64,000 bases of DNA from Chara braunii (taxonomy: Eukaryota; Plantae; Charophyceae), in the NCBI GenBank assembly GCA_003427395.1, contig BFEA01000003.1:7661020-7725019 (forward strand), given 5' to 3'. Positions 1 to 64,000 of the stretch are shown here, piece after piece (the stretch's first letter is position 1; each line of letters begins with the position of its first letter). The notes below the pieces were generated by a model, which was not told where the DNA came from, did not search any database, and saw only the letters and a program-made list of their open reading frames with translations. Made by a program: the position numbers and the translations under genes.

Positions 1-322
1 CCCCCCCCCCCCCACAACACACGATCAACTGTAGTATCTGCTTCGATCAGTTTTATATCCGATCTTCTCACATCATCAAGCCGTAGTACCTGCTCCGTTC
101 AGTTTCATATCTGATCTTGGTCCATCGATACCTTTTTATATAAAAAAGAAAAAGAAAAGCACGTGTGTGCGCGCCCGCGTGAGAGTGAATGAGAGAGAGA
201 GAGAGGACGGGAAGGCAGGAGAGGGAGGGAGTAGACAGGGGCTTGAGCAGGATGGTCCATCGTGACCAATTAAAAAGAACAAAAAAAAAGGTGGAAAATC
301 CGCAAGCCTGTGCACGAACCAC

Positions 323-354
323 AGAGAGAGAGAGAGAAAGTCCATCACCATCTT

Positions 355-447
<93 letters not shown>
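323..447. repeat. (AG)n/(TG)n compound microsatellite
   Basis: Direct reading: short AG run, (TG)n ~358-411, (AG)n ~412-447. Confidence 0.95.
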
Positions 448-450
<3 letters not shown>

Positions 451-2654
451 CATCAACTTCTTGGCAAACATTCCATTTGTATTGCGGGCGTAGCCGCAAC
501 AGGTTCCGTAGTCAAATTATTCAAATACTCAAAATGCATTGCTGATGCCGTTTTTCCTGGATGTATCTGTCAATTCTGATTGCTTTGACGGCTAGGCCTC
601 GATGCACCTGACCTCAAAAACACAGCCGCAGATAAGTTGAAAAGGCCTAGTCTGGGCATGCCCTGGGTCCAAAGGTGGGGACTCTCATTTGTTGGTTTTG
701 AAACTTTTGATACATTTGATTCAAATTCGAAATACATTTGTCCATTTTGTCTGATATGACTTGTATGACTTCGATCTTTTTTTTCTGTCTTCTTTTTTCC
801 CCTCTGTGTTGCAGAGATGGAAGAGTCCCTGCATTGATCAAGAGCTGAGAAATCTTCTCATCGCCCAAATTTGCAGAGTTGAGTCTGAACAACGCCCGGT
901 AAGGAGCAAACTGTTAGCTGTTCTTGGATTTGGCCACAAAGCTAGGCTACCAGCCAGGCCACCCGGGTCACCCTGTTTTCCCGGGCGGCCCAGGGAAGGT
1001 CCCAGCAAAAAAAAAGAAGAAAAAAAAAAACCGAAAAAAAGTAAAAAAAACTATGTTATGCCAGCCTTGCCAGGTATGAAGAAAAATAAACTGAACAACT
1101 CTTGCCTCAGGCTCACATCGAAATTCTTACCAATTTAGAAATAAAAAATAAAATAAAAAAAAACAACTTTTACCTTTTTTTTTTTTTTTNNNNNNNNNNN
1201 NNNNNNNNNNNNNNNNNNNNNNNNNNNNNNNNNNNNNNNNNNNNNNNNNNNNNNNNNNNNNNNNNNNNNNNNNNNNNNNNNNNNNNNNNNNNNNNNNNNN
1301 NNNNNNNNNNNNNNNNNNNNNNNNNNNNNNNNNNNNNNNNNNNNNNNNNNNNNNNNNNNNNNNNNNNNNNNNNNNNNNNNNNNNNNNNNNNNNNNNNNNN
1401 NNNNNNNNNNNNNNNNNNNNNNNNNNNNNNNNNNNNNNNNNNNNNNNNNNNNNNNNNNNNNNNNNNNNNNNNNNNNNNNNNNNNNNNNNNNNNNNNNNNN
1501 NNNNNNNNNNNNNNNNNNNNNNNNNNNNNNNNNNNNNNNNNNNNNNNNNNNNNNNNNNNNNNNNNNNNNNNNNNNNNNNNNNNNNNNNNNNNNNNNNNNN
1601 NNNNNNNNNNNNNNNNNNNNNNNNNNNNNNNNNNNNNNNNNNNNNNNNNNNNNNNNNNNNNNNNNNNNNNNNNNNNNNNNNNNNNNNNNNNNNNNNNNNN
1701 NNNNNNNNNNNNNNNNNNNNNNNNNNNNNNNNNNNNNNNNNNNNNNNNNNNNNNNNNNNNNNACACCAAGCTCAGAGATATGGCAACCGAGAACACAGTT
1801 CAGATGTAACCTCGCTTCAACAGACTATGGTGCATCAGCGCCTGTACATCACAACTCTCGTCACTGTGTTCAACTCCACTGTTCACACACGCTCACTCTG
1901 GATCACCCTGAATACCACCAGGCACGCACGGTAAGTCTAACTTCCTCCTACAGCGGCTATGGCCGCACTACCACTACCGACTATGGCTACGATCTCCCTT
2001 CAGCCCACTTTGTCCTCGGGCAACCTGCAGACCACCTTCGCACAAGACGCTGTAGCAGCGCTTACGCAGTGAACGAATGAATGACTGGGCGGTGCCTCTT
2101 GATTTATACTTCTGTAACTCGTTGGTCTGCCCCTTTCCCAGGCCCTTGGTGTACACAGTCCCACACGGTACTTGCTTGACTGGACTCTGACTGACTGGGA
2201 CCGGTACCGCTGACTGCATGGGTTTGCACTGCCAACTCGATGCAGTCACACTGCCGACGTAACGCATTGGACTCACCACTTGCCCACTTGCCTCTGGCTA
2301 AACGTGAGGCTACTTCGAAAGGCCACTTCCGGACCTTCCGGACGTCTGTGGACTTGGCCTTACGAATACTATAGCAGCTACGACCTTGACCTTTCAGGAC
2401 ACCTACAGCTAAGACCTCGACAGAACTATGACCCCTATTTGACAGACCTACAGATCGAACCCCTACAACTATACAGTCCAACGACAGGCAACAACCACTA
2501 CCAAAACACAGGTTACGGGTTCAAACACCGACTCGATACTGTACATGGGCAAAGTGAGATCTGGGATCGAATCCTGGTGCCCGCATCTGTGCCTACAGAA
2601 CGTGAAAACCGTTACACTCCCGCCGGCCTAAATTCTAGGTCCTTCGAGAATACT

Positions 2655-3050
2655 TCAGTCTAAGGCAGGACCTTTCCCCTTCTTGTCTCTTTCGTAGGCT
2701 CGAACTATGTCGGGAGCTGTCGCTAGAAGTTCTGTTCGCGTGAACCAGCGGTCGTCTTCTGGTTCCTGAAATGCGAATCTGACTTTGTACTGTTTCTGTG
2801 GACGACCTCTACCTCCCGTCCTAAAGACGTCCTCACCTACTATCCCCTTGCTGTCATATCTTCCATCCATATCCAGAGGGATCATAGATCTGCGTGATGG
2901 GAACTGTTGACTTGTGACGCAAGGCAACAACTTCGACGCATGGAACACTGGGTAGGTGCGGAGGTGTACCGGAATCTCAATAGTATAGGACGGTCCATCC
3001 TCTCCGCCCTTGACTTCTAGGACTGGCCACGGTCCTCTATACGCAGGCAA
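2655..3050 (-). pseudogene. Gypsy integrase C-terminal GPY/F region and chromodomain
   Basis: YRGPWPVL...YPVFHASKLLP, then QYKVRFAFQEPEDDRWFTRTELLATAPDIVRAYE. Confidence 0.85.
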
Positions 3051-4383
3051 TAACTTTTGTGAGATGTTCTCCTCAGGAGCAAACTCTTTTGACTTGACCC
3101 AGACTAAGTTGCTACTTGAAATTCTGAGGGGCGACGGTGCTTGTTAGCTTGCTCTATCATTTTGTGCTGGGCTTTCTTGAGGTTGTCAATAACGGTAGCT
3201 ATCTTTTTCTCGTGCTGTATCGCAAACTCTCATGTTCCGGGCGGTAGCCTCTGAATCTGATCCCGGTTAAATCCATCGAACGGTCTGCTCGATCTGAAAG
3301 ACTTGTGCAGCTCGTTGGGAGTGCGACACGTAGATAAGTGCACGCTATTATTGTATGTACTGGCTACCTTAGGGAGCATCTCATCCCAGTTGATCTGGTC
3401 GGGCCTAATATACATCCTAAGAACTTGCTGCAGGAGCTTGTTCATCTGTTCAGTCTGGCCGTTAGTCTCAGGATGACGGCCAGATGACATTAACAACTTG
3501 GAACCATAGACTCTCATTAGTTCCTGCCAGTTCTGACTGGTGTATCTAGTATCCCTGTCACTAACTATCGACAACGGTATACCATGCTCACTGACCCAAT
3601 GGTCAAAAAACTTTTGAACTACTAAGTCTGTGCGTGCCTCTGCAGGCAAAGGAACAAAAACTGCATATTTACTAAACCTATCAACTATAACCATGACTTG
3701 ACTTTTGCCATGCCTACTCTTTACCCCAGTGTCCAAAGTTGATGGACACAGAATCCCCGGGTCTATCAGGAATAGGCAAAGGTCTGAGAAGACCAAGAGG
3801 GGCTCGCATAGTGGTCTTGTTTCTCTGACACACTTTACAACTGCAGACATACTCTATGCAGTCGGCGTTCATACCAGGCCAGATGTACGTGCACATGAGG
3901 TTGGCTATAGTGTCTTTTGCCAACCAAAGTGTCCCTCTGTGTCATGGCATTCCCCTAAGATCAAACTACAGATCTCTTCATTGTTGGGAATGCATAGGCG
4001 GCCAGCTACATTAGTCTTCTTGAATAATAAGCCGTCTGTAGTGCGGTAGTCTGGCTCAGACTCTAGAGCCTCCTTAACTCTCTTGAGGAGGTCACTATAG
4101 ATAGGGTCCTGTGCATATGCCTCTCTAACTCTTTGCTGCAGGTCTCTCCCTATATCCAAATAGTAAACTATTGCCCCAAAGTAATCAGCTCTCCTACTCA
4201 GAGCGTCCGCTACTACATTGTACTTCCCTTTAACTGGCTTCAGTTCAAAGTCATATTGGTCTAACTCTGCGGCCCACCTAGTAAGCTTAGGTGTTATCTT
4301 GGCCTGAGTCTTCAGCCACCTTAGAGTCTCGTGGTCTGAGTAGACTTTGAAGTGCCTCCCAAGCACGTAGTGCTTCCAATGAT
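3051..4383 (-). pseudogene. Gypsy pol: RNase H C-terminus and integrase (HHCC zinc finger plus DDE core)
   Basis: FKVYSDHETL, NVVADALSR, CHDTEGHFG, CKVCQRNK, VDRFSKYA, IVSDRD, HPETNGQTE spread over several frames. Confidence 0.93.
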
Positions 4384-5546
4384 TTAATGCTTGCCTGAGA
4401 GCGTAGAGTTCTCTGAAGGCATCCTGGCGGACATGAACTCTACGGGCCTATATCCATTGCCATCGTCTTGCTGTAGAACAGCACCTATGCCATACTGACT
4501 CGCGTCAGTGGTAACAACGAAAGGCAGGGACGGATCGGCTACCTTAAGGAATGGATATTCTATCAGGGCCCACTTTAATCTTTTCAGGGCAGCTGTGCAG
4601 TCCTTGTCCGACTTCCAGATTGCTTCTTTCTTTAGCAACCTGCGAAGGGGCGCAGCGATGGTAGAGAACTTCCTGACAAACTTCCTGTAATAATTACCTA
4701 GGCCTAGGAACGACCGCAACTCTGTCAGCGTGCGGGGCGTTGGCCAATCTCTAATCGCTGCAATCTTGCTATCTTCAGGTCTAACGCCGTCTCCGTCTAA
4801 GACGTGGCCGAAGTACAACACTTGTGTCTTGGCCCATTCGCACTTCTTTGCATTGATCTTGAAGTTAGTTTCTCTAAGTTTCTCCGATACCTGCCTCAGA
4901 TGGCCCTCATGCTCCTGGAGGGTCTTACTGAACACTAGAATATCCACTAGAATATCATCTAGATATACTACAACAAATCTATCTAACCACGGCCTAAACA
5001 AATCGTTCATACAGCGCTGGAAAGTCGCTGGCGCATTGGTTAGTCCAAAGGGCATAACTATAAACTCATAGTGCCCATATCTAGTCCGGAATGCTGTCTT
5101 ATACTGATCATCAGGATGAACCTCTATCTGATGATAGCCGGACTTTAAGTCTATCTTCGAGAAATACTTGCAGCCCTGCACCCGATCTAACAGATCATCT
5201 ATCTGGGGCAGTGGTTCTGCATTCTTCACTGTGATAGCATTGAGACCTCTATAGTCTATATACATTCCGAGCTCTCCCTCTTTCTTGGGGACAAAGAGAA
5301 CAGGTGCTCCAAATGGAGACGAACTGGGCCTAATCCAACCGTTCTCAAGGAGCTCGTCTAACTGCTTACGCAGCTCCTCTAGCTATCTTCGCGACATTCT
5401 GTAAATCGCTCCCTTAGGAGTCGTACTGCTAGGCTCTATCTCTATACAATGCTGGATCGACCGCGGCACTACTCCTGTAGGCGGCTTAACTAGATCTGTG
5501 TATTCTTCCAGCAGCTTGGCAATAGCAGGGTCTATGGGTCTCAGCT
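4384..5546 (-). pseudogene. Gypsy pol: reverse transcriptase and start of RNase H
   Basis: [52 protein letters not shown]; stops and frameshifts present. Confidence 0.95.
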
Positions 5547-6589
5547 GTTCGCGCGAATGTGAAGGGGCGCGAACACGTTCGCCATGCTACGCAGCATGCA
5601 AGAAAAGAACTGTTAGCTGTTCTTGGCCTTGACCACAAAGACCAGAAGGAAAAAGACGAAGTGACTCTTTTTGCCAATTTTTTATCTTCTTGGTCTGTTT
5701 GGTCTTTTTTGTTTCTGTGCCAGTGTATGGTCCTTTTGGTCTTTTGGGCAGTTTTTGTTTGTTTTGCAATTTTTTTTGTGGATTTTATTGCCTTGAATGT
5801 AGATTTACACATATTGAACTGGACTTCTGAAAGTAGTTTACAGAGGTTACAAGGCTGTCACCTGGAGAAGCCCATTGAAGGCTACTCTCAAGAGTCTCAA
5901 CGTTAAAATCCAAGATTTAGGTGGCTTGCCATTACGATGAACTAAGCTGTCTCCATCTACTCCGTGAAAATCATATGAAGTTTGCCTTAAACCAGTAGTA
6001 CCTTTCGCAGCCAAACTCGAAACACCAATTTTCCACAAACTGAATTCTTCGGGTTAAATTATTACTGGACCTCAATGGCTGACGCCGTGAGCTGAAAAAG
6101 AAAAAGAACGTTCAGCAAAGCTTGGCACACAGTTCTTTTCCACCTCGTAAAAAAGAACGGGTGATAGTGGCTCTTTAAACACATTATTTGGAGGGAGACG
6201 ACATGAAAATCATTTTCGAGTTACTCACCAGTGCCCATTTGCTGCTAATGTCTCCAATTCTGAAAGGCGTGAGAAAGTTATAACTTATAAGTGATTTTCA
6301 ATCCTCATCTATGTAGCCTTCCGGAGATTTTCACATTGCAATATGCTAGTGTACTAGGTGCCAGTGATACACAACTAACCTGTCCACATTGGCTGCAGCT
6401 CTTAATAGTCCCAGGGAGTTTGCTTTACGTCCCCACTATGTTGCAATTTGGCAACCCCTCATCTGCTCACAGTGCTTGATGATAACCGCTCTTTCTAAAT
6501 CCTGTTCGAATTCTTTGTTTTCTCTCCTCTACTCTTCTTATGCCAGGTACTGCTCATGACCTCCTCCTGGACTGCTTTGCTCCCGGTAT

Positions 6590-9160
6590 CTCTACTCTAC
6601 TCTCCTCTCTCCTTTCTGCTCTCTCCTCTATTCTCTACTCTCTACTCTACTCTCTACTTTACTCTCTACTCTACACTAGCCACTCTGCTCTCTATTTTGT
6701 AAGTTTGTACCTTACTTTCTACTCGTCTCTACTCTACTCTACTATACTATACTAGCTAAAATAGTCCAAATTCCAGCGACACAAACTGCTAGAAGTATTG
6801 CGAAAATTCTTCTCGATGAAGGATTTATAGAAAATTTTCGTGAAGTTGTGCTCTGCTACTCTCTAGTCTACTCGGTACTCTACTGTGTAGCGTACTCTAT
6901 TATACTCTACTCTGCTCTAAGCTCTACTCTCTATTCTACGCTACTGTACTCTTTTCTACTCTACTTTCTACTCTAATGCACTCTACTATACTCTCTACTC
7001 TTCTGTACTCCCTCTACGCTCTGCTCCACTCTACACTGCTCTCTGCTTTATTTTCTACTTTCTACTTTCTACTCTAATCTACGCTACTTTCTATTTTCCA
7101 CTTTGCACTACTCTCTACTCCCTACTGTTCTCTACTCTGTACTCCACTCTCTACTTTTCACAGCACTAATCTACTCTCTATTCTACCATGTACTCTGCTG
7201 CCTACTGTACTCTACTCTCTCTCTAGTCTACTCTCTACTCCACTCTAGTCTCTACTCTCTCTGCTTAGTATACTCTCTACTTTGCTCTNCTCTACTCTCT
7301 CTCTAGTCTACTCTCTACTCCACTCTAGTCTCTACTCTCTCTGCTTAGTATACTCTCTACTTTGCTCTACTCTACTCTACTCTACTCTACTCTACTCTAC
7401 TCTACTCTACTCTACCCCACTCCACTCTACTCTACTGTACTCTCTGCTCTCTACTCTACTCTCTGCTCTACTCTCTACTCTACTCTCTACTCTACTCTCT
7501 ATTCTACTCTACTCTTATGTCCTCCACTCTATTTTATCATCTACTCTACTCTCTGGTCCCCTCTCTACTCTCTATTCTCTACTCTCTACTCGCTGCTATT
7601 ACTCGCTGCTCTCTACTCTTTACTCTACTCACTAATGTCTACTCACCACTCTTCTCTCTAGTCTACACTGCTCTCTACTCTACACTACTCTCTACTCTCC
7701 ACTCTCTACTCTTAACTCTCTACTCTACTCTACTCTGCTCTCTACTGTCCTCTTCTCTACTCTACTCTCTTCTCTTCTCTATTCTACTCACTACTCTTTA
7801 CTCTCTACTCTTTACTTTCTACTCTACTCTCTCTACTCTACACTCTGTACTCAGAACTCTAGGCTACTCTATTCTACTCTACTCTCTACTCTATGATACT
7901 CCCTACTCTCTGCTCTCTACTCTGCTCTCTACTCTACTCTCTACCATATGCTACTCTCTACTCCATTCTATCACTGCCCTCTACTTCTCTACTCTACCCT
8001 TCGCTACTCTCTACTGTCTACTCTCTACTCAACTCTACACTAGTCAACTCTCAAGTCTACACTACTCTCTACTCTCTACTCTACACTATTCACTACTCTG
8101 CTCTACACCACTGTCTACTCTGCTCTACAGTAGTCTCTACTCTACTCTACACTACTCTGTTCTACTCTACAGTACTCTCTACGCTATACTCTACACTATA
8201 CTCTACTCTTCTCTATTCTCTTCTCTCTATTCTACAGTACTCTCAACTCTCTGCTCTACTGTCTTCTCTCCACTCTACACCATATCTACACTATACTCTC
8301 TACTCTATAACACTCTGTCTACTCTACTGTACTCCTGTCTCATGTCTACTCTGTACTCTACTCTCTACTCTACTCTACAGTGCTCTATACACTCTACATT
8401 ACTCTACACTGTACTCTGCTCTACTATCTACTCTACACTATACTTCCTACTCTGTCCACTCTACTGTACTCCCGTCTCCTGTCTACTCTCTACTCTACTC
8501 TCTACTCTAGTCTTCTCTCTATTATACTCCCTGCTTTATACTCTCTATTCTCACCTCTACCTTACACTACTGTCGACTCTCTACTCTCGACTCTCTGCTC
8601 TACTCTACTGTCTGCTCTCTCCTCTATGCTACACCACTCACTCTGCATCATACTCTTTACTCTACTCGATAATACTGTCTACTCTGCACTATTCTACTCT
8701 ACTCTACACTCTACTCCACTCTACTATCAACACTTCTCTATTCTACACTATTCTACTCTCTACGCTCCACTGTACCGTACTGTACTCTACTGTACTCTCT
8801 ATGCTTCTCCACTCTATTATATTTACTTGACACTACTATAGTACTTTACGCTATACACTACTACTCTATAATAGACACTCTATAATAGACAATATTCTCT
8901 ACTCTCTACGTTCTACTGCACTCTACTCTCTACTCTGCTCTGTACGCTGTACTCTCCAGTCTATTCTACAACACTCTATGCTCTCTACTCTATTCTATAA
9001 CACTCTATACCATCTACTCTTCACTACTATTTACTTCATATTCTACTATACTCTCCTCTACTCTCCTCTACCGTTCACTGTGCACTCCACACACTCTCGA
9101 CTCTACTCCACACCATTAACTCTACTATAATCTTTAATCTACTCTACTACATTGTAGTCT
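6590..9160. repeat. Degenerate (CTCTA)n pentanucleotide satellite / low-complexity tract
   Basis: Near-perfect CTCTA run at ~7366-7415 with degenerate flanks; internal ~81-bp duplication around 7210-7370. Confidence 0.95.
6755..6846 (+). pseudogene. rps8: Plastid-type rps8 fragment (NUPT)
   Basis: Translates [30 protein letters not shown], resembling the plastid S8 segment KTVQxPAT..R.IAKILL.EGFI.NF; AT-rich island in the satellite. Confidence 0.8.
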
Positions 9161-9455
9161 ACTCGGGCTGTCTTTATTTGGGGTTAGGACGGGGATAACT
9201 TTTTGTTGCAAAGACCTACAGGCGAAAAGACGACTCGTTCTTGTTTATGTTTGCTTTTCAAACAATCGACCATAGCAGCATAGCTGTTTTTTTTTACCTG
9301 CCTACGTATCCCCCATTTTTCTGTTCCGGTATTCAGACTCTATTGGAGATGTCATACACACTAATGTCAATTACATCAATATCCCTTTCTCACGCGGGCG
9401 GAGCTGCACTGGCTCATCTTTTCTTTTTCCTTTTTTTTCTTTTTTTTCTTTTTAT

Positions 9456-9876
9456 TAATCCTTCCGCAGTTTCACCTATGGATAAGGTTCCTTCCTCTAA
9501 ATGATAAGGTTCCATGTACTTCTCACAGCACCACCAGCGGCAAACCACTGAGATCACCGTGATCCAGACACTTCACCGGACCATTTAATCTGCAGGAACG
9601 ACGGCTGGTCTGTGCAAAGGGCAGTGACGTAATCAGCGTGAGCTGATGACTCGCTCTACTAGGCATTCCTCGCCCAAGATTGATAATTACAACGATCTAG
9701 CCCTGTCACAATGAACCTTGAGAAGTTTACCCTGGCCTTTCGACCTTAGGCAAGCAAGTCGTTGGATTCATCAGTGCATAACTCGCTTGCGGCCCAGAAC
9801 ATCTAAGGGCATCACAGAGCTGTTATTGCCTCAAACTTCCGTTGGCTAATCGTCCAACAGTCCCTCCAGGAAGCTG
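9456..9876 (-). pseudogene. 18S rRNA 3'-end processed pseudogene
   Basis: Reverse complement of conserved SSU motifs (atccttccgcag.ttcaccta; gcggcccagaacatctaagggcatcacaga.ctgttattgcctcaaacttcc) with many substitutions. T-tract 9421-9455 and TSD-like flanks. Confidence 0.92.
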
Positions 9877-9984
9877 CGCTGGCTCAGCTTGTTGGAATAC
9901 GTAATACAAATGATGTGCTTCTTTAAAATTGAGCCCTCTTTTTTTTTGTTGCCCACTTTTTGCTAACTGGAGGTCAGTGTCATG

Positions 9985-9985
<1 letters not shown>

Positions 9986-10051
<66 letters not shown>
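9986..10051. repeat. (GT)n microsatellite
   Basis: Direct reading. Confidence 0.95.
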
Positions 10052-13000
10052 CGGGCATCACAGAACCCCAGAGGTCAAGCTTCACACCAGACTATCTTCC
10101 GCGAAACGAATCATCGCAGGGTACCAATTGTCAAAACATATACCCAGTTTCCATTTCAGCAACCCCCCCCCTACTGTCTTCCCCTGAACACAATGCATCC
10201 TAATTATGACTGCATCCAACCGGAAAGTTGGCTTGTATACGTTCAGAATCAGGGTAAATTGTGTTCAGGGGAAGACAGTAGTGAAATCCATCAAATTCGA
10301 TACATGCGGCAAGCACACGAAGAGATGATTGGATCAAAAGAGAAGCAGACGGGCAGAGTAGAGAAAGAACAGCGATGGAAGGGGAGGAAAATACCACACA
10401 TAGAGACTCCTGGTAGAACCCAAGGCAACTCCTTTTCATGTATGAAACAGGCTCATGTCGCAAATGATCACCCTTCATTCCACAGTGTCAACATACACTT
10501 GTTCACACCACCAGTCTTGTTGCTGACCCAATCGACAGTTTGTCTCCTGATTCGCACCCCACATAGCGATTATCCCGAGATGATGCTTTCCACTTCCCCC
10601 TGATACCTTCACATGCTTATCACCTCCTCACTCCTCTCTTGCAAAGAATTTTGTAATCAACGTAACCACCTCTCCGATCCATGTGCTCAAACTTAATCCA
10701 CACTGCTTGTGATCATAGCAACTCAAACGAGGGACATGGAGTGTGCTTGAACTAAATCCACGCTGCTTGCGAGCATTCTCCATGTCCCTCATAGACTCCA
10801 ACTATGCTAAGAATTCTACGAAAAAAAGACGACTAACACACATAACGGTCATAACCCCGAATATATTGAAGAACTCGACACCCTCCATCAGGTCCACCAG
10901 GAAGGCGTCTCGAAACCGCTCTCGCTGACTCATCTCCTATTCACAGCGCTGCCGTTCCTTTCTTACTTCCGAAGTTCCTATGTCAGCATGTCATAGATTA
11001 TATACAGTGGAACACTTAACTGTAGGGACATGGGATGTTAACTGGGACGAGTATGAAGTGGGTGTCCATTGACAAGGAACGAGATGTATGTTGGTGTGAG
11101 AGAGCGTGCCACCTCGAAAAATTTCCATCACGATTACCATAGCAAGGGTAGACGCGAAGTTTATATTGGGTGACGGAATGGTATGGCTATGGATTAGTGG
11201 CATATTATTATCCCTAAAGGATGCTTTTTGCTGCCTGCCACGTGCCAGCTCATCAGAGGGAACATTAAGATCACAAAACATGTCCAGAACCGCCATCACG
11301 GCAGCTTTGCACGCCTGGATTCAGCAGAGAGGAGATGGAGGGGGAAGGGGGAGAAGGCACCATTGTCGAGTTTTTTACCATGCTGGATCACGAAGGGCTG
11401 AAGGAGATTCCCCAGCATCGAGCATCTCGTAACGCGTGGAATCCACCATGAGTAAATTACCGAATAAACTGACTCGTCACGAAAGCGCTGAGACCTCGAC
11501 GCTATCTAGCTATCTAGGGACGTAAGCCGGGCTACATGCACAAGCGCAGTCGTAGCTGCGCCTTACCTCTGCGGTGGAAGAGGAATTGCCCATGTGCATT
11601 GTTCAAATACTCGTTCACCATTGCTTGCCACTAGTATCCAAGTCCCCTGGGCAAATTCCCAGGCCCTTCTCCATTTCAGACCTTCGGGGTACCCTTGCCC
11701 CCTACATGGGTCAATCATCTTTCCATAGGGTGCCACCCGTGGGGGCACACATATGCAAGCGGGCAAAGACAACTCTTACTCAGCACCTGAGGCCAAAATT
11801 TTCCCCACACATCAGAGCCACTACCCTTCGAAGGCAATGATGGGTCGACCATCAGTCCCAATTTGGGGGGAACACATGTACCTTAAAGCACAAGCATCCA
11901 CCTTCACATTGCAATGCACCCGACTGCAATCAATCGCCAATCCAACTTCCCAAACGCAGAAGACTCACAAAAGTATCACACCGAACAACGAAACCACGAA
12001 TCGACATGGAGATGAAAGTGCCCTGCAAACTCTATATTAATATACAAGCGGAAAGCCGGTGACAGAGGGCGGAACGAAAGCAGCAGGAAGTGGAATGGCG
12101 AACTCGGCTCTCCAACTCAGCGCTTGGCATGGCCAGGCAACATTATTTGGCACGGGTGGCACTATATGGGCTGGGTGGTATTATGCAGACCGGGCAGTGA
12201 TATGTGGGCTGGCCTATATGGTGCGGTGTAGGTGGGCAGCACTACACTGGGGGGTTGCCCCACCTGATGCATGTGGTGGGCTTCTCTGGACGCATCTGGC
12301 CCGGGCAGTCCACACCCGGCTGCTCTGTACTTGTATTTGAACAACCGTCCTTGGGCATTGCTGCATGTGCCCAAAATGCATTGAGAGAGTCCTGTGTGAG
12401 CATGCCGGGACGCCCGTGAAACTGGCCGGCAGAAAACAACTAAGCACAGCAAAAAGATCCACTGCCAGCGAATCATAACGGACGAATAAGGGCATGCCGA
12501 CACTGCGACTTAAGGCCTCGCACCACTACTCTCCAAATGTGCAAAATGAGACTGAATCCTCGACTAGAAAATGGGAAAATGCCTTGCCATATTTTTTGCC
12601 TTTTGTGCAGGTGGAGAGTAGTGGAGTGAGGTGCGCCCTTGTATTCCAACAGCCGTTCATCCAAGCGCTTTGCTGGATGTGTCTCATCGCGGGCTGAATA
12701 TGTCTCACCCTGGGGTAAGGCCTGGATGTACCTGGGCCAAATCACATCCAGAAATAGGGCCTCGCTCCAGTACTGATGCATGCTCACCTGATGGGTGAGC
12801 AATGCCAGAATGACCGAAGGAACAACCTATGTGACGGATAAGGACTCAAACAGACAATGTGCAAAACAAGTAGCAATGTGTACTCAGATAGACCGGTGGA
12901 ATCATACAATGTAGCACAGCGGAAGACTTAAAGATATGACCTGACACATCTGACCCGGACTCGATTCATGCAATCATCATCACACCTGCCGCACAGCAAG

Positions 13001-14174
13001 GAGGGGACATACACAGAAGAAAGGTCCCTTCTTGCACACACACATGGGGAAGGAAACCACAGATGATGACGAGGGGCAAGAGAGAGGAAGATGAAGAGGG
13101 GAGAGAAGACGAGAGTAGAGCTCGTAGTTGTAAAAAAGTCTCCCCATCAAATGTCCAACCAATGCTGTCCTCAAAATGTTGAATCATATCCTGGGCGTTG
13201 AAGGCCTGATAGTAGTCACTGTCTCCTGATGATGATGCCACAAATACTGACCAGCAAAGGTCATGACTCCCCATGCAGGTCACTGCTGAAGGCCGGTCTG
13301 ATGACCGGTATGAAGTCCCAGCTATGGCGCCCAGGTAAGTCTCTCTCTCCATTGTGAGCATGGCCTCCGCCAACCCCTCCCCCCAGCCTACTCCTCCACC
13401 TCCACCAGCACTGGACTCCTCCAGTGGGCAGCCTGGTGGCACACGAATGAAGTGAGAACCTTCCTTACAAGCTACTGGGTCGGCCTCTCCTAAATAGTGC
13501 AGGGCCGGCCTCACACTCAACCCGGCCTCTAATCTGGGCCGTCTGATCAGCCAAGTATCCGCTGAGAGGCTGTGTGGCCAGGCTCTGGCCAGGCTTCCTA
13601 AGGCTGGGAGCCCACTGGCCGGCGGCCTGGAAAAGTTTTTCCGCTGACGTCATTTCGGGACCCCACCACTGCCACCAGGCGCCAGGAACAGTTTTTAGGG
13701 AATGCCTACCTCAATTTCAGACCCCACCACCGTTCTGGAAACACTGTTGACCATGTTTCTACATGGCTGGCGGCTGGAAAAGTCTCCGCCAGAAACCGGC
13801 AGTCTTTTTCCGAAGTCCCCTCCAGCAGGGTAGGGAGGGCAAAGTGCCATCCATTGGCATCAGAGGCCGGCAGGGTGTGGTGCAGTCCACGGGCCTCACA
13901 GACTTCCGGCTGGACCAAGATGAGAGGCACCAGGAGGTAACATGTCTGCTGCACCACGTGGGCCATCCACACTTTCCTTTCCGGGAGGGCCCCCTTGCAG
14001 TTTTCCTAATGTGGCAAGCCTGGCCTTCTCCATAGCCTTGCCAGACGTTGGCAGTGGGGTCGTGTCAAAACATGCCAAGGAGCTTTTCCAGCCGCGGGCC
14101 AGTGGGGTGCAAGCCTAAGCAACCTGGCCAGACTTGAAACCAGTCAGACTTAGAAAACGACAAGCTAAAGTGCG

Positions 14175-14425
14175 GATAAGACACCCCCTGATGCAAAATG
14201 AATACAGGACCCTTAAAGAGGGATGCTGATAAGACACCCCCTGATGCAAAGTAAATACAGGTCTCTTAAACAGAATGCTGATAAGACACCCCCTGATGCA
14301 AAATAAAGACAGGTCTCTTAAACAGAATGCTGATAAGACACCCCCTGATGCAAAATAAATAAAGACAGGTCTCTTAAACAGAATGCTGAAAAGACAGCCC
14401 CTGGCCCAAAAATAAATGCAGGCCT
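14175..14425. repeat. ~52-bp minisatellite, about 4.5 copies
   Basis: Unit gataagacaccccctgatgcaaaataaagacaggtctcttaaacagaatgct at ~14175, 14228, 14280, 14332. Confidence 0.9.
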
Positions 14426-14635
14426 GATGGAACACACGACCAACCGACACGTGGCATTTGCACAGACACACACACAGACACACACAGCGCTTATGAGAAG
14501 GCTAGATCGCCAATCTCTGACGCCTAATACCAATGAAGATAATGGGAAGAGGTGCGTCGATGAGTCATCCCGCCCTTGATACACCATACTTGATGTATCC
14601 ATATATAGAGCTCGAGAAGGCAGAATAGAAAAAAT

Positions 14636-15872
14636 AACAGAACCTTGTGGTCCTGGCTCCTTTTCCATTCTGGGGAGTGTCAGTCCGGTTCGTTTTTTTT
14701 TTCTTTTTTTTTTTTAATAATACAGAACCTCACGGTTCTGGCTCCTACCAATCTGGGGAGCGACAGTCTGGTTCCTATTCCCCCGGCAAATCAATATGGA
14801 ATACATAAAAGACACACACACGCTCCTCCCCATTATGGCTGAGAGGCCCGAGTGGGCGGCATTGATTACTTCCCTAGGGAAGGATATACCACTTCTCACC
14901 CCTGCCTAATCTAGCCTGTGATAACTCTGCCCGCCTATCTGTCTGCAAATCCATAAGGAATACATAAAAGACTCACACACGCTCCTCCCCATTATGGCTG
15001 AGAGGCCCAAGTGGGCAGCATTGATTACTTCCCTAAGGAAGGATATACCACCTCCCACCCCTGCCTAATCTAGCCTGTACTTACTCTGCCCGCCTATCTG
15101 TCTGATCCCAGATCTGCTCCTCTCAGCTATAAAGCTGTCTGATAGCTATGATTATGCAAGGGCATTCTGGAACACTTATGCGCCTTTTGAAACCTCTATA
15201 ACTCTCCAACAGCATTTGCCTTGTTTCTGTCTAAGCCCTAAAAATCTATCTGTTGCCAACCGTCCAGATATAAATTACCTCTCATATACCCCAAAAACTC
15301 TCTATGTTTTCACCCAACTATGACCCTTAACCTCTAAGCCCTTCCTTCTATTCTTAACCCTGAACCACTTCCTTCTAAACCCTAAACCCGACTTTCCCTT
15401 ATTTGGGTGCCCTTCCCCCTTTCGTTCTTCCCTGTAGTTCTATGTCCAGATAGGAATTACCTCTCCTATACCCCAAAAACTCTCCCTGTTTTCACCCAAC
15501 GCGTCAGTCCGGTTCCCTTTTTTTTATTCCTTTCCTCTTCTTCTTCTTCTTTTTCTTTTCAATCTTCTCCTCATTCCCTTCTCCTCTCTTCTCTCCCCCC
15601 CCCCTTTTTTTTTTTTTTTCCCCCTTTTACCCTACTTAGCTTGAAATACTCCATCCCTTGTCTTCTCTTATCTCGAAAAACAGGGAGAGTTTAAATGTTG
15701 TAGTCAGCATCAGTCCAGTTCCTATTACACCGGCACATCAAAAACAGATACAAAGCTCACACAACTCCAATGCTTCTCCTCATTATGGTTGAGAAATCTG
15801 AGTGGTTGGCATTGATTACTTCCAATTGGAAGGATGTACTTCCTCTCTCACCCCTGCCCAAGTAAGTTAGCT
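14636..15872 (-). mobile_element. Nested stack of non-LTR retroelement 3' ends (repeat family A plus two inserts with TSDs)
   Basis: Family A (acagaacc...ctggctcc...cagtccggttcctatt...cattatgg...gcattgattacttcc...cccctgcc) is split at gtcagtccggttc. Inserts 14692-15502 and ~15517-15706 each start with a T-tract. Related copies at ~16030-16140, 21121-21295 and 43647-43712. Confidence 0.8.
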
Positions 15873-18419
15873 TTTTTTGAGGTATCGCTTGAGCCTTTTT
15901 TTTTTCCTAGCCTACCTACCTCGGTCTCCGGAACCTCCCTTTCCTTTTTCTTGTTATGAAGGATGTGCTCTCCGCCACCCTGCCAAAATTGTGCTGGAAA
16001 CCAGGTTCAATGTCCCGAGGCGAACATGGAAAACTCACGCAAGTCTTCCTTCCATTATGCTTGAAGGACCCTGAGACAGCGGGGGGTATTGATTGCCCCT
16101 TTTGAAAGGACATTGTACCTCTGCTCTACCCCTGCCTATTGTTAAGACTTATCCTTACATCCTCCTGTCTGACTCACTTTCTTCCTCCCTGCTGTGCCGT
16201 GTCCCGAGCCTGAGGCCCATTGCAGCCAAGTCCCCCTAGTGGAGCTTGTGAGGAACTGTCAGTACCGCACCTAAGGTCCCGTCTATCTCTGCCCCTTTAC
16301 GGATCCTACCTGTCTTGTTACCCTAGCCCCGTCCCTTCCTTGCCCTGTCTCACTACTTAGAAACCTTGTCATTCATCTACTGCTCAGTGCTGCTGGACCT
16401 CCCTTTTTTTTTTTTTTTTTTTTTAACAAACCGGGCCCAGTGCCCAAGGCTGATATTACCAATAAGAAGATTAAGGCCGTACACACCCAGGTAAAAACAG
16501 AAATAACAGTCCACTGGAGAAAGACAAAGGGGGAGATGGATAGCAAACCTGACAAAGCACAAGACATTCTAGTAAGAGAATATCAAACTACCGTCTTCAG
16601 CCGAATATAACGCCCAGTCATTATAGTCGTATTTGGGGCCATTTTCTGTCCAGATGCAGCGATTATGACTGGGCGTTCTATTTGGGTGAAGACGGTAGTC
16701 ACCTACCTGCAGGTAGAATCCCACGTATCCGTGTGGCCGGAAGCTCAGTGGGTGGAGCACCAGTTGCAAATGCGCGTTGTGGTATAAGGTTGTGGGTTCA
16801 AAACTCAATTGCAGCCTCGCACATGGACACCGGCAGGTGTTGACAACGCACAGCCATTTGCACACTTCATCCCTTTGGGCTGATGCATGGTAAGGATTAC
16901 AGACACTGCCTGCGCACCAGCCAAGGGGTTTAGTCCATGGTTGTAGTATGCTGGTAGCGGGCCTTGGGGGAGGGCTGTTCGAGTGGTTGGCCTTGGTTGG
17001 TCCGACGAGTGTGCGTGCGTGTGTGTGGGCTGTGTGTGGTGTGTGGTTCAATGATCTCTGGGTCATGTCTCATGTACTCACCATGGGCAGGGTAGAGGAG
17101 TTAGGCTGGGGTAGAGGTGTTAGGTTTGGATTAGGTTAGGATAGGAATTTGTGTAGAGATTGTGGGCCGGTCTGTGTGCGCCGCCTCGTTGGCATGCACT
17201 GCTCTGTGGTTGTGTCATGGGTGTGTCTGGGTACAGTAGTGGTTTCCCGGCCTCATGGTACACTCACGAGAGTCCATACCTACATTGTACGATTCTGGTC
17301 CCGGTCTGGCCCCACTCTCTACACCCCCCTTGAGTCGTGGTAAGGGTCGGGTGTTAGGCATATACAATTCCCAAGGGCGGGCCTCATTTCTACCTTACGA
17401 TGCTTGCGGGCTGGGCTTCATCCAGGCTGGTACCTGTCTATGTTCCCGTTGAGGAGGTCGATTGGGGTGTGAATCTGGGGAAGAGTTTCTGGGTAGGGGT
17501 CTCATCTTAGGCAGGGGAGAGTGGGTGGTCGCATAGAAGGGTGGTTAGTCACCCATAGAGTCTGCTAGATGTGATACAGGTGGGGATGAGTCGGATGACC
17601 ACATATCTGTGACCCCTCCTGTGCCTGGGTCGTCCTCGAGAATTCGGGGTGTCCCTGTGGTAGTGCCCAGGGGAACTCTGAGACCCTCGGCAGACGCGGG
17701 TTGGTGCAGGTCTAGGTCTGTAGACAGGTCTAGGTCGCGCCGCTATAGGGCTTGACTTGCGATCTGATTAGGGCAACGAAAAGTTCACGAACGATGCCCC
17801 CTGGAGGAGACTGTCCTTGGGGCTGTCACAACCCATCTGATCTCCCCAATGGTTGAGTATGACGACAGGCACCTCCCGAAGCCTGGCATCCAACCTCTAC
17901 TATGATCTGGACTTTCAAAAACAAAAAAAAAACAAAAACAAATGAAAGATCGCACGTATCCATAAGGGAACAATCATCTTTAACAAGTGGCAGAGAATGA
18001 CAATGACAGTGTTCAGAGCATAGCACACAGCAGAGAGAACAGAGAGAGTCTATAATCTGGCGAGCATGTGACTGACGCATGCAGCAACTTGCTGTACTCA
18101 GGCCCAGCCTCTTTTTCGCAGACCTGCCTTCACTTAGGGTGGGTGGGGGCTTTTCCTGGCTGACCCAGGTGCTGAATCCTCACACAATAGTTCAGTGATC
18201 CATTTTGTCTCAAGTGCCTTAATTTGGGGTTCCAGATCTAGGATACCCAATCCACCTTTTAACAACCCCCCCCAACTCCCCCCCTTGCCCCTTATATATA
18301 CTTAGGATGTGTACGATAAAACTAAGAATCTCCCCAAAACTGATGTATTTACGGCGGGAATTTTACGCCGGTCTAGACGTCCATCTTCTGCTATGTCTCT
18401 TTCAAATCTGTATAGTTCA

Positions 18420-18622
18420 GGCCCTTCAGGGATGCCGGACCCAATTTCCAGCAAGTGCAGCTCCCCACCATTAGATGGAGCCCTCCAACCGGGGACCTCT
18501 TTACAGGGGATGCTCCATCTATTAGTGGGGACCACTTTACAGGGGATGCTCTTATCACCCCGGCAAGTGACAACCCCTTCCATTGAGGTTCTGTTAAAAA
18601 AAGAAAAAAAAAGAAAAAAATT
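18420..18622 (+). mobile_element. SINE-like / LINE 3'-end repeat with A-tail (family B)
   Basis: Similar to 36117-36268 (ggacc..atttccagca.gtgc.gctcc.cacca.tagatggagcc...gatgctcttatcacc); both end in poly(A). Confidence 0.7.
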
Positions 18623-19039
18623 CAAAAATAGGATTTCAGGTGCCATTGGGTAAGACAAACTCGAGTCGTTGGCCCTTATACCTAGAAGCCTTGAGCCACC
18701 ACTAGCTCTCCCTGGCTTTTTCTTTGCCTGAGCTGTATGCACACCGCATAGGGGGTTGGGGCTACAGGATCCCATACTGTTTTTTTCTTTATTTGTTTGG
18801 TGTGCAGCATGATTCCCCACGGGGAAAAGGAGGCTCGGTGGAAGTGGTGGTTTAAGGGCTCTTTCTTCTCTTGCCAAACCATTCCCTCTAGGGTGGATAC
18901 TGGTGTTTTCATGCTTGGCTCTTCTTTGTATCGTTCCAATTTTAACGGATGTCCTGAAGGACTGTTAATCGCCACCCTATTGTTTTGTTCCAGTTGATTC
19001 TCATTTCAGATGCCAATTCAAACGAATCCATTGCTCACA

Positions 19040-19077
<38 letters not shown>

Positions 19078-19123
19078 NNNNNNNNNNNNNNNNNNNNNNN
19101 NNNNNNNNNNNNNNNNNNNNNNN

Positions 19124-19498
19124 TTTTACCCTACTTAGCTTGAAATACTCCATCCCTTGTCTTCTCTTATCTCGAATCCTTCCAAACCGACTACAACATT
19201 TAAACTTTAAACTCTCCCTGTTTTTCGCCTACCACCACGCTTAAACCCTTAAACCTTTCCTGAACTCAGGCTGTTTTCTGCCGGCTACTACCGCCCTTAA
19301 ACCTTAAACCCTTCCTGAATCCGGAGTGTTATCTCTCCCTGTTTTTCACCTACTACCACCCTTAAACCCTAAACCCTCCCTGAACTGAGGCTGTTTTCCG
19401 CCGGCTACTACCACCCTTAATCCTTATACCTTCCTGAACCCGGACTGTTATCCTCCGGCTACAACCCATAAACCTTAAACCCTTCTCTTTCCCCCAGT
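19124..19498 (-). mobile_element. Truncated non-LTR element 3' UTR with ~60-bp internal tandem repeats
   Basis: The first ~53 bp are identical to 15625-15677; repeated ctactacc.cccttaaaccct.aaccc.tcctgaa units. Confidence 0.7.
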
Positions 19499-19514
19499 GC
19501 ATCAGTCTGGTTCC

Positions 19515-21120
19515 TTTTATCCCTTCTGCTTGCTTACAATTACCCGCCCCCCCCTTATAAGCACTTTATCCCTAATCCTCTGTCGTCCCGAATCTTCCCC
19601 AATTCACTGCAACCCTTGACCATAAGCCCTCCCTATTTTCCGCCATTTGCTACTCTTGAAATGTACACCCTCTCCGTTCCACACTGTTCTCCATCTACCA
19701 CACTTCCTCACCCCAATTCTTTCGTAATCGTGCGCAGATACCTCCTATCACGTCATCCCTTTCACCCCCCTCTCCATTCGAACACCAAATGAGCTTCTTG
19801 GACGGCTGCTGCTGCTCCGTTACCTAGTACATTTTGCTTGAAACGTTTCATGATTTCTTCCTCTTTCTCTAGCCATTGACGTATTTGGTTCCTCACTAGT
19901 TTCCACTGGGCCTTGAGATGTGTTTCAGTGAGGGTTAGGAAAATTTCCTTAGCCTCTTGCCTATGCATTGTTGTAGCCTCAATTGTGACTTGACATCGAC
20001 GCTTCCAAATAGTCCAAAGGGCATATTGTCTTATCATCTGGAACATATGTTTCTGAAAAGGTTGTCATTGCTTGGGAACCCTTAAACCCAGCAATAAAGA
20101 AATCTTTGAGTCCGGGAAAGCAATCTCTGTTACTTGGCCCCAGATACCCCTGGCCACTTCCCAGATCGCAGTTGCCTCCTCACATTCAAGTAGGCAATGC
20201 TGCATTGTTTCTGGTATTCCTTCCTGACATACCTTGCATAACTCCTTCTCCCCACTTCTCTGCGTCCGGCTTCTTCGTTGATTAAGCCATACATTCACTG
20301 GGAGTGCCACATGGGCTATTAGCCATTGCATACTCCTGACCGGGCCCAGGCGTATTGCCCCTATGTTTGCCCAAGGAATGTATGTCAGTTGTCCTCTGGT
20401 TACCCCTACCCTCTTTTCCCATCTCTTGAGCAGCATCTGTGTCATGGAGTATGATCGGCTCCTCAATCTATACCCTATTCTTGTGGTGTAGTGTAAGATA
20501 TTTACTCTCCTTGATGTTCCTGTCTGGCCACTTCTGATGTTCCACGCCCATTCCACTGGGTCCACTTCCAGTTCTTCAATTGGTACTGCCGGATTATATA
20601 CCGTAAATATCTCTGTCTCTACCACCCTAACTTTCTGCAAATACTGTTTGAGGATGAATATCGGAGCTTTAGTCGCACTATCCAGTTGGGACGTGGTGAT
20701 GGACGGCTGAGTATTTGATATTTATCTGCTATTAGCCAGTCTGGTCTAGAGGGCTCTGGCCCCCATATCCTAAAGACTTCCTTGGGTTCCTTATCGTCTT
20801 CCCATGTAGCCCAATCCCCCAATCCCCACTGCGTTCCGGCCTGCAACCGAAGCTTCCACTCTTGTGGTTTGGCTCCTAAAACGATTTGCAGATTTTCTTG
20901 TAATTTGTGACATCCTTTCAGATGCCTTCTTAGCTCCGTGAACGTTTTCCACCTCTTCTCTCCTTCTTCCCAGAGATGTTTGACCTGCCATACCCCATGC
21001 TCTAGCCACCTTCCCCACTTCGTGTCTGTTACCGATAGCGTCAGTGGTTTACCCTGTCCATCCTTAATATTTGCATTGCAAAATAATGACTGCCTAAGAA
21101 CTTCCTCCCAAACCAATATG
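19515..21120 (-). mobile_element. 5'-truncated L1/Tx1-like LINE: ORF2 C-terminus with CCHC zinc-binding domain
   Basis: CKVCQEGIPETMQHCLLECEEATAIW and ALWTIWKRRC motifs; VLRQSLF segment resembles VLRQPLF of the adjacent LINE. Confidence 0.88.
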
Positions 21121-21475
21121 CACCGTTCGGTTCCTAGTCCATCACCGTTCGGTTCCTAGTCCATCGGCAAGTCAAAAAGAATACATATGGGGACTCACAC
21201 ACGCCCTTCCCCTTTACGGTAGGAAAGACCAAGGGGCGGCATTGATTACTTCCAGTCAAAAGGATGTACCTCCCCTTACCCCTGCCTAAGTTATCCTGGA
21301 CTACTCTGCTATTTTTATCGAATTTGATTGTTGGGTTCTGGGGCCCTGGAGTCTCTTCTACTTGCAACTGCACGAGCCGCACATTCGTGCGGAGTTCCGT
21401 GCGGAGTACCGGGGGGGTGCCTGTGTGGAATCGTGGAGGTTTTTTATTTTTATTATTATTATTTTAATTTTTTTG

Positions 21476-21920
21476 GGGAGGGGGGACAAGGGGGTGTATG
21501 ACAGGAAGATGGGGATATGGCGAGGAGAGGGGGATATGGAGAGGAGGAGGATGTGGACGAAGAGGACAATGAGGATAGTGAGGACGACGAGGAAGAGGAG
21601 TCGGGATGGGGAAGGAGAAGAGATGGGTGGAGGGAAAAGAGGAAGGGCAGGAGGAGGAGGAGGACGATTGGGAGGAGGAGGAGACATGGACGGCGAGGAA
21701 GGGGAGGAAGGGGAGGACACGAGGAAGGGGAGGACACGAGGAAAGGAAGAAGACGAGGAGGCATGGAAGATGAGGAAGGGCAGGAGGAGGAGGAGACAAG
21801 GAGGATGAGGAAGGGCAGGAGGAGGAGGACGAACAGGTGGAGGACGAGTCGGAGGAGACGAATAGGAGGGGGAGGAGGAGACATGGAGGATGAGGAAGGG
21901 GAGGAGGAGCAAGGTGAGGC
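21476..21920. repeat. GGA-rich polypurine low-complexity tract
   Basis: Degenerate (GGA)n; lies in the presumed LINE 3' UTR. Confidence 0.85.
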
Positions 21921-24900
21921 GGCACTCCTGTAAATTGTTTTTTCATCCCGCTTATAATTTTGGCGGGGGGCCTCAAACACACCGTTTCGACCCCGGCCTT
22001 CTTTTTTTTCCTGAGGGGGGTAACGGGTCGTTCCCCTCACACGTCGTGTGCCGCACGGGATCGGTTGGGCACGTGCGCCGCACGCCAGGAACCGCCCGCA
22101 CGACGCGCGCTTGCAAGTACAGTTTTAAGGCTTTTAAGATCTATACGCCCTATGGCCGGGGAAATTTGTGTTGGTTCCTCCTGTCTTGAGGTTCTGTTTC
22201 CTCGTGTGTGGGAGGGAACTATTGTGGTTGAGGTGTGTGGGTGGAGGGGAAGTTTGGGGGTAGAAAGCTATGTGAGGGGTGGGCTTTGTGGAGTGGATAC
22301 GGTGGTTCTTGGGGAGATTGTGAGGGGTCGGTGGTAGGTGTTTGGTCAGGGATAGTTGGAGATGGGGTTAGTTATTATGTTGGAAGAGTGAGGATGCTGT
22401 TATTGTATGCAGTGGGAAGGATTAGCCAGTTCTTAAGTGTTAGTGTTATTTTTTATTTGTGTCTAGTTGTCCTGAACCTAGTTTTCGTGATGTGAACTTT
22501 TTAATTATTTCAGCTTTTTTGACAGGTGTGTTACACATTTGTTTTTGGGTTTTTTTCGAAGGACATGTAATTCTATTTCTATAATCTGTTTTATAGTGAT
22601 GACTGGGTTGTCGGTGCTGGTGGGCCGAGCCTCGAAGGTTTTGTTGCATCTTATTTTCCATAATCCCCAAAGGATACCTTTCCTGATTAGGGAGAAGAAG
22701 AATGCCTCAAATCCTTTTAGAGGTGGGTTTTGTTCCATTTCAAGGAAAATTGTGCCAGGGCTTATTGTGATTGGGGTGTTGGAGAGGGTACTCCATGTCT
22801 TCTCTAATTTGTGCCGGAGTTTTCTGGCCTTCGGACAGTCTAAGAAGCAGTGGTTTAGTGTTTCGGGGTCTGTAGATTGCAAACTTTACACCAAGAGTCT
22901 TGTTCTGATCTGTATTCTTTACTACGTCTTTGTGCCAGCCAGTGGTTCACTGGACCTGCTCTAAAGGCGATCAGCCATCTTAGGCTAGCTAGTTTCACTG
23001 GTCTGGTGCAGAAGATTGATGTCCATGGTGGGGATATTTGAGATTCGACTAGTGTGTTCTCTTCTTTTGTCCATCTTTTCTGTAGGGTGTTGGTGATCGA
23101 GTTGGGTTTTGAAAAGAGTCGGTAGCCTAGTTTTGGCTTGAAGTCCGTTAGTTTGTGTATACTTGATATAGAAGAGGTGTTATTAGGAGTGCCCGAGGAT
23201 CATTCTGTTGGATCTATTTCTAGTTCCTGAATACTTGACTGTGGCTTGAAGACCTTGATCCCCTTCCATGATCCTTATTCTTCTCAGAGAACTTATTATG
23301 AATGATGCTTTTGCTCTGCTTTCTTTGTTGAGGTAGCTTATGGGTTACCTGGCTCGTTGAGGATGAAGATGTTGCAGCATATCCATTTTTTGTTTTGGGA
23401 CTAATAAGTTTTGAATTTCAGGACTTCCAATATTGTGTCTGTGTCCGTTTTTACAGCCCAATCGCCATACTGCCATTTATGTTCTGATCTTAGTAGCCGC
23501 CTCCATTCTATTGGAATGCTCTCGATGATCTGATTTATGGATGTTTGGAGGTGGTGGGTGCCCTTCAGTGCTGGCCTCAGGTCTTTCTTTGCTTTCCAAG
23601 TGTTGGAAGTCTCCTCCCATAGGTGTTGGATTTGCCATATTCCTCTTTCTACCCAATGACCCCATTTGGCCTCTGCTGAGGAGAGGGGATAAGGTTCTCC
23701 CTTCTCGTTTTTGATCCAAGGGTTTCACAAAAAGGGGTTGTCTGAGGACTCCGTCTCTTCTTTTGGGACCAATTCTATTTTCTGGGAATATGTATCTCCA
23801 AATGCGAAGAATATGAGCCCAACGAGATTTAGGAGGTTCATTATCATGTGCTCCGTCTAGGAGAGGATGTGAGTTTTGGTTTCTTTTGCTTTTGGGAAGT
23901 GCCCAATGCTTATTGTATATCCTGAAAAGACCTGACATGTTACTCGGGGATTTGAATGGGGCTAGTTCCCTGATGTGGTTAAGGGCGAGGGGAGCCCAGT
24001 GTATTTTATCCTGAAGCAAAATTCTCAGGATCCACTTAACATGGAGGGCTTGGATCTGACAAGCTGGGTCTAGAAGGCCCAATCCTCCTTTGGCTTTAGA
24101 TTGGGTGATTGTTTGCCAAGACACCTTGTGTATGAAGAGATGATTGTCAGGGTTGCCTGACCAGAGGAAGGCCACTGTCCTTTTTCTGATTTGGTTATGG
24201 AAGTCGTCTGGTGGGAACCATATGGAGGTGGCGTACCACATCATGGCTAGAATTGAGTTTTTCACGGTAAGGACTGTGGCTAACAACGATGAGTGTACTC
24301 CTTTCCACGTGTCCATTCTGTTGATCATGGAGGAAAGTACGGAAGCTGTTGATGTGTTATGGCTCCCTTTTGTCGTTAAATTGATTCCTAGGAAACGGAT
24401 CGGGGTGGAAAGGTCTGCCCAGCGCAATCCCTCTGGAGATAGTTCTGTGGGAGGGGGGATTTCCGAGAACCACCATCCATTAGTTTTGGGCCAGTTAACC
24501 TTTCTTTCATAGGCCAATTGGAAGGCTTGCATTGCTTTTGTTAGTGCTTGGAATGATGAGTTGGATGCTCTGATCAAGACTGTGAGGTCGTCTGCAAATA
24601 AGAGAGTGGTAGGGATATGTAAGGGTTGTCCTCTTTCGTCCTTGATGTTCATGAGTCTCTCGATGGATGGGTCCTTTCTTAGGAAGGCTGTTATGGCCTC
24701 CATTACAAAAAAGAAGATTGGTGTTGCTAGTGGGTCACCTTGTCTTACCGATCTTGACATTTTGTACGGGTTGGAGAGAAAGCCATTGATCTGTACAATT
24801 CCCTGGGCTTCATTGTATAGTATCCTTACCCATTTCCTGAAAATTGGGCCAACACCCATTTTCTCCATGCTGGGTTGGAGAAAATCCCAGTTGACCTGAT

Positions 24901-26605
24901 CGTAGGCTTTCTCAAAATGAAAGAAGAGAATTGTTGATGTGATCTTCTTGTGGTGGACTCGTTGAGGGCCATTACATTGTCTAAGATGAGTCTGTCTGGG
25001 ATAACCCTGTTTGGTCGAGGTGGAAGCAACCACTTGTGATACGATTGATTTGGGAGGCAAGGAGTTTGGCTAGAATTTTGTAGGATACATTTAGTAGGGA
25101 AATGGGTTTATAGTTTGCAATGCCCTCTTTATTACCTTTTTTGTAAAGGAGGGTTACGACTCCTGTGCTTAACGTTGGACCGAGGGATTCTTTTTCCCTG
25201 GCTCTATTGAGGAAGTCTAGGTAGAGGGGCCCAAGTTTGTGCCAACTTGCCATCCAAAATTCTTTGGAAAGGCCATCCTTGCCTAGTGCCTTGTTGGGTT
25301 TTAGGTCCTCGAGGGCTTAGAGTAGCTCTTCAGTTGTGATGGGAGCTTCCAATATGCTTGCTGTTTTCGTTGATAATGTATCGTTAGAAATTTGGCTCTT
25401 GCTCTTAGTGAATCGTTTTGTCTTCCTGCTGGAATCTTACTAGTATAGAAGTCTTTGTAGCTATATTAACTAACTGGGTTGTTTTTGAGGTGGGGTTGCG
25501 GTCTTTGGTGATTAGACTTTCTATAGAGTTCGTGGAGTTAGATTTGATTTTTTGGAAGTAGAATTTAGTCATTTTTTCGTTTAGTTCCCAGTCGTTCATT
25601 CTGGCCCTAAGTTGTAGTCCCCTGAGTTTTAGTTTTGTCCATTCTGTTAGTTCTTCTTTAGCCTTGGAATATATTTCTACGTAGAACTCTGAGTTGGTGT
25701 CCCTTTGGAGGTTTAATTCGGCTATTTCTATTGCGTTTTGTAGTGCTTCTACTCTTTCCTTCCTTTGGGATGCTAGTTTTCTTGATGCTATAGATACGTC
25801 GTTGCTGATGTTCTTTAGGATTTCTGGGAATCTGATGTATATATCCTCGTGTGGTTCGATCTTTGTCTGGGTGCATAGTATGTTTTCTAGGTCAATCTGA
25901 AAGGTTTGGCTAGTTAGGAGAGCAGTGTTGAAGCGAAAGAAGCTTTTACCTGTGTAGCCCGTTTTTGTGAGCCTGCGGGAGAGTGTGATTGCTTTGTGGT
26001 CTAGGCCTTTGTAGTAGGGATTGTCATGTATTTTGCAATCTAGTATGACGCTTGAAAGGGATTGCGAGGTAAGGAAGAAGTCTATTCTTGTGAGAGAGGT
26101 TCTACCGTGGGAGGTGTTTTTGACACAGGTAAAGCGTTTTGTGTTTGGTGCTAGGAGGCTGTAAGGGTGTAATACGTTTTTCCTTGTGATGAAGTCTCCA
26201 AGGTCTATGCCGTTAGACTGTGGTAAGGGGTCTTGTGAGTTGAAAATTCTATCGAAGGAGGGATCTCGTACCGATTTCCAATCCCCCATTAAGATGGTGT
26301 GTGTGTGGGTAGAGATTAGATGTTCCAAGGAGAGGAGGAAGGGTTTTTTTTCTTGTATGGCGTTCGGACCATATATCCCTAGGATGGCTATGTCTTCCTC
26401 TTTGAGTTTGATATCTGCCTTGACCCACCTGCCCGTTGCATTGTCCTGGCTTGTGGCTTGATTTGTTATGCTATCACTTGAGGATGAATTCTGATGGAAA
26501 AGGATGAGTGTCCCTGCAGAGCCATTCGGGGCCGCACTAGCCCAGACTGTGAATTTAACAAAATGCAATTTCCTCTGGACTGCAAGTTGGATTCTTTTGT
26601 GTTCC

Positions 26606-26671
26606 TCGAACCAACATCCATAACACGAAGATCAGAATCACCATCAAGAAAAAAAGATATCATGATGTAGG
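26606..26671 (-). pseudogene. cox2: Mitochondrial cox2 exon fragment (NUMT)
   Basis: Minus strand C CTA CAT CAT GAT ATC... = (D)LHHDIFFFLMVILIFVLWMLVR once one missing T in the T-run is allowed for. Confidence 0.9.
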
Positions 26672-27116
26672 ATAGGGGTCAGTGCAAAATGCCTGCCCTC
26701 AGAACCACACGTTACAGTTTCCCGTCATGCAGCTCGCCCCCTAAAACCTTAGCCTTGTTTGTGGGCTCGGGAAGGGAAGTTGACAAACAGCTTCGCTTCG
26801 CACCTTCCGACTCTTAATTGTTCGGAATCAATTTCACATGTAGCTAGAGTATTGATTTCCTGACCTTGCACTGTGCTCAGCAGACGCTTCGCGTCTGATC
26901 TGATGCCAGATAAGAGAATCGCAGATATCTGGAAAAAGGCTAGAGGTGTGTCTTGTCTAAGCTGAGCACGCTGAGCACTTCGTGCCTTCTACGACCTTAG
27001 TGAGCAATAAAACAAAATCATCTGCTGCCGTAAAATTTTTGTTCTGTCGAAGAACGACCTTGCTTTCGCATTTGTTTGTTTCTTGGAGATCCGCCAGCTC
27101 TGCGCCTCTTTCTTAT
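26672..27116 (-). other. 3' part of a mitochondrial group II intron (cox2i104 position), NUMT
   Basis: Domain V gagctgcatgacgggaaactgtaacgtgtggttc (~26702-26735) and domain VI ending acccctAT directly before the cox2 exon, splitting an Asp codon GA|C. Confidence 0.85.
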
Positions 27117-27399
27117 TAGGTGAGTTTGTTGTAGGCATGTTATGTCTGTGGGGTTTTGTCCAAACCAATTGATGGTTTCTGTCAGATGTCTCCATTTGAT
27201 TGGGTTGTCGGGAACCGAGGCCGGTCCATTGATGTTCCATGACGTGATGGATAGTTCTGGTTGTTTCCTAATTTCCTTTTGGATATCGACTTTTGTGGTG
27301 GGTTTGAGTCTCTTCGGACCGCGTCCAGCCCCCTCCATCTGGGAACCATCTGGTGAGACTTCCATTGGTCAGAGGGATGGTTGTCCTCAATTAGGGGCT

Positions 27400-30240
27400 G
27401 GTCATGTGATTAGGAGGTAGCGTAAGTTGTTCTCCTCTCTTCCCTCTTCTCCCTTTTCATCTTTGCCCTCTCCAACGGTTCCGCTTCGCTTCTGCCCAAC
27501 CATTCTTGTCTGATGAAGGCAGCCATGCTGTATGCAATTATGCCCACCTCGTCCTTGTGTCCCAAAAGATGGTATGGGATTTCGCAGATCAGTTCTCAAG
27601 GTTTCCACTGTAGGTCGTCCCTCAGGATAGTCTGCTGATCGTAGACTATCATGATTGGGCTCAAGTCTCTGCAGTGTGATGTTTCATTGTCATCTTCCCA
27701 TACAACATCCAGGCTCTTGTCTTGCCAGGACTTATGAATGAGCAGAGGATGCTGGTCTGAGATGTTAGCTCTGATGAACTGAGGTATCTTCTCGGTTGTT
27801 TGTATTGTGACCATGGTCAAAGAAGTTTGGACTGCAATCTGCCATTCATCTTTTTTTGTGTTGAATCGGAAGGGCATGATTGGAGTGGCGGGGGTGAGAG
27901 AGATGGTATCAATCTTGGTTGTTGCAGTCAGATATGATGGGCTTTCATCTGCAATTTTGTTCAAGGAGCGGGAGACTTTTCCTAATTCCTGGTTTTGTTC
28001 TTCTAGGTGTCTTGTTTGCCTCTCAAGGATCGCAATCTGTCTCCTCTTCTCCTTTTTCTAATTGTTGGTTTGGCTGATCAGATCTTTGGCCAATGCTTTC
28101 ATTCTCTCTTCCTCTGTTTCTTGTTCTCCTTGTCCTTTTGTCCCCGTGGTGGTTTCTTTCTCATGTTGTACCTTTTCTTTGTCTTCACATAGGTAAGAGA
28201 TTGGCCATTCAGCTAACTTTGTATCGTAGATGCTCCCAATGGTTGTCGTCCCTTCTTCATTCTTGTCTACGTATTGTAGCGCAAGGAATTCTGAGAAGGT
28301 GTTTTTGCTTTGCAGTGCTTCATAGGGATTTGGAGAGGTTGAAAAACCGGTCAGATTGTCTGAGCTTGCCGACCTTTGGAGGTTGCTGATGTGTTTGGCG
28401 TATGCCAGTCGGATTTCCATGTCCAGCTCCCGACACGATTTCAACGAGTTGATGTACTCGTCAAGCCACGCCAAAGAGTTGGAGGAGTCATCTTCCATTG
28501 TTGTGTCTCGGCTGTCCTCTACTGTCCTAGTGGGTAGAGAGGTGTGAAGTTGCATACTGCTGGTCTTATCGTCTGATGATCCTTCCCCTTCCCTGAACTT
28601 TTTCATGATCGGTGATTTGTCTGATCCTTCGATTTCTTCTTCGTCTGCTCCGAGTTTTCATTTCGATTGGCCTGAGTTACCTTTGTTGGATCTGTCATTG
28701 TTCTCTATTTCCAAAGCCCCTGTGTGCTGAATCTCGAGGTATGTTCTTTCTGCCTCTCTTCCGATGTTATGGTCTTCACTGAGAATCTGGTTTTTGTACA
28801 TTGTCTGTTCGAGGTGAACAGCGTTCCCCAATGTGAAGTTATTGTACCTGTGTGTTGTCTTGCCGTTCCTTTTCCCCCCACCTGCTTGCCATCTGCTTCC
28901 ATATGGAGGGAACACATCCGGTTTGCATGTTGGTTCGGCTTCTGACAGGGTCCATATCTACGTTGGGGGTTCTTTGAGGTCGTCAAAGATCTAGCCTGCG
29001 TATGCTGGATCGTTGATGATCCAGATGCCCTTCAATGCTTTGGCTTCCACGAGCATAGAAGGTTGCAGTCTTTTCCCGTCCCCTTTTCTGTTGTTCAGGG
29101 GGTAGAGGGGATCATTCCCCATGTGTCCTTTGATTCTACATCTGAAGCACATGGGATTTGCTTTCGTAGAGATGCACACAATTTGGATTTGGTGGCCCAT
29201 TTTGAAGAACCATTTGTCTGGGAGCTCAGGTGGGTTTCTTGCTTTGAGCTCGACGCATGCGATCCTCGAATTGATACTTGGAGTTAGAAAACCGGGGGTA
29301 GAGGAAACCCCCTCGACCAAAGGGTATTGGGGGTATGTCACTTTCAGTCTTTCCTCTACCATGTCGTGCGCGCCGTCTGACAGATTGTCGAATTGAATCC
29401 AAAAGTGTTTGATCATCAGTGATTGCCTGTGCCTTGCTGACCCCTGCAGCGCAGATCTGTTGGGTCTCCATTTAGAGATTGACACCACCGATCCCTGGCA
29501 GTAGAGGGCTTGAGTTGACAACAGAAATGCGGCATAGTCTGGGTCTGCACACAAGCGGTTAACGGGTAGCTGAAAATTCAGGAATGAAAATTCTGAAGTG
29601 AGAGTTTTGGGCAGTCTGAAAATCCCGAATGGTCCTTAGGCAGGCCGCATACTGAAGTGGTGAAGGGTGTCCTGAAGTGGTGAAGGGTGTCTTGAAGTGG
29701 TGATGAAAAATACGATTGTTGTTAACGTTCTCTCGGTCTGCACAGAGCAGAACAACTGCAATCCTTCCTCTCTGTTGGTACGCCACTTTGGGTTCGAAAT
29801 TTCTCAAGCTTTCAATGTTCTGTAGGGCTTCCCGGACTCTTTTCCTTTTTCCGTGGGCGGGAGATGCTTCAGTTTTGCAGGAAGGAACAAACATAAAATT
29901 TGTGGGTTTCATAAAATTCGTCTAGTACTGGGAGATGTTCTTTTGGGTATTCCTTGACTTCGACTTCCGCCTCCTCTTCTTTGCCAATTTTCACGATTTC
30001 TCTGGCGAGCACCGGTTTGATTCTTGTCTCTCTGATCATCTTATTGAGAACCTCCTGGCTCGGGTTCTGTTCGCTTTGAAAGCGAGATGTCCTTGAGCCT
30101 GCGCTCGAATCAGAGGTTGAGGTTGAGCCTGAGGCTGAGCTTGAGGCGGGGCCAGAGCCTGAGCCAGAAGCTGAGCTTGAGTAGTGCCTGTACCCATGGG
30201 GCCGGTTGGCACCGAGGATGGAACATGGGAGATCGGCATG
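27400..30240 (-). pseudogene. LINE ORF1 (nucleic-acid chaperone with zinc knuckle)
   Basis: ISKWRP...FWIQFDNLS pattern and CFRCRIKGH knuckle at 28991-29554; fragmented minus-strand ORFs directly upstream of ORF2. Confidence 0.78.
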
Positions 30241-31660
30241 GTGGGGTATGATTGGTTTGCGGGCTGGTGGAGGGACTAGGATTGGAGGAGTGGTTTTGTA
30301 AAAGAGATCGAGGTTAACTTAGTGGTTGTGCTTCACCTCCTGGGACACGTGGACAATAGATCAGAAAAAGCGGTGGCGAAATGGCAAAGTTTCTCCACCT
30401 CTACTGCAGGGCGTGCAATGTAGTTTGAAACGTGGCATTCAATTTGGGAGAGCTTCGCTTCCCTGTCTGGGGATCGTAAAAAAAATTCCAGTATCGCCAA
30501 AAAATGAGCAGAGCTTCACCTCCCCACCTGGGGATCGTGAGATAAGAACCGGTGGGGTATCAAATGTCGAAAAGGACAGAGATTCACTTTTCCTTTAGGA
30601 GATCATAAGTCTGGAGTGTAATGAGAACGTGACATTCAATTTGGGAGAGCTTTGCTTTGCAAAACCCGCAGTGCTTTTCCTCTAGGAGATNNNNNNNNNN
30701 NNNNNNNNNNNNNNNNNNNNNNNNNNNNNNNNNNNNNNNNNNNNNNNNNNNNNNNNNNNNNNNNNNNNNNNNNNNNNNNNNNNNNNNNNNNNNNNNNNNN
30801 NNNNNNNNNNNNNNNNNNNNNNNNNNNNNNNNNNNNNNNNNNNNNNNNNNNNNNNNNNNNNNNNNNNNNNNNNNNNNNNNNNNNNNNNNNNNNNNNNNNN
30901 NNNNNNNNNNNNNNNNNNNNNNNNNNNNNNNNNNNNNNNNNNNNNNNNNNNNNNNNNNNNNNNNNNNNNNNNNNNNNNNNNNNNNNNNNNNNNNNNNNNN
31001 NNNNNNNNNNNNNNNNNNNNNNNNNNNNNNNNNNNNNNNNNNNNNNNNNNNNNNNNNNNNNNNNNNNNNNNNNNNNNNNNNNNNNNNNNNNNNNNNNNNN
31101 NNNNNNNNNNNNNNNNNNNNNNNNNNNNNNNNNNNNNNNNNNNNNNNNNNNNNNNNNNNNNNNNNNNNNNNNNNNNNNNNNNNNNNNNNNNNNNNNNNNN
31201 NNNNNNNNNNNNNNNNNNNNNNNNNNNNNNNNNNNNNNNNNNNNNNNNNNNNNNNNNNNNNNNNNNNNNNNNNNNNNNNNNNNNNNNNNNNNNNNNNNNN
31301 NNNNNNNNNNNNNNNNNNNNNNNNNNNNNNNNNNNNNNNNNNNNNNNNNNNNNNNNNNNNNNNNNNNNNNNNNNNNNNNNNNNNNNNNNNNNNNNNNNNN
31401 NNNNNNNNNNNNNNNNNNNNNNNNNNNNNNNNNNNNNNNNNNNNNNNNNNNNNNNNNNNNNNNNNNNNNNNNNNNNNNNNNNNNNNNNNNNNNNNNNNNN
31501 NNNNNNNNNNNNNNNNNNNNNNNNNNNNNNNNNNNNNNNNNNNNNNNNNNNNNNNNNNNNNNNNNNNNNNNNNNNNNNNNNNNNNNNNNNNNNNNNNNNN
31601 NNNNNNNNNNNNNNNNNNNNNNNNNNNNNNNNNNNNNNNNNNNNNNNNNNNNNNNNNNNN

Positions 31661-31723
<63 letters not shown>
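31661..31723. repeat. Poly-G run adjacent to a gap
   Basis: Direct reading; may be a sequencing or assembly artefact. Confidence 0.7.
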
Positions 31724-31724
<1 letters not shown>

Positions 31725-32940
31725 GTGAGTTGACTGCTGAGTTCGATTGGGCTGGGGATCGGATTGGGCGATCGGGTGGGAGCGGGGTTAGACGAGAGTT
31801 CCGGATCTAGGGCGGTGTTGGGGGTTGTTTGTGCTAGGAGTGGGGTGGTGAAGACTAGGGAGCCACTGGGCGTGGGGTAGGAGGTTGGAAGTGGATCGGG
31901 GATGTGTGGAGATAGGGTAGAAGGGTGGGGGGGTGGATGTCGCCTTGGTGTTTAAACTTAACGCGATTCGTGCTAGGCTTTAGTGGCCAACAAAATTCTA
32001 ACGTTTATGATAGCTCGATGTCTAGTGTTTCCATCTGCTTGAAAGCTCGCCCTTTTTTCGTCCTTGTTTTGTCCGCTGGTTGTCGTCTGTGTTCGCCGGT
32101 TATAGGGTGAAGAGTGGTCTGAGAAGCTTACCTTTATTTTCTGGAGGGGGGTTGATCACACCTTGTAAGTCGATATGAATGCAATCTTGGTTGTATGTTG
32201 TTCTTGTATTTCTCGCTTGCGTTGAACTATCCTTGTTGTCCTTGTCTTCGCCTCCCTCTTCCTTTTTGGTAGTTGTGTTTGACTCTCTTCTCCTGATTTG
32301 CGCCTTACTCCTGTCTTTTCCCCAACATAGTAATCCTCTTCCTCTTTCCCCTTCTTCCCGAAACGATCTTTACCCCTCTCGTATTTTCTCTTGTATTTCT
32401 CTTCTCCCTGTCCGGAACTGGGCCGTCCCGCCCGTGGGCGTGACACCTTGTGACGTTGTTTCTCTCCCCTTAATTCTTTGTCGTTCTCGGCGGCAGTGAG
32501 TTCTCTCCAACGCTTACTGTAGCTCGTGTTTGTTGTCTGTCCTTTTCCGACTTTGAGCGATCTTCTGTCTTGTCCGAGTTGAGATGAATGCGGCCTTTCT
32601 TCTCGTAGCATGAACTTCTCCTACTTCTCCTCTCCTTTCCGCTTACTGACTCTTCCCCTCTCTCCCTCCCCTCCTCTCATTAGCCACTCGTGCTCTTGCC
32701 TTGCTCTTGGAGGCTACGCCCTGAGGCGTGGCGTGGTATGACTATGAAGTTCCCGATACTTTCGACCGCTCGTTCTCTACGACATCGAAGCAATGAATCA
32801 CGCGCGTGTTCGCGCGCGGCACAGGGGTTCCGCGGCGCGCGAAAAAGTTACCGCGGCGCTGGTCTGTGAATTAGCGCTGGTGCGTTGCGTTAGCGCTAAC
32901 CGGTTCGGCGCTGGCATCATGTAAAACCTATCATTTGCCT

Positions 32941-33454
32941 CTAGAGTTCACAACCTTTTGATTTGCTGAGGAAGGACAATCCCATTACGAATCTGGGCAT
33001 TCTTCCTGTGTCGACACAGAAACTGACGAAGACGGACGTAAAGTGTTCACCTCGTCGTTTACCGAAGGCGAATGAAGCGGCGGAGGATGGAGCAAAAACA
33101 GCAATTATGGGGACAGGATCTGCTTGTAATGAACGGCTATTCGGTAGGGGCATACTAAATACTTGGAACCAGTAGCGGTAGGGGCATATCAAACATATTT
33201 CAAGCCCAACTGACACCAGGGGTTTCTCAGAAACTTGAGTCGTCTAAGAAAGAGGCGCAGAGCTGACGGATCTCCAAGAAACAAACAAATGCGAAGGCAA
33301 GGCCTTCGTTCGGCAGAACAGAAATTTTACGTCAGCAGATGATTTTGTTCTATTGCTCACTAAGGCCGTAGAAGGCACGAAGTGCTCAGCCTAGACAAGA
33401 CACACCTCTAGCCTTTTTCCAGATATCTGCGATTCTCTTATCTGGCATCAGATC
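32941..33454 (+). other. Second probable NUMT of the same mitochondrial intron
   Basis: 33245-33454 is a slightly diverged reverse complement of ~26897-27116; the extension to 32941 is inferred only. Confidence 0.65.
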
Positions 33455-34357
33455 TACAGAAGGGCGCGACAGGGTGAGTCAGCCGTCAGAGGGGCGCAAC
33501 GCAAATCAATTGAACTTTGAGGGGTATAACACAAATTTGAAATTTCCCTTAAAAAAAAGAAAAAACTTCAACCAAGAAGCTCAGGACAATGAAAAGCATT
33601 GTGCCCCTCTTCATTGTTGATGATGATTGGTGGGTATGCACTGTCGCATTCTTTGATTGTTGGGGTCGTGGGGCGGTGGGCGGGTGGGGTTGCTTTTTAA
33701 TGTGTTGCAGGTTGATCCGGACCCCTACTTACTGGGGACGTTTTACGGCAAGAATGTGCAGGCGAAGTACTTGGAGAAGTAAGTATTTTGTTTCGCCTTT
33801 GTTGAAGTTTGTTCTGTTCCCCCCTTCCCTCCCCCTCTGAGAAAATACTACTTTATACTAAGTTATAGAAGTTTATTCAAGGCCTGGTGCCCAAGGCAAA
33901 TACGACAGTCGCAGCACGAAAACAAGCCGAAAACCCCAGGGGTTGCAAGGCTCACGCCCTCAGTCCCAGGGTTGTTTATTATTTCGCAAATTTGACTCAA
34001 ACTCTCAGAGTCAGTGCTAGTTCGGTTTTTGGACTTCGTTTTTCCTTTTTTCCTTTTCCCGGACTCTGCAAATTTGAGTCCAAGTAGAGCAATCAGCTCT
34101 CGCGGTTTATGTAGCTCTGTCCCCTGCTCTATTGCTGAATTTGGCATCTGTGCCCAGCTAGAAGCTATCGTCTTCGCCCCAACATAATGAACCCTCAGCA
34201 TGACTGTATCGGGCCAGAAAAATGGTGTATACAGTGATGATGACGCAAGGGACAGAGCTACACACAGGGCCAAACAAAGCTCGGCCTTGGACTCGGGTGA
34301 AGTCCTAAAACCGGCCTAATGAACATAAAAAATGACATTCACAGTTACTGTGGTAAA

Positions 34358-34770
34358 ATATAACTGGGTAGAATTTGTTAACTGCTGTGCACACTGTAAG
34401 TGCCAATCCACCTTAACCCTGGTTGCGGTCGAGCATCAACAATGGCCCCACAACTGACACCTTCCTGGTGGGTGGGGACCACCAAGCACTCCCTCAAGGG
34501 TGCGGTACCCACATAACTGGGAAGAATTGGGTAACTGCTGTGCACACTGCAAGTGCCAATCCACCTTAACCCCGGTCGCGATCGAGCATCAACGATGACC
34601 CCACAACTGATGCCTTCCTGGTGGGCGGGGACCGCCAACCACTGCCCTCACGGGTACAGTACCTATGATGAAAATCAAAGCAGTTTATCACTCACCGACA
34701 CCAGATGGACCTATGATGAAAATCAAAGCAGTCCATCACTCACCGACACCAGATGGAAGACTCTGCAGAC
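34358..34770. repeat. Dispersed repeat family C with ~153-bp and ~47-bp tandem duplications
   Basis: ataactggg...aagtgccaatccaccttaaccc occurs twice; a diverged inverted copy is at ~45077-45237. Confidence 0.8.
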
Positions 34771-35351
34771 CAAAATGAAGGAAGAACGATCAACACAAAA
34801 GACCATGCATTCAGTATAGCGCCCATGGCCTCAAAGTGGACGTATAGTGTCCGGGTGTGGAGGGTGCCTGCAGTCAGGAACACAGGGACAGTCCTCTACA
34901 CACATGGATGCAGAAAACATGTCATGGTAGTGATTGTGACACGGACGATGGTGTCTACAGCGGAGTCTAACAGTGTTTGTAGCTGTGCAAAGGAGAAGGT
35001 CGCAGAGTTTAACAGTGTTTGTAGCTGTGCAAAGGAGATGGTCGCATGGTATAACTGTGTTTGTAGCTGTGCAAAGGAGAATGCTGCAGCAGGACAATGT
35101 ACCAACACTCTGTGACCTTCTCCTTTGCACAACTACAAACACTGTTACACTCAGCTGTAGCCGCCATCGTCTGTGTCACAATCACTACAACGACATGGTT
35201 TCTGCATCCATGTGTGTAGAGGACTGTCCCTCCGTTCCTGACTGCAGGCACCCTCCACGTCCGGACACTATATATCTATTTTGAGGCCATAGGTGCTATA
35301 CTGAATGCATGGTCTTTTGTGGCGAGCGTTCTTCCTTCATTTTGGCCTGCA
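34762..35351. repeat. Long inverted repeat (foldback), ~245-bp arms
   Basis: 34762-35009 is the reverse complement of 35107-35351 (about 20 mismatches over the inner ~208 bp by manual count); the loop holds further copies of gtgtttgtagctgtgcaaaggaga. Confidence 0.93.
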
Positions 35352-35830
35352 ATCGACATGCCATTCATTTCTAGGGGGTGTATGGTGGGCATGCTCAATG
35401 CCAGCTGTCGTGGCAATTGTTGTACTGAGAATGCTGAAAAAAAATGAAAAAAAAAAAAAAAAAAAAAAAGAGCTAGGGCTTCCACATGTCCATCCACTAA
35501 TCCTCACAATGTATGCCCTCTGTCGTCAAGGACAGACTCATTCTTGAGCCTTTTCTTATCCTCTCCTTTGCCCTCACTCCGTACTTTCCCTTACTTACCC
35601 TTTCTCGTTCTTTCTTTCTCTTCTCTCCATCACTCTTCCCATTGTTTATCCCCTCCCCCCTTACTTCGCCTCTTTCTCACAGCCTACAAGTGGGCCGTTA
35701 TGGCACACAGGGATGGGGGCAGATCGCCTCAACTTCATCAGCGTGGCGAGCCTTGTACGTGAGATGCACGGTGAAGGGGGAGTTGGAAAAAGAATGAGAA
35801 AAATGAATGGTTTCAGTTTGCCCTCATGTT

Positions 35831-35890
<60 letters not shown>

Positions 35891-36116
35891 GTTTGTTTCG
35901 CCAAGTGCGCTCTATATGTACATATGGTTCTTCTCACACTGCACCCCTTTTTTTCTCATCTGTGACCTGTCTAACACACACACACACNGTGTACCACTGT
36001 AATTATGACCCACAGGCGCTAGCCTATCATCAGTAGATGTACGGCCACCATCCACTCTTCTACCTATAGACATCCCCCTAGACCCTACATGATTTCCATT
36101 TCATCATAGCATTGTA

Positions 36117-36268
36117 CAGGGACGCTGGACCCGATTTCCAGCAGGTGCTGCTCCGCACCAATAGATGGAGCCTTCGCTGCAGGGGTCGCTTGATGAGGAT
36201 GCTCTTATCACCTTGCAAGTGGACTTCCTGCCCTTGAAGTTTGCAAAAAAAAAAAAAAAAAAAAAAAG
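36117..36268 (+). mobile_element. Family B SINE-like copy with poly(A)
   Basis: Similar to 18430-18600; A-run at 36246-36268. Confidence 0.7.
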
Positions 36269-36685
36269 ATCCCTCTCTAGTCACGTTATTGTGGGTGTGC
36301 TGTTTTGTACTGGGCATTGTTGGTTGCTATGATTGTGACCAACGGGTTCTAGCTTATTATCAAAAGATGTGCGGACAACCCCTACTGCAAGATCCCCCCT
36401 AGAGTCCTCATCCAGAGCAGCAACCGGTCTCAGTCATCGGTATGTACTAGGCCACCATCCGTTCCTCTTACCTCTATCATCGAGCGGGCTTATCCCGGTG
36501 TTAGCCCCCAGGGAGGCTGTACTTCAGGGCGTTCTTACCTAATCCCCCCACTAACGGGACACCCCTATCCATCCCACCTGCAGCCCTCCCCGCCCAAAGC
36601 AGAGCCGTAAGGTAACCATGTTGCATGATCTACCCCTCCACGATCCCTTTGCCCGCATCCCAGTCACCTCTGTACAAGTGTAATA

Positions 36686-36760
36686 TGCCCGGCCCAATCA
36701 GATTCGAACCCTGGCCCTCTTCCATACAGCAAAGAGCCCAACCCCCCTGAGCTACACTAA
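36686..36760 (-). mobile_element. tRNA-derived SINE head / tRNA-like pseudogene
   Basis: Minus strand: A-box-like TAGCTCAGGGGG, stem ctctt/aagag, B box GGTTCGAATC; no proper acceptor stem. Confidence 0.7.
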
Positions 36761-38970
36761 CAACTTGTCTGTTTTGTGCGCTGTATTAGACCAGGGGACA
36801 AGTGCACGCTTCGGAACGACCCATAACCAAGAACATCAGGCAAACCTCCCATAGTTCAGATCCCAGCATACAACAACTGTGGACTAACCCCTTGGTGCGC
36901 GGCAAGTGTCTGTATTCCTTTCCGTGCATCAGCCGAAGGGGGGGTGTGCCAATGGCTGTGCGTTATGAGAACGCTGCCGGCGTACGTGCACGAGGCCGTG
37001 GAGTTTTTGAATCCGCAACCTCAGACCACAATGCGCATTTCCAACCGGTGCTCTGCCCACTGAGCTAGCAGCCATTCACTTGTGTGTTTTTGTCGTCTCG
37101 GGAGCGAAAGTGCAAGTATGAGGGCCTCGCTCCGCTATTCAGAGAACAACATGAAGGGAATGTGCCGCGCTGCAAGTCATTTTGCTCTGGTGGTCCTCAT
37201 ACAGGTTCAAACAAAAGAAAGAACCAGTGCGGGCCTCTTTTTGGATGGCGCTGCAAGCCATTTTGCTCCGGTGGCCGGACCCCAAAAGTTGTGGCAGTAT
37301 GCAAGCCGCAACTTTGAAAACATGGCTGGCTGGGAAACGTACTGGTGGTTTACAGTCGTAACTCAGGCCTTTGTCTTTTACCCACTTGTGGAGAGTCGAG
37401 ACCGTGATCCCCATTTTGCGCTTAAGTGTTGTAGCGGTCGTAAAGAAAACAGCAAAATTGGTTCTGCTACCCGAGTAGCAGAACTCTGCCTCCTTTTTGA
37501 ACGAGAAAAGAAACCTCTGTAAGCAGTGATAATGAAGAAAATAACTGCCTCCTTTTTGAACGCACAAAAGGCGAAAGCCAATCGTACAGATACATGCATC
37601 ACAGACGAAGGTGATGGAAAAAAGACAGAGTCAAGGATGGACAGAAAACCCTGAGCGCAACGGCTCTTGAGATATGAAATTGAAGAGCCAAACAGATGCA
37701 AAAGTAGATGACGCCGAAACGTCACCATAGGCGATAGACACGACTGGCGAAACACCCGACACGTGTTTCTGCTGGCTCGCCAGTGCCGGCTTCCTCAGGG
37801 GATGTGCAAGGTGACGTTAACAGTGTGGCAGAGGTTTTAAAGAACACAGCAAATTTTGTTGCTCCGTGGATTGAGGAAGAGACTCCAGGTTGACATCAGT
37901 CTAATCCAACCCTGGCACGAGGTCAGCACCCCCCCATTATGGCTGTACACAACCGGAAAGATGGCTTGTATACGTCCATTATCAGGGCACGTTATGTTTT
38001 GGGGGAAACGGTAGCAGTGGGGTAGGCTTATGGGTGCTTTCCTGCCAGCTTACGCCACGGCACTTGCCATGTGACAGGGCCATTATGCATTCATGGACAT
38101 AAAAAATTACATGGAAGGGCCCAAAAACGAAAAGGAATAGAGCACTGCTTGCCAGAAACAACAGAGTAGGGCTTCCCAGCCATGAGATGCAAAATATTCT
38201 GACGGTGGATGTCGCCAGAATAGTGAAGAAAACAACTGCCTCCCGTTTTGAACGAGAAAAGAAACCTATGTAAGCAGTGATAATGACGTACCATATGGAC
38301 TTTGTGATTGAAATAGTGCTTCTACCAATGAGATTGTTGTGCACTACGGTCATTATCGCTGTATCTAGACTGAAGTTCGCCCAAATGCAGGCCTGATTAC
38401 GATACATTCTGTTCAAGCAAAGACGCTACTATGAAAGTACGATAAGTGTTCTAAACCATGGGTGTATGCCCAAACCTGCCTCTCAATGGGGTCAGGCATA
38501 CACCGATTCGGTGGAGACGGCCCGACTTCTGAGATCACCCATGAGCTGGAGCAGATTTTGGCAGGAAACTAACAGGGCAGTGGTAAAGCTGGCCGCAGGC
38601 AACCTGAGAAAGCGAGACAGCCTCTATGCAAAGTTTGGAGGCTCGGGCAGCAGTGCCAAAAGGGCGGGTGATGACAGCCAAATGGGGAAAAGAAGGCTGT
38701 GCTAGCAACTAGGCAACCCCTGGCGCGCAGAGGGGAGCCGGTGCCCTCAGATGTACTGGTGGTTTAAGGACAGGTCTTTCTTCAGTTAATATGTGTAAAA
38801 CACCAACCTTCGGATCACAAGTCGTTGCAGGGCAGATTTGGGTCGTTCTCCTGCCACACAAACTATTGTCTATCCAAGCCTGTTGCTAAGGGGACCTCTG
38901 TCCACATGACAAGAGAATCGCATGAGGGAGGGTGTTTAAGAAATCATACAAGTTGACCATTCACTGAGAT

Positions 38971-38972
<2 letters not shown>

Positions 38973-39053
<81 letters not shown>

Positions 39054-39125
39054 GCCTCTCCCCCCCTCCCCCTTTCTTTCTCCCCACCCCCCCCACCCCC
39101 CCCCCCCCCCCCCCCCCTCCCCCCG
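38973..39125. repeat. (CT)n microsatellite followed by a C-rich tract
   Basis: Direct reading. Confidence 0.95.
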
Positions 39126-39512
39126 CCACGCCGCTGTTCAATCTAATACTGCCCCCTCTGGACCAACCCGCCCCCCTCAGTTTATGGCATTTATGCTTCT
39201 CTTGCCAACACCATCAATAGGTCATTCATCGTTCATCGTCATGCACATCCCCGATTCAAAGTTCATACCTCATTGCATCGCCTCCTCTGAAGATGCTTCT
39301 GCTACCTTGTGCTGTAATGTGTCCACCTTCAGTAAGGCCATCCACCGTTGATGTTCATGCCATCCACCGTTGATGTCAATGCAGGTCCCCGATTCAAAAT
39401 TTGTCACCCATTGCATCACTTCCTCTCTGAAGACGCTTCTGGTAACTTGCCGTGTCATGTCTGCACTGATATGAAGCAGTTGTGGTGTCTTCTGCCATGC
39501 CCATTCTTCCTT

Positions 39513-39615
39513 CCCTGTCAGCCTGCAACTGACATGGCCCCTGTCAGCCTGCAACTGACATGCCCCCTGTCAGCCTGCAACTGACATGCCCCCTGTCAGC
39601 CTGCAGCTGACATGC
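39513..39615. repeat. 26-bp tandem repeat x4 with an internal palindrome
   Basis: ccctgtcagcctgcaactgacatgcc; TGTCAG-N7-CTGACA in each unit. Confidence 0.92.
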
Positions 39616-40207
39616 GATTTGTCTGGAGTGTTTGGCGGGCATGCGTAATGCCAGCCGTCGTGGCAGCTGTTGTGCTGAGAATGCTTAACACGGCTAGGTC
39701 ATCCATGTCAGCACCCACCTCATCCCTACCGTTCACGTCCTCTCTGTCGTCGAGGACAGGCACAGACTGACTCCTGAGTCTCCGCTTATCCTTCCCTATG
39801 TTCCCCTTCTTTATTCCCACACTCCCTGTGCTCCCCCTCTTTATTCCCACACTCGTTATTTTCCCTTTGTCTCCCTTCGGTCTTTCCTCCCTCTTTGTCC
39901 CCTCTCCCTTTATTCTGCCCTTTTTTGGTAGGGTGCAAGTGGGCCGTTATGATGACACGGGGACGTAGGCAGGTCACGCTCAACTACGCCAACTTGGCGA
40001 GCCTTGTACATGAAAGGAGAGGCACAAGGGCGTGTGGGCGGGCAGGAGTTTGGTCCTGTCCGTCGGTTAATTGATTGGATTGGCTGATCAGCATGTGTGA
40101 TGGCCGCATGAAAATGTGATATCCCATTCCCTGTTTTTCCTTGGTCGTCTTATGGTTTTGTTGGTTGGTTGGTTGGTTGGTTGGTTGTGGCTTGTGATGG
40201 GATGCAG

Positions 40208-40471
40208 GGTGGCACTTCCTATTGGAGTGAACATGATAAAAAAGAGACTGGAGGGAAACTACTATCGCAACGTGAATGCTTACAGACATGATGTCGAGCA
40301 AATCGAACGAAACAGCGTCCTGTATTACACGCCGACGAGCGTGGAAGTCCGAAAGGCGAAGGCGCTAGTGAAAAAGCTTTTGGAAAGAGTGGACTCATCG
40401 CCTGAAGGCAGGAGTGGAGGAGGCAGTCGAACAAGGCCGAGGACAATAGCCTCTCCTTCTGATGCTCATGG
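40208..40471 (+). CDS. Exon encoding the C-terminal half of a bromodomain (BRWD/PHIP-like)
   Basis: RVALPIGVNMIKKRLEGNYYRNVNAYRHDVEQIERNSVLYY...KAKAL; flanked by tgcag acceptor and gtaggt donor; open frame. Confidence 0.72.
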
Positions 40472-41520
40472 GTAGGTTGGGAGTGTGACGGTGGGAGCGT
40501 AACGGCACAAGATGAACGATACAGCACAGATTGATTGGGGAAGGCAGAGCATGTTTACTGTTTGATGGTGGGAAAACTTTGGATTCAATTTGAGATTCGG
40601 TTTTCGGACAGCATTTTCCGCATTGGGTGTTAACTGTCCATCATTCACTTGCTCACCGGGAGCAGCAGGCAGACAATGGGAGAAGCAGCTGAAGAATGAT
40701 GATGATGGCATCAGCCCTCGGGAGCTGGCGAAGGGAATGGAATGGAATATGTCTGTATATGGACATATGGACTATGAGGACGAGGGGCAGACTGGCTCAG
40801 CGATGTTTTTGAGAGATGTCAATGGCATTCACGTCGATCGGCTAAGTCCGCTGCCACGAATCTAGTCACATTGGACGCTGCGCGGAACGGAAAGTGTCGT
40901 ATTCTTTCAGGTGGTTGGAAGCATGCAGCGATCGATTGGGTGAATGGATGACGTTTGGGCTCGCCCTTCCGGGTGAGATTTAGTAATCGTTTGTTGCAGC
41001 AAGCCTTTGTTTAGTGAGCACACATCACCTTCATCATTTCCGGTCGACGTAACTGGGGGTGATATCTCTGTGCAGCAATGTGGAGATAGGATGGATGGAC
41101 TACATTTTGCATTATAATGTCGTATTCTGTTCTGTGGGTGGAATTGGAAATATGCAGTGATCACTCGATTGGGTGAATGGAACGGAGAGTGTTTGGGCCC
41201 CCCTTGGGTTTGGTTTGGGGTATAATGAGATTTACTAATCATTTGGCTGGCTGAGCAACTGCTTGCTTGAGTATTTGAGGACATGGCCTTCATTTCACGT
41301 ACTGATGTAACATCGGGAAAATCTATGTAGGGGCAGTGTGGAGATAGGACTTGCAGGCTGACAGTCAGGCTTGAGCATTTTTATGTCACTGTCATTATGT
41401 CACAACAACAACAACAGGAACAGAACATGTCGCCGAGGAGGGGACGTGAGTATATGTGAAATTGACAGAGAAACCTCGTTTGTGTGCTTCTTTCCTCTGC
41501 GTCTTTATGGTTTTTCCTCT

Positions 41521-41561
<41 letters not shown>

Positions 41562-42482
41562 TCTTTTTTAATCTTGTGTTTAATATCTTTGGAGGTGTGG
41601 ACTTGTTCAGGCCCTTTGTTTTTGATTAGCATGCAGCAAAATGCCTATCACAACAAATTTGGCTCGAGTTTTTCGAAAAGGATATTAGTTGGACAATTTT
41701 GCACAGTTCAACCAAAAAACCCAACCCCCCTTCCGGTCTCCGCAACTTGTGCGTTCTTCAACACTAGCAGCTGTAAACAGGACTCCTTTCCTGTGATCTC
41801 TTCTGTCCTCCCCATCCTTTCCAGATCTCTCCTCCTTATAGCACTTCTCACCTCCTTTGTGACTGGAAATGAAATGTGAGGGATAGAATATATTATATAT
41901 GCCAAAAGAGACCGCCAACAATTCAAAGAAAAAAAAAAAAAAACAATTCAACATTGGAGCTCATCAAGTTGGTCAACGACCGGAGCGGAAGTGAAAGGAA
42001 CATGTTTGTGTGTGTGGGGGCGTATGTGGGCGTGTTTGTGAGCATGTGTGTGCATGTGTCTTCTTCTGTTTTACTTCCATCTGAGTGGCATATTGAGTGG
42101 AAGGGTTGAGTGGTTTGGAGGAGAAGTTGCTGTACGCCATGATATTAATGCTCAAGCATGTGGGCGTGCGAACTTGTGTGTGTGTGTGTGTGTGTATGAG
42201 CATGTGCGCGTGTCAGAGAGAGATAGAGAGAGGGAGGGGGGGGGGAAGAGGAGAGACAGTCATCCATGTGCGGTAGCAAGTCTGCGATGTCAGTAATTCA
42301 ACGTGGAGGAGACACCCTACTGTAGATGGGATGACATAATAAGAGAGCAGTACCGCCGAGCGGGCAGTGTACGAAAACGTTGAGGGAGGTGCTGACATAG
42401 ACTTATATATAGGGCTTTTCGACGCCTTGCCTTTGTAAATGACAACATCGCTGTGAGCTCTTCACCTTTTGTTTTTTTTTGT

Positions 42483-42660
42483 GGATTTGCTACGCACAGC
42501 AGTTTCTCGGCCGGCGGAATTGGAATCAGACGGTAGCTGTGGAGTTTGTTTTCCAGATGGGAGTGTTGGCGCGGACTTGCTACGTACAGCAGTTTCTCAG
42601 CCGGCGGAATTGGAATCAGAGGGTTGCTGTGTGGAGTTAATTCACCAGATGGGAGTGTTT
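42483..42660. repeat. ~91-bp tandem duplication
   Basis: ga.ttgctacg.acagcagtttctc.gccggcggaattggaatcaga twice. Confidence 0.85.
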
Positions 42661-43836
42661 GCGTGCAACAATTTCTCCCCGCTTGGGAATCAGAAACAAT
42701 CTTCTTAGACAGCAGAAATGCACTGGCTGGATTGTATCGGTCATCCATTTCTCATTTCTCGGCGACGTTACAGATTGCCAAATGGACAAAGAAGGGCTGT
42801 TATTCAAATGGCCCTGTGACTCTTTTTGGGCGCTGACTCTTTTGGGTGGTGACTTTTTTGGGGGGTGACTCTTTTGGGGGGGTGGAGTAAGAAGCACACA
42901 GTATGGATCAGCAACGAAATGTCGCCACCAATGAGATCGGCGGTGACGTGGGAATGCAGCGATGGCAACGTGCGGGATTGCAATAAGGACGAGGATAACG
43001 ACGAAGATGGCGTGGGTGGCCGGATTATTATATACCGGAAAGCCCGAAACTCAAGTGTGGTTCGCCTATGTAGCAATCAAATTCAGGCGACTCGATTATT
43101 ATCATATAAGGCGATGTTGAGGACAGCGGCATCCAGTCATGCAACACAGTTGCTTGCAGGAAAAAGTGGAGGTGGTTACGAGGAGGGAAGGAAGAGAGGA
43201 GGGGGAGACGGAAGGGGGGAGATGGGATTGCTAGCTGCAATCTTTGGTATATTGTCGTACCGGACATGTATGAAAATTTGTCGAATCAAAAGGTTTGTGA
43301 TGCGTGTTAAAGTAGTTCTTCATTAGACGGCAATGCCAATGTAAGTCAACTGTATGACACAGAGGTGTTTCTGCCTGAGGAGCGCATAAACATCCGTCGT
43401 AACTTAGAATTTTTAGAATTTTTACTTATATTGTAAGTATAATAGACTATTAAAATAGTATTAATAGTATATGAGTTTACCAGCGTTTTTGGAACAAGGG
43501 CAGTCCGTGGAAGCCTAGGAAGAGAGAGAGAGAGAGAGAGCATGGTGGAAAGAGGAAATATCGAAGATGGGAGGGAATGGATTGTCATGAGATTTTTGAA
43601 TGGGATGGGATTTTATTATTTTATTATTTTTTTTATTTTTTTGTAAACAGAACCTTATGGCTCTGGCTCCTTTCCATTCTGGGGAGTGTCAGTCCGGTTC
43701 CTACTCCGCCGGGATGTTGTGCAACCTGCAAGGTGAAAATCTTTAGCCAACTCAAAGAAAGATTTTGAAACACAAGTGTCAGCTTAGCCGTCGTTGCTTC
43801 TCATTCTATTACAACCCAGTCTTCATGCTTGTTGAG

Positions 43837-43900
<64 letters not shown>

Positions 43901-44224
43901 NATCCAAAACCCAATCCAAACAGACTCCTCTTCAACCGATACCTAAAGTTCAGACCTGCCCCAGCACCCACATCAGGCTATCATATGGCAACGACCACCA
44001 GAGACAGGCTATACAGACAAAGAAGTATCAAGCTAGGGTTTAGGGTTTTAGCACCAAATACAGGATAAGACCAGATTACCAACATGGCCTCAGCCGTTTC
44101 CCTTATGGGATTCAAGGATTGTATCACAACCCCCTAACCCCCTCAGCGCCCACCATCCCCCCCGGTCTTTCCCACGAGCAGGAGGCCTCCCCAATGGGCA
44201 GTGAAGCTAGCCAGGGCGGCCATC

Positions 44225-44790
44225 GACATTCTCTCGCTCAATGTCAATGGATTGATCCATGCAAAAGCAGAAAAAAAAAAAAAACGCCATATGGAATATG
44301 TTAAAGAACCCAGTTAATGGGGGTTGGCCCGACGCAATGTGTGTTCAAGAGACCCACCTGCCCTCCCTCCTCCAAACTCAAATCGTCGACTGTTGACCAC
44401 GATGTGCAGCAAGGAAGGTGGGTTAGTCTTAAGGTGGCGTATGAAGAGGATAAATTTTACCTGGTCTCCGTATATGCGCCCAATGATTCAACACATAGAA
44501 TAGACCTTTGGCTCTCCCTTCTCCAATATCTACCGGACGATGCCCCGATAATAATAGCAGGTGACTTCAACACGATTCTTGACCCGTTAATGGATCGCAG
44601 ATCTGCTGGTCATCAGTCCAACCAGGCGACCCCGTCTCAGCCAAACCTAGGCCCTAATATACTCATTCTCAGACAACTAATGGCGGAGCGGAAACTAGAG
44701 GTAGTAGAGGATGTCTATAAACTACTGCATCCGAGCCGAAGAGCCTACACCTGCCTGTCATCTAGGGGAGAACAGGGTCTGACCAATTGA
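44225..44790 (+). pseudogene. LINE APE endonuclease fragment
   Basis: DILSLNVNGL, DAMCVQETHL, GRWV, VSVYAPND, IIAGDFN in shifting frames; no RT follows. Confidence 0.88.
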
Positions 44791-47147
44791 AACTCCGACG
44801 AAACAGTTTGTCACAGCCTCTCGTTTCTTGTACTCTTCTCCCTCTCCGCCTATGGTTTACCGGGCAGCTCTATTTGACTATATATACCACGACTTCGCTA
44901 TCACCCTGCTACGGTATTCTCCGGTTAGGTCGAGCGGCAGTGGTCGGGGCCATCACTACGCGACCATGTTGTGCCTCTAGTGCCAGCAGCGTGTCCGGAG
45001 TGTATTTTTTGGCTGTGACAGACCTTTCTTTATTTTGTGGTTGTTTTGCTTGCTGGTGATGGGGTGTGAACCGACAGTCTGTAGAGTTTTCCATCTGGTG
45101 TGGGTGAATGATAGTCTGCTTTGACTTTTGCCAAAGGTACCTTGAGGGCAGTGGTTGGTGCCCACCTCAGGGTATCAGTTGTCGGGCAGTCGTTGATGCT
45201 TAACTACAGCCGGGGTTAAGGTGGATTATCACTTACAATGTAATAAGTTAGGGGATTATACAAACTGTTGAGGGGTTGGCGGGACCAATGCAGTATTAGT
45301 AGTATTCCTCTTTTCTTCCCTTCGTCATGCGGCTTTACCTTTAATATTTGTGGTTATTATTTTTTATCTTTATTAGTATTAGTATTCTTATTATTTTCAA
45401 GTGGGGCCCGACACCGGTTTTAGGACCCGTGCGGACCTGCGTGCGTTCGGGATGCCAGCGTAGTTCCTCTATCCTGCCTGATCGAGAGGCTCAACATGCA
45501 TGCTGGCATGGGAGTCGGTTCCACGAGGAGGAAGAAACCAGGGTGGTTGGGCTCGCTGTGGGTGCAGTCCGTCGCCCACCATCTGCTGAAAGGGTGTGTG
45601 TGTATGAGCATGCCCGTTGAGAGGAGGATGAGGCCAACGAGGAGGGGCTGAACCTGGACAACATATCGTGTCGGGTGTATTTGGAGGCGAGCATGGAGGA
45701 AAACGAGTCTGGTCGGGGTGGAAGATCATTGATCTCGTTCGTTTCTTGACAGAAACAGACGAGTGAAAACTCGAATCGAGGGTTTTGGATCATGGCGACC
45801 CTGAATTTGCAATCAGGTGGGTATGAGAATTAATAGATTATGAGTTAGTAAAGAAAAGCACCGCGCAGAGTAACGACAAGGATGGATATGGCGAGGCGGT
45901 AAAACAAAGATTTCACTCGTTTCTTGATGAAATAGAGTGAAAGAAGATGATAGATCGGGGTTTTGAGGCGCTGCCAGCATCATGGCAGTGTCGGATTTGC
46001 CTTTAGGTTAGCAGTTTGGCCGGGATCAATACCGGAAATTGTGCCCAGGGGGAAGGCTCGAAAACGGCGATGTATTTTTCCTCGTTCTAGCGGAAATTTC
46101 TTTTTTTTTTTTTTTTTTTTTTTTCCTTATGTTTCTGCAAGCGAAGCAAAGCCAATTCCAGCGCATCGTCGTTTAGCATTGCGGCCACAGTCCTGACCCC
46201 GATGTTCATTGCCATGGTTGCCTTCGCTTTTACTGCCATGGTCATCTTCGTCATAGCGCCCTCTCGTCGTCGCTCTCTCGTTCGTTCGTACTGATGTTCG
46301 CGATCCTTTTGTTCCCGGGCAATCGCCATGCTTTTCGGTTTTATTCAGCACTCCCGATCTGCTCTGAGCAATACCGCTGTTTGAATCCGGACGTTAGTGC
46401 AACCAGGTACAGACTGCTGAGGGAAGTATCGCGTGCGTGCATGTATGACAAAGAGAGAGGAAGGGCTTCGTCACTCACCTTAAGTGTTGGCAATGCGGGA
46501 TGAGTGGAGAGTCGAGCGACGGTGTCAAGCCGCAACGAAACGAGGGGAAGTTTAGCAATGTATATGTCCCTGGTTCAGCAGAAGATTCGCTCCCATTTTG
46601 CACACTCGGTCAACATGATAGTCGGATCTACGTTTCGCCCGCAACTGGTTACTGTGGTCGACCACTGGCAGGGCCTTGCTGGTTCTATGGCACGTGATCA
46701 TCCCCTCAACCAGCAGGGTTGTCATCGACTCTCTGCTGGTGACCATCATGTTTGTGACTCTTGGTCACTGTACTTAGTTGTCTCTGAGGAGATTTCACTT
46801 GCTAACCACAGGGAAGTTGATGATGTTGAATTTCATGTGCAAGGGCTAATTATGATCAGCAGGGAGCAAGCCGAACCCTGTGCACATCCTCTTCAGGCCC
46901 ATTATGAGCAGAAGGCCACTACTGCGAAGAGAGGTGAGAAGAACAAAACAGAGAAAAGAGGATGCGGTTGCACCGTGGCCGCGAGTGTTGTTCATTACGG
47001 CGGCTGCGACTTGTTGAGGGAGCCGCTGGAATGGTGTTGTCATTGTCTTCAACTACGTGCGGATGTCCATTGACAGGGGATGTTGTCATGTTATTTGTGG
47101 ATTTTTGTTGAATCCTTGCTTACCTCTGCTTTATCATTGTTGCGACC

Positions 47148-47492
47148 GTTATTGAGGACCTACTGCTAGTTCCGGCCTGGGTGGACTAGGGGAGACCATC
47201 GCTGCAAAAGACTGTCATTTTGTTCTTTGCGGGCGTTGTTATTTGAGTTCATTAAGCACGTTGTTGCTCGAAGCTGGTGAAATTATTTTACCGCGCTCAT
47301 GGCTACTATGCTACTGCGGCCATTATTAAGGACCTACTGCTAGTTCCGGCCTTGGTGAACTAAGGGAGACTATTGCTACAAAAGACTATCACTTTGTTCT
47401 TTGTGGGCGCTGCTATTTGAGTTCATGAAGCAAGTTATTGTTGGAAGCTGGTGAATTTTTTTTACCGCGCTCGTGGCTACTATGCTACTGCG
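47148..47492. repeat. ~175-bp tandem duplication
   Basis: ttatt.aggacctactgctagttccggcct...ggctactatgctactgcg twice. Confidence 0.88.
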
Positions 47493-47559
47493 CCTGGCGT
47501 TGTATTGTCATGTGCACTATGGTGGACTGTTGTGATCAGCCTGCGTCCTGAATAGAGCT

Positions 47560-47569
47560 AGAGGGGGGA
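47560..47569 (+). other. Putative polypurine tract
   Basis: AGAGGGGGGA immediately followed by TGTTAAC. Confidence 0.55.
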
Positions 47570-50500
47570 TGTTAACTATTTGAACACAGACCCTTCTAGG
47601 CTGCGGTACCACGGTTTAGTCAAAGGTAGACGTAGTGTGGCCAAAGGAACGGTCGGACTTCGTACGGAGGCTATCATTGCGATTAGGAGACTTGTCACGG
47701 TGTTGTTGCACCGCGTTCGCGTCATGGCTTGACTGTCTTGCTGCGAATCTGGCCGCAATTGCGGGGCCCTCAGTCTCATCGAGGAATCAAGGTCCTCTCG
47801 CGCGAGTCTGAGTGCACCTCCCTCGTATCTGAGAGACTTAACGCTTCTACCTTCTGTCCTTCTTGCTCCAAGTCTGCTCTGTTGGTTCTGAGAAGAAGTC
47901 GGCAGGCGGGATTCAAACCCGTAATCTATGTCAATGCCTCTGTGGCAGGTTCGCCCCACCGATTGCGGGAGCTCTATCGAAACGTAACCGAGGTTCTGGA
48001 GGCAGGGAACTGAGTGGTAATCATCATCTCCTTCTATAAACCCAGCTAAAGCCCTTACATCTACATCTTTCTATGGTTTGACTGAGTATATTGTCTGCAC
48101 CTCTATTGATTTTATGTTTAACTTTCATGACTTAAACCAGACTTAAGTAAAGGAATGCATGTGCAATCTCAGTTTCATTTTTGTTGGTTGTTTTAACTCA
48201 GATTGAGAAAGGGTTTTGCATTGGGGGAAGGTGGGAGGAAGATAGTTTTGCTTGCGATTGTCTGCATCAACCAAAGGTTGGGCTTAGTTTCTAAGTTGAA
48301 TGGTCCAGCGGTATGTTTATTTTTGACTGCCTGAAGAACAAGACTTTGTTCCTAAGTTGGATGGTCTGGTTACTTTGGTTTGCAAGGGTTGCATGTGTTT
48401 GTTTTTTTCAGGGACTAAGTTTTGTTTCTAAGTTGAATAGCTTGGTCGCCTTGATTTATTTTGAGATTTTTTGAGTGAGACTGGGCTTTGTTTCTAAGTT
48501 GAATGACCCGGTCTTCTTATGTTTCTTTATTGTTTCTGAGAAATGGAGTTTTATTCCTAAGTTGGATGACTCGAACTTATTTTTGTTTATTCTGAGGGAA
48601 TCAGACGAAGAACCAGACTTAGTTTCTAAGTTGAATGATTTGGTCTGGAGCCACGTACATATAGGAACCAAAGAGTAAATTCTATTATTATCATACAATA
48701 ACAGGTTAGTCATACTTTGTTTCTAAGTTGAATGGTCTAACTATAGTTTATCACAATGAAGAGAGTGTCAAATAGTAATTGATGGTAAGATGGGGCATGC
48801 TGAACTTTGTTTCTAAGTTGAATGGTTCAGTCTTATGCAACTTCAAAAAACTAAGAGCAAAAAGATAGATATAACCTGACTACTTTAAACAGCTCAGGGC
48901 GACTAGGCATTGTTTCTAAGTTGAATGGCCTAATTATATGCCCAAAGAAGAGAAAAGCAGTAGTGACTTGTGTTTGTGTATATTCAATTAAAAAACTAAA
49001 CTTTGTTCTTAAGTTGAATGGTCTAGCTCTATGTCTTATGTAAGTTGGGTAAAAGGGATAAACCATTGAAAGATCTGAACTATTGTTGACAGGTTCAACC
49101 TTGGGACTGAGTGAGAGTACTTACCATTTCGGATTGGACTTGCATGGGGCTGAGTGAGAGTTTTGCGTAGTCTGAGTTTCATTTTGATAGGTAGTTGTTT
49201 TATTTGCTCGCCACGTGCTAGAGCTATTGGAGTTAGTTCAATTCCTGCACTTTGTCAGCTAACGTTTTTTACTTAGGTCAATTCTTGTATTTTCTAGATC
49301 ATTTATTTTACTTGGCTTTGTATAAATTTTGAAAAGCTACTTTCTCTACGTAGGAAGCGCTGCAAAAATTTATACAAAACCAAAGAGTTAGTCAAATTTT
49401 GGTTTTTCAAAGTTCAACTTTTGTCCAAGTTTTATATCTGTCTCGGTAAAAATCTGAATTTTTTTTTTTTTAAGAGAAACTGCTGCCTAATTTTTTGTTA
49501 ATTTAAGGATTTAGACAAAATTTGACTTTGAGAAGTCAGAATCATTTCAAATTTTGTATTTAGCTTTGTATGAATTTTGGAATAACACCTCTCTAGGGGA
49601 AGTGTTGCTGAAATTTCGACAAATCTCAGGAGTTAGTTACATTTGGTTTCGGCATGAACTCAAGTTTTGCTTTGAGATCTTATCTGGCTTAGTATAAATC
49701 TGGAAAGTCTACTTCTCTAAAGGAGATGTTGCCCAAATTTTTACTAATTCAGAAAGCTGGACAAAATTTGACTTTCTAGTATTGGGGATCATTTCAGTTT
49801 TCATATTTGAGCAAATATAAATACCGATAAGGTACTTTTTCCACAGGAAGCACTGTCGAAATTTTCTTAGTTTAGAACAGTTAGATTATATTCCGATAGG
49901 GAAGATTTTGGCGATCCACCTTGTATAGGGGAGATGCCGCAAAAAATCTTACTTTCCTTGGACACTTGCTTAGAGGTAAACTTAGACGTCCTTATGAGAC
50001 GATTCGAGTGAGGCATGATATGAAAGTTGTCCTCCTTATACTTCTAAGCTTAGTTGGGAATTGATCTGTCCTTTGTTACAGGTCCTCGTTGAGCATTTTG
50101 ATTCATGATTGGAACTAGATTCATCTTCATCCCACGAGGATCATCTTCTATTATCACTGATAGCAGGTCAGTTGTCGATTCGTCGATTTACGATTCAACT
50201 CCAATTCACTCTCGCTACTCGACCTAAATGTTTTAGCCCTGTGGTTTGAACTGTTTCGGTGGGGTTTTAAACCTCGACTTTATTTAATGACCATTTAACA
50301 AAGATACTGAGTATTTTATTATGAAAGCTTGGACACAGGTTGGGGCTTGTGTGGCTAAAGTGAGGGGTATGAGGGCAAAGAGTGGTTGAAGTTGACCCCT
50401 TGTAGTGCATGGACTTCTGGTTGAATCTTTGATTGCAGGCATGTGTGTGGTTCAGACTTTGGATTTGACTACCTGCGATCACATACATGTGGTTGAGGGG

Positions 50501-51612
50501 AGTTTCACTGTGATTCTGATAAGTAATTGTCTCGTATTTTAACCCTTCACACGTATATATCTGTGTATATATTTCACGTGTCAACGCGACCTATCGCGAA
50601 CGCGCGTGAGGGTTGAGCTGATTTTGCATTTGAGAGAAAGGGAGATTCTCCTTTTACCCCCTTTTTTGCTTTTTAGAATAATCATAGTTGGACGTTGAAG
50701 TCTGTGGCAGCTGTCAAAGTTAAACCCTTTGACTCTTCTTCAAACCCTAGATGATGGAGCTCATCTCCAGGGCGATAAAGTTTGACTTCCACAACAGGTA
50801 GAAGCTTGTGTACCACCCACTCTCTGTGAGGTGCAAAAGAGAGTGTGGTTTTTAACCGCCTTGGCGATTGTCCGACGCTGAGAGATTAACCCCTCAAGGC
50901 GCGTGTCAGTCGACACTTGTGTGTCGAACACGACCCTCGAGATCATCGAGGGCCATGCGATTATGGGTACTACGTAGTACTCCATCGTTGCGACTGATTA
51001 CATATGTGTGCATGGCTAGTCGATATAAGAAAGTTTTGCGTTAGCATGGTTTTATTAAGAGTTTCGTGTGTGACGCCGAACCGATTTTTGTGTCAAAAGG
51101 TTATGGGTTAGATACTAAAGGCACTAGGAGTGTTTTGTTTTGTGTGAGTGATCAGACTGTTTTTTTTTTGCATGGTGTAACGCGTGGTAAGAAGGATGCG
51201 TTCTAGTCGATCGACGACAAGTCGCGCTCAGGACTTCAACCCCCTAATGCGTCGGTTCACGTACGGGTCCGATAAAGGCGTGGGACCGCTCGTACCCCCA
51301 ATGCTACAGCGTATGAGAAACGCCCTCGGCTGGGTCAGCTCTGCGATTGCAACTAATTAGCTTTCGCGGGTGGTTCAGTAGCTCGGCAGGGAAACGCCCA
51401 CCTAAGGGATGGCGACAGCTCCCGCAAGTGGAGGTAGGTTGTACCTTGCGTGACCCTATTCTATCGTAGGGATTTGCGAGAGTTATGGCTGACGCACTCG
51501 GCCGGAGAGGCGACGAAAACTTCATTTGCACCGCGATAAAGGATGAAGTCTTGCCACAAATCCTGTCTGACGCGGCCGGAAGGTTCCCCCTACGAGACTG
51601 ATACGCTCAACA
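47570..51612 (+). mobile_element. Putative ~4-kb LTR (TGTT...AACA)
   Basis: Starts TGTT after a PPT-like tract. Ends ctcAACA exactly where similarity to the paralog 52706-55102 stops. Confidence 0.55.
48278..49026 (+). repeat. Array of 10 interspaced hairpin repeats (core TTTGTTTCTAAGTTGAATG)
   Basis: Loop motif at 48291, 48352, 48428, 48494, 48557, 48626, 48723, 48813, 48916, 49009; period 61-103 bp; dissimilar spacers. Confidence 0.92.
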
Positions 51613-52617
51613 TTGTCCCCTCCAAAAAGAAAAGAAAAGGAAAAAGAAATGGAAAATTACAACCCGTCCAGGTGAAAAGAAAAAAAAAAGACGCAAACTT
51701 TTATTTTTTTAGTGCGTAGATTGGGTCGGATACGTAGCTGTAATTATTATTCGAAGAAAGGTATGTGCAACCTTCGTGGTGGGTGATGGTTTAAGCAGGT
51801 GTACCATATATCCAAGGTTTATGACGATATATGTTAATATCAGTGTGTAGGAGCGCACTATCGGGTGAGGAGAAGCGGTTGTAGAAGGTTTTAAGACAAA
51901 TGTCAATGGGCTTATCGGTAGGTTGGGTAGGGAGTGTTTTGATCATAGGTCAGCATGTTACATGGCCCGTAGAAAGCAAAAAAAAAACAGAAATCTGACT
52001 AGATGGTCGGCTTTTTCAAGAAGGAAAAAAAAAAAAGGAAGACAGCAGTTCGCGCAGTTGAAAAGAAAAAAAAAAAAAGTAACCCAGACGGCCCGCTAAA
52101 GAGGGATCACATTGTAATGATAAAGGTTTTTTATGGGTTGCAGGGAGTTTAATAATTTGATTTAGCATTAAAAAAAAAAATGGGAGTGAAAATGACAAAC
52201 TTCGACAATGGTAGTTGGTGGGATTTTATTTGTTTCGATATGACTTGATAAGGGAATTGTGGGGCATATGGTGGAGTGGACGGTTGTGTTTTGTTGGAGG
52301 GACTATAGACTTGGTCATGGAGGTTGGAAAAAAGTCTCTTTGTATGAATGGATATCAACGTCTGTTGGGATGGGAGATCGAGGGTCTTTCCTCCCCGATT
52401 CGTTGCTTGGAGCCCCCACAAGCTCGTGGTGATTACAACCTTTCTTTGCATGTCGTATCATCGTAGTCGTTGGGTTGAAATTTTTAACTCGAGGGTGACA
52501 AGAAAGTTCTGTGTATTTTTTGTGAGCGTGAGCTGAGATTTTTTTATGGTTGTAGGTGATGATGTTTGGATCGATTTGGGTATGTGGGAAATTGTTTACC
52601 GGATTCATGCACGAATA

Positions 52618-52619
<2 letters not shown>

Positions 52620-52706
<87 letters not shown>
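52620..52706. repeat. (TG)n(AG)n microsatellite
   Basis: Direct reading. Confidence 0.95.
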
Positions 52707-52709
<3 letters not shown>

Positions 52710-55102
52710 TTAGTTCAATTTTTGCATTTAGAAGTTGAATTTATTCTTTATATTTGGCTTTTATAATTTTGGAAAGGCACCTTCGCTAGGAGGAATCGGT
52801 GCCCACATTTCTTCAAATCCAATGAATTAGTCAATTGCATTTTGGAGTTGAGTTTATTCTTTATATTTGGCTTTTATAATTTTGAAAAGGCACCTTCGCT
52901 AGGAGGAATCGGTGCCCACATTTCTCCAAATCCAAGGAATTAGTCAATTTCTTTTTTTACAAAATTTCAACTTTTGTCTAAGTTACATATTTGACTTAGT
53001 AAGAATATGGGAAACCTACTTTTCTAGAGGAAGTGTTGCCCAAGTTTTTGCTAAATCAAGGAGTTAGACAAAATTTAACTTTATGAAGTCAGAAATATCT
53101 CTAGAATTCATATTTAACTTTGTATAAATTTTTTGAAGACACTTTCTCGAGAGAGAGTATTACTGAAATTTCTACAAATCTAAGGAGTTCGTTGAATTTT
53201 GTCTTAGCAGAGTTCAAATTTTGTCTGTGAATTCATATCTAACTTAGTATAAATTTGGGAAACTTTTGTTTATGAACGGAATGCTGCCCAAAGTTGTACT
53301 AAATCAGAGTTGACTCTGTAAAGTCAAAATTTATTTTTTTAATTCATATTTAGTTTAGTATAAAATTTGAAAAGACACTTTCTCTAGAGGGAGTGTTGCC
53401 GAAAAAAATTCTAGTTTCAACAGTGAGTTATATTACACTTTGAAAAGAAAAACGTTGGCGATCCACCCTGTACAGGAGAGATGTTGTCAAAATAATCCCT
53501 GATCTTTGGCATCATATAAAGTTAAGTTTAGACTTAGTTTTGTGAGAGGTTGGAGTGAGACGTGATATGGGGGTTTATTCTTCATGCACTTAAAGTTAGT
53601 TTTAGAAACTGATCTGTGTTGTGTAACTTGTCTTCTTTGGTAATTTCGATTCACGACCTGACTAGTCCCTACCCGATCCTACGAGGATTGTCTTCAGTTA
53701 TCTTTCGATAAGAAGGTCGGTTTACGATTCAGCTTCAAACTCATTCTAACGTCTCAAGCTAAGGCCTTAATCCCTATGGGTTAAATTGTTTCTTGGGGTT
53801 TTTACTTTGACTTTTATTAAATGACCATTAAAAATGATTAACCAGTTTATTTGGGAGGGTTGGACAACGGTTGGGACTTGTGTGAATAAGGTATGGGGTG
53901 TGAGTGTCGAAAGCGGTTGAAGTTGACCCCGTGTTCGTGGTCTGTCGATGTTGAATCTTTGTTGTGATTGCACATATGTTTTGTGAGTTGAAGTCCTGAT
54001 CTGACATTGTTTGTGATCATTTGTATATTTCAAAGGGGGTCACAATATAATTGTGAGAATGATTGTTTCGTGTCCTATAACCTCGTTATATTTATATTTT
54101 GTGTATTCGCGTTGTCTATGTTGATCGTGCATAAGATTTAGCAGATTTGTATCAAGAAAAAAGGGAGATCCCCTTTTGCTTCTGGTTTTTAGAATTTTTA
54201 TAGTTGTGCATTGAGGTCCGTGGCAGCTGTCAAAGTCAAATCCCTCTACTTGTTTCCAGACCTCCGACGATGAAGCCCCGTTCTCAAAGTCAGCGGCGTT
54301 TGGTCGGCACTGAGGGCGGAAACCCGCCTACCACTCCTCTCCGCAGTGTGCAGAAGGGGGTAGGTCTCGTAATCGCACTTGCGATTGTCTAGCGTCGAGG
54401 GATTAACCCCTGAGGACACGTGTCAACCGACACTTGAGTGTACAAAGCGACCCTCAAAATCGTTGAGGACCGTATGATTATGGGTAATACATTGTACACC
54501 ATCCTCGGAATTGCTTGTGTAACCATGCATGGCTAGTCGATATGACAAGACCTATGTTGCCGTGATATTTATTCAGAGTTTTGCATGCGGCACTCTCTTA
54601 TTTATCTCGTTAAAACGTTATGGGTCGGATGTATAAAAAAAAATAGGTGCGAATTATGTATGGAGTTTGGTTTATTTTTGTGAAATATATCGCGTGGTTA
54701 GATGGACCGTTCTAGCCGACTGACGAAGAGTCGCGCTTTGGAGATCGTCCTCGAGAATGTCGGCTCGCATATGGGTCCAATTAAGGCGTTCGACCGCACA
54801 TACCCCCTATGTTTCAGCGAACGAGAAACGTCATCGCCTGGGGCACCTTTGCGATTGCACTCGAGCAACTTCCGAACGTGGTTCGGTAGCTCGGGGGGGA
54901 TACACCTGTCCAAAGGGTGGTGTCAGCCCCTTGGGCAAAGGTAAGTTTTTCCTCGCGCGACCTCTATCCTGCCGTATGGTTTCGCGAGAGGTATGGCTGG
55001 CGCACTCGGCCGGAGTGGCGAACGGTCCTTCGCGATAAGATCCTGCAAAATCTTACGTGATGCGGCCGGAAGCGTCCCCCTGCAGGACCGATGCGGTCGA
55101 CA
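52706..55102 (+). mobile_element. Diverged, 5'-truncated paralog of 49230-51612 (LTR-like)
   Basis: Collinear anchors: gagttagttcaatt, ttggcgatccacc, gtggcagctgtcaaagt, gattaacccct, catggctagtcgatat, gcggccggaag; ends gtcgACA. Confidence 0.8.
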
Positions 55103-56751
55103 ACGGTGATGCACAACCAAAACTCAAGGCTACAAATGCATCAACACCGCATGCACACTCAACACTGCGCAGCAGCAACATGCACAATAATAGCTGCAGT
55201 TAGCCTTCCAATCTTTAAGGTCGTCTCATCGGGTGTCAATCTTGCGGCAACCAAAAGTTTGCTACAACCCCCGTAGCTAGTTGCAGTGTGCTGAACAGAA
55301 ACAACCTACATAGGGTCACCAACAACACAATAACTATGAGCAATGAGTGGTAAGTGTACTTAGTTCTTCTGACCCTCCCTCCTTCTAGTCCCCTCTCGTG
55401 CTCGCCCTTTCATGCTCTTTTTTTGTAATTTCACTCCCCAACCAATTGTATCCAACCTCTATTGTGCCCATCTCCGAGCAAACAGCGGGGCGCGAGGGAG
55501 ACAACGACCGACAAACAATTATGTAGAAGATCATGATTTCAAATGAGGTCCAGTATCGAGTGTTAGGGACAAATACGCGCGATCATAAATCCGGCCAGCG
55601 TAGTAAACCATGCCCATGCAAATAACATAAGGACGGAAAAAAAAAAAGCTCGCGAGGACGAGCTAGAGTACGTGGCCTACGTATCACGCTCCACGACTCA
55701 CAAAAATAAAGGTGTTATACGAGAATGAATCTTTTGCTAGAACATGGGAAGATACACCATCAACCTTATATTTTACTTTACTGTATCTATATAGTCGGGC
55801 CTCGCTCCCACATTTGGTCAATTTCCACCTTTGTTCGTCCCTATCCATTGTTCCGCTCTCCTTCATTCCGCTCACTTACCCATATGAGCAGAGGGAAGCA
55901 ACGAGGAGCAACGCCAAAACTGCATTGGCGGCTACGAAGTTTAAGCCCAAAGGCAAGCTGCATCAAAATTGCAACCACGACCAATAAAAATACGTTGATC
56001 TTCAGGGATGAACATGATGACCATGATTAAACACGAGCAATAGGAATTCAGGATGGCGTATGAGTAGATGAGCAGTATCAAGACAAACACGATCACCCCT
56101 ATCACGATGACGACAGACGAGTAGCAGGAGCACGATCATGATAGCGACCATAAAGAAGAGCACGGGCACGGGGCGAGCAATAGCGGCTTCGCCCCACTAC
56201 TTGCCAAATATGAAAAATGAGAATGTATCCTCCGCTATAAAATGGAGAGATACATAGCTTCCTTTCATTTGTCGAAAGCGCTTTGCGCGGAGCCCATAGC
56301 ATCGACAACGGCCAACCCAAAGCCCCATTCGCAAATCTGGCGCGCTCAATCCACTCGCAACGCTTCGAAACCCAAGTTAATATGTTCCCTCACTCAAATC
56401 CACTGGGAGATGAGTGAGATCTACCCTTTTTCTGCCCCTCGATGCTCGTTTTCACCATGCCCGCGCGCAGCCTCCGTTGCTCATGCCTCCCAAACGAGCC
56501 CTTTAGACGTGATTCCGGGTCCGTCATTCAACTCACATTGCTTAGAAACCCTGGATTCGTATCTTTGCTTGCTCGATTCCATCAAGGAATGAGTGAGACA
56601 TCCATTTATTGGCCCCGCCATATCCATTTTCCCTCCTCATCGTTGACCCCTCCGCCTCTCTTCGTCTTCCTCCTTGTACTCTCCCCTGTCGGTCCCTCGT
56701 CGTAGCGCGCATTCTCACAACTGCGCTATAAATTGTTCAACACTTTCATCT

Positions 56752-57085
56752 ATCTTGAAGAAAATTGTGGAGGGAACCAACTACTAGATGCTTTGACTAG
56801 CCTTTCGCATCTATACCCAAGTCCGGCGAACACTTTCTACGTCAGTATCGTCGCCAGCCTCCACTAGAGTTTCCTTTGGCCTTGCCTTGCTCAGGCATAA
56901 CTCACAACCTTTCAGGCCCCAATGGGCTTGCTCACATTCATACCTCGCACAACAGATTGTGGGGTGGCGGACGATATATCGATAGTGGGCCCCCGCCACT
57001 CAAAAGTTTATTTTGCCTCGTGACCGGATCGCCTACCAGCTCGCATGCACTTTGACTCATCAGTTCACATTTCAAGATTGACGAG
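56752..57085 (-). pseudogene. Degenerate LSU (25S/28S) rRNA fragment
   Basis: Reverse complement of LSU motifs: ggagggaacca.ctactagatg, ctatacccaagtc, cgtcagtatcg, gcctccac.agagtttcct, gctcaggcata. Confidence 0.85.
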
Positions 57086-57153
57086 ATAAAGGAACTATGT
57101 CAGTGTCCCGAATGCGCAGGAGCCCCAACCGGCCCCCCCCCCCCCCCCCCCAC

Positions 57154-57192
<39 letters not shown>

Positions 57193-58484
57193 CCCTTGTT
57201 CAGGGTCCTTGACTGGTGTGACAGCTTCCCACAGGGCTTTTATCTATTGCCCATTGCAAAATCTCGCCAATGCAGCTCATGCCGGCCACCTCACGTCCAA
57301 CATAGATGGCGACGACCTCGACCTCACGTCCAACATAGATGGCAACGACCTCGAGATATCCTCGACCCTGGGCAATTCAGGATTGTAGCATTTCACTCAT
57401 ATGCTTTCATTGAGCTCAGGTCTGCAACGTATGAGGGGTATACCGACTGCATCGGGCCCATTTGTTTAGCAGCCAATCCCAGTACTGACACCGGTACCAT
57501 GCCCCAAATGGGATTGGTAATGGGCTAAAAGGAGTGAAAAATAAAAATAAAATAATAAGAAAACGACACTTAGTGGGAGGGGAAAATAGCTGGCACCCCC
57601 TTGGTCCTGTCAATCGGATCCGCTGTCGGGACCCGCGACAAAACCAAAAGGGGATAGCCCCGCCAGACCTTCAACTCCTCGGTTTAAGCTTCATCGCTCC
57701 ATCGTCGTCAACCACTGGCCTCGACCGCCAAACCTGCCTGATGAAAGTCCAACAGCGTAACCAATAGTACTAAGCCCAAGGTTGAGATTCAACCCTCGCT
57801 AATTTCTATATGAACGGGTTTCACCCCGTATGCTGCCCCACTAACACACCCCAAGACCAGATCTTGGCGTACCGCCTAGACTTGCGTCTACCTCTTCTTC
57901 ACACATGTTGAGCGAAAGTCCTGGTCTTACTCACCGCCCGCCGTACGCGCCATCCATCACACCAAGGTCGTGCTTTCACCACTTTAGTTATGAAAGTTCA
58001 ACCTTTCTTTGGGCAAACCCCATTCGTGCATGCCTTTACCGAGGCTGCGAAAATCCTCTCTCCCACAGGCAACCCCTATGCGGTCCCCAAAGTCCCTTCA
58101 TTTAAAACAAAGATAAGCACTTGAGAAATATTTGTGGCACCGGCGGTCAAGCCTGATGCCGACCATAGGAATGCCGCCACCGAGCGCGCACACGCGCCAC
58201 AAAACGACGTATCAATCAAAGGAAAAAAACACTTCGCCTTAATTCAATCAAAAGCAAATAAAGTTTACCGACAAATGTGCCGGTTTTGTAACGTCAACAA
58301 GAAAAATCACGCGCGCCTCAAAACTGCGCGCCCACGCATTCTCTATTTTTCCTTTGAACCCACAGTGGGTCACAAATAGAAAACTGGCCGCAACTCACGT
58401 GGTGCACCCAATCCCGAATCCAAATTCATTTATGTCACTTATAAAAACCAAGGTGGATACCCATGTAAGGGTATTAGCACAGAT

Positions 58485-58533
<49 letters not shown>

Positions 58534-60303
58534 CATAAATTTTATGGTTCGGATTAATCCGTCATTGAGATTGATCTGTCTGAGTGAAGTTCTTATATAT
58601 ATTTGATAAAAAAAATAAAAAATCATGTTCCTATCCAACGTATATATAGTTTGGTTGACCTACCTCTTTCCCAGGTATCGATTAAGAAGTGTTAGCGGAA
58701 TTTCCAAGTTTCGAAATCGAATATTATATTATGAAATTTTTAGACGCAAGATATATTATGTGAAGTGGTTACATTGACGTAGATGATACATTCATGATAA
58801 CTTTCTTTCCATGCCCCGTAGGATGCTGACCGCCAAATCTTAAGAATTTTACCAAGAGATTGAGTCAAAGTAGAACTTAGTCCTTATGATCTTATGAAAG
58901 GAAAAATAACATATCGTTGTCGGGACAAATACCTTGCTAGGGTATTTGCTGGGGATTTTCAATGTCAGACGTTGTCCGACTTTTTTCGCGGAATTGAAGG
59001 ACTTGATGAGACCGACGTTTGCCAAGAGTTCATTTAAAGTAGCCTATGACCGAGAGACTGAATTTTTTCTGAACTTTAGTTCAGACGTTTGCGTCGACCG
59101 AAAGTAATGGCGGTAGTCGGCAGTTTCTAGCGAGCCGCAGAGAGGCGCGGATGTGGAAATACTAAAATTAGACCTATTATACCTAAAATAATGACCGACG
59201 ATTCAAGGCCTAATTAGACATAATAGAGTGGTCACGTGGGGTATGGGCCCCGACGTGGGAGGAATAGGAAACCTAATTTTTTATTATTTTTTTGGGCTGC
59301 GGGATTTGATTTTGCACCAAGAGCCGAGAAGCCGGCGGCGCGGCCTGCATGGTTGGGTGGCCGCTCAGGTTGTCTATAGGTAGTTGGCTACGAAAAGGGG
59401 GCAGGCAGAAGGGCTGCTCGTGATATACCAAGAGCAGCCGCTAGCCCAGTAGGTATCATACCAGACTTCCACCCTGCAGACACAAGAATCGAATCTGGAG
59501 CAGCCCTCTAGGTGAGGGCAGTTGGGTGCGATCGATTTCGGCCTTGCGATCTTCGAGATCGCGCGACTGAAATCAGTCGCGCCACGATTGACATGACCCT
59601 GTGCAAGGATGACACGCATAAGTCGTGAATCGGTCCAAAATGTTTTCCATTCTGCAGGGATTGAACTCGGGTCTGCCTTTCAGCAAACTCGTGGTTGGGG
59701 GGCCACGTGACGGTTGGGACCNNNNNNNNNNNNNNNNNNNNNNNNNNNNNNNNNNNNNNNNNNNNNNNNNNNNNNNNNNNNNNNNNNNNNNNNNNNNNNN
59801 NNNNNNNNNNNNNNNNNNNNNNNNNNNNNNNNNNNNNNNNNNNNNNNNNNNNNNNNNNNNNNNNNNNNNNNNNNNNNNNNNNNNNNNNNNNNNNNNNNNN
59901 NNNNNNNNNNNNNNNNNNNNNNNNNNNNNNNNNNNNNNNNNNNNNNNNNNNNNNNNNNNNNNNNNNNNNNNNNNNNNNNNNNNNNNNNNNNNNNNNNNNN
60001 NNNNNNNNNNNNNNNNNNNNNNNNNNNNNNNNNNNNNNNNNNNNNNNNNNNNNNNNNNNNNNNNNNNNNNNNNNNNNNNNNNNNNNNNNNNNNNNNNNNN
60101 NNNNNNNNNNNNNNNNNNNNNNNNNNNNNNNNNNNNNNNNNNNNNNNNNNNNNNNNNNNNNNNNNNNNNNNNNNNNNNNNNNNNNNNNNNNNNNNNNNNN
60201 NNNNNNNNNNNNNNNNNNNNNNNNNNNNNNNNNNNNNNNNNNNNNNNNNNNNNNNNNNNNNNNNNNNNNNNNNNNNNNNNNNNNNNNNNNNNNNNNNNNN
60301 NNN

Positions 60304-60340
<37 letters not shown>

Positions 60341-62855
60341 AACCTGGTGGTTGGTCTCACGCTACTTCCATCAATGAGATGAACAAAATCAAATGAATCT
60401 ACCGCTAGAACATGGAAGTATACACTACTACCTGTGTGTGCGAGTAGGATGAGCATAATTGGAACGAATCTTAAGCCAGATACAGGCGCGCTCACATCAA
60501 CTGAGCTCATTTTGTTTTTTCTCTTCTTTTTTCCCCTCTTTTTCCCTTCAGATTTTCTTTAGATTTTTTTTTCCTTCTTCGTTTTTTTTTGTTTCCCCTG
60601 CATAGTGGTACTACCTATTTGCGCCCGTTCGTTCTTGAAACAGACTGCAGACCTTGGGCACGCTCGAACCTGGCGCCGTAGAAGGCCTAATGAGCTTGAT
60701 ACTAGTTTCACTCTGTGACGTGACTTGGCTGGGAGGGAGGCTGCTCGTTTCCGAAAACGAGTTGCCCCTCCCAGGGAAAACGAGGAGTAAAAAAAAAAGA
60801 AGAAAAAAAGAGAAAGAAGGAGAAAAGGAAAGAAAAAAAGAAAAAACGACCGTGAACTTGATCGCAGTCGTGGGATAGGTGCAGGGGTTGGAAGGTTCTG
60901 GCAGGGGGAAAATACTGCAATTGTTGATTTTGAACAGGTTGCAACAAATCGCTGAATATAACCATTTTCAGGAGCATGTGGCCTATCAGAAAGTCCAGAT
61001 GCTTCTAGGTATTCAGGATCTTGGTTCCCTGAAGGGAACATTAAGATTCCTAGCCCTTGATCGTGGCTCGGATCAAGGGCCAAGGCTTGTTACGAATTAT
61101 GGTTGAGGGCAAAGCAGCTGCCCACAACCATCGACTGGCTATAAAAGTCAGCAGCCCACAAACTTTCTCTCACAGATATTGAGGCTATGATGTTGCTCAC
61201 TTGCACTTCAAGTGCAAGTTGAGCTCCATCACATTGTGTGGGGTGGTGCTGATGGAGAGGAGGGATAGGAAGTGTTGTTGGAGACGAGAGTGGAGATCTG
61301 CAGGGTGAGGGGAGACGTTGCTGGAGGAGGACAAGCCGGGACAGTCATAGCCAAGGGTTGAAGGCTCTCTGCCCACCCTCGTGTTGCTGCTGTGGCGGTA
61401 AGGCTGCGTCAGGGTTGGATGGTGCAGCAAGCAGCAAGGGTTTGTCAGGGTTTTTGCTGCCGAAATAACGGCGCGGCTGCAACAATAATTTTCAGAAGGA
61501 GGTGTTGTCTGACAGCAACAACGTTATTTTTGTTCGGGTTATACTGTCCGGTTGGCGGCACTATAGTGAGGGAAAATGTTGTCGATTTTTTGCGTCGCAG
61601 TGAAGCCGTTTTGTTTTTATGTATGATATGGCGATGGTGTTGTCAGACAACTTGAACCATGGTACTAGTTTTAACGGCGTTCGCGTGGCAGTTCCGCAAT
61701 TTTATTTTTTTTGAGGTGCGCGGCGGTTATGGTGGATCCCAGTGTGGCCTAGAGGATGGGCTAGCGTTGGTGGACGGTTGGGATCGTGCGACATTGGTGT
61801 GTGGACCGGAGGCATGAAGAAAGTGCGGAGTGAGTGCACACGACAGTAGGCATTGGGGCTCCCGACACATGCGGTTTTGAGCCAGGGCCACCTTTATTTG
61901 TTTTTGCTACGTGCGGAGCGACGCTCTTAAGCTCGGGACGGACATGTTGATGTGACTATTGTGAGCAGATGTGGTGCTAGGAGGCGGCATGGACTTTGTG
62001 GTTGGTTTAAGACCGTCTTGGGGGACATGGTGCCATTGGGACTGTGTTGGGACCAACTTGAAGTTGGGATGCGGGTGGTTGTTGAGGCTATCTTATGTGA
62101 ACGTCGTGATTGGAGGAGGTTAGGACTAAAGCTAATTTGGGATAATCCTGAAAGTTGTAGTGCAATTGGGGTTATTCGGGATTTTGGATCACAATGGGCT
62201 TATTTTTGGGGGCACCCTCCTAGAGGGTTATCTCATTCAGACATTTCGGTGGACCCAACTTTTGTGCGATCAGACACTTGGAGAAAGTGTCGAACCATGG
62301 TTCAATGGAACAGCCATTAGTTGTGGGGTTGTGAGCCGACTTCCTTGAGTGAGCCGGATCAAACTTCACTCAAGTTCAGTTGATTGATTCAAATTTCCCT
62401 TCACACCTGTGTGAACCCATACTTTGCTTAACCCTCTTCATTTTGAATGTTCGAAAGAAAAGGCAGAGGAAAGATGTGCGAGTCATGCATGTGAATGAAA
62501 ATGATTGACTTTAGGTATGTTTTTTTTTTGCGTGTTTTCTTAAACTTGTTTGCTTTGGATTGGTGTGCAGGTGCGTAGAAAAATGCTTGCAAAGGAGATT
62601 GATTATGCATATTTGAGATGAAAAAAATGATTGTCCTCTTTCTCTCTTTCGCCTGCCTGCATGTTAAAAACGTTTGTATTTTGAAATGAATATTTTCAAC
62701 GGGTACCGTGAAAGGAAATTTGTGAATATAATGAAGATGTAGATAATCAGACTTAGTTTTTTCCCGAGGATTGACCTTTTCTATCTCGAATGACCTATCT
62801 ACATATACCTATCGAAATGGTTCTCAGTCTTTATTTCTTCTGATTTTTTCGTCTA

Positions 62856-63297
62856 AGTTACCTTGAACTTAGGAGAAATGAAAATAGCTGAAAGCTACCC
62901 GCAGTGGATAAATTATGTTTCTCTAGGAAGCATTTGAGCGAGGGTTCGTTGCTTCACGAGTCGGCCCTGTTATCAACCCATAGTGGACCGTGTTACGGGG
63001 GGGTACTTGTCGATTCGATGGAGACAGTCCGACTTTTGAGAACCGAACTCTGTGTTCGGGCAAGGATCTCTTCTGATTATTTTCATCCAAGTTACCTTGA
63101 ACTTAGGAGAAATGAAAATAATTGAAAGTTACCCGCAGTGGATAAATTATCTTTCTCTAGGAAGAATCTGAGCGGGGGTTCGTTGCTTCAGGAGTCGCCC
63201 TTATTATCGATCCATAGTGGACCGTTCTACGGGGGGGTACTTGCCGATTCAATGGAGACAGTCCGACTTCTGAGATCCGAGCTCTGTGCTTGGGCGA
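62856..63297. repeat. ~234-bp tandem duplication
   Basis: aagttaccttgaacttaggagaaatgaaaata at ~62856 and ~63089; an internal piece also resembles 38502-38536. Confidence 0.88.
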
Positions 63298-64000
63298 GGA
63301 GGAGGAGTACCCCAGACCACTTCCTAGAGGGAGAGACATGTAACACTTCAAGTAGTGCACATGATCAAGAATCATTCGCAAAGCAGTCTGTCATCCAATA
63401 CGATTAGGAATGTGTGAAGATATTGTCTAATCTTAAGTCGGCGGTAGGTGGAATGAATGATTTTGGCATCACGTCTCATCAAGTCAAAATTAAGGTGGCC
63501 TGATTACCTTGTCGGTTGCGTCATGATTAATATCAAAGTCAACTCCCCGTTGGCGATTTAGTAATTTATTTATTGAGTTCGACTCAACGTGCCCGGGTTT
63601 TATTTTGATATTGTGTTATTGGATGTTTCATATGATGATTCAAATTTTTTTAGTTATCATTTCAGATTGGATATACCTTCCTATCGACTACGGTCGATTC
63701 CCTTTTACGTAACTATGTATGATGATTATTTTTATTTTTTTACTATGTGCCTAAGCAACTAGGATGCATTATGGTTCCTCGCTTGGTTGAGACCATCCTA
63801 GTCGACGTACGTCCGGTTCATGCTTAAGAGATCAGCACCCTAAGGAACAAAAGACGCTCGGGTCCACTTGGCGTTAACCAAGCGTATTATACTACAACGA
63901 AGGAGCAAATGCGAAAAGACGATGTGACCACGCTTGTCTCGATGGTACGTTGTCGGTACGAATACCCTTACAAGGGTATCCGCCCTGGTTTTTGCAAGCG

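Follow-up and report, generated by a model that had tools for sequence, protein, structure and literature searches.

How several retroposon ends came to lie head to tail at one and the same short word is the question raised by this locus of Chara braunii, a stretch of 64,000 nucleotides (hereafter the window) of repeat-rich eukaryotic DNA with N gaps. An initial annotation had proposed that a LINE/SINE group targets the 3' UTR of its own relatives and regenerates the target through the TSD. Our analysis makes it probable that three or four retroposon ends were inserted head to tail, all on a single strand and at one 16-base word of a repeat termed family A, and that one Chara L1-type lineage prefers and duplicates this word.

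The duplicated word, GC(G/A)TCAGTCCGGTTCC, is 16 bp long and internal to family A. A search of the window with the 16-mer returned six sites with zero to two mismatches, the next-best sites having four. With a 14-mer and at most two mismatches, six occurrences were again obtained, all on the + strand, against 0.30 expected, and none of 100 shuffled sequences reached six. The insertion point, orientation and TSD length are fixed: T2 and T4 begin exactly at the first G, giving 16 bp, T3 has 16 or 17 bp with one base being ambiguous, T5 is decayed, and all are on the same strand (Table 1). The initial annotation had noticed an exact 13-bp pair (14679-14691 and 15503-15515), which is indeed present, but the repeated unit is really 16 bp; the two CpG-type differences that it had reported between the word closing the second insert (15707-15722) and 15501-15516 were confirmed.

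Table 1. Features of the two stacks and of a control copy, in order of position in the window.
Feature	Positions	Strand	Remarks
Host A1, 3'-terminal piece with terminal hairpin	14630-14676	-	93% identity over 56 nt to 43646-43700; profile E 4.5e-20
Target copy T1	14677-14692	+	last base G instead of C
Insert 1	14692-15500	-	A-tail, family-A 3' end, two 159-bp units, spacer, B-like upstream UTR
Target copy T2	15501-15516	+	both CpGs intact; one contig of run X5 reads across it, 5 differences in 174
Insert 2	15517-15706	-	GA-rich tail, 53-bp family-B 3' end, 32-bp inverted 5' segment
Target copy T3	15707-15722	+	between insert 2 and the 5' part of host A1
Host A1, 5' part	15723-15872	-	73% identical to the first unit of insert 1; profile E 3.5e-43
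Older family-A units	15950-16175	-	alignment score 88; 0/300 shuffles as good
Family B, second copy	19124-19498	-	55-bp tandem repeats; tail and left flank in or beyond the N gap 19078-19123
Target copy T4	19499-19514	+	between B and LINE Y
LINE Y	19515-21119	-	5'-truncated, frameshifted L1-type ORF2 C-terminus (zf-RVT E 2.7e-7), 250-bp 3' UTR
Decayed target T5	21120-21164	+	family word with 3 changes; site overlain by an exact 22-bp tandem duplication
Host A2, 5' part	21157-21310	-	profile E 1.2e-48; 71-75% identical to other A units
Control: short A-tailed family-A copy	43613-43712	-	empty target at 43686-43701; the copy itself is not inserted at the word

The word is well conserved in family A as sampled by the reads, where C occupies position 2 in 97.6%, and CCGG is retained in ~98.6% by depth, each CpG base being changed in 1.4%. 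At position 3, G and A are found about equally, and because GCAT and GCGT are thus family variants at ~50:50 in the reads, a difference between word copies need not reflect decay after insertion. A CpG-type change is present in most word copies of the window, so that these are older than the bulk sampled by the reads. Among 40 A/T tracts listed, only the tract at 14693 comes after the word, in a scan whose threshold exceeded the length of the T-runs after T2 and T4.

The first stack opens with host A1, the left piece of which begins at ~14630 without an A-tail of its own; its hairpin is present in the centroid fold, with an overall z-score of -0.6. Insert 1, led by a T-tract at 14693-14715, had been thought to carry the same type of 3' end as its host, and it is in fact an A-type end inside an A copy. 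It has its own empty target at 14760-14775 and is 5'-truncated within a 57-bp internal repeat. The homology of its upstream part to family B was equaled by none of 1000 dinucleotide shuffles, and the alignment of a related contig ends at 15500, the boundary of the insert. In insert 2, positions 15625-15677 are identical to 19124-19176 of B, and 15674-15705 are the reverse complement of B at 19189-19227 with one substitution and a 7-bp indel, the inversion joint having a 4-bp overlap. An inversion whose joint overlaps by so few bases is in line with the twin priming known from L1 (PMC2912911). The 13-bp duplicate, the T-tract and the resumption of the host, for which family A takes up again at 15723, all lie where the initial annotation had placed them; the inversion in insert 2, the older A units up to ~16175 and a second stack at 19124-21310 extend beyond it. 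A 52-bp tandem repeat is located just to the left of the first stack (14171-14422).

The T2 junction is real, being found in reads or contigs of three runs, and one record per DNA run crosses its end at a depth of 32-39, which is 2-6 times that of unique-looking contigs. The T1 junction is known from the assembly alone, as read placement skipped 14620-14725 as a repeat. The recovery of T2 in independent runs bears on the idea that an assembly artefact or a recent segmental duplication made the repeated words and the second stack. Such an origin could be suspected from 53 identical bases beside an N gap in a short-read scaffold with several gaps, but identity between the two hosts is only 71%, and there are differences among the word copies and in the 5' structure of the B copies, so that we regard it as very improbable.

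The second stack is 4 kb from the first and is composed, in + strand order from the N gap, of B, T4, LINE Y, the decayed word, and family A resuming in register. B is homologous to the 3' UTR of LINE Y (score 28, reached by none of 1000 dinucleotide shuffles), and when part of the Y UTR was scanned separately, no unrelated tile among 586 exceeded a score of 14. A direct homology between the Y UTR and insert 1 was dropped, since 84 of 1000 shuffles were as good, and the link goes through B. LINE Y itself retains only the C-terminus of ORF2 with zf-RVT, and the fragment contains no EN or RT domain. Its homology to LINE X, a relative elsewhere in the window, extends to within ~15 nt of the junction; as Y is cut inside ORF2, the word at this junction is not its own sequence. 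The word is present at the 5' junction of each of the three Y/B copies found in the window. The TPRT marks in the Y/B set are an A-rich tail, a TSD, and 5' truncation or inversion, the tail being weak for Y, and an L1-group non-LTR lineage appears to be the best reading of these sequences. At the outer end of this stack, T4 and T5 differ at four of the last 13 bases, which is consistent with the 25-29% divergence of that host and would make them a weak TSD. The 22-bp exact tandem duplication at 21121-21164 overlies the target site and reaches 8 bp beyond the word; speculatively, it could possibly represent an abortive nick-and-repair event.

The initial annotation took the word for a target and not for a part of the inserted elements' termini, and rightly so, because four distinct 5' truncation points abut it, one of them in the coding sequence of ORF2. 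In addition, three different 3' termini (A, B, and Y) come after the word. Composite elements could account for part of this arrangement in another way, with T4, and perhaps T2, being internal to a long 3' UTR or carried by read-through, so that each stack would correspond to one or two insertions. LINE Y shows just four T after T4, and such an almost tailless end could be internal to a composite of Y and B, the latter being a paralogue of the UTR of Y located directly downstream. Insert 1 is itself a B-like UTR followed by A, and the raised depth at T2 hints that a composite was copied as a block. However, directly after T2 comes a long tail that belongs to insert 2 itself, the two B copies have different end points, each with the word after it, and the outer junctions T3 and T5 rejoin family A in register. 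We consider composites unlikely; even with them, the source of the word would have to be a duplication of the UTR or a previous insertion at this site, and present-day targeting would be weaker.

Repeated insertion at a preferred word also has to be distinguished from a local hot spot, where this pyrimidine-purine step happens to suit an ordinary relaxed L1 endonuclease, and regional targeting or tolerance, in place of an evolved sequence-specific enzyme, produces the cluster. All filled sites, and hence both stacks, fall within 7 kb, most sites genome-wide are empty in the reads, and A and LINE X insert elsewhere too, as a hot spot would have it. The word, however, is not like the TTTT/AA consensus of human L1, and the single-nucleotide precision, the one orientation and the near-constant 16-bp duplication would be hard for a relaxed enzyme to produce, making this explanation distinctly improbable. 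The chance of at least three random insertions at such sites in the window was crudely estimated to be 1e-9 to 1e-6, for assumed counts of 4-8 sites and 20-100 insertions, at +/-1 nt and on the right strand, with events treated as independent.

Family A is a high-copy, A-tailed repeat of ~200 bp. In run X1 the summed depth at the word is ~204,000, compared with 4-12 for unique-looking contigs; this suggests copies on the order of 10^4, although depth is not copy number. Tails were seen before the family-A 3' end in 47 and 50 contigs per run. Many contigs depart from the reference ~200 bp upstream, at 14909-14917 (33 at 14909 and 26 at 14917 in X1). Depth is 25,000-36,000 in the first unit and drops to ~2,000 at 15116 and 90-230 beyond 15240. 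These departures and the more than tenfold fall upstream of the units indicate that family A is mostly short and SINE-like and that long forms such as insert 1 are rare. The family shows the marks of a SINE in being short, non-coding, A-tailed, and high in copy number, with a recurrent 5' end. The repeat has what we take to be a U1-like look; no credible Rfam match up to E 10 was obtained on 14500-16500, ARAGORN gave no tRNA, and a small-RNA origin (U1-like or tRNA) was rejected for want of support from either. A head of tRNA, 5S, 7SL or snRNA descent thus did not turn up.

The ~160-bp A unit has two hairpins that are kept in five diverged copies (14780-14925, 14940-15085, 15725-15870, 16020-16160, and 21155-21305; minus strand), although five related rows prove little. 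The second hairpin shows both-sided changes in four of six pairs, and the terminal hairpin of A occurs in three of three centroid folds, with overall z-scores of only -0.6 to -1.1. A ribozyme in the unit, considered by eye, had no Rfam match. A metagenome scan with the A terminus and word gave one match, an unrelated G+C-rich sequence that was judged to be a chance hit. Reads of RNA runs on family A derive from many copies and are uninformative on the expression of this locus. Another A-tailed family is present on the + strand at 18427-18620 and 36117-36269; the last ~16 nt of its copy at 18.6 kb are common with the family-A terminus, with 11 of 300 shuffles as good.

Self-targeting by family A as a whole is a separate matter. 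One of the two tailed family-A copies in the window is at the word. The initial annotation had called for a count of filled versus empty A sites, and in the reads over the empty word site 353 of 399 (X19) and 115 of 123 (X18) continue past the word, so the sites are mostly empty. Among the 24 loose-end rows listed at the empty site, none is a T-tail at the end of the word, and those behind the word are family-A continuations. The share of family A inserted at the word is suggested to be under ~15%. This bound is soft, as young copies dominate and the aligned part of a filled-site read is only ~30 bases long; it nevertheless implies that the majority of A copies went in elsewhere. Since the copy at 43613 is off the word and 88-93% of the reads are of the empty-site type, strict self-targeting does not hold for family A as a whole. 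In the window its copies lie at distinct places 22 kb apart; their flanks vary in the reads, and most are unfilled. The proposal of self-targeting with regeneration of the TSD is thus borne out by the repeated same-strand insertion, by the word re-created on both sides and by a second, ORF2-bearing stack, and does not extend to a general rule for family A.

In the mechanism that we propose, the APE endonuclease of the Y/B lineage would nick the + strand after GGTTCC, and reverse transcription would start on the RNA tail. A second nick in the other strand, 16 bp away, would generate the 16-bp duplication, both nicks being at C-T steps. Each insertion would leave two usable sites, on which later copies could stack, and an A-type insert would bring a third; the inversion of insert 2 could have arisen from twin priming. 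Family A would be a SINE-like short form whose 3' region is common with longer elements of the lineage, and it would have spread mostly without site preference, leaving many empty sites and a minority filled. A more far-reaching reading, which we put forward tentatively and with some doubt, is that a streptophyte-algal L1 lineage evolved a sequence-specific endonuclease targeting the 3' UTR of its own family, while a short, non-specific derivative sowed the target at some 10^4 places. If true, the element manufactures its own landing pads, and the lineage that led to land plants has a target-specific APE LINE belonging to neither of the animal groups Tx1 and R1. A "safe harbour" role of the stacks is something that we infer only.

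An endonuclease can be inspected in LINE X (~21440 or 22200 to 30400, minus strand), a near full-length, frameshifted L1-type element with CCHC-like ORF1, EN, and RT. LINE X and LINE Y are relatives (30-46% at the amino acid level) with differing base composition. LINE X has human L1 ORF2 as its best solved relative (E 1.5e-17). The endonuclease hairpin loop, a feature whose role is treated in PMC1950540, has 12 residues in LINE X compared to 11 in Tx1L and 9 in human L1, the best solved match being the LTx chimera (E 3.3e-5). As LINE X is not at the word, its loop length is only suggestive for word targeting; there is no word at its likely 3' tail, and its 3' end was rejected as a homologue of A because 7 and 150 of 300 shuffles were as good. 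In a 20-row RT tree, which left out P0008 and had no rows labelled Tx1 or Zepp, LINE X groups with seven proteins, apart from the group (100/99) to which the named flowering-plant L1s belong, on a long branch of 2.08. The Tx1 clade, treated as an L1 subgroup in PMC5203782, is described as found in animals in PMC4494074, and the nearest proteins of LINE Y are two from Chara braunii (75-77% identity), followed by one from Sphagnum (34%), these being three hits among 1518 candidates. A stretch of ~350 bp, in which a group II intron fragment lies (26672-26737), interrupts the EN of LINE X, and positions 26897-27115, within LINE X, have a 90% inverted copy at 33245-33454.

Among known systems, the closest architecture is that of crocodilian SINEU-1/2/3 and Tx1-Mar, which insert into Mariner-N4_AMi, a target repeat of 11,801 copies (PMC4494074). 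The same paper reports a 16-bp TSD, tandem insertions sandwiching the TSD, a preference of 13% to 90% depending on the family, and a criterion for target-specific families of more than 20% of flanks of one type (PMC4494074). The Chara stacks resemble this system in having several families at one site inside an abundant repeat, a 16-bp TSD and tandem stacks. They are unlike it in that the crocodilian target is a DNA transposon in an animal host, whereas here the target is in the 3' region of a related retroposon, so that an insert can bring a new empty site. The TSD of SINEU-3 (PMC4494074) is equally long and contains both hexamers of the word in its GCAT form, in opposite order, which is probably a coincidence.

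A further resemblance is to the L1 elements Zepp and ZeppL, known from Coccomyxa and Chlamydomonas (PMC3446292, PMC8226300): these, too, belong to the green lineage and nest into copies already present, with arrays mostly of 3' ends. Nesting of this kind is found here in the A-type end of insert 1 within an A copy, and in B and LINE Y, of which B is related directly, and Y through B, to the upstream UTR of insert 1. In contrast, Zepp forms one cluster per chromosome, probably centromeric, whereas family A is dispersed and mostly unfilled. Tx1L in Tx1D of Xenopus is an APE-type LINE at a specific site in another mobile element (PMC1950540, PMC4494074), and its loop length is close to that of LINE X; it differs in having a DNA-transposon target and a strict specificity shown biochemically, while the loop here is seen only in the off-word LINE X. 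The stacks share an A-tail, TSD, 5' truncation, and inversion with short overlap with human L1, but the latter nicks TTTT/AA promiscuously, whereas one fixed G+C-rich word recurs here.

The Chara stacks appear to work like the known target-preferring systems of the L1/Tx1 group. What is new is the host lineage and the target inside the 3' region of a related retroposon; the architecture itself is known. Our search of the open literature found no description of the Chara families A, B, and Y, which Repbase, subscription papers or supplements may nevertheless contain. Target-specific APE-type LINEs have been reported mainly from the Tx1 and R1 clades (PMC4640811). If a charophyte lineage has a defined 16-bp target, it would provide an independent case for the evolution of specificity, a connection to the self-nesting Zepp elements, which build algal centromeres, and a new natural endonuclease with sequence selectivity.

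The window also contains a broken Gypsy-type LTR retrotransposon with RT, RNase H, integrase, and a weak chromodomain (2658-5382, minus strand), a degenerate CTCTACT array (6589-9020), and an isolated APE endonuclease fragment of another LINE (44305-44790, + strand). Palindromic MITE-like elements and a 588-bp inverted repeat are present at 10171-10281, 16587-16699, and 34764-35351, and a diverged 2.3-kb duplication at 49273-55102. A segment at ~9650-9900, which does not reach the Rfam gathering score, is what we take to be a decayed SSU rRNA fragment, and a decayed LSU rRNA fragment lies at 56777-57055 on the minus strand.

Follow-up and report, generated by a model that had tools for sequence, protein, structure and literature searches.

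A tandem array of covarying hairpins within a high-copy repeat family of Chara braunii

Where eukaryotic transposons contain internal blocks of tandem repeats, these are commonly regarded as junk or as the starting point of satellite DNA. Well-known transposons that carry arrays of protein sites are gypsy, with its Su(Hw) sites, and En/Spm, with its TnpA motifs. The 3' UTR of the transferrin receptor carries five iron-responsive elements, protein-binding hairpins that are irregularly spaced and have a conserved loop and bulge on stems of free sequence. The Xist A-repeat, in a mammalian host lncRNA, comprises about 8 copies of a conserved core of ~25 nt with U-rich spacers of varying length between them, and its GC-rich core is thought to pair between repeats. 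Bacterial repeats of the REP/BIME type are prokaryotic and are mobilised by RAYT transposases. To our knowledge, the mobile elements of the Charophyceae are almost unstudied.

Among described transposons, the rice Helitron Mothra is, in the accessible part of its description, a high-copy, non-coding element of a few kb, made up for the most part of two distinct blocs in which a direct repeat recurs about six times or more. One of the blocs is AT-rich, the copies vary in the number and order of their repeat units, and the termini are mapped (TC...CTAG, with a hairpin of 16 bp at the 3' end; PMC4683698).

Here we investigate an array of ten hairpins in a window of 64,000 nucleotides of the Chara braunii genome (contig BFEA01000003.1; positions below are counted from the first letter of the window). 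Like Mothra, the Chara family is high-copy, non-coding and a few kb long, and consists largely of two repeat blocs, one of them AT-rich, whose units vary in number and order. Unlike Mothra, it has unmapped ends and no hairpin followed by CTRR near its depth boundaries, and the part of the Mothra description that is accessible does not present the repeats as covarying hairpins (PMC4683698).

The array resembles the iron-responsive elements in being a repeated small hairpin at irregular spacing with conserved apical and internal loops on varied paired stems; it differs in its loop sequence and in its location, a mobile repeat and not the mRNA of a host gene. It resembles the Xist A-repeat in the conserved core and T/U-rich spacers of units 1–5, whereas the GC-rich core that pairs between repeats and the host lncRNA are features of Xist. 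With REP/BIME repeats it shares short tandem hairpins, a constant part with covarying stems and high copy number, but no sequence relationship. Is the pairing of such hairpins maintained by selection? Or, is it the product of a mutational process acting on a repeat?

Layout of the array

The 19-nt core that a preliminary description of this DNA had reported is matched exactly ten times, with 0–3 mismatches and always on the + strand, between 48284 and 49020 (Table 1). Only 0.02 matches are expected by chance, and ten were reached in 0 of 100 shuffles. The core-to-core spacings of 61, 76, 66, 63, 69, 97, 90, 103 and 93 are identical to those first reported, and the flanking arms quoted there are present in the sequence. 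The covariance model proposed in that description was built from the ten units and retrieves just those ten from the whole window, both strands, at 49.2–56.8 bits; the next-best match scores 16.2 bits (E 0.084). The array is a genuine, non-random tandem block of hairpins of ~33 nt. Taken modulo 3, the spacings are 1, 1, 0, 0, 0, 1, 0, 1 and 0; being out of frame, they show that the array is not a protein repeat. A Pfam search of the ORFs in 47576–55987 gave no credible domain.

Table 1. Features of the hairpin array and its surroundings. Unit coordinates are columns 6–38 of a 43-nt block; the limits of the high-copy segment are where unique contigs stop and start, not mapped element termini.
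Feature	Positions	Strand	Core start	Remarks
Hairpin unit 1	48277..48309	+	48284	51.3 bits; outer pairs 8/8
Hairpin unit 2	48338..48370	+	48345	56.0 bits; inner pair 19-28 is C-G (compensated)
Hairpin unit 3	48414..48446	+	48421	49.9 bits
Hairpin unit 4	48480..48512	+	48487	56.8 bits; stem reaches about 11 bp
Hairpin unit 5	48543..48575	+	48550	51.1 bits; inner pair 19-28 is C-G
Hairpin unit 6	48612..48644	+	48619	49.6 bits
Hairpin unit 7	48709..48741	+	48716	51.1 bits; weakest unit, outer pairs 6/8, shifted pairing register
Hairpin unit 8	48799..48831	+	48806	56.7 bits; outer pairs 8/8
Hairpin unit 9	48902..48934	+	48909	54.5 bits; unit type commonest in the genome
Hairpin unit 10	48995..49027	+	49002	49.2 bits
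High-copy, ORF-free repeat segment holding the array	47817..51513			summed word depth 1928–8204 inside, 11–12 outside
Second internal block	49200..49950	+		decayed tandem repeats of ~120/245 nt, each with a CT/AG-rich palindrome
Diverged relative of the element's right 2.3 kb	52861..55102	+		67% identity; no covariance-model match, without hairpin array

Rfam 15 holds no match to the array at gathering score; the sole match at E<=1, SgrS (16.1 bits, E 0.78), was taken as chance. A pattern of two units has 0 matches in metagenome contigs and 0 in viral contigs. A single 21-mer occurs at four metagenome and two prokaryote-genome loci, as isolated matches without an array, and these were likewise taken as chance. 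A tRNA/tmRNA search of the window found none, and a T-arm-like stretch noticed by eye on the minus strand near 47900–47990 was dropped.

Mean pairwise identity falls from 0.90 in the core to 0.47 in the outer stem and 0.38 in the flanks. The spacers had been called unique and dissimilar. Spacers 6–9 are indeed A-rich without likeness among themselves, and units 6–10 align in the hairpin only; spacers 1–5, however, are T-rich (39–57% T) and bear a weak likeness to one another (z up to 4.6). Nor is any spacer unique in the genome: DNA depth in the spacer bins is 320–850, against about 10–12 in the unique flanks. Being repeated genome-wide along with the array, the spacers are not acquired sequences.

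This bears on the class of the array. Its repeats are, as in CRISPR, partly palindromic and direct, with non-repeat spacers between them. CRISPR repeats are near-identical over their full length and regularly spaced, whereas here the core alone is conserved, the periods run from 61 to 103 and the stems differ from unit to unit. CRISPR spacers are unique to their locus and belong to prokaryotes or viruses, with cas genes next to the array; here the spacers (28–70 nt) and the whole array are multi-copy in a eukaryote, and the scanned ORFs carry retroelement domains only, none of them cas-like. We therefore agree with the earlier view that this is not a true CRISPR. As to the further view that it is no ordinary tandem repeat, Tandem Repeats Finder did not call the array, and blastn aligns units 1–5 through their spacers at 69–74%.

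Covariation of the stems

Each unit consists of a variable outer stem of 7–8 bp, a conserved asymmetric internal loop of 4 nt on one side and 1 nt on the other, an inner stem of 3 bp and a UAAGUU loop. The observation that the outer arms vary yet stay complementary is borne out. Of the 100 pair cells in the structure first drawn, 92 hold a standard pair, a figure equalled by 0 of 500 shuffles and set against 20–52% in slid controls, and all six outer-stem pairs carry changes on both sides. The RNAalifold consensus has 11 pairs, eight with double-sided changes, and two have zero broken cells (pair 9-35, AU:6 GC:4; pair 11-33, AU:5 GC:4 GU:1). Own arms form 54 Watson-Crick pairs, against a mean of 36.8 when arms are swapped between units (p 2e-5; range over arm-swap permutations about 2e-5 to 9e-5). 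These data come from paralogous units of one locus and from per-site family majority calls, and in them the outer stem covaries. Copy 7, earlier noted as weak, has the lowest count of outer pairs. The three central pairs take seven different combinations among the nine regular units (unit 7 excluded), so recent duplication of units does not account for the covariation.

The claim that the inner stem also covaries depends on the register. With the pairing first drawn (GTTT/GAAT, 7-nt loop) all changes are one-sided and none of the four pairs is compensated. RNAalifold places the inner stem at columns 18-29, 19-28 and 20-27 with a 6-nt loop, and in that register units 2 and 5 show a true switch from U-A to C-G. 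Folding of single hairpins is modest, with z-scores of -0.4 to -2.9; the single-sequence minimum favours another fold for unit 5, and a global fold of the array retains five of the ten hairpins.

A second line of evidence is the comparison of this copy with the family majority. Fourteen of the positions listed (40 of 204 variant positions) fall inside hairpin blocks, and at nine of these 14 the family majority pairs better than this copy: four mismatches and two wobbles become Watson-Crick pairs, and three gains lie in stem extensions. Two of the 14 bring the core back to consensus, and in one of these two pair 13-31 goes from U-A to U.G; one changes a Watson-Crick extension pair to a wobble, and two are without effect. 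The fitted structure loses no pair through any of the 14 listed differences. The gains are spread along the array. Cell 8-36 becomes C-G in unit 2 (from A.G, by C at 48340) and in unit 3 (T>C at 48416). Two G.U cells of unit 4 become Watson-Crick (48510 and 48515), two A.C cells of unit 6 become G-C (48611 and 48638), an 8-bp Watson-Crick stem arises in unit 9 (48933 and 48935), and pair 19-28 returns in unit 10 (C>T at 49008). Deviations of this copy from the core at 48439, where A>G brings back the G of unit 3, and at 48553 likewise revert to consensus in the family majority. This copy is decayed, and the family majority is better paired.

Could the array instead consist of double-stranded DNA sites, the core being bound by a transcription factor, an insulator protein or a transposase? 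The core is conserved in a single orientation at irregular spacing, about 460 nt separate the array from the left edge of the high-copy segment, and the transposon-borne site arrays mentioned above offer a precedent. Duplex sites, however, do not explain why the flanking arms covary, nor why the private mutations of this copy break pairs relative to the family majority. Palindromic duplex sites moreover conserve their arms and vary at the centre, the opposite of the pattern found here. We consider this explanation decidedly unlikely.

The main rival is a neutral palindromic minisatellite, a VNTR within a transposon, whose arms stay paired through intra-strand template switching at replication, without a selected function. 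That template switching can give rise to hairpins and keep them paired has been published, according to the accessible part of the report (PMC8794818). As in a minisatellite or VNTR, the units lie head to tail and vary in number between copies. Units 1–5 align across their spacers. This explanation also fits with the equal numbers of G.U and A.C intermediates (7 and 6), as expected of a process at the level of DNA, and with there being no dedicated transcript. It leaves unaccounted for the 90% identity of the core beside saturated spacers 6–9, and the reversion of the core to consensus in the family majority. The compensated pairs are scattered single positions and not contiguous copied tracts. 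Template switching between arms, as far as its accessible description goes, inverts the spacer, yet all ten loops share one orientation (PMC8604942). We regard the neutral minisatellite as fairly improbable.

The repeat family and its transcription

The array belongs to a repeat family whose word depth is 30- to 5000-fold over that of the unique flanks; unique assembly contigs end at 47817 and resume at 51478. The word depth of unit 9 reaches 43573–59712, compared with about 10–12 in the flanks. Pfam found no domain in the ORFs of 47817..51513. Joints between DNA contigs skip 73–652 nt or step back within the array, so that units are skipped or repeated (six joints listed in one survey; 15 listed and 236 further in the other), and the number of units differs between genomic copies; a form with two hairpins appears to be the most frequent. 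Microsatellites and 113-nt repeats precede the diverged relative downstream. The retroelement proteins of the window (RT) are 81–90% identical to Chara braunii proteins. The CUAAGUU loop is partly complementary to an RRCTTWGTA motif of the second repeat block, but this was judged too weak, the complementary CTTAG being present in just one of three units here.

The segment had been taken for a giant LTR. LTRs come as two near-identical direct copies around an internal region with PBS/PPT, with TG...CA ends and a target-site duplication. Within this window a giant LTR is not supported: the window contains no second copy of near-identical sequence, and the relative with 67% identity is without the array. 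The segment may still be a solo LTR, its exact ends being unmapped. Terminal repeats are also absent: the best alignment of left with right scores 22 in inverted and 20 in direct orientation, where shuffled sequences average 20 and reach 29. Lack of terminal inverted or direct repeats is a property of Helitrons and argues against a DNA transposon with terminal inverted repeats. Near either depth boundary, which may differ from the unmapped true termini, there is no stem of at least 6 bp followed by CTRR as at a Helitron 3' end; Helitrons start with TC, end in CTRR with a GC-rich hairpin 10–12 nt before it, and insert at A^T.

The preliminary description also held that G-U pairs favour a plus-strand RNA. 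Among the 70 variable outer-stem cells, seven are G.U and six A.C, and folding corrected by shuffles gives mean z-scores of -1.67 for the + strand and -1.56 for the - strand. The raw minimum free energies do sum to -97.5 kcal/mol on the + strand and -62.9 on the - strand, but this advantage is compositional, since the z-scores against shuffles are equal. Neither wobble pairs nor corrected folding thus show a strand preference.

No dedicated transcript of the array was seen in three RNA-seq libraries (X5, X6 and X7, oligo-dT only). At 95% likeness, X5 and X7 have an RNA depth of 0 in the array bin, and X6 has 0.64/0.22. At 85% likeness X7 has three reads and X6 has 355, which run in both directions (60:40) and track DNA copy depth (Spearman 0.80); the X6 pattern fits read-through or DNA carry-over. 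A search of sequencing runs for the array listed no RNA run. The mapped read ends show no pile-up over the array, which speaks against the suggestion that the hairpins are processing sites releasing spacer RNAs.

These results weigh on the possibility of a host non-coding RNA gene or a small-RNA precursor cluster, its hairpins processed to hairpin or spacer RNAs. The regular alternation of hairpin and spacer and the T-runs after units 1–5 are what speak for it. The locus has very many near-identical copies and shows essentially no RNA in the three libraries, and the spacers are copied with the array. Dicer-type precursors need stems longer than the 7–11 bp found here, and against CRISPR-like processing stand the eukaryotic host and the absence of cas-like domains from the scanned ORFs. 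Such a gene is highly improbable.

A possible role in propagation

The array has the classical signature of a functional structure: a conserved core, stems that change yet stay paired, and decay relative to the family majority. The contrast of a conserved core with a stem kept in structure only and with saturated spacers would suggest selection, to judge from the sequence, and such selection would act on the transposing lineage of copies. We give an even chance to the reading that the array is a multimerised cis-acting hairpin, of RNA or single-stranded DNA, bound by a protein belonging to the machinery by which the element propagates. The putative recognition surface would consist of the apical loop and the conserved internal loop, and multimerisation may raise avidity.

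A more specific version, possible but on the whole doubtful, is a natural multivalent scaffold akin to an engineered MS2-type array. Ten hairpins, grown from a two-hairpin ancestor, would gather numerous molecules of a single protein, to serve in packaging, in transport or in protecting single strands while the element transposes. If true, such a scaffold would represent a class of transposon cis element not described before. If the signature holds, a cis-acting hairpin would be needed for transposition in Charophyceae, and a natural hairpin/protein pair would be there to seek. If template switching maintains the pairing, the array would be a clear-cut case, found in nature, of this mutational process at work within a repeat family.

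Elsewhere in the genome, copies occur in which CCATGGC replaces CTAAGTT, so the apical loop varies across the family.

Ten hairpins with covarying stems

The array consists of ten hairpin units around a 19-nt core, numbered 1 to 10 from left to right. With up to 3 mismatches allowed, the core has 10 matches, all on the plus strand and starting from 48284 to 49002, against an expectation of 0.02 in shuffled sequence. The match search reproduced the ten copies and the spacings of 61, 76, 66, 63, 69, 97, 90, 103 and 93 bp reported in the preliminary description. A covariance model built from the ten 43-nt blocks and run unfiltered on both strands of the whole 64 kb matched only the ten units, at 49.2–56.8 bits, the next match being at 16.2 bits. 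The array was not called by Tandem Repeats Finder, and no Rfam family matched it at gathering score. At E<=1 over 43500–56000, the single Rfam match was SgrS (16.1 bits, E 0.78), which was taken as chance.

RNAalifold, applied to the ungapped alignment of the ten blocks, gave the structure listed in the table, where columns are alignment positions. When units were folded singly as plus-strand RNA, the outer helix was the minimum-energy fold in 7/10; units 5 and 7 favour alternatives, with unit 10 weak. The inner stem had been drawn earlier as GTTT/GAAT around a 7-nt loop, a register that has one-sided changes only; in the RNAalifold register, units 2 and 5 carry a genuine switch from U-A to C-G.

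The proposal that the stems are compensated held up. Under the structure as first drawn, 92/100 cells are standard pairs, a number matched by 0/500 column shuffles, and sliding the 3' partners by 1–3 columns as a control left 20–52% paired. All six outer pairs have changes on both sides. Pair 9-35 (column 9 with column 35) is A-U in six units and G-C in four, with zero exceptions, and pair 11-33 is A-U in five, G-C in four and G-U in one. When the 3' arms were permuted among units, the units' own arms formed 54 Watson-Crick pairs and permuted arms 36.8 on average (sd 4.0; p = 2e-5); with wobble pairs included the figures are 69 and 60.6 (p = 4e-5). Among the nine regular units (unit 7 excluded), seven different combinations of the three central pairs are present, and therefore the covariation does not simply stem from a few units duplicated recently. 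Pairwise identity averages 0.90 for the core, 0.47 for the stem arms and 0.38 for the immediate flanks. An array of duplex protein sites would leave the covarying arms unexplained, and we regard it as improbable.

The spacers are 28–70 nt long. Spacers 1–5 are T-rich (39–57% T) with weak mutual likeness (z up to 4.6), and by blastn units 1–5 align across 90–131 nt including spacers at 69–74% identity, so that the left half of the array looks like a decayed tandem repeat of ~65 nt. Spacers 6–9 are A-rich (37–43% A) and without mutual likeness (z from -1.3 to 1.2); judged by sequence, the repeat character of the right half is recognisable in the hairpins only.

Features of the window, hairpin anatomy and DNA depth over the array
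Feature	Position	Strand	Basis or value
Hairpin array	48277-49027	+	19-nt core
Outer helix	columns 6-13 with 31-38		RNAalifold
Asymmetric internal loop	four conserved bases 5' side, one 3' side		RNAalifold
Inner helix, 3 bp	pairs 18-29, 19-28, 20-27		RNAalifold
Apical loop	six bases, UAAGUU		RNAalifold
Units 1-7			DNA depth 730-2900
Unit 8			DNA depth about 13000
Unit 9 and ~70 nt after			DNA depth 43573-59712
Just after unit 10			DNA depth about 50000
Long spacers			DNA depth 320-850
Decayed ~120/245-nt tandem repeat	about 49200-49950	+	units with CT/AG-rich palindrome
Second repeat block, same element family	49200-49950 and 52707-53470	+	units ~113-125 nt
Ty3-type RT, RNase H, integrase	3230-5382	-	domain matches
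174-nt unit, two in tandem	47141-47492	+	87% identity
Extremely abundant repeat	44788-45250	+	summed DNA word depth up to 216365, unique flanks about 10-12
Group II intron match	26672-26737	-	Rfam, 43 bits, E 4e-5
ORFs beside intron match	23477-25069, 25405-26631	-	RVT_1, E 3.8e-14
Large-subunit rRNA match, eukaryotic, 279 nt	56777-57055	-	122 bits, model positions 675-954
Expressed host gene	40001-43600	+	bromodomain-coding exon 40101-40475 (Pfam E 8.6e-8)

A high-copy segment and its other copies

The window is transposon-rich eukaryotic DNA. Besides the Ty3-type domains it has a zf-RVT domain, additional pieces of RT and a weak match to an endonuclease. The RT/RNase H fragment shares 81–90% identity with many Chara braunii proteins, with Closterium and land-plant matches near 50%, which places the window in Chara braunii or a close relative. 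Contigs of one DNA run were placed on 40001–58000 at >=95% likeness, giving a summed word depth of ~9–12 in unique regions versus 1928–8204 across 47801–52000; summed word depth is not copy number, and the contrast between segment and unique DNA is 100-fold or more. Unique contigs end at 47817 and restart at 51478, which delimits a repeat segment of ~3.7 kb. Within it no credible ORF and no terminal inverted or direct repeats were found, and a Helitron-type hairpin followed by CTRR is absent at its depth boundaries. The "giant LTR" in which the array had been placed has no support within the 64-kb window; that the segment is a solo LTR is possible.

Inside the segment, repeats form two blocks, one being the hairpin array and the other the decayed tandem repeat. 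Tandem-repeat blocs are common inside transposons, and the rice non-autonomous Helitron Mothra is described as high-copy with two such blocs, its sub-types varying in repeat order and number (PMC4683698). The segment is alike in architecture, with high copy and two repeat blocks, and is no more than a candidate for the same class. A diverged relative in the window (52861–55102), 67% identical to 49306–51612, starts with microsatellites and 113-nt repeats and is without the hairpin array. The palindrome of the second block is CT-rich/AG-rich and roughly palindromic throughout, its centre varying (CTAG, TACGTA, GTAC, CACAG). Immediately upstream of the segment, the tandem 174-nt unit occupies single-copy DNA.

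Other copies of the array were traced in two DNA runs at >=85% likeness, a threshold at which depth over the array is very uneven (table). Here many contig joints skip or repeat units, 15 among those listed, beyond which there are 236 more joints; six are listed within the array at >=95% likeness. One joint connects 48248 straight to 48901 and so represents copies with the last two hairpins only. Copies thus differ in their number of units, and those with two hairpins seem to be the most frequent. At loose ends at 48916 and 49016, hairpin relatives keep the TTC/GAA inner stem with a loop of CCATGGC, which includes the 6-nt palindrome CCATGG, instead of CTAAGTT; the variant also occurs in RNA reads of library X6.

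The hairpins of the family majority, the most frequent base per site among the other copies, are better than those of the window copy. Among the rows listed (40 of 204 variant rows; 48798, a minority variant, not counted), the majority differs at 14 positions inside the ten blocks. At 9/14 its pairing is better: four mismatches are replaced by Watson-Crick pairs (unit 2 8-36, unit 6 12-32, unit 9 7-37, unit 10 19-28), as are two wobbles (pair 8-36 of units 3 and 4), and three changes extend the stem (unit 4 3-41, unit 6 5-39, unit 9 5-39). Two listed positions restore the core consensus (48439 and 48553), the former also changing unit 3 pair 13-31 from U-A to U.G. One listed Watson-Crick extension pair becomes a wobble, two listed positions are without effect on pairing, and none of the 14 breaks a pair. 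Selection on active copies, together with decay of the window copy, would be expected to produce this.

Strand, transcription and possible function

Which strand carries the hairpin? The G-U pairs had been read as favouring plus-strand RNA. The variable outer stem (columns 6–12, 70 cells) has 7 G.U, 6 A.C and 4 other mismatches, so that transition intermediates are equal on both strands and the argument lapses. Raw folding energies sum to -97.5 kcal/mol on the plus strand versus -62.9 on the minus strand, the plus strand being G+T-rich; mean z against dinucleotide shuffles is -1.67 and -1.56, respectively. The sole hint favouring the plus strand is U.G at 13-31 in 8/10 units, two bases that may simply be conserved and unpaired. 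On wobble counts and folding, either strand may carry the hairpin, as RNA or as DNA.

The three RNA libraries (X5, X6 and X7) are stranded and oligo-dT only. Their strandedness is calibrated by the expressed bromodomain gene, whose plus-strand ORF is covered only by pairs with the first mate on the minus strand. At >=95% likeness, the array has an RNA depth of 0.64/0.22 in X6 and of 0 in both X5 and X7; at >=85%, X6 has 355 reads and X7 has 3. The X6 reads run in both directions (60:40, the larger share being minus-strand RNA) and track DNA copy depth per bin (Spearman 0.80), and reads at >=85% likeness have no end pile-ups over the array. The reads look like diffuse read-through or DNA carry-over, not like a dedicated transcript; the libraries being oligo-dT, array RNA that is non-polyadenylated or tissue-restricted may still exist. 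Copy number, eukaryotic host and the lack of defined ends all contradict a processed small-RNA or CRISPR-like locus, one of the options first raised, which is very improbable.

A near-invariant core, stems that differ yet pair, saturated spacers and decay relative to the majority are together the usual signature of a hairpin under selection. Beyond this, we infer a multimerised cis-acting hairpin bound by protein, a reading with about an even chance of being correct. A protein partner would recognise the hairpin through the conserved internal loop and apical region, with repeat number supplying avidity, and in a transposon family selection would most simply be for propagation of the element. 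The main rival, which we consider rather unlikely, is a palindromic minisatellite in which replication template switching preserves the complementarity of the arms; this process is reported to generate hairpins and to maintain them (PMC8794818). It would explain why the strands look symmetrical and why a transcript is missing, but not why the core is conserved or the loop keeps one orientation. Searches of an open-access library yielded no description of such a hairpin array in Chara or in transposons. Known layouts that are functionally similar include iron-responsive element clusters, the Xist A-repeat and bacterial REP/BIME arrays. The covariation is clean.

Neighbouring sequences

Other copies of the extremely abundant repeat at 44788–45250 are preceded by a string ending CTGATGAGTCGG, which joined to the window's AAACTCCGACGAAAC would give a hammerhead-ribozyme core (CUGAUGA, helix II, GAAAC). 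The window copy is without the 5' half, and Rfam has no hammerhead there. Transcripts of the repeat occur in all three RNA libraries, with reads that jump back by 99 (44886 to 44788), as tandem or circular RNA would give, and the repeat looks like a plant retrozyme-type element. The group II intron match adjoins a reverse-transcriptase ORF and may mark an insertion resembling a group II intron, either organelle-derived or nuclear. The rRNA match is isolated and at unique DNA depth, and the bromodomain gene has single-strand coverage in all three RNA libraries.
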